42,877 nucleotides of DNA from Gemmatimonadota bacterium (GTDB lineage Bacteria; Gemmatimonadota; Gemmatimonadetes; Palauibacterales; Palauibacteraceae). A program made the translations under genes and the position numbers. Numbering within the stretch: position 1 is the stretch's first letter; each line of letters opens with the position of its first letter. The notes beneath the pieces were generated by a model. The model was not told the DNA's origin. It was given only the letters and a program-made list of their open reading frames with translations, and made no database searches. This document shows positions 1 through 42,877 of the stretch, piece by piece. The DNA is taken from contig JBHIAV010000025.1 in the NCBI GenBank assembly GCA_046758745.1, positions 1-42,877 on the forward strand, given 5' to 3'.

Positions 1-1
1 C

Positions 2-391
2 GAGAAACACGTTCGCTACGCCGCCATGCAACCTATTTTCTGCTCCCCGTAGTATCTCCTGTGAGGTGAGCACGACAGGCAGGCGCTTGGGCGTTTTGGC
101 CCGTACGATGCGGCTCGGGTACTCGACCTCGATGCCGAGGACCTCCCGATAGAGGAAGAGGAGGGCGCTCGCCGCCTGGTTCTGTGTGGAGGCCGCCACG
201 CGGCGGCGCGCGGCGAGGTAGGTGAGGAACGCGCGGATCTCGGACGCGCCCATCTGACCAGGATGCCGTTCACCGTGGAACCGCACGAAGCGGCGGATCC
301 AACTCACGTACGCTTCTTCTGTGCGAAGGCTCAGATGGCGGGCCCGGATCTCCCGGTGCACCTGGTCGAGAAGTGTGCCTCTCGGCGGCAT
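2..391 (-). CDS. intI: Integron integrase (IntI-like tyrosine recombinase), N-terminal SAM-like domain; partial, runs off the window and is probably interrupted near position 55
   Basis: Hand translation from the ATG at 391: MPPRGTLLDQVHREIRARHLSLRTEEAYVSWIRRFVRFHGERHPGQMGASEIRAFLTYLAARRRVAASTQNQAASALLFLYREVLGIEVEYPSRIVRAKTPKRLPVVLTSQEI. It carries the hallmark IntI motifs (SLRTEEAY..WIRRF..FH..RHP, STQNQA..ALLFLY, PKRLPVVLT). Absent from the ORF track, presumably because there is no stop codon inside the window. Confidence 0.85.
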   Translation of the reverse strand, partial: MPPRGTLLDQVHREIRARHLSLRTEEAYVSWIRRFVRFHGERHPGQMGASEIRAFLTYLAARRRVAASTQNQAASALLFLYREVLGIEVEYPSRIVRAKTPKRLPVVLTSQEILRGAENRLHGGVANVFL

Positions 392-442
392 GACGTCGGG
401 AGGTTGCGAGCTGCCGTCAACACAGCCGCAACAGAGCTGGCC

Positions 443-472
443 AAACAGAAAGGCCCGGCGCTCGGCCGGGCC
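443..472 (-). terminator. Rho-independent terminator downstream of groEL
   Basis: Stem GGCCCGGC (452-459) / GCCGGGCC (465-472), followed on the minus strand by TTTCTGTTT. Confidence 0.7.
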
Positions 473-598
473 CCTCGTAGAGTGACTCGTTCGGACCCTC
501 TCGGGGCCCGGCGCGGGTCTCGGAGCGATCCTGGCTCGCGAAGCGAGGTTCGAGATCGCGGAGAGACCTGTGCCGGCCCCTCGAGGTGCGTCGGGCGT

Positions 599-2227
<1,629 letters not shown>

Positions 2228-2337
2228 CGCTTCTGTCTCCTGTCTTCGGTTTAGCCTCGCGGCTCGTACGCGTTCACGTCATCGCTCGATCAGGCGTCGC
2301 GGCTGGACGACCGCCGAGTCGAAGGCGACCCCACGGC

Positions 2338-2649
2338 TCAGCCGATCACCGCCAGGACGTCGCTCTCCTTGACGATCAGCAATTCGGTACCGTCGAGCGA
2401 CACCTCGGTGCCGGAATACTTCCCGTACAGCACGCGGTCGCCGATCTTGAGCTCGACGGGGATCAGCTCTCCGTCGTCTGTGCGCCGGCCGGGGCCTACC
2501 GCGATGACCTTCCCCTGCTGGGGCTTCTCTTTGGCCGTGTCCGGGATGTAGAGACCGCCGCGCATCTCCTCGGTCTCCTCGATGGGTTCGACGACGATCC
2601 GGTCGGCCAGGGGGTGGATCTTGACCTTCGTCTTCTCAGCGGTGGCCAT
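2338..2649 (-). CDS. groES: Co-chaperonin GroES (Cpn10)
   Basis: [34 protein letters not shown]; directly upstream of groEL; AGGAGGA RBS. Confidence 0.99.
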
Positions 2650-2708
2650 ATCTCACGTCCTCCTACCTTAGGTGGTGTAGCTCGGGCGTGTTTCGAAAGC
2701 CGCAGCCG

Positions 2709-2735
2709 CTAGCACTCTCCCATAACGAGTGCTAA
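2709..2735 (-). promoter_or_regulatory. CIRCE element (HrcA operator)
   Basis: Minus strand reads TTAGCACTC-GTTATGGGA-GAGTGCTAG, one mismatch from TTAGCACTC-N9-GAGTGCTAA, 60 bp upstream of groES. Confidence 0.95.
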
Positions 2736-2745
2736 CAGCGCCCGC

Positions 2746-2773
2746 AAGATAGGGCTCCGTGCGGGAATGTCAA
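2746..2773 (-). promoter_or_regulatory. Sigma70-type promoter of groESL
   Basis: Minus strand TTGACA (2773-2768), 16-nt spacer, TATCTT (2751-2746), immediately upstream of CIRCE. Confidence 0.7.
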
Positions 2774-3155
2774 CCCCGCGGCCGACCGCTGGGCAGCATG
2801 GGCGTTACCATATCGTAACAATAAGATTCTAAATCAGATGTGGCGGACCGTGTTCGGACGTCGGCCTTGCTGATCTCTCCGGCCGGGAGGGATCCGCGCG
2901 GTGCCGGAGGCCGTTTGGCCGCCAGTTCGTGGCGCGGAGGCCGCTCGCCAGCCCGCCCGGAGCGCAGCCCCACCGCCGCGCCCGAGTCCGCGGCGGGCAG
3001 GGCAGGCCCGCGGCCTCGGCCCCCCGCCCGACGCCGTGAAACCCGGAGCGGCCCCGGCCCGTAGACTGGAGCGGAAGGCGAAGCTAGACTCCGGCTGTGG
3101 CCGGGATTCTCGATTGCCCCGGACCGCGCGGCGGCGCGTAGCAAAAGTGGAGGTC

Positions 3156-3359
3156 ATGATGATTCGCTCGATCCTGTCCCTCGTCGTGATCGGTCTTCTC
3201 GGCATGATGGTGATCAGCGCGATCTTCGGGCTCCTCATCCCTCTGATCGCTCTGGCCATCAAGGTCGCCCTGGTGCTTCTCTTCGGGTACTTGATCCTGA
3301 GGCTGATCAGTCCGAAGAAGGCGGAGGAGGTGCGGTCCCGGCTGCGGCGGGTGAAGTAA
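3156..3359 (+). CDS. Small hypothetical membrane protein (67 aa, about two TM helices, basic tail)
   Basis: GGAGG RBS at 3149-3153, then ATG; MMIRSILSLVVIGLLGMMVISAIFGLLIPLIALAIKVALVLLFGYLILRLISPKKAEEVRSRLRRVK. Confidence 0.75.
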   Translation: MMIRSILSLVVIGLLGMMVISAIFGLLIPLIALAIKVALVLLFGYLILRLISPKKAEEVRSRLRRVK

Positions 3360-3372
3360 GAGGCGAGACGTC

Positions 3373-3406
3373 GGCGGCCCGGAACCTCTCGGGCCGCCTC
3401 CTGTTT
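3373..3406 (+). terminator. Putative terminator hairpin after the small membrane protein
   Basis: GGCGGCCCG / CGGGCCGCC 9-bp stem followed by TCCTGTTT, between convergent genes. Confidence 0.5.
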
Positions 3407-3474
3407 GGCCGCCGCACGGTCGAGACGGCCCCAACCCGGCGGTGCTCCTATCGAGCGCCGCCGCTTTCTCTTGC

Positions 3475-4254
3475 CTATCGGCCCTCCGGATGGAGATGCC
3501 GGTCCGCGCACGCCAGGCCGGTCAGGGTGAGGAACGGCTCGACGCGGTGCACGGTGCGGCAGTGAGGGGCCACCAGGTCGGCCAGGCCGCCGGTGGCGAT
3601 GACGAGCGGATCGGCCGGCTTCCACTCCTCGAGGATGCGGCTCACGATGCCGTCTATCGCATCCACGATCGAGTAGAAGACGCCCGAGTCGAGGCAGCTC
3701 ACGGTCCGCCGGCCGATGACCTTCTCGGGCACGCGGATCTGCACGGAAGGGAGGTGGGTCGCAACCTGCGCCAAGCGGTCGATCCCGGCCCGCGGTCCGG
3801 GGGCGATCACGCCCCCGAGGAAGACGCCGTCCGCCGTGATGCAGTCGAACGTGGTCGCCGTGCCGAGGTCGACGACGACCGTGTTGCGGGCGTACAGCTC
3901 CTTCGCGGCGAGAGTGTTCGCGATGCGGTCCGCCCCGACGGACGCCGGGTCCTCCACGTCCAGCCGGACGGGCAACGGCGTGCTTCCATCGATGCGGAGG
4001 AGGGGAATCTCGAGCACGCCGAGGGCGTGCTCCCACAGCCGGTCCATCACCGGCACTACGGACGCGATCAGCGCCCGGCGGATCGGCCCATCGCTGTCGG
4101 AACAGGCGCGCCGGAGCAAGGATTCCACGACGAGCGCCAGCTCATCGCCGGTGCGGTGGCGATCCGTGGCGAGACGCCAGCAGCGAAGCGCCTCGAGCCC
4201 TCGGTAGACGCCCAGCACCGTCTCCGTGTTCCCGATGTCCACTACGAGGATCAT
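3475..4254 (-). CDS. coaX: Type III pantothenate kinase
   Basis: Start reassigned to the ATG at 4254 (GAAGGAG RBS); VVDIGNT, VGADRIAN, VVDLGTATTFD, GGVIAPG, VIATGG motifs. Confidence 0.95.
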   Translation of the reverse strand: MILVVDIGNTETVLGVYRGLEALRCWRLATDRHRTGDELALVVESLLRRACSDSDGPIRRALIASVVPVMDRLWEHALGVLEIPLLRIDGSTPLPVRLDVEDPASVGADRIANTLAAKELYARNTVVVDLGTATTFDCITADGVFLGGVIAPGPRAGIDRLAQVATHLPSVQIRVPEKVIGRRTVSCLDSGVFYSIVDAIDGIVSRILEEWKPADPLVIATGGLADLVAPHCRTVHRVEPFLTLTGLACADRHLHPEGR

Positions 4255-4343
4255 CGCGCGCTCCTTCGGCGGCTCGCCGCCTCCGTGCCCGACGTTCTCC
4301 TCGCGCGGCCGCGTGTACGTCGCTGCGGCGGAGCCCGCTCGCC

Positions 4344-5153
4344 TCATCGCTCCGCCTCCACGTGCGCGCTTTTCACCCGCCTGAGCGCCCCGCGGTCGGG
4401 GCGGAAGAGGAGCGCGCCGTCCGGCGCGATGCCGACACAGATTCCGGACACGCCCACCTCGTCGCCCGGAGTGAAGACACGGGCCCGGCGGTCCCGCAGC
4501 CAGTCGTAGCGGTCCAGCGTCTCGAGAAGCGCCGGCGACAGACGCTCGGCCGGGCTCGCCAGCTCTGCCTCGAGCCCTTGGACCACGGCCTCGGCCACCG
4601 CGGCGAGCCGAACCTCCCGTCCGAGCGCTTCCTCGATCGAGATCGCACCCTTCCGGATGGTCGCCGGCACTTTCCCGGGCAGCGGCTTCACGTTCACCCC
4701 GACTCCTACCACCAGGTGCCGCAAGGATCGGTCGCTCCAGGTCGCCTCTGCGAGCACGCCCGCACACTTCCGGTCCCGGACGATGATGTCGTTCGGCCAC
4801 TTGATGGCGGGCTCGAGCGTCGGGAAGCACCGGTCCAGCTTGCCGACGATCCCCAGGCCGGCCAGGATCGGCAGGAGCGCCGGGTTGGAGAGGCGACTGG
4901 GCCGGAAGACCATGCTGAGGTAGACGCCGATCCGTGGAGGGGAGAGCCACGCGCGTCCCTTCTGCCCTTTCCCCTGCGTCTGTTCCCGGCAGAGCACGAT
5001 CGTTCCGCCCGGCGCACCGCGCTCCGCCAGATCCTTCGCGGCCGCGTTCGTGGAGTCGATCTTCCCGTACACATGGACATCCGTGCGCCCCCACCGCCGG
5101 GCGAGACCCTTCTTCGTCAGCCCGTCCCACCTGGCTACGGCGCGTCGCGTCAC
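4344..5153 (-). CDS. birA: Biotin--[acetyl-CoA-carboxylase] ligase (no N-terminal HTH evident)
   Basis: IDSTN, EQTQGKGQKGRAW.SP, IKWPNDI, RKCAGVL; likely GTG start at 5153 (start uncertain). Confidence 0.9.
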   Translation of the reverse strand: MTRRAVARWDGLTKKGLARRWGRTDVHVYGKIDSTNAAAKDLAERGAPGGTIVLCREQTQGKGQKGRAWLSPPRIGVYLSMVFRPSRLSNPALLPILAGLGIVGKLDRCFPTLEPAIKWPNDIIVRDRKCAGVLAEATWSDRSLRHLVVGVGVNVKPLPGKVPATIRKGAISIEEALGREVRLAAVAEAVVQGLEAELASPAERLSPALLETLDRYDWLRDRRARVFTPGDEVGVSGICVGIAPDGALLFRPDRGALRRVKSAHVEAER

Positions 5154-5235
5154 CGCAGCACGGGCAGGGAGAGGTGAAGCGCCGCCCGCGGCCCCCCTTC
5201 GTCCGGCCGTCCCGCCTGGCCACGGCACCTCCAAG

Positions 5236-6093
5236 TCATCCCGTCACCAGCAGGGTGAGGTCCAGGGCCGGAGCCGAGTGCGTGATCGCCCCGACCGAGA
5301 TGAGATCCACGCCTGTCTCGGCGATCGCGCGCACGGTCTCCAGAGTCACGCCTCCCGAGGCCTCTAGGAGGGGACGCGGTTCCGGCTCTGCGCGCACGCG
5401 TCGCACGGCACGGCGGAGCTCGGGGAGAGACATGTTATCGAGGAGGACGCGGTCGGCACCGATGCCGAGCACCTCCTCCAGCTCATCCAGCTTCGTTACC
5501 TCGATCTCGACCTCGATTCCCTCGGCCGCCGCCCGGGCGGCCGCCCGCTCGAGAGCCGGCCGCACCCCTCCGGCCGCCCGGATGTGGTTCTCCTTGATGA
5601 GGACCATGTCGAACAGACCGAAGCGGTGGTTGATGGCACCGCCCGCCGCCGCGGCCCGCTTCTCGAGCGCCCGCCAGCCGGGCGTGGTCTTGCGCGTGTC
5701 GACGATGCGGCAACCGGTCCCGGCCACCGCCTCCACGAAGCGGGAGGCGAGCGTCGCCACACCGGAGAGTCGGCCGAGAAAGTTGAGGGCCGTGCGCTCG
5801 GCGCCGAGGATGGAGCGAAGCGACCCGCCGACACGGAGGATGGCGTCCGAGGGGCGCACCCGGGCCCCATCCGTCGCGAGCGGCTCCGCCTCGAGATCGG
5901 GGTCGGCCTGCCGGAACGCCTCGACCGCGGCCTCCATTCCCGCCACGACGCCGTCCGCCTTCGCGACGATGGCTGCACTTCCCCTCAGGCCGGCGTCCAA
6001 CGTCCACAGGGAGGTCCGGTCCCCGTCCCCGAGGTCCTCGGCCAGCGCCGCCGCCACGAGGTCGGTGAGCGAGAGCGCTCCCCTTCCCCCCAT
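5236..6093 (-). CDS. nadC: Nicotinate-nucleotide diphosphorylase (quinolinate phosphoribosyltransferase)
   Basis: AERTALNFL, DTRKTTPG, NHRFGL.D.VLIKENH, LLDNM, EASGG, ISVGAITHSA; ATG at 6093. Confidence 0.96.
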   Translation of the reverse strand: MGGRGALSLTDLVAAALAEDLGDGDRTSLWTLDAGLRGSAAIVAKADGVVAGMEAAVEAFRQADPDLEAEPLATDGARVRPSDAILRVGGSLRSILGAERTALNFLGRLSGVATLASRFVEAVAGTGCRIVDTRKTTPGWRALEKRAAAAGGAINHRFGLFDMVLIKENHIRAAGGVRPALERAAARAAAEGIEVEIEVTKLDELEEVLGIGADRVLLDNMSLPELRRAVRRVRAEPEPRPLLEASGGVTLETVRAIAETGVDLISVGAITHSAPALDLTLLVTG

Positions 6094-6095
6094 GC

Positions 6096-6893
6096 TCAGC
6101 GGAGCCCGGGGACGAAGAGCGCGCCGGCGAGGTACGTGGCTCCCACGGCCCAGCAGTAGTAGCTGAACAGGTGGAAGCGCCGACGCCGAAGGAGCCCGAC
6201 GAAGACCCGGATCGCCAGCACCCCGGAGAGCAGAGCGGCCACAAAACCGGCCGCGAGGGAGAGGGGATGGATCGCCCCGACCGCCGTGCGGAACTCTCCG
6301 AGCTGCAGGATGCCCGCGCCCACGATGGCCGGGATGGATAGGAGGAAGGAGAACTCGGCCGCCCGCACCACCTCCACGCCGCGCCACGCTCCGGCCGCGA
6401 CGGTCGCCCCGGAGCGCGAGATGCCGGGGAGGATGGCCGCCGCCTGGGCGACCCCGATCCACACCGCCTGGCCCGCGCTCGGCTCCGGCTCGGAGGCCGC
6501 CGGTGCCGTTCGGCGAATCGTCCACACGATGGCCCCGGTGAGCAGGAGGAATGCGGCGACCACGAGTGGCTGCCCGAAGATCTCCTCGAAGAAGCTCTCG
6601 CCCAGCGCCCCGACGAGCCCGGCGGGTACCGAAGCGAGGAGCAGGAGCAGCACGTAGCGCCAGCTCGAGGCGTCGCGCGTCAGCGCTCCGTGGATCAGCG
6701 AGGCGAGGCGTGCACGGTAGACCCACACGACGGAGACGAGCGTTCCGAGATGCAGGATCACCTCGAAGAAGACACCCGGAAGCTCGAGCCCGAGCAGAGC
6801 CTGTCCAAGCACGAGATGCCCGCTGCTCGACACGGGAAGGAACTCGGTGAGCCCCTGGAGAATGCCGAGGAAGGTGGCCTGCCCGGGACTCAA
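6096..6893 (-). CDS. uppP: Undecaprenyl-diphosphate phosphatase
   Basis: GILQGLTEFLPVSSSGHL, PGISRSGAT, AEFSFLLSIPA; polytopic membrane protein. Confidence 0.96.
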   Translation of the reverse strand: MSPGQATFLGILQGLTEFLPVSSSGHLVLGQALLGLELPGVFFEVILHLGTLVSVVWVYRARLASLIHGALTRDASSWRYVLLLLLASVPAGLVGALGESFFEEIFGQPLVVAAFLLLTGAIVWTIRRTAPAASEPEPSAGQAVWIGVAQAAAILPGISRSGATVAAGAWRGVEVVRAAEFSFLLSIPAIVGAGILQLGEFRTAVGAIHPLSLAAGFVAALLSGVLAIRVFVGLLRRRRFHLFSYYCWAVGATYLAGALFVPGLR

Positions 6894-8053
6894 AGAAGGG
6901 TCCCATCAGCGGCGCGGACCGGGACGCCCGCCAGCACCTCCCGGTAGTACTCCTCGTACAGAGGCACGACCCGATCGGCGGAGAACAACTCGACCGCGCG
7001 GGCGCGGGCGGCGACGGATGCGGCGTGCCAGCGTTTCTCATCGGCGAGAAGCCCGACGGCGCTCTCGGCCATCCCCTCCACCGCCCCGACGGGATGGAGG
7101 TGACCCGTGATGCCATCCTCGACCACCTCGGCCAGGCCGCTCCCCGACGTGCCCACAACGGGGACTCCGCTCGCCATCGCCTCGAGCGCCACGAGACCGA
7201 AGGACTCCTGCTCGCTGGGGAGGAGGAAGAGGTCGGCGGACGCCAGCAGCTCCGCGACGGACTCCAGCTTGCCGAGGAAGATCACGCGGTCCCGCAGTCC
7301 GAGCGACTCAACCATCTCCCTGGCGAACACGCGCTCCGGCCCGTCCCCCACGAATATGAGCCGGGCACGGATCGATTTGGCGATCCCCGAAAAGATCCGC
7401 ACCACATCGCCTACTCTCTTGACCTTGCGGAAGTTCGAGATGTGCATGACCAGCTTCTCGTCTCCGGGCGCCAGCGCCCTTCGGCGGCCCTGGTAGCGGT
7501 CGCGGTCATACACGTGCACGTCGATGAAATTCGGGATGACACGGATCTCGCAGCGCGAGCACTCGAACGCCAGGTAGGTCTCCCTCCGCAGATAGTCGGA
7601 GACGGCCGTGAGGCCGTGCGAGCGTTCGATCGAGAACTTGGTGATGGACCAGAAGGCCGGGTCCTGCCCGACCAGCGTGATGTCCGTGCCGTGTAGCGTG
7701 GTCACGAGCTTCACGTCGCGCGACTCCGCCCGCAGCATTTCGCGCGCGATCCACCCGCACGTGGCGTGCGGGATCGCGTAATGCACGTGCAGGAGATCGA
7801 GCTCGTGCTGCCTCGCCACCTCATGCATCGACACGGCGAGGGCGAGGGAGTACGGCGTGTGCTCGAAGAGCGGGTAGGACAGCATCTCCACCTCGTGAAA
7901 GAAGACCCGCTCGCGGAAACCGGGGAGCCGGAAGGGCTGGGCGTACGAGATGAAATGAATCTCGTGACCCCTTTCGGCGAGCTGGAGACCAAGCTCGGTC
8001 GCCACCGCGCCGGAGCCCCCGTAGGTCGGGTAGCAGGTGATTCCGATTCTCAT
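6890..8053 (-). CDS. bshA: N-acetyl-alpha-D-glucosaminyl L-malate synthase (bacillithiol biosynthesis, GT4)
   Basis: MRIGITCYPTYGGSG, LLHVHYAIPHA, TTLHGTDITLVG, HISNFRKVKR, ESFGLVALEAM; ATG at 8053. Confidence 0.93.
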   Translation of the reverse strand: MRIGITCYPTYGGSGAVATELGLQLAERGHEIHFISYAQPFRLPGFRERVFFHEVEMLSYPLFEHTPYSLALAVSMHEVARQHELDLLHVHYAIPHATCGWIAREMLRAESRDVKLVTTLHGTDITLVGQDPAFWSITKFSIERSHGLTAVSDYLRRETYLAFECSRCEIRVIPNFIDVHVYDRDRYQGRRRALAPGDEKLVMHISNFRKVKRVGDVVRIFSGIAKSIRARLIFVGDGPERVFAREMVESLGLRDRVIFLGKLESVAELLASADLFLLPSEQESFGLVALEAMASGVPVVGTSGSGLAEVVEDGITGHLHPVGAVEGMAESAVGLLADEKRWHAASVAARARAVELFSADRVVPLYEEYYREVLAGVPVRAADGTLL

Positions 8054-9036
8054 CCTCTTCGACCCCCCGTGGCATGCTCGGCCACCCTCTCGCCGTCTCC
8101 CCTCCATGCCGCGGCAATCCGTTCGGCAAGTTGAGCGACCGGCTGGCGCGCGTCCAGCCGGACGGCCCCCGCGGGTAGCTGATGCCGGAACCAGGTGCGC
8201 TGCCGCCGGGCGTACTGCCAGCTGTCTCGGAAGATCGCCGCCATGGCCTCGGTGCGGGTCAGCTCGCCGCGCACCAGGGACACGACGTGCCGGTACCCGA
8301 CCGCGCTGAGCCCGGGAGCGCGCTCGTCGTGACCGGACCGGAGCAGCGCCCCCACCTCGTCTTCCCACCCCGACTCGAGGAGCTCCGCTACCCGGTCCTC
8401 GATTCTGCGGCGGTTTTCATCGGCGGGAAGCTGGAGCACGTACACGCGCGCCGCGAGCGGTTTCTCTTGCGACGGCGCGAACTCGTGCCACCACGAGAGG
8501 GGCCGCCCGGTGAGGAAGGCGACTTCCAGCGCGCGGGCTGCCCGCTGGCGGTCGATCGTCCCCAACTGACGGGCCAGGCGGTCATCGATGCGCCGGACCC
8601 AGTCGGCGAGAGAGCCGACCGGGCGAGCGGCGAGCCAGGTGCGGAGCCGCTCCCGACGTGCCTCGTCCAGCTCCGGCTCCCGGAAGATCGGCGCTAGGAG
8701 GGCCCCGAGGAAGAAGCCGGTGCCCCCAACGAGGATCGGCACCGCTCCGCGCCCCTCGATCTCCGCGATCCACCCCCGGGCCAGGCGGGCGAAGCGGCCA
8801 GCGCTGTAACGCTCGGACGGCTCGAGGAACGCGACCCCGTGGTGTCGCACGGCGGACCGCTCCTCCAACGTGGGCGCCACGGTGCCGATCTCCATCCCGC
8901 GGTACGCCTGCCGGCTGTCCACCGAGATGATCTCTCCCCCGATCCGGCGCGCCACCTCCACCGCCACCGCGGACTTTCCCGTCCCGGTGGGGCCGACGAT
9001 GGCGAGGACGTCCGGGCTGGCCGCTCCCACCGTCAC
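8050..9036 (-). CDS. miaA: tRNA dimethylallyltransferase
   Basis: GPTGTGKS P-loop, DSRQAYRGMEIGT, VGGTG, AVGY, QYARRQRTWF; GTG start overlapping the mutL stop (GTGA). Confidence 0.95.
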   Translation of the reverse strand: MTVGAASPDVLAIVGPTGTGKSAVAVEVARRIGGEIISVDSRQAYRGMEIGTVAPTLEERSAVRHHGVAFLEPSERYSAGRFARLARGWIAEIEGRGAVPILVGGTGFFLGALLAPIFREPELDEARRERLRTWLAARPVGSLADWVRRIDDRLARQLGTIDRQRAARALEVAFLTGRPLSWWHEFAPSQEKPLAARVYVLQLPADENRRRIEDRVAELLESGWEDEVGALLRSGHDERAPGLSAVGYRHVVSLVRGELTRTEAMAAIFRDSWQYARRQRTWFRHQLPAGAVRLDARQPVAQLAERIAAAWRGDGERVAEHATGGRRG

Positions 9037-10832
9037 GTGCGCCCGAAGCGCCGGGCGAGCTCGTCGAGGGTGAGGCGCAGGATCGTCGGACGACCGTGTA
9101 CGTCGTGTCCGGGAAGCTCGGTGGCGAAGAGCCGGTCGAACAGCTCCTCCATCTCGGCTCCGGAGAGCTGCTGGCCGGCTTTGATCGCGCCCTTGCATGC
9201 CATGCTCTTGGCGATCCGCTCGTGCTGGTTGCGCGCCGAGTCTACGAGCGGAGAGCCGTTCGCCAGCTCGTCGATCATCTCCCGGAAGCAGCGCTCCGCG
9301 TCGAAGTACGGGTGCGGGTTCGGAACCGCATGGACGATCACCGTCCGATCGCCGAACGGCTCGATCTCGAATCCGACGCGCCGCAGGAGACCGGCGAGTT
9401 CCTCGGCGGCGGTGTACTCGGCGGGAGAGAGCCGGAGCGTGAGAGGGAACAGGAGCCGCTGCGAGGCACCGGGGGCTCCAGCGAAGAGGGCCATCAGCTC
9501 CTCGTACAGCACCCGCTCGTGCGCCGAATGCTGGTCGATGATGAGGAGGCCCTGGCGGGTCGCGGCCAGGATGTAAGAGCCGTGGAGCTGCCACAGGTCC
9601 GGTCGCTCGACCGCGAGACCGGCTCCCTCGTCGGCAGCGGCCTTCTCCCCATTCGAGGTGGCGGCGGCGGAGCGGGAGACGAAGAGGGCGAGCTGGGAAG
9701 ACACTTCCGGAGCATCGGCGGGGGCGTCCGCCGCGGCGGGTGGGGGCGCTTCCCCAGGCGGCATCGCGGCTCCCCCGTGGGCTAGCGTCTCCTCCCGTCG
9801 AGCCGGCGGAGGGGGGCTCTCCCGCAGGACGGAGGGCGCGCTGATCGCTTCCCCCAGCCGCTCGCGCACGCTCTTCCTCACCGCCTCCTCCACCCGCTCG
9901 CGGGAACGGAAGCGCACTTCCGCCTTGGCCGGGTGCACGTTGACGTCCACCTCGCCCGGCGGCACGGCGAGGTACAGAAAGACGGAGGGCCGGAGCCCGG
10001 GCGCAACCGTCGTCCGGTATGCCTCGTCCGCGGCGCGGAGGAGGGCCGGGTCTCGGAAAGGGCGACCGTTCACGAACAGATACCGCCGGCCGCGCGCCGG
10101 CCGCGCCGCGGCGGGTCGCTGCACGAGGCCGGCTACCCGCACTCCCTCGTGCGACGCCTCGAGGGCGAGGAGATCCGCGGCCTCCTCCGCACCCCAGATG
10201 GCGGCGATCCGCTCGAGCGTGGCACCGGCGGGTGAAAGGTGGAGAAGCTCCCTTCCGTTCGACTCGAGGCGAAAGGCCACCGCCAGGTTGGCCAGAGCGA
10301 GGAGGACCACCTCCTTGCTCACCGAGCGCGTCTCTGCGGCGGCGGATCGCAGAAACTTCGCCCGCGCGGGGACCGTCTGAAACAGCGCGCGGACGGTGAC
10401 CGTGGTGCCGGGCCGCCTCGCGATCTCCGTGACCCTCAAGATCCGCCCCCCCGCCATGCGGATGTGAGTCCCCGGCTCGCCTCCTGCCGGCGCCGTCTCC
10501 AGGTCGAATCGGCTCACCGCCGCGATCGAGGGAAGGGCCTCCCCCCGGAACCCGAAGGAGGAGACGGCCCTCAGGTCATCCACGCTGTCGATCTTGCTGG
10601 TCGCGTGGCGGTCGATCGACAGGAGCGCGTCCTGGTGCTCCATCCCGCACCCGTCGTCCGCGACCCGGATCTCCGTCTTGCCCCCGTTTCTCAGGGCGAT
10701 CTCGACCCGGGCCGCGCCCGCATCGAGGGAGTTCTCGACCAGCTCCTTGACGACGGAGGCGGGACGCTCGACGACCTCGCCCGCCGCGATCTGGTTGGCG
10801 ACGTGGTCCGGGAGGATGCGGATCCGAGCCAC
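9033..10832 (-). CDS. mutL: DNA mismatch repair endonuclease MutL
   Basis: NQIAAGEVVERPASVVKELVENSLDAG, GFRGEAL, DVNVHPAK, DQHSAHER, ACKGAIK, HGRP. Confidence 0.97.
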   Translation of the reverse strand: MARIRILPDHVANQIAAGEVVERPASVVKELVENSLDAGAARVEIALRNGGKTEIRVADDGCGMEHQDALLSIDRHATSKIDSVDDLRAVSSFGFRGEALPSIAAVSRFDLETAPAGGEPGTHIRMAGGRILRVTEIARRPGTTVTVRALFQTVPARAKFLRSAAAETRSVSKEVVLLALANLAVAFRLESNGRELLHLSPAGATLERIAAIWGAEEAADLLALEASHEGVRVAGLVQRPAAARPARGRRYLFVNGRPFRDPALLRAADEAYRTTVAPGLRPSVFLYLAVPPGEVDVNVHPAKAEVRFRSRERVEEAVRKSVRERLGEAISAPSVLRESPPPPARREETLAHGGAAMPPGEAPPPAAADAPADAPEVSSQLALFVSRSAAATSNGEKAAADEGAGLAVERPDLWQLHGSYILAATRQGLLIIDQHSAHERVLYEELMALFAGAPGASQRLLFPLTLRLSPAEYTAAEELAGLLRRVGFEIEPFGDRTVIVHAVPNPHPYFDAERCFREMIDELANGSPLVDSARNQHERIAKSMACKGAIKAGQQLSGAEMEELFDRLFATELPGHDVHGRPTILRLTLDELARRFGRT

Positions 10833-10839
10833 GCTCCGC

Positions 10840-12102
10840 CTACAGCAGCAGCGCCCGGAGGCCGGCGAAGATGAGGGCCGCGAACAGGGCCGCCGCCGGC
10901 AGGGTGACGACCCACGAGTTGACGATCCGCCTGATGATCCGGAGGTCCAGCGCCGCCATGCCGCGGGCGAACCCGACGCCGATCACGGCCCCGACGAGAG
11001 TGTGGGTGGTGGAGACCGGCATCCCCAGCCGCGATGCGATGAGGACGGTCGTGGCAGCGCCGAACTCGGCGCTGAAGCCGCGCGTCGGCGTGAGCTCCGT
11101 GATCTTGCTCCCGATGGTCGCGATCACCTTGTACCCCCAGGTGGCGAGCCCGATCACGATCCCCACCGCACCGAGGAGGAGAATCCATCCCGGTACGGGA
11201 ACCTGTTCGGGAAGGCCACCCATGGTGGCGATCTGCACCACGGCCGCCACCGGTCCGACCGCGTTCGCCACGTCGTTGGCGCCATGCGCGAAAGCTACGT
11301 AGCAGGCCGTGCCGATCTGCAAGCGGCCGAAGATCCGCTCTACGTAGGCGAAGGGCCGGTCGGGGTCGCCGCGGGAGCGGCCGAGCATCCAGCGTCCCAC
11401 GTAGTAGCCCGTCAGGCCCGCCAGGAGCGACGCGAGCGCCACCGTCCACCAGGGCGGGTCCGGGAAAACGTTCTTCAGGGCCTTGTAGATGAAGCTGAGG
11501 ATGAGGATGAAGGACACAAGGCCGATCAGGTGCGGTCCGTACTGGCGAGTCGCGTCGGCGGGTTCCTCGCTCTGCAGGATCCAGTGCGTGACGAACAGGA
11601 ACATCGCCGCGGCCAGCGCCGCTCCGAGCAGCGGGGAGAGCACCCAGCTGGCCACGATCTTTGCCACCGTTCCCCAGGAGATCGCCCGGAAGCCGACGGC
11701 GAGGAACGCGAACCCCATCACGGCCCCCACGATCGAGTGGGTGGTCGACACGGGAAGCCCGAATGTCGTCGCGATCTGGAGCCACAGCCCGGCGGCCAGG
11801 AGGGCCGAGACCATGCCGATCATCAGCACCTTCGGTCCCTCCGGGCCGAGAACCGAGCCCTCCCCGCTGAACATCGAGGTCTCGAGGATCCCCTTGCGGA
11901 TCGTCTCCGTCACGTGCGTCCCGACCAGGGTGGCACCCAGGAACTCGAAGATGCCCGCGAGGACCACGGCCCCGGCCAGGGTGAGCGCGCCCGATCCCAC
12001 CGATGTGCCCATCGCGTTGGCCACGTCGTTGGCCCCGATGTTCCAGGCCATGTACGCGGCGGCTACCATCCCAACGAGGAGGATGACCGTGGTCGGACTC
12101 AG
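10840..12102 (-). CDS. Inorganic phosphate transporter (PiT/PHO4 family)
   Basis: Two GANDVAN signature motifs and PVSTTH twice. The first ATG is at 12069, but a CTG at 12102 behind a GGAGGT RBS restores the first TM helix. Confidence 0.92.
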   Translation of the reverse strand: MSPTTVILLVGMVAAAYMAWNIGANDVANAMGTSVGSGALTLAGAVVLAGIFEFLGATLVGTHVTETIRKGILETSMFSGEGSVLGPEGPKVLMIGMVSALLAAGLWLQIATTFGLPVSTTHSIVGAVMGFAFLAVGFRAISWGTVAKIVASWVLSPLLGAALAAAMFLFVTHWILQSEEPADATRQYGPHLIGLVSFILILSFIYKALKNVFPDPPWWTVALASLLAGLTGYYVGRWMLGRSRGDPDRPFAYVERIFGRLQIGTACYVAFAHGANDVANAVGPVAAVVQIATMGGLPEQVPVPGWILLLGAVGIVIGLATWGYKVIATIGSKITELTPTRGFSAEFGAATTVLIASRLGMPVSTTHTLVGAVIGVGFARGMAALDLRIIRRIVNSWVVTLPAAALFAALIFAGLRALLL

Positions 12103-12257
12103 CGGCGCACCTCCAGTGACCGCACCGGCCGTTCCCGTGGTCCCCGACCGGCACGGGCCGTTCTCATCTCCCGGGTCGGCGGAGCGTCCGCACGCCCGCT
12201 CGCGTCATCGGCGAGCCGGCACAGGAGGGTATCCGACCGCGTCGTTCAGGACGGCGA

Positions 12258-12932
12258 TCACCGGCGGGCGAGCATCATGCGCAGCACGTCGCCCGTGTTT
12301 TCCGCGTGGTTCGCGAGCTCCCCGATCACCTCGATGATGTGCATCCAGAGCATGATGGAGACCGGATCGATTTCGTTCTCCAGCGCGAGGAGGGTTCGCG
12401 ACACCTCACGCTGCTTCTTATCGGCCTCCCATTCCTGATCGTTCACCTCCGCGATCTTCCGCATCACCCGATCGACTTCCGGGCCGCCGAAGGAGGACTC
12501 CAGGAGCGAGGTGAGCTCGGAAGCCACCTCCACCAGCAGCTCGCTGGCGCGAACCGACCGGTCCACGAGCTCGAGGAGGAGCGGCTTGAGCGAGTCGGGA
12601 CAGGACATGCGCCTCAGCGTGAGAATGACCGCCAGATCCTCTGCCGCATCGGCGATCGCATCCTGCTCCTTGAGGTAGCGCAGCATGTCCCCGCGATCCA
12701 CGGGGAGGAAGATGGATTTCGGGAGGTGGTCTCGGATCTCGTTCTTCTGGAGATCCGCCTTGTGCTCGAGCTTGGAGATCTCCCGGTACAGCTCCTCACA
12801 GCGGTCCCAGTCGCCGGCGAGGAATGCCTCGATGAGCGGACGCACCAGCTCCACGGTCGCGTGGACGCGGTGCGTGTGCTCGACCATGGGACCGAACGGC
12901 GATTTTCCGAACAGCTCGTAGATCGTGCGCAT
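12258..12932 (-). CDS. DUF47 / TIGR00153 family PhoU-like phosphate transport regulator
   Basis: LFGKSPFGP, LEHKAD..KNEIR.HLP..FLPVDR.D, QDAIADAAED, ANHAENTGD; directly upstream of the Pit transporter. Confidence 0.9.
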   Translation of the reverse strand: MRTIYELFGKSPFGPMVEHTHRVHATVELVRPLIEAFLAGDWDRCEELYREISKLEHKADLQKNEIRDHLPKSIFLPVDRGDMLRYLKEQDAIADAAEDLAVILTLRRMSCPDSLKPLLLELVDRSVRASELLVEVASELTSLLESSFGGPEVDRVMRKIAEVNDQEWEADKKQREVSRTLLALENEIDPVSIMLWMHIIEVIGELANHAENTGDVLRMMLARR

Positions 12933-12944
12933 ATCAGCCTCGTA

Positions 12945-13718
12945 TTACCTCAGACCATACAGAACCCGCGCGTTGCGGCGTGTATAGGCCGCCACATCGG
13001 CGGCGTCCTGGCCGCGCATCGCCGCCACCGCCTCGCAGGTGAGCGGAAGGCGCGCGGGCTCGTTCCGTTTTCCCCGGAGTGGCACAGGAGACAGATACGG
13101 GCTGTCCGTCTCGATGAGCAAGCGATCCTCCGGCACCCGCCGGACCACGGAGAGGCCGCCGAAGCGCTTGAAGGTCACGATCCCCGAGAAGGAGACGAAC
13201 CAGCCCGCGTCCAATCCGGCGTCGAGCAGCGAATCTCCGCCCGTGAAACAGTGGAGCACGCCCCGCACGCTCCGGCCGCACCGGCGGATCAGCGAGGCCA
13301 TGTCCGCGTCGGCGTCGCGGGAGTGTACGACCGCCGCCTTCCCCACTGCCGCGGCGAGCTCCAGCTGGGACTCGAAGCACTCCATCTGCATGGGGCGCCG
13401 CGAGTGGTCGTAGTGAAAGTCGAGGCCGGTCTCGCCGATCGCCACGACCTCCTCCTCCCTGGCCAGGGCGCCGATCTCCTCAAGGACCGCCGGCGAGAAG
13501 GCGGAGGCTCCGTGGGGGTGGAGACCGACCGTGCACCACACCCCCTCCTCCGCACGCGCAAGCTCGAGGGCCCGTCGCGCGTCGACGGGGTCGGAGCTCA
13601 CGGTGACGAGCTCCCGCACCCCCGCCCTCCGGGCCCGCTCCAGAACCGCCGGCCGGTCGCCGTCGAAGGCCTCATCGGTGAGGTGCAGGTGGGAATCGAA
13701 GTACCGGGTACCGGTCAT
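12945..13718 (-). CDS. tatD: TatD family metal-dependent nuclease
   Basis: DSHLH, GLHPH, IGETGLD, HSR, LHCF, ETDSPYL. Confidence 0.93.
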   Translation of the reverse strand: MTGTRYFDSHLHLTDEAFDGDRPAVLERARRAGVRELVTVSSDPVDARRALELARAEEGVWCTVGLHPHGASAFSPAVLEEIGALAREEEVVAIGETGLDFHYDHSRRPMQMECFESQLELAAAVGKAAVVHSRDADADMASLIRRCGRSVRGVLHCFTGGDSLLDAGLDAGWFVSFSGIVTFKRFGGLSVVRRVPEDRLLIETDSPYLSPVPLRGKRNEPARLPLTCEAVAAMRGQDAADVAAYTRRNARVLYGLR

Positions 13719-13804
13719 CGGCCTCCACCTGCCGGCGGCGCATCAGCCGCCACGGGAACCGGTGCGCTCGAACGGGACGGCGGCCGCGCACCAGCCTACG
13801 CGGC

Positions 13805-14722
13805 CTACGCGGCGCGCCTCCTCTCCTTGGTGCCGGATCGAAGCTCGATCTCGAGCAGCACCGGAGAGGCGACCCAGATCGAGGAGAAGGTGCCGATCAG
13901 CACCCCGAGGATGAGCACCAACGCGAAGGGCCGGATCACCGGGCCGCCGAGAATGAAAAGCGCGACCAGCGTGACGAGCGTGGTGCCGCTCGTCAGCACC
14001 GTGCGGGGAAGCGTCTCATTGATGCTGCTGTTCACGATGTCCGTGTATCTGTCCTTCCGACGCTTCTTGAGATTCTCACGAATTCGGTCGAACACGACGA
14101 TCGTGTCGTTGAGCGAATATCCTATAATGGTAAGGATCGCGGCGACGGTGGCGAGAGAGATCTCCACGCTGAAGATCGAGAGGAACCCGAAGGTGACCAG
14201 GATGTCGTGGAGGGTGGCGACGATCGCCGCCACGCCGAAGCGCCATTCGAAGCGGAACGCCAGGTAGATCAGGGTGAGGGCGAACGACATCGCGAGGGCG
14301 AAGATGGCCTTCGTCTTCAGCTCGCCTCCCACCTTCGGCCCCACGGCCTCCGTACGCACCACCTCGTAACCGCTTTCCCCGAAGCGCCCGGTAAGGGCTC
14401 GCTGGATCCGAGCTCCCACGTCCTCGCCGCCCTCCTCCCCGAAGGCGGCCACACGCACGAGGAACTCGTCCGTGCCGCCGAACCGCTGTATCGCCGCCCC
14501 CGTCAGGCCGGCCGTCGAGACGGCGCTCCGCACATCCGCCACCGAGGTCGCCGATGGGAAGTGGACCTGAAAGAGAGTCCCGCCGGTGAAGTCCACCCCG
14601 AAGTCGAGCCCCTGATGCAGGGCTATGGAGATGAGGCCGGCGGCGATGAGGGCCGCCGAGAAGAGGTAGGCACGCCGGCGCGTTTCGAGAAACTCGTAGC
14701 TCGCGTTTTGAAAGAGTCGCAT
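13805..14722 (-). CDS. secF: Protein translocase subunit SecF
   Basis: GVDFTGG, VGPKVG.EL, LHDIL, IGYSLNDTIVVFDRIRE, GTFSSI. Confidence 0.97.
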   Translation of the reverse strand: MRLFQNASYEFLETRRRAYLFSAALIAAGLISIALHQGLDFGVDFTGGTLFQVHFPSATSVADVRSAVSTAGLTGAAIQRFGGTDEFLVRVAAFGEEGGEDVGARIQRALTGRFGESGYEVVRTEAVGPKVGGELKTKAIFALAMSFALTLIYLAFRFEWRFGVAAIVATLHDILVTFGFLSIFSVEISLATVAAILTIIGYSLNDTIVVFDRIRENLKKRRKDRYTDIVNSSINETLPRTVLTSGTTLVTLVALFILGGPVIRPFALVLILGVLIGTFSSIWVASPVLLEIELRSGTKERRRAA

Positions 14723-14735
14723 ATCCGTTCCGGAT

Positions 14736-16445
14736 TCAGATGCTCACTGGGTCGGATGGGGCGCGGCGCTCCAGATACATGAGGAAGAAAGTCTTGGTCA
14801 CGAAGAGCGCGGTGAAGAAGGACGCCACGATCCCGATCGACAGGGTGACGGCGAACCCCTTCACCGGACCCGTGCCGAAGTTGAAGAGGATGGCCGCAGT
14901 GATCAGGGTGGTGAGATTCGCGTCGACGATGGCCGACAGTGCCTGCTCGAACCCCGCATCCACCGCGGTCCTCGCCGTCTTCCCCACCTCGATCTCCTCG
15001 CGGATCCGTTCGAAGATCAGCACGTTGGCGTCCACCGCCATCCCCACGGAGAGGATGAGCCCGGCGATGCCGGGAAGCGTCAGCGTGGCGCCGAGCCCCG
15101 CCAGCCCTCCGAGCACGAGGAGCACATAGACGATGAGGGCGACGACGGCCATCGTCCCGGCGGCCCGGTAGTAGGCGATCATGAGCCCGAGCACGAACAC
15201 GACCCCCAGTGCGAAGGCGCGCTTCCCCTGGCGGATGGAGTCGGCCCCCAGGGACGGGCCGATGTTCCTCTCCTCGACGATCTTGATCGGCTGGGGCAGC
15301 GCGCCGGCCCGCAGCACCAGGGCCAGATCCTGCGCCTCCTGGAAGCTTGCCCCGGCGCCCAGCTCGATTTGGGCGCGGCGGCTCAGGGTGCTGCGGATCA
15401 CCGGCGCGCTCTGCACCCGTCCGTCGAGCACGATCGCCATCTGGTCTCCCACATGGCGGCTCGTCCCGCGCTCGAAGATACGGGCGCCGCGGCGCGTCAT
15501 CTCGAACGGAACGATCGGCTGGTTGAAGGTCGGGTCGCGGGTGGCCGGTCCCGCATCGGCCAGGAACTCGCCGGTCACCAGCGGCTCCGCCTCCAGCACG
15601 TACAGCTCCCGGTACGTCTCCCCTCCCTGGCCGATCGGCTCGACCCCCCAGCGTAGCTGACGGCTGCGGGGGATGAGCGAGCGCACCGCCTCCAGCTCGA
15701 GATAGCCCTCCACCGTCGGTACGTCCCGCTCGGCGATCAGGAAGACGCCGGGCGTCCCCGACTCCAGGAGCAGGCTGGTGAGCGGACGGAGCGCCCCCGG
15801 CTCCGCCCCGCCGAAGGGCACCGCCGCGGTGTCCTCTTCGGCTCGCGGCGAGGTGGGGCCGGCCTCGGCCGGGGGAGGGCCGGTGTCCGCCGGGGCAGCG
15901 GCGGTATCTGTCGCGGCGCCGACCGTGTCGGTCCCCGTCCCGAGGATCTCGGAGAGCTCGGTAGGCTCCGGGGTGACGCGGACCGGGGCCAGGTTCTCGG
16001 CCCCGATGGCCGCCACGATGGCCCGGTCGATTCGCGGGAGCGCGTCCCGAAAGCTCTGTCCGTTCGTGACGACGACGAACTCGAGAAAGGCCGAGCGCTC
16101 CACGATCTTCTTGGCACGGTCCGGATCCTCGATTCCGGCGAGCTCGACGATGATGCGCTCGTCACCGACCTTCTGAATGGTCGGCTCCCGCACCCCGAAC
16201 TCATCGATGCGGTTCCGGATCGTCGTCAGGGTACGGTCGATCGCATCCGCCCGGGCGTCGTCGGCCAGCGTGCCGTCCGGGTCATCGATCTCCACGGCCA
16301 GGTGCATCCCTCCCTGGAGGTCCAGCCCCAGATTGAGAGGCCAGATGAGCTGACCGTCCTCTCCCCGGTCAGGCCACAGCGAAACGACGCACAGAACGAT
16401 CAGCCCGAGAATGACCAGCAAACGATTCCTGACGCTACGCGACAT
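14736..16445 (-). CDS. secD: Protein translocase subunit SecD
   Basis: LGLDLQGG, RNRIDEFGV.EP, LRAGALP, GPSLG.DSI, GMAVDANVLIFERIREE. Confidence 0.97.
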   Translation of the reverse strand: MSRSVRNRLLVILGLIVLCVVSLWPDRGEDGQLIWPLNLGLDLQGGMHLAVEIDDPDGTLADDARADAIDRTLTTIRNRIDEFGVREPTIQKVGDERIIVELAGIEDPDRAKKIVERSAFLEFVVVTNGQSFRDALPRIDRAIVAAIGAENLAPVRVTPEPTELSEILGTGTDTVGAATDTAAAPADTGPPPAEAGPTSPRAEEDTAAVPFGGAEPGALRPLTSLLLESGTPGVFLIAERDVPTVEGYLELEAVRSLIPRSRQLRWGVEPIGQGGETYRELYVLEAEPLVTGEFLADAGPATRDPTFNQPIVPFEMTRRGARIFERGTSRHVGDQMAIVLDGRVQSAPVIRSTLSRRAQIELGAGASFQEAQDLALVLRAGALPQPIKIVEERNIGPSLGADSIRQGKRAFALGVVFVLGLMIAYYRAAGTMAVVALIVYVLLVLGGLAGLGATLTLPGIAGLILSVGMAVDANVLIFERIREEIEVGKTARTAVDAGFEQALSAIVDANLTTLITAAILFNFGTGPVKGFAVTLSIGIVASFFTALFVTKTFFLMYLERRAPSDPVSI

Positions 16446-16614
16446 GTGGACGAAAGACCCTCCGATTCGCTATGCCTCGAAGGCCCCGGTATGGGCCGGT
16501 TTGTCGACGAGCACGACACTAGCGGCGGCCTCGGACCCGCGAAAGGGGCGGGAATGCCGGCTGCGGCGAAGCCGGCTCCGACGGCGCGGGAAGCGGGGCG
16601 TCAGGGAAGTGCGT

Positions 16615-17859
16615 TCAGCGGCTCCGGCGGCCCCGCGTGAGACGGGAGCGCGGCGCATCGTCCCCTTCCCCCACCGAGGCGAGCGCGGCATCCGGCGGCG
16701 TGACGGAGGGCTCGAAGCCGGGGACCGATGCGCGCCTGATGGGCTCGCCGGTCAGCGCCTCGATCTCTCGAACGAGCAGCCACTCGTGGGGAGACATCAG
16801 GGTGATGGCGTCGCCCGTCTGCTCCGCCCGCGCCGTGCGGCCGACTCGATGCACGTAGTCCTTCGGGTCGTCAGGAACGTCGAAGTTGATCACGTGGGTG
16901 ATTCCCTCGATGTCGAGCCCTCGGGCGGCCACGTTGGTGGCCACCAGGACTCGGGTGCCTCCCTCCCGGAAGCGGCGCAGGCTTTCCGTCCGCTCCCCCT
17001 GGGACTTGTCCCCGTGCAGATCGTCCACCGACTGCCCGCGGGAACGGAGAGAACCGCTCAGGTACGCCGCCGTGTCCTTCATACGTGTGAATACGAGGAC
17101 CTGCCCCTCCGTTCGCTCGAGGAGACGGAGCAGAAGGTTGTGCTTCTCGGCGTAGTCGACCGGGTGGATCACCTCCCGCACTCCGTCCGCGCTCGTCTGG
17201 AGTCCGACCTGAACGCGCACCGGCTCGCGCATCATCTCGTGCGCTAGGGCGAGGATCGGGTCGGGCATGGTAGCGGAAAAGAGCAGGGTCTGCCGGGTCG
17301 ACGGCGTAGCTCGAACGATCCGCCGCACATCTTCGATGAAGCCCATATCCAGCATGCGGTCGGCCTCGTCCAACACGAGCACCTCGACCGAATGGAGGTC
17401 CACCGTCCCCCGGCCGAGGTGGTCGAGGAGACGACCGGGCGTGGCGACGAGCACGTCGCACCCCCACTTGAGGTCCCGGATCTGGGCCCCGATCGGAACC
17501 CCTCCGTACACGACGAGCGTCTCGATCGACAGGGTGGTCCCGTACGTTGCCACCATGCGCTCGACCTGATCGGCGAGCTCCCGCGTGGGCGTCAGGATCA
17601 GACAGCGCAGGACCCCGTGGGCGTCCGGCGCTTCGCCCAGCCGCTGGAGCAACGGGAGAACGAACGCGGCCGTCTTGCCCGTCCCCGTCTGGGCACAACC
17701 CAGGATGTCCTGTCCCGCCAGAGCCGGCGGGATCGCCTCTCGCTGGATCGGCGTCGGGACCTCGTAGCCCTGTCGCCGCACAGCCTCCAGCAGGGAGCCC
17801 GAGAGGCCTAGCGCATCGAAGGTGGGCAGATCCTCCTCGACCACGGCGTCACAGCTCAT
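16615..17859 (-). CDS. DEAD-box ATP-dependent RNA helicase (RhlE-like)
   Basis: Q motif PTPIQ, AQTGTGKT, PTRELA, TPGRL, DEAD, SAT, ARGLDI, YVHRVGRTAR; start uncertain (ATG at 17859 chosen; frame open to 17961). Confidence 0.93.
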   Translation of the reverse strand: MSCDAVVEEDLPTFDALGLSGSLLEAVRRQGYEVPTPIQREAIPPALAGQDILGCAQTGTGKTAAFVLPLLQRLGEAPDAHGVLRCLILTPTRELADQVERMVATYGTTLSIETLVVYGGVPIGAQIRDLKWGCDVLVATPGRLLDHLGRGTVDLHSVEVLVLDEADRMLDMGFIEDVRRIVRATPSTRQTLLFSATMPDPILALAHEMMREPVRVQVGLQTSADGVREVIHPVDYAEKHNLLLRLLERTEGQVLVFTRMKDTAAYLSGSLRSRGQSVDDLHGDKSQGERTESLRRFREGGTRVLVATNVAARGLDIEGITHVINFDVPDDPKDYVHRVGRTARAEQTGDAITLMSPHEWLLVREIEALTGEPIRRASVPGFEPSVTPPDAALASVGEGDDAPRSRLTRGRRSR

Positions 17860-18509
17860 GAGCCGGTCGTCGACCGGGCTGCACAGAGGACCTTCGCGTC
17901 TCATCTCTTTTCGCTTCATACAATCCGCTTCATACGATTTTTCGGCTTCATACAAACTCAAGGCCCGCCAAAACCAGCGCGGGCCGTGTCCTCAGCTGAT
18001 CCTATCACCGGCTCGCCCGGCCGAGGGTCGCCCCGAGGTCGCGTCCCTCGGAGCGGACCGAACGTGGGCGAGAGAAGGCGACTCTGCTACCAAGAATAGG
18101 GGAGGTGGTTCCCTCGGCGCGACTCCCCGTGCCGGGTGCCCCCCCCGCGTCAGGCGGCGGCCCCCCGGGGCTGCGTCCCCAAGCGAGCGGCGGGAACCGC
18201 CCCACCGAGCCGCCTCCCCACGGGCCAGCGACGGGCCCCTCCGTGCGGCAGGACATGCGCCGCCAGGGCGCTTCACGAAGACCCAGGCCTCCGGCCTGAT
18301 CCCCGGGCGCTCCGGTGGCTGTGGCCTCGGGCCCTGCGCCCGCGTAGCATGCCTGTCGTCGCGTTCGTCCTTCGCGCCCGCACCCACCGACGCCGGGAAC
18401 ATGCCGGACGGCCGGTGGCATTTCGCCCCTCGGGAGCCACTGCCGTACAGCGCCGGAGCCGCGCCCGGGGCGGCAGGAACCGCCACGCACCGGACCGCGA
18501 GGATCAGCC

Positions 18510-20168
18510 ATGAAGGCAGCAGAGCTCTTCGTCCGATGTCTCGAGAACGAAGGGGTGCGCCGCATCTACGGCATCCCCGGTGAAGAGAACCTGGACGTGA
18601 TGGACGCCCTCCTCGACAGCTCCATCCACTTTGTCACCACGCGTCACGAGCAGGGCGCCGCCTTCATGGCGGACGTGCACGGGCGCCTCACGGGAGAGGC
18701 CGGGGTGTGCCTCGCCACGCTCGGCCCGGGTGCGACGAACCTCGTCACCGGCGTGGCGGACGCGAACATGGACCGCGCCCCGGTGGTGGCGATCGCCGGT
18801 CAGGCCGCCACCACGCGCATGCACAAGGAGAGCCATCAGTACCTCGACCTGGTGAGCCTCTTCCGGCCGATCTCGAAGTACAGCACACAGATCCTCGAGC
18901 CAGAGATCGTTTCGGAGGTCGTGCGGAAGGCGTTCAAGGTCGCTCAGGCCGAGAAGCCGGGGTGCAGCTTCATCGACTTTCCTGAGAACATCGCGGAGAT
19001 GCCGGTCGACGGAGGGCCACTCAGAGTGCAGACGGCGATGGCGCCCGACCCGCCCGAGGCCAAGGTGAAGCAGGCGGCCCGGATCATCTCAGACGCCCGC
19101 TACCCGATCATCATGGCTGGGAACGGCGTGATCCGGGCCCGCGCATCCGATTCGCTGGTCGGGTTCGCCGAGGCGCTCGACATCCCGGTCGCGACAACCT
19201 TCATGGCCAAGGGAGCGATCCCCTTCTCGCACGCCCTTTCCCTCGGCACCGTGGGCTTGCAGGCACACGACTTCGTCTCCTGCGGCTTCGACCGGGCCGA
19301 CGTCATCATCTGCGTCGGATACGACATGGTGGAGTATCACCCGGTTCTGTGGCACTCGGAGAGAGACAAGAAGATCGTGCACATCGACTCAAGCCCTGCC
19401 GAGGTCGATCAGAGCTATATCGTCGAGGTCGGCGTGGTGGGGAGCATCGGGGTTTCGCTGGACGCCATCGCCGCACAGGCGACGCCGCGGGAGGGCGCTG
19501 TGGCGGGCGGCCTGCGGGTGGGGACCGTGGCGGGCGGCCTGCGCGAGGTCATCGTGGCGGAGATGGCCGAGCACGCCGAGGATGCCGGCTTTCCGGTCAA
19601 GCCGCAGAAGATTCTCTGGGACCTCCGCCGGGCCCTTGGGCCGGAGGACATCGTGATCAGCGATGTCGGGGCGCACAAGTTGTGGATCGCTCGGATGTAC
19701 CAGGCCGAGCGGCCGAACACCTGCATCATCTCCAACGGCTTCGCCTCGATGGGGATCGCCCTCCCGGGCGCGATCGCGGCCCGCTTGGCGTTCCCGGACC
19801 GGGCGGCGGTGGCGGTGACGGGCGACGCCGGCTTTCTGATGAACTCGCAGGAGATCGAAACGGCGGTGCGACTGGGTGTGCCGATCGTGGTGCTGATCTG
19901 GAGCGACTCGAAGTACGGCCTCATCCAGTGGAAGCAGGAGGTCCAGTTCGGGCGCGAGAGCCACGTCAGCTTCACGAACCCGGATTTCGTGAAATTCGCC
20001 GAGAGCTTCGGCGCGAACGGCTACCGGGTAGAGAGTGCGGGTGAGCTGGCTCCCGTGCTGGAGGAGGCGCTGGCGGACGGAGGCGTGTCGATCATCGATT
20101 GCCCGGTGGACTACGCCGAGAACGTGAAGCTGACAGACAGGCTCGGACAGCTGATATGTGCGATCTGA
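18510..20168 (+). CDS. ThDP-dependent enzyme, acetolactate-synthase-like; closest in style to 2-oxoglutarate decarboxylase (OgdA type)
   Basis: CLENEGV..IYGIPGEENL, RHEQGAAFMADV.GRLTG, RMHKESHQYLDLV, NTCIISNGFASMG, and a ThDP motif GDAGFLMNSQE; no ilvH/ilvC nearby. Confidence 0.85.
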   Translation: MKAAELFVRCLENEGVRRIYGIPGEENLDVMDALLDSSIHFVTTRHEQGAAFMADVHGRLTGEAGVCLATLGPGATNLVTGVADANMDRAPVVAIAGQAATTRMHKESHQYLDLVSLFRPISKYSTQILEPEIVSEVVRKAFKVAQAEKPGCSFIDFPENIAEMPVDGGPLRVQTAMAPDPPEAKVKQAARIISDARYPIIMAGNGVIRARASDSLVGFAEALDIPVATTFMAKGAIPFSHALSLGTVGLQAHDFVSCGFDRADVIICVGYDMVEYHPVLWHSERDKKIVHIDSSPAEVDQSYIVEVGVVGSIGVSLDAIAAQATPREGAVAGGLRVGTVAGGLREVIVAEMAEHAEDAGFPVKPQKILWDLRRALGPEDIVISDVGAHKLWIARMYQAERPNTCIISNGFASMGIALPGAIAARLAFPDRAAVAVTGDAGFLMNSQEIETAVRLGVPIVVLIWSDSKYGLIQWKQEVQFGRESHVSFTNPDFVKFAESFGANGYRVESAGELAPVLEEALADGGVSIIDCPVDYAENVKLTDRLGQLICAI

Positions 20169-20343
20169 CCTTCGGCCGACGAGATGGTCTGCGCGGCCCA
20201 CCGGCACTTCACGGGGGACCGCACCCGGCCGGAGGAAGGCCCGCCGCCGCGCACTCCCGCGGCTTCAGGTCCGCCGGTGTCGGCGGGACTCACCGCCGAA
20301 GTCCGAACGACGTCTGTCTCCGGGCGCCCCGAGAAGGCCGGCC

Positions 20344-21798
20344 ATGAAAGCGATGACGAACGAACGCTATCCGCTGATGATCCCCGGCGCCGGGCCGGGA
20401 CCTCACCCACTTGAGGTCAATGCGCCGTTCGACGGGGCGCCGATCGCGACGGTGGAGACGGCCGACCTCGCGGCGGTGGACCGGGCGCTCGGCACCGCCG
20501 AGGCGCTCTACCGAGACCGCGACGCGTGGCTGAAGCCGCACGAGCGGATCGCCATCCTGGAGACGACCTCGAGGATCATGGAGGAGCGCGCGGAGGAGCT
20601 CGCCGCCGGAGCTGCGCAGGAGGGCGGGAAGCCGCTCCTCGACTCCCGGGTCGAGGTCGGACGAGCCATCGAGGGGGTCAAGCTGTGCATCGACGCCCTC
20701 CGCACGGGGGCGGGGACGGAGATCCCGATGGGCATGAACCCGGCGTCCATCGGGCGGCTGGCCTTCACCCGCAGGGAGCCGATCGGCGTGATCTTGGCCT
20801 TCAGCGCCTTCAATCACCCGCTGAACCTCATCGTGCACCAGGTGGGGCCCGCCGTAGCGGCCGGTTGCCCGGTGATCGTGAAGCCGGCCGAGGCCACGCC
20901 CCTCTCCTGCTTCCGTTTCGTGGAGATCCTTCGCGAGGCCGGTCTCCCCGAGGAGTGGTGTCAGGCGTTTGCGGTAGCCGACCTCGAGGTGGCCGGCGCG
21001 CTGGTCACCGACCCGCGCGTCGCCTTCTTCACCTTCATCGGGAGCGCCAGGGTCGGGTGGATGCTGCGCTCGCGCCTCGCCCCCGGAACGCGCTGCGCGC
21101 TGGAGCACGGCGGGGCGGCGCCGGTGATCGTGGCGGCGGACGCCGACGTGGAGGACGCCTTGCCCCGCCTCGCCAAGGGAGGGCTCTACCACGCCGGCCA
21201 GGTGTGCGTGTCGGTGCAGCGGGTGTTCGCCCAGGAGTCGATCGCGCGGGATGTCGCACAGCGGCTCGCCGGGCTCGCCGCGGCGATGAGCGTAGGAGAT
21301 CCGACGACAGAGGAGACCGAGGTCGGGCCGCTCATCCGACCCAGCGAGGTGGAGCGGGTCGGTGAGTGGGTGGAGGAGGCTGCATCGGGCGGAGGGGAGC
21401 TGCTCACCGGAGGCGAGCGCATCTCCGACTCCTGCTATCGACCCACTGTGCTATACGATCCGCCGGCCGACGCCAGGGTGAGCACGCTCGAGATCTTCGG
21501 CCCGGTGATCTGCGTCTACCCGTACCGGGAGCTCGACGAGGCCGTCGAGCGGGCCAACGCCCTCCCCTACGCCTTCCAGGCCGCGGTCTTCACCCGGGAC
21601 ATCGATGCGGCGGTTCGCGCCGCCGAGCGACTCGACGCGGCCGCCGTCATCATCAACGATCACACCGCATTCCGCGTCGACTGGATGCCGTTCGCCGGGC
21701 TCAAGCAGTCGGGGCTGGGCGTGGGCGGGATTCCGTACACGCTGCGGGACATGCAGGTCGAGAAGCTTTGGGTGCTCCGGTCGAGGGCGCTCGGATGA
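20344..21798 (+). CDS. NAD(P)-dependent aldehyde dehydrogenase (resembles the uncharacterised RL0313-type subfamily)
   Basis: EPIGV..SAFNHPLN, KPA, FTFIGSA, LEHGG, catalytic GQVCVS, EIFGPV, MPFAGLKQSG; ATG at 20344 or 20353. Confidence 0.92.
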   Translation: MKAMTNERYPLMIPGAGPGPHPLEVNAPFDGAPIATVETADLAAVDRALGTAEALYRDRDAWLKPHERIAILETTSRIMEERAEELAAGAAQEGGKPLLDSRVEVGRAIEGVKLCIDALRTGAGTEIPMGMNPASIGRLAFTRREPIGVILAFSAFNHPLNLIVHQVGPAVAAGCPVIVKPAEATPLSCFRFVEILREAGLPEEWCQAFAVADLEVAGALVTDPRVAFFTFIGSARVGWMLRSRLAPGTRCALEHGGAAPVIVAADADVEDALPRLAKGGLYHAGQVCVSVQRVFAQESIARDVAQRLAGLAAAMSVGDPTTEETEVGPLIRPSEVERVGEWVEEAASGGGELLTGGERISDSCYRPTVLYDPPADARVSTLEIFGPVICVYPYRELDEAVERANALPYAFQAAVFTRDIDAAVRAAERLDAAAVIINDHTAFRVDWMPFAGLKQSGLGVGGIPYTLRDMQVEKLWVLRSRALG

Positions 21799-21839
21799 GA
21801 GAGTCCGGACGGCCGCTCTCCTCCTGATCGGGGGCGGGA

Positions 21840-23240
21840 TTGGCGCCTACCGCGAAAGGCGAACGGCACAGCGTGGCCGACCAGCTCGTGTGGGAGGAGC
21901 TCCCCAGGCTGGCCGAGCCCGTCTACCGGATCGACGAGCGGCCGCCGACGCGATGGGAGACCCTGCTGTACGGCTGGCAACACACGCTGGTCGACATCTC
22001 GCCGTTCGTCCTCCCCCTCGCGGTGGCGGCAGCGATTGGAATGTCCCCGTCCGAGGAGGCCCGCTTCATCAACTTCTGCCTCTTCGCGATGGGCATCGCG
22101 ACCCTTCTCCAGACGACGATCGGGAACCGTCTCCCGATCATTCAGGGACCGTCGGCCACGCTCACCGGGACACTGGCGCCCATCGCCTCGCAGCTCGGTC
22201 CGGCGGCGATGTGGGGCGGGGCGTTCCTCGGCGGCCTCTTCGAGATGGTGGTGGGGGCCTCCCGCATCCTCGCCGCTCTCCGAAAACTCTTCCCCCCGGC
22301 CGTGGCCGGGGTCGTCGTGCTCACCATCGCCGTGGCGCTCGGGAGCTTCGCCATCCGCCTCGCGGTCGGCGACGGCAGCGCCCTCAACTTCGTTCTTGCG
22401 GCGGCCGTCATCGGGCTTATCGCCCTTCTCCAGGTGCGCCTGCGGAGCCTCGCCGGCGGCCTCCTCTCCCGGGCTGCCATCTTCATCTCCATCTGGGCCG
22501 TCGGGCTCGGGATCGGCGGGCCGTTGGGACGGGTGGACTGGTCGCTCGTAGCGGAGAAGGCGTGGCTCGCCTTTCCCCATCTCTTCCCGTACGGCGGACC
22601 GGGCTTCGGGTGGGAGTTCCCCGCCGCCGCGGTGCTCGGCGTTCTGGCCGGCTACTTCGGCTCCATGGTCGAGTCTCTCGGGGACTACGCGGCGACCTGC
22701 GCGGTGGCGGACGAGCGGTACACGGTGCGCCACATGAACCGAGGCATCTTCGCCGAGGGGCTCGGAAGCGCCTTGGCCACCGTCTTCGGCGGCCTCCCCT
22801 GCACGAGCTACACGCAGAACATCGGGATCATCGCGGCGACCCGGGTGGCAAGCCGACTCGTCGTCCAGGTCGCCGGAGCCATCCTGCTCCTGTACGGCCT
22901 GAGCCCGAAGTTCGGCGCCCTTCTGGTGGCGATGCCGCGCGCGGTGCTCGGCGGGGTGTTCGTGGTCGTGTGCGGCATGATCGCGGTGTCGGGGATCCGG
23001 TTGCTCGGTACGGCGGCCGACACGGCTGCCAACCACCTCGTGGCGGGAGTGACGCTCATCCTGTCGATCGGCCTTCCCGTCTACGTCCGCTTCGGACTCG
23101 GGGAGGCGTGGCTCACCGAAATACCCACGCTGGGCCGGCTCGTCCTGACCAACCCGGTCGTGCTGGCCGTGCTGCTGGGAGTCGGCCTGCAACTCACTCT
23201 GAACCTCATCCTCGAAGAGAGCGCGACCGAGCGATCATAG
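21840..23240 (+). CDS. NCS2/NAT nucleobase permease (xanthine/uracil family)
   Basis: GWQH, TLLQT..G.RLPIIQGPS, ESLGD, NAT signature QNIGIIAATR; many TM segments; start uncertain. Confidence 0.92.
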   Translation: MAPTAKGERHSVADQLVWEELPRLAEPVYRIDERPPTRWETLLYGWQHTLVDISPFVLPLAVAAAIGMSPSEEARFINFCLFAMGIATLLQTTIGNRLPIIQGPSATLTGTLAPIASQLGPAAMWGGAFLGGLFEMVVGASRILAALRKLFPPAVAGVVVLTIAVALGSFAIRLAVGDGSALNFVLAAAVIGLIALLQVRLRSLAGGLLSRAAIFISIWAVGLGIGGPLGRVDWSLVAEKAWLAFPHLFPYGGPGFGWEFPAAAVLGVLAGYFGSMVESLGDYAATCAVADERYTVRHMNRGIFAEGLGSALATVFGGLPCTSYTQNIGIIAATRVASRLVVQVAGAILLLYGLSPKFGALLVAMPRAVLGGVFVVVCGMIAVSGIRLLGTAADTAANHLVAGVTLILSIGLPVYVRFGLGEAWLTEIPTLGRLVLTNPVVLAVLLGVGLQLTLNLILEESATERS

Positions 23241-23251
23241 AGCGCGAGCCT

Positions 23252-23417
23252 CGCCGCCTTGGCGGGCTCATCAAGCGTCGTGCCGGGCTAACGACGTTCC
23301 TTCGGGGACTCCTCACGCGCCTCGGCGGGCACACCACGCTCTCGCGGCCTCACCACGTACCTTGGCAGGCCCATCCGCACCTGGGCGGGCCGATCCCCGG
23401 GCGCCGCAGGCTCACTC
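23252..23417. repeat. Degenerate ~21-bp tandem repeat, about 8 units
   Basis: Units such as CGCCGCCTTGGCGGGCTCATC, ACGCGCCTCGGCGGGCACACC, ACGTACCTTGGCAGGCCCATC and CGCACCTGGGCGGGCCGATC fill the spacer between the convergent NCS2 and amidase genes. Confidence 0.6.
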
Positions 23418-24839
23418 CGGGTCTTCGAGCGACGGCACCCGAGGGAGTCCGATCGGAAGAGCCTCCTCGATGAGCGCGGCGAGGGCGAGGACGGACTCCT
23501 CGCCGAGGGGCGGCCCCACGATCTGGAGACCCACCGGCAAGCCGGCCGAATCCACGCCGCACGGGACCGAGGCGACAGGAAGGCCAGCCAGGCTCAGCAC
23601 GAAGGTCGGGGCGATCCACTCCACGTAGCTCTCCATCCGCCGGCCGGCGATCGTCTCCGGATAGTTCTGCTCGACCGGAAACGGCGAGATGGCCATGCAG
23701 GGCGTGAGCACCGCATCGAACTCTTGGAAGAGATCGCGGAACATCCCCCATATGCGGCCCCGGGCCCGCTCGGCGCTGCCGAGCTGCTCGGCCGTCACCT
23801 CGAGCCCGGCCAGCACGTTGGCTCGAACGTTCACGCCGAGCCGGTCGAGGCGGTCGAGACGGGCGTGCTGGTGGATGACCATCCACACCCCGCGCAGGGC
23901 GAGGAACGCCTCGCGCCCGAACGAGAGGTCGAGCTCGATCTCCTCCACCCGAGCGCCGTTGTTCTCGCACTCCACCGCCGCATCGCGGCACACGAGCTGG
24001 ATCGCCGGGTCCACGCCTATTCCGGCCACATCGGGAGCATAGGCCAGCCGCTTGCCGCTCCATGTGGCGCTTCGCACTGCACCGAGGAAGTCGCGGCCCT
24101 CGACCGGCTGGCAGAGCGGCGAAACGGGGCTCGGTCCGCTGATCGCCTGCAGCATCAGCGCCGCGTCCTCGGCCGTTCTCGCCAGCGGCCCCGTGACCTC
24201 CAGGTCGTCCCACACCCAGGCCGTCGGATGGGTGGGGACGAGTCCGGGGGCCGGGCGCAGCCCGACGACCCCGCAGAAGGAGGCGGGGATGCGAAGGGAG
24301 CCGCCGAGATCGGTCCCCTCGGCGAGCGCGATCATGCCGGCCGCGAGCGCTGCCGCTCCGCCCCCGCTCGAACCGCCGGCGCTGAGCGCCGGATCCCACG
24401 GGTTGCGGGTCGGACCGAACACCTCATTCCACGTGTGACCACCGGCCGCGAACTCCGGGGTGTTCGTCTTCCCGAGCACGATCGCGCCGGCCGCGCGCAG
24501 CCGGCGCACGACCAGGGCGTCCTCCTCGGGGACGTAGTCGGCGTACAGAGGGGAGCCGTAGGTGGTGCGCAGGCCGGCCACCGGGGTGACATCCTTGATC
24601 CCGACCGGCAGCCCGCACAGGAGGCCCGCCCCTTCCCCTGCGCACAGCCGCCGTTCCACCTCGCGTGCTTCCTGGATCGCGCGATCGGAGACTGTCGGAA
24701 CCGCGTTCAGGATGCCGTCGTAACGGGCGATTCGATCGAGGCACGCCTCGACGAGCTCCACCGGCGAGAGCGCGCGGCGGGCGATTCGGTCCCGCAGCTC
24801 CGTGGCCGGGAGCAGGGCGACGTCGGACGAGGCGCTCAC
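23412..24839 (-). CDS. Amidase signature family enzyme
   Basis: GLPVGIKD (Lys), GKTNTPEF, GGSSGG (cis-Ser), GTDLGGSLRIPA (nucleophile Ser), GLPVGLQ. Confidence 0.95.
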   Translation of the reverse strand: MSASSDVALLPATELRDRIARRALSPVELVEACLDRIARYDGILNAVPTVSDRAIQEAREVERRLCAGEGAGLLCGLPVGIKDVTPVAGLRTTYGSPLYADYVPEEDALVVRRLRAAGAIVLGKTNTPEFAAGGHTWNEVFGPTRNPWDPALSAGGSSGGGAAALAAGMIALAEGTDLGGSLRIPASFCGVVGLRPAPGLVPTHPTAWVWDDLEVTGPLARTAEDAALMLQAISGPSPVSPLCQPVEGRDFLGAVRSATWSGKRLAYAPDVAGIGVDPAIQLVCRDAAVECENNGARVEEIELDLSFGREAFLALRGVWMVIHQHARLDRLDRLGVNVRANVLAGLEVTAEQLGSAERARGRIWGMFRDLFQEFDAVLTPCMAISPFPVEQNYPETIAGRRMESYVEWIAPTFVLSLAGLPVASVPCGVDSAGLPVGLQIVGPPLGEESVLALAALIEEALPIGLPRVPSLEDPE

Positions 24840-24883
24840 TCGATGAGCTCGACGTCGGCGGACCGCGTCGCTCCCACGCTACG

Positions 24884-25678
24884 TCAGACCTCCAAGAAGG
24901 CGACGACCCGTGCGAAGGCTGCCTCTCCGCCTTTGAACTTCCACGGGAAGCAGCCGATCGTCAGCCGCCGGTTCTGCAGCTCCGTCGCCGCGATATCGCC
25001 CCCCAAGTTCTCTATGTGCATGCAGTTGTGAGGAAAGAGCGCGTTATGGGTCAGCTGGTAATGGTCCTCCGGGAAGATCTCGGCCACCTTCTCCGGCCCT
25101 CCGAACTTCTTCTCCGCGACGCGGCGCACTTTCTCGCACTGCCCGTGGGTTCCCTTTCCGAGGAAGCGACCGATCGGGAGGTTCATCGGGTGGTCGGTGG
25201 AGATCGCGTCCACCCCCCAGATCTTGATCTCCTTCTCAAGCAGCCAGGCCACCATGTCGGGATGCGCGCCCGGATGGAGGTGAATGTAGCGCTCCTCGTT
25301 CGGTTCCTCACCGAACTGTCCGTAGCGGTGCCAGCCTGTGTGCAGGATGACGATGTCGCCCTTCCTCACCTCGACCCTGCTCTCGATCATCTCGGGCGTG
25401 TACGCGCCGAGGTCCCCGAGCTCCTCCGCGAGGTTCACGATCACCCCCGGACCGTACAGCCACTCCAGCGGGATCTCGTCGATCGTCATCCCGCCGGTGA
25501 CGAAGTGGCGCGGCGCGTCGAGGTGCGTGCCCATATGGTTCGAGGTCTGGATATACTGGGCGTTCACGCCGTGCTCGGCCTTCCGCTTGATGTACTTGAC
25601 CTCGAACGGCGGATAGTACGGCCAGAAAGGCGCGTCCTGATTCAGCGGCTGGGACAGATCGTACAGCTTCATCTTCAT
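24884..25678 (-). CDS. Cyclase-family metal-dependent hydrolase (kynurenine formamidase / isatin hydrolase fold)
   Basis: YDLSQPL, HMGTHLDAPRH (HxGTHxDxPxH), GVDAISTD, HIENLGG, C-terminal GGEAAFARVVA. Confidence 0.93.
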   Translation of the reverse strand: MKMKLYDLSQPLNQDAPFWPYYPPFEVKYIKRKAEHGVNAQYIQTSNHMGTHLDAPRHFVTGGMTIDEIPLEWLYGPGVIVNLAEELGDLGAYTPEMIESRVEVRKGDIVILHTGWHRYGQFGEEPNEERYIHLHPGAHPDMVAWLLEKEIKIWGVDAISTDHPMNLPIGRFLGKGTHGQCEKVRRVAEKKFGGPEKVAEIFPEDHYQLTHNALFPHNCMHIENLGGDIAATELQNRRLTIGCFPWKFKGGEAAFARVVAFLEV

Positions 25679-25856
25679 CTCCCGTGTGTGGTCGGGCCGG
25701 GGCCGTCTCGGCGGTCGGGCCGTGGCCGTCCGAGCGGTCAGGCCGGGGCCGTCCGGTGGTCGGGATGTGGCCGGCCCGCGGCCGGAGGCGGGGCCGTCGC
25801 CCGCGAGGACGGTGAGCGGCTCGCCCCTCGGCTCATGGGCCCGGGCGCCGCACGGC

Positions 25857-27371
25857 TCAAGCGAAGAGCCGCTTCACCTCCGGCTTGGTCACCTTCCCCA
25901 TCGGGTTCCGCGGAAGGTCGGCCAGGACGAGGAGCCGGCTCGGGACCTTGTAGACGGCCAGCCGCATCTTCGCCCACGCGCGGAGCTCCGGCAGCTCCAG
26001 CGTGCCCCCCGGGCGAAGGACCGCGGCAACGCACACCCGCTCCCCCCACTCCGGGTCGGACACCCCGACCACGGCGCAATCGGCGATCTCCGGGTGCGTC
26101 CGAAGGACGCTTTCCACCTCGAGCGCCGAGACCTTGTAGCCGCCGCTCTTGATGATGTCCACCGAGGTGCGGCCGAGGATGCGGTAGTAACCGCCTTCGA
26201 CGACAGCCTCATCGCCCGTACGGAACCAGCCATCGTGGAAGGACTCACGCGTCGCTTCGGGCCGGCCCCAGTACTCGCGAAACACCATAGGGCCGCGGAC
26301 TTCGATGGTGCCGGGCACTCCCTCCGCGTGGACCGGTCGGCCGGCGTCGTCTACCAGCCGAACCTCCACGCCGGGAAGCGGCGTTCCCACGAAGCCCGGG
26401 CGGCGCTCGCCGCGCAGCGGATTGGAGAGGGCCATCCCGATCTCCGTCATGCCGTACCGCTCGAGCAGGGCGTGTCCGCTGATCGCGCGCCAACGCTCGA
26501 ACACATCCGCCGGGAGGGCCGCCGAGCCGGAGACCATGAGACGAACGCCGCGACACGCCTCGGACCGCTTCCTCCTCTCCTCCGCGGGCGCCGCCTCCCA
26601 TGCCGCGATCAGTCGCAGATAGATCGTGGGCACGGCCATGAAGAGCGTGATGCCCCCGCGGCCGAGCCGCTCCCACACTCGCTCTGCATCGAACTCCGCC
26701 AACATCTCGCACGTCGCGCCCGCCCACAAGGCGCACAGCAGCGCGTTCACGATCCCGTGCGTGTGGTGCAGCGGCAGCACGTGAAGGATGCGGTCCTCCG
26801 GGCTCCACTCCCATGCCTCGACGAGGGTTCGGATCTGGGCGGCGAGGCCGGCGTGCGTGGTGACGACTCCCTTCGGGAGGCTGGTCGTGCCGCTCGTGTA
26901 CAGGATCATCGCGCAGCGCTCGGTTCGTACGCAGGGGAGCACCGCCGCTTCGGTGCCGAGAAGCTGCTCCGTTCGGAGGCACCGGAGGTCGTCCCTTCCG
27001 CAGAGGGGCGTCAGCTCCCTCTCGAAGAGGGGATGAACGATCAGGGCTTCGGCCCCGGCGTCACGGAGGACGTGCTCGATCTCGGGAAGCGGGTGGGAGA
27101 CGCAGAGAGGTACCGCGATCCCTCCCGCCCGCCAGATTCCCCACTGGACAGCTGCGTACTCGAAGCCGGAAGGCACCAGCAAGGCGACCCGCGCGCCGGC
27201 CAGGTCGGAGCGAGGGCCGAGCGCTTGGGAGCCGGGGCGCTCCCGGCCGAGAAGGCCGGAGGCGACGCGAGCCGACGCCGCCAGGAGCTCGTCGTAGGTG
27301 TGCTCTCCTTGCCCGTCCGCGATCGCGATCCGGCCGGCGTGGGGAAGGGCCTGTTCCACGATCGGTAGCAT
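25857..27371 (-). CDS. Acyl-CoA synthetase, malonyl/methylmalonyl-CoA synthetase-like (MatB/ACSF3 type)
   Basis: YTSGTTSLPKG, LPLHHTHG, LLERYGMTEIGMALSNPL.GERRPG.VG.PLPGV, GRTSVDIIKSGGYKVSALE, PRNPMGKV. Confidence 0.88.
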   Translation of the reverse strand: MLPIVEQALPHAGRIAIADGQGEHTYDELLAASARVASGLLGRERPGSQALGPRSDLAGARVALLVPSGFEYAAVQWGIWRAGGIAVPLCVSHPLPEIEHVLRDAGAEALIVHPLFERELTPLCGRDDLRCLRTEQLLGTEAAVLPCVRTERCAMILYTSGTTSLPKGVVTTHAGLAAQIRTLVEAWEWSPEDRILHVLPLHHTHGIVNALLCALWAGATCEMLAEFDAERVWERLGRGGITLFMAVPTIYLRLIAAWEAAPAEERRKRSEACRGVRLMVSGSAALPADVFERWRAISGHALLERYGMTEIGMALSNPLRGERRPGFVGTPLPGVEVRLVDDAGRPVHAEGVPGTIEVRGPMVFREYWGRPEATRESFHDGWFRTGDEAVVEGGYYRILGRTSVDIIKSGGYKVSALEVESVLRTHPEIADCAVVGVSDPEWGERVCVAAVLRPGGTLELPELRAWAKMRLAVYKVPSRLLVLADLPRNPMGKVTKPEVKRLFA

Positions 27372-27391
27372 ACTGACCAGTATTACCGTGA

Positions 27392-28927
27392 CTAATCTAC
27401 AATTACTTCAAGCGATTTATCGCCACGCATGAGGAGCCAATACAGGACGAAGGAGACGATCGCGGCGGAGAACCACGCTCCGCTGAACAGGAACTCGAGG
27501 CTCGGGTGGAGCTTCCCCGCCAGGGCGATGGCGATGCCCGCTCCGAGCGCGACGAGCGCCCGCCGGTTGAAACCGGCGCGATACGCGTACGGTCCGTCCT
27601 CGGTGTACAGGCCCCGCAGGTCGAGGCGCGCGCGACGCAGCACCCAGTAGTCGCACACGATCACTCCCCCTATCGCCCCTAGGAGCCCGGAGTAGCTGAT
27701 CAACCACGTCTGGTACTCATCCAGGAGTCGCCACGGGAAGATGAAGATCCCGATGAGGCCCGCGATGAACCCGCCGAGGCGGAAGCCCACCCGCCGCGGG
27801 AAGAGGTTGGCGAAGCTGTTCGCCGGCGCGACCACGTTCGCGGCGATGTTGGTGCTCAGGGTGGCGAGGGCGAGCACCAGCAGGGCGAGCAGACCGAGGA
27901 GCGGGCTGTCGTATTCCGCCGTGAGGCGAGCGAGCAGGTCGATCGGATTCCAGATCGCCTCCCCGTACAGGATGACGGTGGCGCTGGTGACCGCCACCCC
28001 CACGAACGCGAAGAGGGGCATGGCGGTGAGAAGGCCGACCGCCTGGCCCACGAACTGGTCCGTCTGGCTCTTCGCGTAGCGTGTGAAGTCCGGGATGTTG
28101 AGGGAGAGGGTGGCCCAGTAGCCGACCATGGCGGTAAGCCATGGGATGAAGAGCGTGAGCAGGAAGCCGCTCCCGCGTTCCCGCGCCGCGGCGGTTCCCA
28201 GGGCAGCGGAACCCTCCAGGATCCTCCCTATGCCGCCCACCCGAAGCGTCGCCCAGGCGAGGAGCACCATCCCCACCACGATGAGGAAGGGGGCCGCGAG
28301 CGTCTCCAGCCACTTGATGCTCTCCGTTCCGGCCCACACGAAGTAGATGTTGACGAGCCAGAAGAGCAGGAAGCTCACGTAGTGCGACAGCCCGTACCCC
28401 ATGAAACTCCAGTCGCCGCCGAGCCGCGCCCAGTTCTCCCACAGGATTCCGATGAGCGCGTTGATCGCCAGTCCGCCGATCCACGTCTGGATCCCGAACC
28501 AGCCGCACGCCACTACCGATCGGAGGAGCGAGGGGACGTGGGCGCCGGCGTGGCCAAAGGAGGCGCGCACGAAGACCGGGAAAGGAATGCCGTAGCGCGT
28601 GCCCGCGTGGGCATTGAGCACCAGCGGAAGGAGGACGATGGCGTTGCCGAGGAGGATGGTCAGAAGGCTCTGCCACCAGTTCATCCCGGCGTCGATCATA
28701 CTCGCGGCGAGCATGTAGGTCGGAATGCAGACGCTCATCCCGACCCACAGAGATGCGAGGTGCCACCGATTCCACGTCCGGTCGGCGATGGTGGTCGGAG
28801 CGATGTCGGCATTCACCAGCGGACCGTCGGGGAGCCCTTCGGAAAGCTCCACCAGGGCGGAGAGTTCCCGAAACTCTGCGCCTGGGGCGGTCCCTGCGGC
28901 GTGTGCCATCTCCGGGTGCGGGATCAT
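27392..28927 (-). CDS. NCS1 nucleobase:cation symporter (uracil/allantoin/hydantoin permease family)
   Basis: LWVGMSVCIPTY, GTRYGIPFPV, ACGWFGIQTWIGG, WATLSLNIPDFTRY, STNIAANVV. Confidence 0.95.
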   Translation of the reverse strand: MIPHPEMAHAAGTAPGAEFRELSALVELSEGLPDGPLVNADIAPTTIADRTWNRWHLASLWVGMSVCIPTYMLAASMIDAGMNWWQSLLTILLGNAIVLLPLVLNAHAGTRYGIPFPVFVRASFGHAGAHVPSLLRSVVACGWFGIQTWIGGLAINALIGILWENWARLGGDWSFMGYGLSHYVSFLLFWLVNIYFVWAGTESIKWLETLAAPFLIVVGMVLLAWATLRVGGIGRILEGSAALGTAAARERGSGFLLTLFIPWLTAMVGYWATLSLNIPDFTRYAKSQTDQFVGQAVGLLTAMPLFAFVGVAVTSATVILYGEAIWNPIDLLARLTAEYDSPLLGLLALLVLALATLSTNIAANVVAPANSFANLFPRRVGFRLGGFIAGLIGIFIFPWRLLDEYQTWLISYSGLLGAIGGVIVCDYWVLRRARLDLRGLYTEDGPYAYRAGFNRRALVALGAGIAIALAGKLHPSLEFLFSGAWFSAAIVSFVLYWLLMRGDKSLEVIVD

Positions 28928-28937
28928 GGAGGTGTGG

Positions 28938-29819
28938 CTACGGCGCGCTCCGCGCCCGGGCGAACGCCTCGGTCAGCGCACGGCGGGTGAGTACCTCGGC
29001 GAGCCGACGGCGGTAGGCCGGCGACGCGTGGATGTCCTCCAGCGGCTCGATGTCGCACGAGGCGGCGAGGCGGGCCGCGTCGGCGATCCTCTCCTCCGTC
29101 GGAAGCTCCCCTGCCAGCGATGCGGCCGCGCTCGACGCCGCGCCCGGCCGGTCGCCGACGCTCAGGAGGGCGAGGCGCGCCTCGCGGCAGCGGCCTTCCT
29201 CATCGACGCTCACCACGGCGGCGACCCCGACGAGCGCGTAGTCGCCGTGCCGACGCGCGAGCTCGAGGAAGGCGGTCCCGGTCCGGGCGGGCAGGCGCGG
29301 GAGGACGATCTCTGCCAGAAGCTCGTCCTCCGCGAGCGCCGTGCTGAAGGGCCCGAGGAAGAAGTCGGACGCGTCCACCCACCGCGCACCTTCGGGCCCC
29401 TCCAGGCGGAAGCGTGCCTTGAGCGCGAGCATCACGGCGGGGAGCTCCGCGGCCGGATCGGCGTGCGCCAGACTTCCGCCCACCGTGCCACGGTTCCGTA
29501 TCTGGGGGTGAGCGACGTACGGCATCGCCTCTGCGACGAGCGGCGCCCGCTCGCGCACCAGCGCACTTCGCTCCACGGCACGCTGTCGGACCATCGCGCC
29601 GATGCACAGCCCGCCCGCGTCCGCCGCCTCCAACCGCTCGAGCTCCTCCAAGCCGTTCAGATCGACGAGAATCGTCGGCTGGGCGAGGCGGAAGTTCATG
29701 GTGGGGATGAGGCTCTGTCCCCCGGCGAGCGGTTTCGCCTCGTAGCCGTGCCGGGCGAGGAGCGATAGCGCTTCTTCCAGAGTTCGCGGCGCAAAGTACT
29801 CGAACGGAGCCGGCTTCAC
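28938..29819 (-). CDS. Molybdenum hydroxylase FAD-binding (medium, CoxM/XdhB-like) subunit
   Basis: MKPAPFEY.AP, LAGGQSL, HPQIRNRGTVGGS, RRHGDYA; GTG start at 29819 overlapping the stop of the large subunit. Confidence 0.94.
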   Translation of the reverse strand: MKPAPFEYFAPRTLEEALSLLARHGYEAKPLAGGQSLIPTMNFRLAQPTILVDLNGLEELERLEAADAGGLCIGAMVRQRAVERSALVRERAPLVAEAMPYVAHPQIRNRGTVGGSLAHADPAAELPAVMLALKARFRLEGPEGARWVDASDFFLGPFSTALAEDELLAEIVLPRLPARTGTAFLELARRHGDYALVGVAAVVSVDEEGRCREARLALLSVGDRPGAASSAAASLAGELPTEERIADAARLAASCDIEPLEDIHASPAYRRRLAEVLTRRALTEAFARARSAP

Positions 29820-32188
29820 CGGAGACCTCCGCCCGCGCGATCGGAGTCCTCCGTCGCCGCCTCGCACATCAGCTCGAAGAGCCGGTTCGGGCTCAGGGGG
29901 ATCTCCAAGATCTCGAGTCCCGTCCCGGCCAGGGCGTCCTCCACGGCCTGCGCGAACAGTGCCCCGACGGGGATCGCGCCGGCCTCCCCCGCTCCCTTCA
30001 CACCGAGCGGGTTGAGGGGCGAAGGGGTCTCCACGTGGGCCGACTCGATGCGGGGTACGTCCGTGGCAGTAGGGAGGAGATAGTCCATCAAGGAGGCGTT
30101 GAGGAGCTGTCCGGTCTCGTCGTACGCCAGCTGTTCGTAGAAGGCGTTCCCGATTCCGTGCGCCACCCCCCCATGGATCTGGCCCTCCAGGATGAGCGGG
30201 TTGATCACCCTCCCGCAGTCGTGCACGACGACGTAGCGAAGGAACTTCACCATCGCCGTCCGGGGATCCACCTCCAGGATGGCGGCGTGCACGCCGCTCG
30301 CCGTGCTCCCCCGATCAGGACCGAAGTAGGCGGTCGCCTCGAGTCCCGGCTCGGTGCCTGGCTCCACCGCGCCGCGCAGGGGATTCGCGCCCACGGCGAG
30401 CTCGCCGAGGCTCACAAAGCGATCCGGCACCCCCTTCACGACAGCCTTCCCCTCGCGCAGCTGGATGTCGTCTTCCGCCGCCTCAAGCAGCTCGCTCGCC
30501 AGCTTCAGGACCTTGCGGCGAACGGCCTGCGCCGCAGCGTGACAGGCGTTCCCCGCCACCACCGCGCCCCGGCTCGCGAACGTTCCCGTGCCCCAGTGGA
30601 ACTCCCCCGTGTCGCCCGTCACCACCCGGACCGAGCGAACATCCACGCCGAGCTGCTCGGCCACGATCTGCGCGAAGCTGGTGAAGTGCCCCTGCCCCTG
30701 AGTGCCGACCCCCGTGGCCACGTTCACCCGGCCGCTCGGCTCCACGGAGACGCGCGCTCCTTCGTACGGCCCGATGCCGGTCCCCTCGACGTAGGAGACC
30801 ACGCCGATCCCCACCCTGCGTCCCTCGGCCCGCAGGCGCGGCTGCTCCTCGGCGACGAACCGGGAGTAGCCGATCATCTCCACCGCACGATTCAACGCCG
30901 GCTCGTAGTCGCCACTGTCGTAGACGAGGGGAGTGCTGTCCTGGTACAGGATCCCGTGCTCGTGGGGAAAGGCGTCGGGCGGGAGGTAGTTGCGCCGCCG
31001 GATCTCGACGCGGTCGATGCCGAGCTCGCGCGCCGCCATGTCGAGGAGCCGCTCCATCACGAACACGCCCTGCTGTCGGCCCGCCCCACGCACCGGGGTC
31101 ACGATGGTCTTGTTCGTGAAGGCGACCCGGAACTCGCTGTAGTAATTCGGGACATTGTACGGACCGAGGAGGGTGCACTGGCTGTTGATGGGGATGGTGA
31201 GCCCATATGGGTCGTACGCGCCCGTGTCGTGCAGGAAGCTGTCGCGCACCCCGAGGATGCGCCCATCGCTGTCGAGGGCGATCTCGGCCTCGTGGATCTG
31301 CCCTCGTTCCTGCGTGGTGGCGAAGAAGTTCTCCTGCCGGTCCTCGATCCACTTCACCGGAATGCCGAGGCGCATGGAGATCCACGGCACGAGGAGCTCT
31401 TCCGGGTAGAACATCATGATCTTCGGGCCGAACCCACCCCCGACGAAGGGGGCGATGACCCGCACCTGCGATTCGGCGAGGCCCAGCATCCCGGCGAGCC
31501 CATTACGGATCGGGATCGGGGCCTGCGTGGAGTCCCACACCGTGAGCTGCGCCGCCCTCGGCTCCCAGTACGCCACGACTCCCCGGTTCTCGATCGCGGC
31601 AGACGCTCCCCGGTCGTAGGCGAATCGCCGCGCGATACGTAGGGCGGCGCCCGTTCGGGCCACCTCGTAGCTCCCTTTCTCCTGCACCGCGTGGGCCGCG
31701 AGGTTGGAGTCGAGGTCCTCATGGACGCGCGGGGCGGCCGGATCGAGGGCACCCGCGAGCTCCACCACCGCGTCGAGCGGCTCGATCTCGACGTGGATGT
31801 CGGCGGCCGCATCCTCCGCGAGGTATCGGCTCTCGGCCACGACGACGGCGAGAGGCTCGCCGGCGTGCCGCACCTTCCCCCGCGCCAGCGGGAGCTGCGT
31901 GCGAGTGTGGAAGACCAGCCGCTCGATGGGCGGCGGTTCGACGAGGAGCGGGCCCGGTCGGCAGAAGCTCCCGAGGTCGCCGGCCGTGTACACGCCGGCT
32001 ACGCCACGTCGGGACCGCGCGACCGACACATCGATGCTCCGGATGCGGCCGTGCGCGTAGTCGCTCCGGCGGAAAGCGACGTGGAGCATCCCCGGGAGAC
32101 GCACATCGTCCACGAAGAGCGCTTCTCCTGTGAGGAGGCGCGGATCCTCGTTGCGGGTGATCCGCTGGCCGAAGACCCGCGTGGACAC
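29816..32188 (-). CDS. Molybdenum hydroxylase molybdopterin-binding (large, CoxL/XdhA-like) subunit
   Basis: R.EDPRLLTG, VGGGFGPK, PVRGAGR, GQGH.T.FAQ, GTFASR, GQIHGG, KGAGE; GTG start at 32188. Confidence 0.95.
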   Translation of the reverse strand: MSTRVFGQRITRNEDPRLLTGEALFVDDVRLPGMLHVAFRRSDYAHGRIRSIDVSVARSRRGVAGVYTAGDLGSFCRPGPLLVEPPPIERLVFHTRTQLPLARGKVRHAGEPLAVVVAESRYLAEDAAADIHVEIEPLDAVVELAGALDPAAPRVHEDLDSNLAAHAVQEKGSYEVARTGAALRIARRFAYDRGASAAIENRGVVAYWEPRAAQLTVWDSTQAPIPIRNGLAGMLGLAESQVRVIAPFVGGGFGPKIMMFYPEELLVPWISMRLGIPVKWIEDRQENFFATTQERGQIHEAEIALDSDGRILGVRDSFLHDTGAYDPYGLTIPINSQCTLLGPYNVPNYYSEFRVAFTNKTIVTPVRGAGRQQGVFVMERLLDMAARELGIDRVEIRRRNYLPPDAFPHEHGILYQDSTPLVYDSGDYEPALNRAVEMIGYSRFVAEEQPRLRAEGRRVGIGVVSYVEGTGIGPYEGARVSVEPSGRVNVATGVGTQGQGHFTSFAQIVAEQLGVDVRSVRVVTGDTGEFHWGTGTFASRGAVVAGNACHAAAQAVRRKVLKLASELLEAAEDDIQLREGKAVVKGVPDRFVSLGELAVGANPLRGAVEPGTEPGLEATAYFGPDRGSTASGVHAAILEVDPRTAMVKFLRYVVVHDCGRVINPLILEGQIHGGVAHGIGNAFYEQLAYDETGQLLNASLMDYLLPTATDVPRIESAHVETPSPLNPLGVKGAGEAGAIPVGALFAQAVEDALAGTGLEILEIPLSPNRLFELMCEAATEDSDRAGGGLR

Positions 32189-32190
32189 CG

Positions 32191-32811
32191 CTATGCCCCC
32201 CGGGCCTCCGAGTTCACCCTCGCAGCCCTCTGCCTGCCGCTCTCGTCCCGGGGGCCCGAATGGGGCGCGCCGGCAGCGGCCCCGGATGCGCTGCCGCCTG
32301 CCATGCGGGTCGCCGCGAGCTTCACGGCGTCCACGATGTTCTGATATCCGGTGCAGCGACACAGATGACCCGAGAGCCCCTCACGGATCTTCTCCTCCGT
32401 GGGATTCGGCTCCTCCCTCAGGAACGGGACGAGGCTCATGAGGATTCCGGGCGTACAGAAGCCGCACTGGAGAGCATGGGCCTCGCGGAAGGCGATCTGA
32501 AGAGGGTGGAGATGGCGGGTTTCCGGATCGACCGGTCCGCCGACGTTCCTGACCGGCGGATTCGCTGCCAACCCCTCCACGGTGAGGATGTCCCGCGAGT
32601 CCACCTGCACGGCGAAGATGAGACAGGAACGGACCGCCTCCCCATCGAGGAGCACCGTGCAGGCGCCGCACACCCCGTGCTCACACCCGACGTGGGTGCC
32701 CGTGAGCCCGAGCTCCTGTCGCAGGAAGTCACACAGCAGGAGGCGCGGCTCGACGGAGCGCTCGTGGCTCTCGCCGTTGACGTGGACCCGAACCGTGCAG
32801 TGTGCGTTCAC
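32191..32811 (-). CDS. Molybdenum hydroxylase [2Fe-2S] (small, CoxS-like) subunit
   Basis: GTHVGCEHGVCGAC..SC, QCGFCTPG, LCRCTGY; GTG start at 32811. Confidence 0.95.
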   Translation of the reverse strand: MNAHCTVRVHVNGESHERSVEPRLLLCDFLRQELGLTGTHVGCEHGVCGACTVLLDGEAVRSCLIFAVQVDSRDILTVEGLAANPPVRNVGGPVDPETRHLHPLQIAFREAHALQCGFCTPGILMSLVPFLREEPNPTEEKIREGLSGHLCRCTGYQNIVDAVKLAATRMAGGSASGAAAGAPHSGPRDESGRQRAARVNSEARGA

Positions 32812-33046
32812 CCGCGCGGCAATCCGCGGGATCCACCGCGAAGCCGGCACGCACCTGCGCTTCCCGCCTTCCTTGCCATGCGCCTCGCAGCAAGAGGAAG
32901 TGTCCCCTGGAGGGGGGAAAGGTCGGAGGTTAGCGGCCGGCTGGACCGGCCCGCAAGGCGCGATCCCCCGCGGCGGTGAGGCCGACGACTGCGGCGTTGA
33001 ACGCCCGGCCGGCGCGGTGGCCCCGGGGCCGGAGCGGCCGCGGTTC

Positions 33047-33110
33047 GACGGCGGAGACGCGGTTGGTTGGACGGCGGAGACGCGGTTGGTTGGACGCCGG
33101 AGTGGCGGTT
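33047..33110. repeat. 23-bp tandem repeat (2 exact copies plus 1 degenerate)
   Basis: GACGGCGGAGACGCGGTTGGTTG at 33047-33069 and 33070-33092, then GACGCCGGAGTGGCGGTT. Confidence 0.85.
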
Positions 33111-33220
33111 CCGTATCCTGCCGCGGACTGAGGGCCGGCCGGCGGGGGATGAGGCGCGCATTTCGCGTCGGCCGGGCTCGACCGATCACGCCGCAGTGAA
33201 CGAGCCTCGGCGGAGTCCGC

Positions 33221-34753
33221 ATGCCCGAAGTCGCCATCGCCACCACCTCCCCCCTCGCCGCCGATGCCGGAGCGCGCATCGCGGAGCGGGGCGGCAACGC
33301 GGTCGACGCCGCCATCGCGGCCGCGCTCGTCTCCGTCGTCACGGAGCCGGGGGTCTGCTCACTGGGCGCCGGCGGCTTCCTCACCATCTGGCCGTCCGTC
33401 GGGGAGCCCCTGACGGTGGACGGGTACGTGGAGATGCCGGGCCGCGGCCTGCCGCGGGAGCGCTTCGGCGGCGGTCGGCGCGACATCTACCTGGAGTACG
33501 GCGGCGGCGTGTCGATGACCGTGGGCCACGGCTCCGTGGCCACCCCCGGCGTCGTCGCGGCGTTCGGGCTGGCCTCGGAGCGCTTCGGGAGCTTGCCGTG
33601 GCGCGAGCTGGTCGAGCCCGCGTACGAGAGCGCACGTGACGGCTTTCCCCTCCCGCAGGCCTCGTACAACTACCTCATCTATGCGCACGATCTCGTATTC
33701 GGATGGAACCCGCAGAGCCGCCGTGCCCTGCACGATGAATCCGGACGGCTCCGCGAGGCCGGCGAGACAATCCACATCGAGGGCCTGGCCGAGAGCCTGT
33801 GGGCCATCGCGGAGCGGGGTCCGGACGAACTCTACCGGGGACGGCTCGCCCGACTGATCGCCGAGGACGTGACGGGAAACGGCGGGATTCTCACCTCGGA
33901 AGATCTCGCCGCGTATCGGGCTGTCGAGCGACCCGCCCTCACGGTGGAGCTGGACGGCTGGCGGGTGGCGACCAACCCGCCGCCGGCCGTCGGAGGATGC
34001 ACGCTCGCGGCGATGCTGCTCCTCATGGGAGGGAGGCCCGCGAGCGGGTGGACGGCCGCGGAGCTGAGCCACCTCGTGGCGGTGCAGCGCGCCGTTCTCG
34101 CCTACCGTCGCCGCCACCTCGACGTGAGCGAGAACCTACCGCGGGACGCCCATCGCCTCCTCGATCTGGCGGCCGGCGGAAGTCTCGAGCGGTTCGCCGC
34201 CTCCCCCTCGACCGTGCACACCTCGGCAGTCGACTCCTCCGGGCTGGCCTGCGCGGTCACCGTGTCGGCAGGCTACGGCTCCGGCGTGATGCCCCCGGGC
34301 ACGGGGATCTGGATGAACAACTGCCTCGGAGAGGTGGAACTCAACCGGCGTGGTTACCACGCCCTGGAGCCCGGCACCCGGCTCCCCTCCAACATGGCAC
34401 CCACCGTGGCGCGGCGCGGTACCGGAGCCGTCCTCGCGATCGGGTCACCGGGAGCGGACCGGATCACCACCGCCATCCTGCAGGTGATGCTCAATTTCAC
34501 CCGCCTCGGCATGAGCCTGGAGGAGGCCGTCTCGCACCCGCGCGTGCACGTGGAAGCGCCGGACGCGGGAGGACGCGTCGCCTACGAGGCGGGGCTTTCG
34601 ATCGAGGAGGGAGAGCTGCCCCTCCGACGGTACGAGGAACCGTCGATGTTCTTCGGTGGGGTGGGCGCCGCGCTGTGGGACCCGGCGCGCGGCTTCGAGC
34701 TGGCCGCCGACCCCCGCCGCGTGGGAGGGACCGCCGTCGGCGGAAAGCCGTAG
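33221..34753 (+). CDS. Gamma-glutamyltransferase-family Ntn hydrolase (no signal peptide)
   Basis: GGNAVDAAIAA, LGAGGF, VATPG, putative autoprocessing Thr in S/TVHTSAVD, GTGIWMNN, GSPGADRI. Confidence 0.9.
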   Translation: MPEVAIATTSPLAADAGARIAERGGNAVDAAIAAALVSVVTEPGVCSLGAGGFLTIWPSVGEPLTVDGYVEMPGRGLPRERFGGGRRDIYLEYGGGVSMTVGHGSVATPGVVAAFGLASERFGSLPWRELVEPAYESARDGFPLPQASYNYLIYAHDLVFGWNPQSRRALHDESGRLREAGETIHIEGLAESLWAIAERGPDELYRGRLARLIAEDVTGNGGILTSEDLAAYRAVERPALTVELDGWRVATNPPPAVGGCTLAAMLLLMGGRPASGWTAAELSHLVAVQRAVLAYRRRHLDVSENLPRDAHRLLDLAAGGSLERFAASPSTVHTSAVDSSGLACAVTVSAGYGSGVMPPGTGIWMNNCLGEVELNRRGYHALEPGTRLPSNMAPTVARRGTGAVLAIGSPGADRITTAILQVMLNFTRLGMSLEEAVSHPRVHVEAPDAGGRVAYEAGLSIEEGELPLRRYEEPSMFFGGVGAALWDPARGFELAADPRRVGGTAVGGKP

Positions 34754-34876
34754 GGTCGCCGCCGGTGACCCTAGCGGCCCTCGCGCTGCCGCCCTTAACG
34801 GCCCTCGCGCTCCGACCCCAACGCACGCCGCCTCCCTCGCCCCACACCACCTGCGGAGAGCCCGGTCTCCGTCTTC

Positions 34877-35329
34877 CTACATGCCCTCCGTCGTGGCCGA
34901 GTTGGCGATCGCCCACGCGAGCTTCCAGGAGCCGTCGCTCTGCTTCCGGCATACGACCACGTAGTGGCCGGTCTCCGTCATGGCCTCCCCGCCGGCCGGG
35001 TTCAGCGTGACCGTGTAGCTTCCCCGGCCGAACGCCCAATCGCCGGCCGTCTGGACCTGGTGCGAGGTGATCTCAAGCTTCGGGGAAGCCTCCGCCATGG
35101 CCGCGGCGAGGGACTCGCGGATCGCGTCCCGCCCCTCGTACACGTGGCCGTCCGCCGCCATGACGACCGCGTCGGCCGTGTACAAATCGGCGACCACGTC
35201 CGCGTGTCCCATGTTGTAGTGGGCCGCATAGGACGAGCGAAGTCCGGCGAGGACATCTTCCTGCGCGTGCAGGCCCGGAGCGGCGGCGAGCAGGGCAGCG
35301 AGAGCCGCGGCGGTGGTTCGGATGCGCAT
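34877..35329 (-). CDS. Secreted SnoaL-like / DUF4440 (NTF2-fold) protein
   Basis: GGAGGT RBS, ATG at 35329, signal peptide ending LHA-Q; ADLYTADAV, GRDAI, GDWAF..G.Y, RKQSDGSWK. Confidence 0.8.
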   Translation of the reverse strand: MRIRTTAAALAALLAAAPGLHAQEDVLAGLRSSYAAHYNMGHADVVADLYTADAVVMAADGHVYEGRDAIRESLAAAMAEASPKLEITSHQVQTAGDWAFGRGSYTVTLNPAGGEAMTETGHYVVVCRKQSDGSWKLAWAIANSATTEGM

Positions 35330-35397
35330 GGTGGACCTCCTCGGGAGCCCGGGTAGAGACGGTAGGAGCAGCTGAAAAAGCTTACGCGGCTCGGGGA

Positions 35398-35451
35398 GGG
35401 CCCGCAACGAGGAGCGGCTCCAGCCGCTCCGGGGGCCCGCAACGAGGAGCG
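35398..35451. repeat. 19-bp direct repeat (period 35) overlapping a 9-bp hairpin
   Basis: GGGCCCGCAACGAGGAGCG at 35398 and 35433; GGAGCGGCT-CC-AGCCGCTCC at 35411-35430. Confidence 0.75.
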
Positions 35452-35701
35452 TCCAGCCTGCGAGGACCGCCAGACGCTCGGGCCCATCGCGCACCAGCGG
35501 GCCGCCTCTCGCCGGAATCGACCGAAGATGCCCGGAGGGTTGCCGTCCCCGCGTCGCTCGTCCCGCCGAATCGATGGCACGGCCGGAGCGCCGTCCGCGC
35601 GGCCGTCGACACGATCGGCCCGCCCGCTTAGTCTACCGCCCCGCGCCCACAGCGCGGTCGCACGCCGGCTTCATGGAAACTGAACCCCGGAGTGGTCGAC
35701 G

Positions 35702-37117
35702 ATGCCCGAGCAGATCGGCTTTCTCGAGCAGGTGAACCGGGCCTTCAACCGGGCAGCGGCCCTCACCGACCATCCATCGGGCCTCCTCACGCAGATCCGC
35801 GAGGCCAACAGCGTCTATCACCTCTCCTTCCCGATCGAGCGTGACGACGGGTCGCTCGATGTGATCCACGCGTGGCGTGCCGAGCACAGCCATCACAAGC
35901 TGCCGACCAAGGGCGGCGTCCGCTTCAGCCTGCTGGTGAACGAGGATGAGGTTCGCGCGCTGGCCGCGCTCATGACCTACAAGTGCGCGGTCGTGGATGT
36001 GCCGTTCGGAGGTGCCAAAGGGGGGATACGGATCGATCGCCGCGCGTACTCCACCGGGGAGCTCGAGAGAATCACCCGCCGCTACACGTACGAGCTGGTC
36101 AGGAAGCGTTTCATCGGGCCCGGGATCGATGTGCCCGCTCCCGATTACGGGACCGGCGGGCAGGAGATGGCGTGGATCCTAAGCACCTTCGCTTCCCTCT
36201 CCGCCGGAGAGCTGAACGTCGAGGCATGTGTCACCGGCAAGCCCATCGGCCTGGGGGGAGTCCGCGGCCGCGTGGAAGCGACCGGCCGGGGCGTGTTCTT
36301 CGGGATCCGCCAGGCATGCGAGTCCGCCGAGGAGATGAAGCCGCTCGGTCTCTCTCCGGGCCTCAGCGGGAAGCGGGTGGTGGTTCAGGGGCTGGGAAAC
36401 GTCGGCTACCACGCCGCGAAGTACCTGCAGGAGGGAGGCGCCGTGCTCGTCGGCCTGGCCGAGTATGAAGGAGCGATCGCCAACCCCGGCGGGCTCGACC
36501 TCGAGAAGGTCGTCGAGCATCGCCGCGAGGCCGGATCGATCCTGGATTTCCCGGATGCCACGAACCTGCCGAACTCGGCGGCCGCCCTCGAGCTGGAATG
36601 CGATATCCTCGTCCCCGCTGCGCTGGAGAACCAGATCACGCGGGAGAACGCCCCGCGCATCGAAGCCAAGATCGTCGCGGAGGCGGCGAACGGCCCGACG
36701 ACCGCCGAGGCGGACGAGATCCTGGGAGAGCGGGGGGTTCTGGTCATCCCAGATATCTACCTTAACGCTGGTGGGGTTACGGTCTCCTACTTCGAGTGGA
36801 TCAAGAACCTCTCCCACATCCGATTCGGGCGCCTTGAGAAGAGGTCCCAGGAGATCGCCTATCGGCGCTTCTTTCAGGCCATTCAGGATTTGACCGGCAA
36901 GACGTTCGGCGGCACGGAGCTCGGGGCGCTCACGCAGGGGGCGAGCGAGGAGGATCTCGTGAACTCGGGTCTGGAGGAGACGATGGCGCTCACCTACCGC
37001 GAGATCGCGGAGACGAAGAGGAAACACGGGGAGAAGGCCGACCTGCGTACGGCCACCCTCATCTCGGCCATCGACAAGATCGCCGTCTGCTACCTAAGAC
37101 TCGGCATCTTCCCCTAG
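35702..37117 (+). CDS. gdhA: Glutamate dehydrogenase (Glu/Leu/Phe/Val dehydrogenase family)
   Basis: PTKGGVRF, MTYKCA..DVPFGGAKGG, DVPAPD, EATGRG, QGLGNVG, EAANGP, NAGGVTVSYFEW. Confidence 0.93.
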   Translation: MPEQIGFLEQVNRAFNRAAALTDHPSGLLTQIREANSVYHLSFPIERDDGSLDVIHAWRAEHSHHKLPTKGGVRFSLLVNEDEVRALAALMTYKCAVVDVPFGGAKGGIRIDRRAYSTGELERITRRYTYELVRKRFIGPGIDVPAPDYGTGGQEMAWILSTFASLSAGELNVEACVTGKPIGLGGVRGRVEATGRGVFFGIRQACESAEEMKPLGLSPGLSGKRVVVQGLGNVGYHAAKYLQEGGAVLVGLAEYEGAIANPGGLDLEKVVEHRREAGSILDFPDATNLPNSAAALELECDILVPAALENQITRENAPRIEAKIVAEAANGPTTAEADEILGERGVLVIPDIYLNAGGVTVSYFEWIKNLSHIRFGRLEKRSQEIAYRRFFQAIQDLTGKTFGGTELGALTQGASEEDLVNSGLEETMALTYREIAETKRKHGEKADLRTATLISAIDKIAVCYLRLGIFP

Positions 37118-37180
37118 GACGGGTCGCGGAGCCGCATCGAACGGCCCGCGGAGGAGGGCGAACCCGAACGCCGCTGGCGT

Positions 37181-37561
37181 CTAGCTGCCCTCTCGCTCGA
37201 GCTCGACTCGCCACCAGGCACGCGGCTCGAAGGAGCGTTGCGCCGGCGGCGGGACCTCGCCCTCGCCCGACGGTTCCGGGCCGGCTCGCACACCGAGGCT
37301 GTCCGAGCGGCCGGCGGTGGCGTAGTCGCGCTCGCCGCGCGTCTGCGCCAGCCTTCCGTGTGCCGTCGAATCCCTATCGCGCCGGAGCAGATCGCGAACG
37401 CTCACCAGGTGCAGCCCATAGAGGCCCAGGATGATCGCCGAGAAGGCGAGGGCGTCGCTTCCGTTCAGCCGGGCTACGGTCGCCGCGGCGACCGCGACCG
37501 CGGTGATCGCGACCAGGTAGTGGACGCTTGCCAGGGAGTCGAGCCGTCTCCGTTCAACCAT
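37181..37561 (-). CDS. Hypothetical membrane protein (126 aa)
   Basis: GAGAGGA RBS before the ATG; two hydrophobic segments then a charged tail; no family recognised. Confidence 0.55.
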   Translation of the reverse strand: MVERRRLDSLASVHYLVAITAVAVAAATVARLNGSDALAFSAIILGLYGLHLVSVRDLLRRDRDSTAHGRLAQTRGERDYATAGRSDSLGVRAGPEPSGEGEVPPPAQRSFEPRAWWRVELEREGS

Positions 37562-37629
37562 GACGAATCCTCTCGCCGTGATGACTCCTCTCAGTCATGA
37601 CGAATCCTCTCAGCCACGACGAATGCTGT
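37559..37629. repeat. ~19-bp tandem repeat, 4 units, overlapping the start of the 37181-37561 ORF
   Basis: CATGACGAATCCTCTCGC / CGTGATGACTCCTCTCAGT / CATGACGAATCCTCTCAGC / CACGACGAATGCTGT. Confidence 0.8.
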
Positions 37630-38104
37630 GTGGGCGCGAAGGCGGTCCGTGATTCCGCCGCCGGCCATCGGGCCGGCGACGGGACCGGCCCGGAGCCTTG
37701 GATCCCAGACGCGCGGGTCTCGCGCCGTCCGCAGTCAATACGGACGAAGCGCGTTGTTCTTGCAAGATTAGGTCCGCAGTTCGCCTCACCGGGCGCATCT
37801 GCCCGCCGGACACGAAGTTACCTTGCTAGGCGCATGGATTCCGGCTCCCGGCACCGTCGCCGAGCGACGACAGCGCCGTCGCAAGGAGCGGCCGGCGGCG
37901 ATCGGGAGACCGCCAGCTCACGGATGACCGGGCCGGGGATCGGCCGCAGGCGCCTGTGCGGCGCCCCCCCGGCACTCGCCGGCCCGCTCCCCCCACCCGG
38001 GGAATCTCCCCACCGGAGCCGAGCGAGGGCGAGGTCTTGCCCGAGAGGGTCGCGCCACCTAGCGTGAGCCGATCACGATCCTCTGAATCGGGCGCTACGG
38101 GACG

Positions 38105-38443
38105 GTGCGCTTCCTTCTACTCCTCATCCTGATCGCATGCGGCTTTTATGCCGTCGTCGCGCTCAGTCTGTACGGGAGCACCTCGCCATGCGAGATGCTC
38201 CGGGAGGAGATCGCTGAGATGTCGGTGGTGGCGGCGGAACAACGCTCGATCGATCGCGCCGGGGCGGGGCTGAGGCAGAAGGAGCGGGATGCGGTGAGAG
38301 AACGCGCGCGAAGGACGGCCGAGGCTCGTATCCGCGCCCGCGAGCTTACGCCGCTCCCCTGTCTGCGGAAGCTCTGGACCCTGAAGCGGCAGGGTCCGGA
38401 GGCAGCAGGCGTGCGCGACCTCCTGCCCGACGAAGTGCCATAG
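38105..38443 (+). CDS. Hypothetical protein with N-terminal membrane anchor (112 aa)
   Basis: MRFLLLLILIACGFYAVVALSLY followed by a helical charged domain containing SPC and LPC; no family recognised. Confidence 0.55.
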   Translation: MRFLLLLILIACGFYAVVALSLYGSTSPCEMLREEIAEMSVVAAEQRSIDRAGAGLRQKERDAVRERARRTAEARIRARELTPLPCLRKLWTLKRQGPEAAGVRDLLPDEVP

Positions 38444-38498
38444 CCTCCGCGTAGCCTCCGACCGAGGCGCTCCCACCCTCGACGGGCCAGCGCAGCAT

Positions 38499-39317
38499 CT
38501 AATCGGGCACGCCGGCCCCTGATCGAGCACCGTCGCCTCCGACCGAGCACGCCAGGCTCCAATCGTAGGGCTGGAAGACGATTCTCGGCCGGGCCCGGGT
38601 GATCCAGTCGCTCGTCTCCTCGGCGAGCCACTTCCTCAGACTGAGAGCTACGGCCCGCCGTCTCACCGGTCTCCACCCGGCCATCTTGCTCGGGTGCACG
38701 AAGTCGCTCCCGTACCAGAGGAAGATGCGCGACAGGCCCAGCTCGTTTCGCTCCCGGTCCGCCACGGCCCCTCCGGCTGCGAGGAACCGGCACATCTGGT
38801 CGTGGAGCTGAGCCTCGATGCGCTCTCCCACATAGGGTTCGGCCCGCAGGGTCGGGCAGGACGCGGACCCGCAAACGAGCGCCGCGTGAACCCGAGGATC
38901 CTTGAAGCGGCGAACCTTTCCGTGCTCAATGTCATCCAGGGAGAGAGGCTCCCCCGCTATCGTGACTCGCGGTGCGTCCAACGATCCCGCCAGCTCGAAC
39001 ACGGATCCCTTTGCCTCGCGGTGAGCGTCGAGGGCGAGGGCGAGTATCTCGGCGTTGTACAGGTTGATCCAGTACGCGAGCGCGTCGTTCCGGGTGAGGG
39101 CGTCCGGGTCGACCGGGCGAAGAGATCGCCGATACGCGTCGAGCCGGGGGCGAACCTTCTGGAGGGCGCCGAGCCCTCCCCGATCCACGGCGTCGAGCGC
39201 GGCCTTCAGCTCCGAGTGGTCGAACCGTCCGGTGCCCCTCGGCATCGGACTTCTTCGCCGCAGAGCGCGCACCATCGATCGAAGCGTCCTCACCGGATCC
39301 GGAACCGCTGCGCTCAT
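38499..39317 (-). CDS. DUF547 domain protein
   Basis: LAYWINLYNA, LSLDDIEH, DPRVHAALVCGSASCP.L, LSRIFLWY..DF, YDWSL. Confidence 0.88.
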   Translation of the reverse strand: MSAAVPDPVRTLRSMVRALRRRSPMPRGTGRFDHSELKAALDAVDRGGLGALQKVRPRLDAYRRSLRPVDPDALTRNDALAYWINLYNAEILALALDAHREAKGSVFELAGSLDAPRVTIAGEPLSLDDIEHGKVRRFKDPRVHAALVCGSASCPTLRAEPYVGERIEAQLHDQMCRFLAAGGAVADRERNELGLSRIFLWYGSDFVHPSKMAGWRPVRRRAVALSLRKWLAEETSDWITRARPRIVFQPYDWSLACSVGGDGARSGAGVPD

Positions 39318-39487
39318 GCCTTGGCAACGAGAAGGCTTCCCTCGGAGTTCCGGGTCGCCCGACCGTCAATAAGCAGCTCCGCTTCGGCGGGTTCGCAGGA
39401 CCGAGGACCGCCTACCTCCCAGGCATGGACGAGAACAACCGCCGGCCGCACGGAGCCTCGTCCCGCACGCGGGACGGGTGCCGGATC

Positions 39488-41071
39488 TCAGGCGCGGAGG
39501 ATCGCCGGTCCGCAGCCCCGGAGGATCTCGCGAGCAGCGTTCAGCCCGCATGCCCCCATTACGCCTCCGCCGGGATGCGTCGCGGCCCCGCACAGGTAGA
39601 GGCCGCGGATGGGCGTCCGATAGCCGACCCGCAGTGGACCCATCTGGTCGAGGTTCATCGCCCCCTGCATGATGTTGCCGCCGGTAAGGCCGTACACCCG
39701 CTCCAGGTCCGGCGGCGCGAGAACCTGCCGGTGCAGGACCAGCTCCCTGAAGTCCGGCGCGTACCGCGCCACGATGTCCAGGCACCGGTCGGCGAACTCC
39801 TCCTTCCGCTTCTCGTCCCAGCTTCCGTTGGCGAGGCGATACGGCGCGTACTGGACGAACATCGATGCGATGTGCTTTCCGGGCGGGGCGAGGGTGTCAT
39901 CCACGACAGTCGGGATGGTGATCTCGAGCACGGGCTCCCGGCTGGGGAAACCGTACTTCGCATCGTCGAACGCCCGCTCGATGTATTCGAGCGCGGGTGC
40001 GATGTGGATCGTCCCGCGGAGCGCTATCGCCGGATCGATGTCGCCGGTGTCGAAGCTGGGAAGGCCATCGAGCGCCAGGTTGATCTTCAGGCTGGCCGAG
40101 GCGTAGTCGATCGCCGAGATCCGGGCGGCGTAATCCTCCGGCAATCGGTCGAGCCCTACCAGTCGCGCGAACGTCTGGTGCGCGTCGAGGCTCGAGGCGA
40201 CCACCGCCGCGGAAAGGTACGCTCCACCGGCGAGCGAGACGCCACGCACCCGCCCGTCGGCGACGTCGATCGCGGTCACCTCGGCCTCCCGGCGTATCTC
40301 GACTCCCAGCCGCCCGCACGTTCCTGCCAGCGCATCGGCCAGCCCCCCCATCCCACCCCGCACGTAGCCCCACGCGCCGCGCCCGCCGCCTGCCTCCCCC
40401 ATCACGTGATGAAGCAGGACGTAGGCGCTGCCCGGCGCCGACGGGGGGAGGAAGGCGCCGATCACCGCGTCCGTGGCGAACGTCGCCTTGAGCACCTCCG
40501 ACTCGAACCATCGGTCGAGGATCGACGTCGCGGCGCCGCTGAGCAGCGCCATCGCCGAATGAAGATCGGCTCCGAGCCCCTTCACCGCCCGATACAGCCG
40601 ACGCCATCTCGGAAGGTCCCGAACCCGAGGAGGCAGCTCCGGCAGCGGGTCGACGAACTGCGCCTCGATGGCCCCGGCCACCCGATCCAGAAACGCCACA
40701 TACCTACCATACGCGTCCGCGTCCCGGGCTGAGAATTTGGCGATCTCCCTCTGGTTCGACACGGCGTCCGCGCCGAGCAGGAGGCAGCCGCCGCCGGGGA
40801 GCGGGGTGAACGAAGACGGATCGCGCGGGAGGATCTCGAGGCCGTTCTCACGCAGTTGGAGCTCGCGGATGATGCGCGGCAGGAGGAGGCTGATCACGTA
40901 GGCGGCCGGGGAGACTCGGAAGCCGGGCCACAGCTCCTCCGTCGAGCAGCAGCCGCCCAGGACGTGGCGTCGCTCGAGCACGCAGACGCGGCGTCCGGCG
41001 CGCGCCACATACGCGGCGGCGACAAGACCGTTGTGCCCGCCCCCGATGATCAGACAGTCAAAGCCGGCCAT
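39488..41071 (-). CDS. FAD-dependent oxidoreductase, phytoene-desaturase/PYROXD2-like
   Basis: IIGGGHNGLVAAAY, LERR..LGG, GSAYVLLHH.MGE, GGMG, GLTGGNIMQG, LYLCGAATHPGGGV.G..G.NAA; ATG at 41071. Confidence 0.9.
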   Translation of the reverse strand: MAGFDCLIIGGGHNGLVAAAYVARAGRRVCVLERRHVLGGCCSTEELWPGFRVSPAAYVISLLLPRIIRELQLRENGLEILPRDPSSFTPLPGGGCLLLGADAVSNQREIAKFSARDADAYGRYVAFLDRVAGAIEAQFVDPLPELPPRVRDLPRWRRLYRAVKGLGADLHSAMALLSGAATSILDRWFESEVLKATFATDAVIGAFLPPSAPGSAYVLLHHVMGEAGGGRGAWGYVRGGMGGLADALAGTCGRLGVEIRREAEVTAIDVADGRVRGVSLAGGAYLSAAVVASSLDAHQTFARLVGLDRLPEDYAARISAIDYASASLKINLALDGLPSFDTGDIDPAIALRGTIHIAPALEYIERAFDDAKYGFPSREPVLEITIPTVVDDTLAPPGKHIASMFVQYAPYRLANGSWDEKRKEEFADRCLDIVARYAPDFRELVLHRQVLAPPDLERVYGLTGGNIMQGAMNLDQMGPLRVGYRTPIRGLYLCGAATHPGGGVMGACGLNAAREILRGCGPAILRA

Positions 41072-41270
41072 TCCGGGACCTACGTCCGACGGCTCACGGG
41101 AAGTGATGGCGATCGATCGGTGAGCGACGACGTCCCGATCACCGCCCGATGAGCGTGAGGCGCCGCGCGGGTCGAACACGCGGCGTGGCGCGCCGACCCT
41201 CGTCGTCCACCAGGTCAGCTAGACAGCCTGCTCCTTCCAAGAGGATGAGGCCAAGGAGCCCGGCCTCCCC

Positions 41271-41819
41271 CTATATCTCGGCGCTCGGCTGCTCCACGGT
41301 CGGGGCCGGCGCCTTCGTAAGCGCGGCGCCCAGCTTGCCCGAGGCAGTGCCGAACAGGGCTCCTATCGCCATGGAGATCGCCACCGCGATGAGGGCGTTG
41401 TCCATGCCACCCGACAGCAGCGCTCCCCGATCCAAGGAGCCGGGCGTCAGCAAGAGGAAGGCGAAGGCGGCGGCGTACCCGTACACGCTGGCCGGAATCG
41501 ACGAGAAAGCCTGAATCTTCGCGGCGAGACACAACCCGAAGACGGTGATGCCGACTACGATTCCTGCCCAGACCGGCAACGGAAGCGCCTCACCGAGAGG
41601 TAAGGACAGAATGAGGGCCGCGATCCACGCAACGAAAGCGCCGAACACGTTGCCGACGATCGTCTTCCTTAGCGCGGCCCCATCCCCGCCTTCGTGGAAG
41701 AAACAGGCCCAGCCGAGGAACGCGGCCCAAATCAGGAGGCCGCCGATCAAGAGAAAGAGCCAGGTGGCGATCCCACCGAGAACACCGATGCTCAACGAGA
41801 GGGCCGTCAGCTGCGACAT
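41271..41819 (-). CDS. DUF1097 family inner-membrane protein
   Basis: ALSLSIGVLGG, IWAAFLGWACFF..GG, IPASVYGYAA.F; highly hydrophobic; AAGGAG RBS. Confidence 0.8.
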   Translation of the reverse strand: MSQLTALSLSIGVLGGIATWLFLLIGGLLIWAAFLGWACFFHEGGDGAALRKTIVGNVFGAFVAWIAALILSLPLGEALPLPVWAGIVVGITVFGLCLAAKIQAFSSIPASVYGYAAAFAFLLLTPGSLDRGALLSGGMDNALIAVAISMAIGALFGTASGKLGAALTKAPAPTVEQPSAEI

Positions 41820-42197
41820 CGGGCTACTCCTTGTGGGGGTTACGAGATAGTGGACGTGGTTGGGATGGGGAGTGTCCGACGACGACTCGGAAGGGAGAGT
41901 CGACAGAATACCAAGGCAGGAGGGGCCGACAGCACGGAGGAAGAGTGCAATGCGCAGTGTGCACAGCTTGAGCCTCGGAAGCGGGGTGGCACAGGGTCCG
42001 CTTCATCATATAACAATTTAGTCGATCCGGCCCGGCGGCGCACGCCTCGCGGTGGACGCCCGGTCCATCCTCCGAGCAACGCCGAGGCGGGGGTTTGCGT
42101 GCGGCTCAATGCGTGGCATCATGAGGATGCGTTGCCGAGGCCGTTCCTGACCATTACCTCCCGGGTTCCGAGAACCTTCACGCCGACGTTTGGGACC

Positions 42198-42779
42198 ATG
42201 AACACACCGGCGGCGGGTCTGTTGGTCTTGCTGCTCCTGACTGCGGCCGCCTGCACAGGACACCGCCCTCCCCCTATGGTCACGCCTCCGGGGGCCGGTC
42301 TCGCGTATGTCGCCGTGGACGTGCCCGAAGTCATCTGGACCGAACCCGCCGTCCGCATGCTCCGAGGTCTTTTCCGAGACGGATCCTACCCACGGGCATG
42401 CGTGATTGCGACAGTGTACCGGTTGGCCGGCTCGATAAGTGAAAGCCCCCGATATCGGACTCGCACGAGGTGGCTTGTCATGGCCGCTACCGGCACGCTT
42501 GAAGACGCCTCAACAGCCTGCCGTCTGCCTGGCGAGCACGGCCTCGTCCTGTTCGTCCGGCAGGAGACAGACCGCAAATATCTAGAGGTCATTTGCCGTA
42601 CGGTGCTCTCAGAGCGCCTCGATCTCGGGTTCGTACACGCCGTGACCGGGTTCTCTTTCGGTTCGACCGCTGGGGGACGGATCGGAGACCTGTTGCCCGA
42701 CGGAATCGGGAGGGTGCGGCTCACACCGTGGGGGCGGTGCGAGTTCAGCGACGTGTGCGACTGGAGCCCCAGGTCCTGA
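42198..42779 (+). CDS. Hypothetical lipoprotein
   Basis: ATG at 42198; hydrophobic stretch ending in a lipobox-like TAAA-C; several Cys; no family recognised. Confidence 0.55.
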   Translation: MNTPAAGLLVLLLLTAAACTGHRPPPMVTPPGAGLAYVAVDVPEVIWTEPAVRMLRGLFRDGSYPRACVIATVYRLAGSISESPRYRTRTRWLVMAATGTLEDASTACRLPGEHGLVLFVRQETDRKYLEVICRTVLSERLDLGFVHAVTGFSFGSTAGGRIGDLLPDGIGRVRLTPWGRCEFSDVCDWSPRS

Positions 42780-42790
42780 AGTCGTCACGG

Positions 42791-42822
42791 CTGTGCGAGA
42801 GCTTCTTCGCCACGCTCGAGTG
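42791..42822 (+). mobile_element. Micro-remnant of an IS3-family transposase
   Basis: CTG TGC GAG AGC TTC TTC GCC ACG CTC GAG = LCESFFATLE, matching the DDE-domain E motif of IS3-family OrfB (NA.CESFFATLE); flanks do not continue the match. Confidence 0.5.
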
Positions 42823-42877
42823 GCCTCACGGCATGAAGGACGCCCTCCGATCGTTGCCTGGGTGGGTCGTCAGGTGT

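Follow-up and report, generated by a model that had tools for sequence, protein, structure and literature searches.

The locus considered here consists of seven co-oriented genes (positions 23412 to 32811, minus strand) from an uncultured Gemmatimonadota bacterium, and it raises the question of whether pyrimidine bases can be degraded through barbiturate with a ring opener other than barbiturase. The stretch of 42,877 nucleotides that was analysed is referred to below as the window. Since the 1950s the oxidative pyrimidine route has been recognised through its enzyme activities, and in actinobacteria the barbiturate ring is opened by barbiturase, a 'Toblerone-fold' protein unrelated to the cyclase family. 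As far as the available text of Peat et al. (2013, PMC3758960) describes it, the route of Rhodococcus erythropolis JCM 3132 comprises uracil/thymine dehydrogenase, barbiturase (EC 3.5.2.1) and ureidomalonase, and barbiturase homologues were encountered there in 3% of 6423 genomes. Because such homologues are rare, the route itself is regarded as rare. Neither a gene assignment for uracil/thymine dehydrogenase or ureidomalonase nor a description of a cyclase-type barbiturase was found in the literature surveyed, which lay largely outside subscription journals. Judged from protein families and gene context, the operon probably encodes a variant of oxidative (barbiturate) pyrimidine degradation in which the ring opener belongs to another protein family than barbiturase.

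The seven genes were found in the order and on the single strand given by the original prediction, open reading frames, Pfam and NCBIfam being in agreement (Table 1). Their tight spacing, also part of that prediction, was confirmed as -4 to 44 bp with one exception. S and L were separated by 2 bp when the start of L was taken as the GTG at 32188, M overlapped L by 4 bp (its GTG joining the stop of L as GTGA), and the gaps M-NCS1, NCS1-ligase and cyclase-amidase measured 10, 20 and 44 bp, respectively; the exception, between ligase and cyclase, measured 178 bp. The start of S at 32811 is a predicted one, as are the start codons of the operon in general. No Rfam family matched anywhere in the window, spacer included; no promoter-like sites were found in the spacer or in the upstream region, the spacer was also free of reported terminator-like sites, and the two terminator-like sites seen did not exceed chance level.

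Table 1. Genes and intergenic spacer of the operon, with the domain or sequence evidence for each
Feature	Position	Strand	Evidence
Small subunit S of Mo hydroxylase (2x[2Fe-2S])	32191-32811	-	Pfam Fer2 and Fer2_2 (E 2.9e-29)
Large molybdopterin subunit L, candidate uracil/thymine dehydrogenase catalytic subunit	29816-32188	-	Pfam Ald_Xan_dh_C (hammerhead), MoCoBD_1, MoCoBD_2
Medium FAD subunit M	28938-29819	-	Pfam FAD_binding_5 (E 8e-50) and CO_deh_flav_C
NCS1 nucleobase:cation symporter, uptake	27392-28927	-	PF02133 (E 6.6e-112); TIGR00800
MatB-like AMP-forming acyl-CoA ligase, candidate malonate/methylmalonate-CoA ligase	25857-27371	-	AMP-binding and AMP-binding_C; LLERYGMTEIG
Spacer between ligase and cyclase, 178 bp, G+C-rich	25679-25856	-	Sequence
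Cyclase-family metallohydrolase, candidate barbiturate ring-opening hydrolase	24884-25678	-	PF04199 (E 6.1e-40)
Amidase-signature hydrolase, candidate ureidomalonase or malonamidase	23412-24839	-	PF01425 (E 6.9e-101)

We infer the substrates and reactions of every step as follows. Uracil or thymine would be imported by the NCS1 permease and oxidized at C6 by the three-subunit Mo/FeS/FAD hydroxylase, yielding barbiturate or 5-methylbarbiturate, whose ring the cyclase-family metallohydrolase would open to ureidomalonate. The amidase-signature enzyme would then free malonate or methylmalonate, either directly (with urea) or from malonamate after removal of the carbamoyl group, and the MatB-like ligase would convert the acid into malonyl-CoA or methylmalonyl-CoA. 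The pathway of R. erythropolis JCM 3132, in the available text, runs through the same reactions as proposed here, with oxidation to barbiturate, hydrolytic opening to ureidomalonate and release of malonate. It differs in that the window encodes a cyclase-family metallohydrolase instead of a protein of AtzD/barbiturase fold, and in that the operon adds a CoA-activating step and an importer.

Conservation of this gene set was assessed in the best 80 of 561 cyclase-related stretches, 35 of which had full flanks. These 80 related loci were distributed over Gemmatimonadota (57), Acidobacteriota (11), KSB1 (4), Bacteroidota (4), Calditrichota (1), Myxococcota (1) and unclassified bacteria (2), and the gene order of the window recurred in at least five phyla. 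L was present in 59 of the best 80 and the amidase in 60; L preceded the cyclase in the same orientation in all 59, and the amidase followed the cyclase, again co-oriented, in 59 of its 60 loci. Where full flanks were available (35 loci), S was found in 32 and L, M and the amidase in 33 each, a grouping far beyond chance. As the original prediction required, the gene set was conserved together, with the ligase (24 of 35) and the NCS1 permease (15 of 35) as variable, non-core parts. The flanking genes were rejected as parts of the system: within the best 80 of 561, the divergent GGT-like gene (33221-34753) and the convergent TPP-enzyme gene each recurred once and the aldehyde dehydrogenase gene never.

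The Mo hydroxylase clearly belonged to the three-subunit xanthine dehydrogenase family (CoxSLM architecture), all Pfam domains scoring over their cut-offs; no named NCBIfam equivalog reached its cut-off with S. Among solved structures, L was closest to CoxL (8uem, 513 bits), quinoline 2-oxidoreductase Qor (1t3q, 499 bits) and 6-hydroxypseudooxynicotine dehydrogenase Kdh (7dqx, 472 bits), which display the same subunit architecture and domain set. Their scores were nearly equal, so none is a clear orthologue and L, in keeping with the original prediction, was not firmly grouped with any characterised non-pyrimidine hydroxylase. Both models of aerobic CO dehydrogenase (form I CoxL) left L below their cut-offs (TIGR02416, 527.9 bits vs 991.15; NF040766, 917.7 bits vs 950). 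Form I CoxL enzymes carry a Cys-containing loop at the position where L of the window reads VRGAGR. The activity proposed for L, uracil/thymine dehydrogenase, is classified as EC 1.17.99.4, and the literature surveyed yielded no family defined by sequence for it.

A more specific indication came from 72,556 plasmid-database records, in which the two best matches to L were from Nonomuraea gerenzanensis (NZ_LT559118.1, 49.9% identity) and Embleya sp. NBC_00888 (NZ_CP108785.1, ~48.7%). AtzD-family matches occurred in 131 of these records, and only in the same two did the match pass 60% identity to the Embleya gene, the remaining 129 falling short of that value, with 47% as the best among the matches listed. 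The two best L matches and the two records with a barbiturase-type gene were thus the same, with no others. NCBIfam names the Embleya gene 'cyanuric acid amidohydrolase'. Its protein scored 594.6 bits against the solved 'Barbiturase' 5hwe and at most 324 bits against cyanuric acid hydrolases, and at all five specificity positions its residues (N, H, K, V and A) were of barbiturase type, positions and residues being those given in the available text of Peat et al. (2013, PMC3758960).

Both actinobacterial loci are uncharacterised. The Embleya locus displayed AllG-AllF-AllH on one strand and, on the other, PucR, an NCS2 permease of RutG/UraA-like type, M, S, L, CoxG and a CN-hydrolase; the barbiturase gene followed 7.6 kb past L, then a carbamate kinase and a family III CoA-transferase. 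The Nonomuraea core was the same (AllGFH on one side, PucR-NCS2-NCS2-M-S-L on the other), with the barbiturase ~30 kb and the CoA-transferase ~16 kb from L. These loci resemble the window in their S/L/M subunits (48-57% identical) and in having a nucleobase permease, and they resemble other cyclase-type loci in the family III CoA-transferase (41-44% identical for that of Embleya) and in the AllF/AllG relatives. They differ from the window in that the ring opener is barbiturase, the amide hydrolase a CN-hydrolase and the permease of NCS2 RutG/UraA type, and in the presence of AllH, carbamate kinase and the PucR regulator. That the nearest relatives of L among these named records reside in loci holding barbiturase fits a replacement of barbiturase by the cyclase.

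In the tree of L, the 25 cyclase-linked sequences formed one clade (SH-aLRT 100), which met the actinobacterial clade and a Serratia sequence in one unresolved fork; a constrained grouping of cyclase-linked and actinobacterial L as a single clade was not rejected (p-AU 0.389). The gene context of the Serratia L was unrelated. L homologues of at most 45% identity (Variovorax, Aminobacter, Halobaculum and Thermomicrobium) were found in quite different contexts, so the 49% identity to barbiturase-linked L is no guarantee of the same substrate, and these homologues from plasmid-database records, Serratia included, offered no hint of the substrate. Taken with the conservation of the gene set, the link of the L clade to barbiturase loci lends support to the predicted non-canonical oxidative pyrimidine pathway.

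The putative ring opener was assigned to the cyclase family by PF04199 (137.2 bits vs a cut-off of 23.1). It retained the metal-binding HxGTHxDxPxH motif, its HMGTHLDAPRH stretch aligning with those of solved formamidases and C-PTE. In a Foldseek search, the top matches of the predicted model were all cyclase-family structures, isatin hydrolases and kynurenine formamidases among them; conclusions from the model (moderate, mean pLDDT 73.6, low confidence at residues 21-59 and 162-177) are confined to the fold and do not extend to the active site. Isatin hydrolase acts by opening a lactam (cyclic amide), and the window cyclase shares its fold and metal motif, as well as those of kynurenine formamidase; sequence similarity to both was remote (E 1e-8 to 1e-14) and the gene context entirely different. 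Database sources name the cyclase 'kynurenine formamidase' or 'arylformamidase', yet the window protein reached only 66 bits on TIGR03035 (cut-off 223.05). Cyclase orthologues were 79-87% identical across phyla.

The predicted lack of an AtzD-fold gene was verified: PF09663 (AtzD/barbiturase, Toblerone fold) matched none of the seven window proteins and nothing in the genome of the window (87.4% complete). Fourteen control genomes were likewise without a match, so that the positive control behind the PF09663 absences is the hit in Embleya. Distribution within the phylum was complementary: 401 sampled genomes displayed PF09663 in one, the cyclase orthologue in 47 and both in none. In the genome of the window, D-hydantoinase/dihydropyrimidinase had no match over the cut-off and RutA no match at all. 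The cyclase is a candidate for an enzyme that works like barbiturase without being a member of its family. We consider it about as likely as not that the cyclase acts as a non-homologous barbiturase while S/L/M next to it provides the uracil/thymine dehydrogenase.

The amidase belonged to the amidase signature family (PF01425, 338.9 bits vs 27). Models of allophanate hydrolase and AtzE-type enzymes left it below their cut-offs (TIGR02713, 155.9 bits vs 511; TIGR02715, 235.7 vs 425.75; NF006631, 243.6 vs 461), and no close match was found among named ureide hydrolases. It is a candidate ureidomalonase or malonamidase. About a dozen loci, mostly from Longimicrobium and Acidobacteriota, contained S/L/M and the cyclase with no amidase within reach. 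Those of Longimicrobium type carried an uncharacterised protein of ~490 aa and a periplasmic binding protein.

For the last step, the predicted MatB/ACSF3-like ligase was upheld by structural relatives and less so by curated models. Its best solved relatives were the malonyl-CoA synthetases 4fuq, 4fut and 3nyq (E 1e-78 to 1e-81; 268-277 bits), and all five best were MatB proteins or MatB chimeras; oxalate-CoA ligase scored 203 bits. Similarity to MatB of R. palustris (4fut) and S. coelicolor (3nyq) extended over nearly the full length, with the ERYGMTE and HTHG stretches in common. On the malonyl-CoA synthase model NF005702, however, the ligase obtained 364.7 bits, below the curated cut-off of 558, and in some related loci a CoA-transferase takes its place. 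The slot beside the cyclase in the 35 loci with full flanks was occupied by an AMP-ligase in 24, by a family III CoA-transferase in five, by neither in six and by both in none. The NCBIfam models nearest to this CoA-transferase all act on dicarboxylates (glutarate, oxalate, mesaconate). The end product of the pathway would thus be an acid activated with CoA, which we count as evidence for pyrimidine oxidation to malonate or methylmalonate.

The permease was placed in NCS1 by TIGR00800 (360 bits vs 353.1); allantoin permease models remained below their cut-offs, yet were the nearest named ones. NCS1 genes were found in 29 of the best 80 of 561 loci. An NCS2 permease adjoining the operon scored 271 bits against xanthine permease, compared with 109 against RutG and 96 against UraA, and one of that kind was present in five of the best 80 of 561.

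The fate of the ureido group is a point against the proposed pathway: at 87% completeness, the genome of the window yielded no urease alpha, no AllH and no urea carboxylase above its cut-off. In the available text of PMC11326118, AllFGH of E. coli is an oxamic transcarbamylase acting for oxalurate, a ureide derived from a five-membered ring; the substrate proposed here is ureidomalonate. Homologues of AllF (FdrA) and AllG were found as a pair beside six of the best 80 of 561 cyclase-type loci, all six in Gemmatimonadota, and in the actinobacterial loci, which suggests phosphorolysis of an N-acylurea. The window had no such pair, and a PPTase-FdrA-AllG trio was located on another contig of its genome. 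Given only six of 80 loci and a trio elsewhere, FdrA/AllG was downgraded as a strong sign of an N-acylurea intermediate.

The same architecture could serve another N-heterocycle, for which purine-like bases, ureides of the hydantoin or imidazolone type and other cyclic amides are candidates. Such a compound would be hydroxylated, opened by hydrolysis and deamidated to a small dicarboxylate, to be activated with CoA. We regard this as the less likely reading, though one of some weight, since the adjoining NCS2 permease is xanthine-permease-like and the NCS1 permease allantoin-permease-like, L homologues of 40-45% identity serve unrelated pathways, and the CoA-transferase resembles oxalate transferases too. 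On a Rhodococcus plasmid, moreover, an L relative (42%) is coupled with hydantoinase B, an amidase and a CoA-transferase. Set against these points are the ligase, which resembles MatB more than oxalate-CoA ligase, and the closest relatives of L, whose loci hold a barbiturase-signature gene together with a RutG/UraA-like permease. To our knowledge, no other common heterocycle gives a malonate-type acid through hydroxylation and two hydrolyses. The documented role of AllFGH-type enzymes for oxalurate, in the available text of PMC11326118, speaks for another heterocycle.

Pyrimidine oxidation with the two hydrolase roles swapped appeared improbable. Barbiturate would here be opened by the amidase or by an enzyme encoded elsewhere, and the cyclase would cleave a linear ureide or amide, as kynurenine formamidase does with a linear formamide. 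Hydrolases of linear amides, esterases and a phosphotriesterase are indeed members of the cyclase family, a cyclic-dimer hydrolase belongs to the amidase-signature enzymes, and the loci with S/L/M and cyclase but no amidase within reach could be read in this way. No partner of S/L/M, however, was as constant or as well conserved as the cyclase (median identity in related loci 81% vs 62% for the amidase), and Embleya fills the amide-hydrolase slot with a CN-hydrolase beside barbiturase, leaving the cyclase as the family that has no counterpart there. Finally, that a 'form II CO dehydrogenase' merely adjoins an arylformamidase, an amidase and a fatty-acid ligase of no common pathway, as database names of that kind and the 917.7 bits of L near the CODH model cut-off of 950 could imply, is very hard to maintain when order and strand were kept across phyla in 59 of 59 (L) and 59 of 60 (amidase) of the best 80 of 561 loci, and when cyclase and L scored 66 and 528 bits against arylformamidase and CO dehydrogenase cut-offs of 223 and 991, respectively.

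If oxidation through barbiturate with a cyclase-family ring opener is correct, the oxidative pyrimidine pathway would be a mobile module and not a rarity of a few actinobacteria. This module would be present in Gemmatimonadota, Acidobacteriota, KSB1, Bacteroidota and further phyla that are mostly uncultured, and its ring opener, amide hydrolase and CoA-activating enzyme would each be exchangeable. It would provide testable candidate genes for uracil/thymine dehydrogenase and a second, unrelated enzyme family for the opening of the barbiturate ring. The annotation of pyrimidine recycling would then change for numerous uncultured bacteria of marine, soil and sponge-associated origin, in which these genes are at present labelled 'CO dehydrogenase' and 'kynurenine formamidase'.

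The seven genes of the operon (23412-32811, all on the minus strand) displayed unambiguous Pfam domains for every family named in the original prediction, and the intergenic gaps of 2, -4, 10, 20, 178 and 44 bp likewise agreed with its description. The 178-bp spacer was G+C-rich, within a window of ~69 % G+C; it matched no Rfam family, and sites resembling promoters or terminators were not found in it. Among the operon's proteins, the general NCS1 model was the sole curated NCBIfam cut-off passed. None reached the cut-off of a named equivalog, those missed including CO dehydrogenase, xanthine dehydrogenase, glyceraldehyde dehydrogenase, allantoin permease, malonyl-CoA synthase, arylformamidase, AtzE and allophanate hydrolase.

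Genes of the operon and of the adjoining unit, with their occurrence in related loci and median identity to the window's proteins
Feature	Coordinates	Strand	Assignment (Pfam)	Related loci (of 80)	Full-flank loci (of 35)	Median identity (%)
S		minus	[2Fe-2S] small subunit	54	32	64
L		minus	hammerhead + MoCoBD_1 + MoCoBD_2, large subunit	59	33	71
M		minus	FAD medium subunit	65	33	58
NCS1 permease		minus	NCS1 permease	29	15	70
Ligase		minus	AMP-forming ligase	39	24	56
Cyclase	24884-25678	minus	PF04199 metallohydrolase			81
Amidase	23412-24839	minus	PF01425	60	33	62
Three-gene unit	18510-23240	plus

The three-gene unit adjoining the operon is convergent with it. It encodes an acetolactate-synthase-like TPP enzyme (NF006187, 787 bits, above cut-off), an aldehyde dehydrogenase of 546 aa and a xanthine-permease-like NCS2 transporter, of which only the NCS2 gene recurred near related loci (5/80).

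Scanning one genome per species yielded 561 cyclase-related stretches; the best 80 were retained and searched by tblastn with the window's proteins. Many of these loci stop at contig ends; 35 had full flanks of at least 20 kb. The expected co-occurrence was borne out, S/L/M, cyclase and amidase being present in 32-33 of the 35 full-flank loci. L was on the same strand as the cyclase and upstream of it in all 59 loci that harbored it, and the amidase on the same strand and downstream in 59 out of 60. The cyclase was the most constrained part, as indicated by its highest median identity. The core of the system is S/L/M, cyclase and amidase; the importer and the CoA-activating enzyme differ between loci. 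In five Longimicrobium-type loci (L043, L044, L048, L059 and L070), S/L/M and cyclase were followed by a ~490-aa protein with only a weak DUF1444 match and then by a periplasmic binding protein; L043 displayed an amidase downstream of these two genes, and no amidase was within reach in the other four.

Loci devoid of the ligase often displayed a family III CoA-transferase adjoining the cyclase: the 35 full-flank loci harbored the ligase (24), the transferase (five) or neither (six), and never both. That this position can be filled by two unrelated enzymes points to a carboxylic acid, probably a dicarboxylate, as the end product needing conversion to its CoA ester. Among solved structures, the ligase best matched MatB malonyl-CoA synthetases (268-277 bits, versus 203 bits for oxalate-CoA ligase), and the nearest NCBIfam models of the CoA-transferase were those for glutarate, oxalate and mesaconate, all below cut-off. 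The importer was NCS1 in some loci, and an SSF symporter was located nearby in others. Palauibacter-type loci displayed an additional beta-lactamase-family hydrolase between cyclase and amidase, as well as a YgeY-like M20 hydrolase and an SSF symporter.

The cyclase retained the HxGTHxDxPxH metal motif. Its predicted fold (moderate-quality model) matched isatin hydrolases, kynurenine formamidases and the Ruegeria cyclase-phosphotriesterase reported in PMC12135135, indicating a family of varied substrates that includes a lactam-opening enzyme; sequence similarity to every solved member was remote. Haloarchaeal plasmids harbored homologues at 36-41 % identity. In the one such locus inspected, on a Halorussus caseinilyticus plasmid, the cyclase adjoined S, L, M, CoxG, XdhC, a CaiB-type CoA-transferase and an SLC23/NCS2 permease. 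A 37 %-identical cyclase on Rhodococcus ruber plasmid pmega_2 belongs to another kind of heterocycle cluster, possibly N-demethylating, in which it is surrounded by a cupin gene, a DUF1116 gene, two CN-hydrolases and two Rieske oxygenase/reductase pairs.

A connection to barbiturase emerged from the large subunit. The window's L was searched against 72,556 records of a plasmid database, some of which are in truth chromosomes, and gave 240 matches at E <= 1e-100, every one below 60 % identity. The best two came from Nonomuraea gerenzanensis (49.9 %) and Embleya sp. NBC_00888 (48.7 %), and homologues at 45 % or less lay in unrelated gene contexts. The Embleya record displayed one full-length PF09663 match (E 2e-149), 7.6 kb past L. 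NCBIfam would name this protein 'cyanuric acid amidohydrolase'; it scored 594.6 bits against the solved 'Barbiturase' 5hwe and 324.1 against the best cyanuric acid hydrolase. At five specificity positions, the relevant passage of Peat et al. 2013 (PMC3758960) gives R/T/R/G/G for cyanuric acid hydrolases and N/H/K/V/(S or A) for the barbiturase group, and the alignments, in which positions were matched by pattern and not by residue counting, gave N, H, K, V and A for Embleya. Searched against the same 72,556 records, the Embleya barbiturase found 131, of which only Embleya itself and Nonomuraea (77 %) exceeded 60 % identity. The best listed of the other 129 displayed at most 47 % and were named ring-opening or cyanuric acid amidohydrolases. 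The overlap of both searches, in which barbiturase-type genes were confined to the two records that best matched the window's L, is the main new evidence.

A quick IQ-TREE tree included 37 L sequences: 25 cyclase-linked (the window's and 24 of 56 usable ones, hand-picked for spread, one picked locus having no usable L), five paralogues from the window's genome and seven from plasmid records. The cyclase-linked sequences formed a single clade and the three actinobacterial ones a separate clade (SH-aLRT 100 each), which shared an unresolved fork (88) with a Serratia sequence. Variovorax came next, the paralogues of the window's genome were more distant, and the haloarchaeal L was a distant, long-branched lineage. 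Forcing cyclase-linked and actinobacterial L into one clade lowered the log-likelihood by 4.5 units and was not rejected (p-AU 0.389), a result of limited weight because the group was named after the tree had been seen. The tree is compatible with orthology of both groups, without proving it. The 3.1-Mb genome carries five further S/L/M-type Mo-hydroxylase loci (contigs C39, C35, C6, C16 and C45), with L subunits 28-42 % identical to the window's. On C45 (5072-14843), the neighbors of the L paralogue include a YgeY-like M20 hydrolase and a D-hydantoinase-like gene that scored 271 bits, below cut-off; these genes possibly form a module of their own for ureides or purines.

In the Embleya locus, AllG, AllF (FdrA) and AllH share one strand, and the opposite strand carries PucR, an NCS2 permease, M, S, L and CoxG, together with a CN-hydrolase. 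Farther along come barbiturase, a carbamate kinase that exceeded the NF009007 cut-off, an NmrA-like protein and a family III CoA-transferase. For the permease, the nearest models were RutG, at 368 bits, and uracil permease, at 287, xanthine permease scoring 169. Nonomuraea displayed the same core (AllG-AllF-AllH / PucR-NCS2-NCS2-M-S-L), with the CoA-transferase ~16 kb and barbiturase ~30 kb from L. Embleya's CoA-transferase and AllG were 41-44 % and 56 % identical, respectively, to those of cyclase-type loci. In contrast, three parts of the window's operon come from families other than their Embleya counterparts: the proposed ring opener is a cyclase and not barbiturase, the amide hydrolase an amidase-signature enzyme and not a CN-hydrolase, and the importer NCS1 and not NCS2. 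Plasmid pRZP2 of Rhodococcus sp. ZPP carried PucR, SLC23/NCS2, M, S, L, CoxG, hydantoinase B, NmrA, amidase and CoA-transferase genes; its L (42 % identity) was matched in two pieces and is missing from the record's gene table. This locus looks analogous to the window's operon, with a ring opener of ATP-dependent hydantoinase/oxoprolinase type. The Thermomicrobium roseum megaplasmid likewise combines a Mo hydroxylase and a lactam-opening system: an M-S-L hydroxylase (L 43 % identical) lies beside an ABC transporter and 5-oxoprolinase-type PxpA/carboxyltransferase genes.

As the window's genome is 87.4 % complete, genes missing from it are considered not found rather than absent. This applied to PF09663, RutA, D-hydantoinase/dihydropyrimidinase (best 271 versus a cut-off of 393 bits), AllH, urease alpha and urea carboxylase, the last likewise judged by its cut-off. 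Contig C4 carried a carbamate-kinase-like gene. AllF/AllG homologues were located beside six of the 80 loci, all six from Gemmatimonadota. In the window's genome they occurred on another contig (locus L088 on C21, 7985-12528), as a trio of a 4'-phosphopantetheinyl-transferase-domain protein, FdrA (AllF-like) and AllG. This trio is conserved, being also present in related loci L040 (11931-15635) and L038, and its first gene occupies the slot where AllH would be expected. Among the 401 sampled genomes of the phylum, PF09663 was found in one, in pieces, and this genome was not among the 47 with a cyclase orthologue. The match (G351:C3:5876-6906) was split over several frames within ~1 kb and may be a broken gene.

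We lean towards a role of the operon in degrading pyrimidines by the oxidative route. The chemistry proposed is that of the known route, with the cyclase, although outside the barbiturase family, suggested by gene context to work as its equivalent. The amidase may be a ureidomalonase or a malonamidase: it would either release urea and malonate, as the classical ureidomalonase step does in the account given in PMC3758960, or act once the carbamoyl group had been removed. A substrate other than a pyrimidine is possible in view of the xanthine-permease-like NCS2 gene near the operon. In the literature searched, which left out most subscription journals, uracil/thymine dehydrogenase had no genes assigned to it, and a barbiturase of the cyclase type was not described.

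The pyrimidine operon proposed here seemed unevenly distributed. The nearest cyclase homologues came from metagenome-assembled genomes of Gemmatimonadota, Acidobacteriota/Thermoanaerobaculia, Calditrichota, KSB1 and Longimicrobium, as well as one of Syntrophomonadaceae; the best 120 listed were 77-87 % identical. By record title, the best 80 of 561 loci comprised Gemmatimonadota (57), Acidobacteriota (11), KSB1 (four), Bacteroidota (four), Calditrichota (one), Myxococcota (one) and two unclassified. Cyclase orthologues (E <= 1e-80) were present in 47 of the 401 genomes, including 23 out of 30 from the window's family versus 18 out of 166 from the largest family. Such a patchy spread, together with ~80 % identity across phyla, suggests that the gene set is a mobile accessory module.
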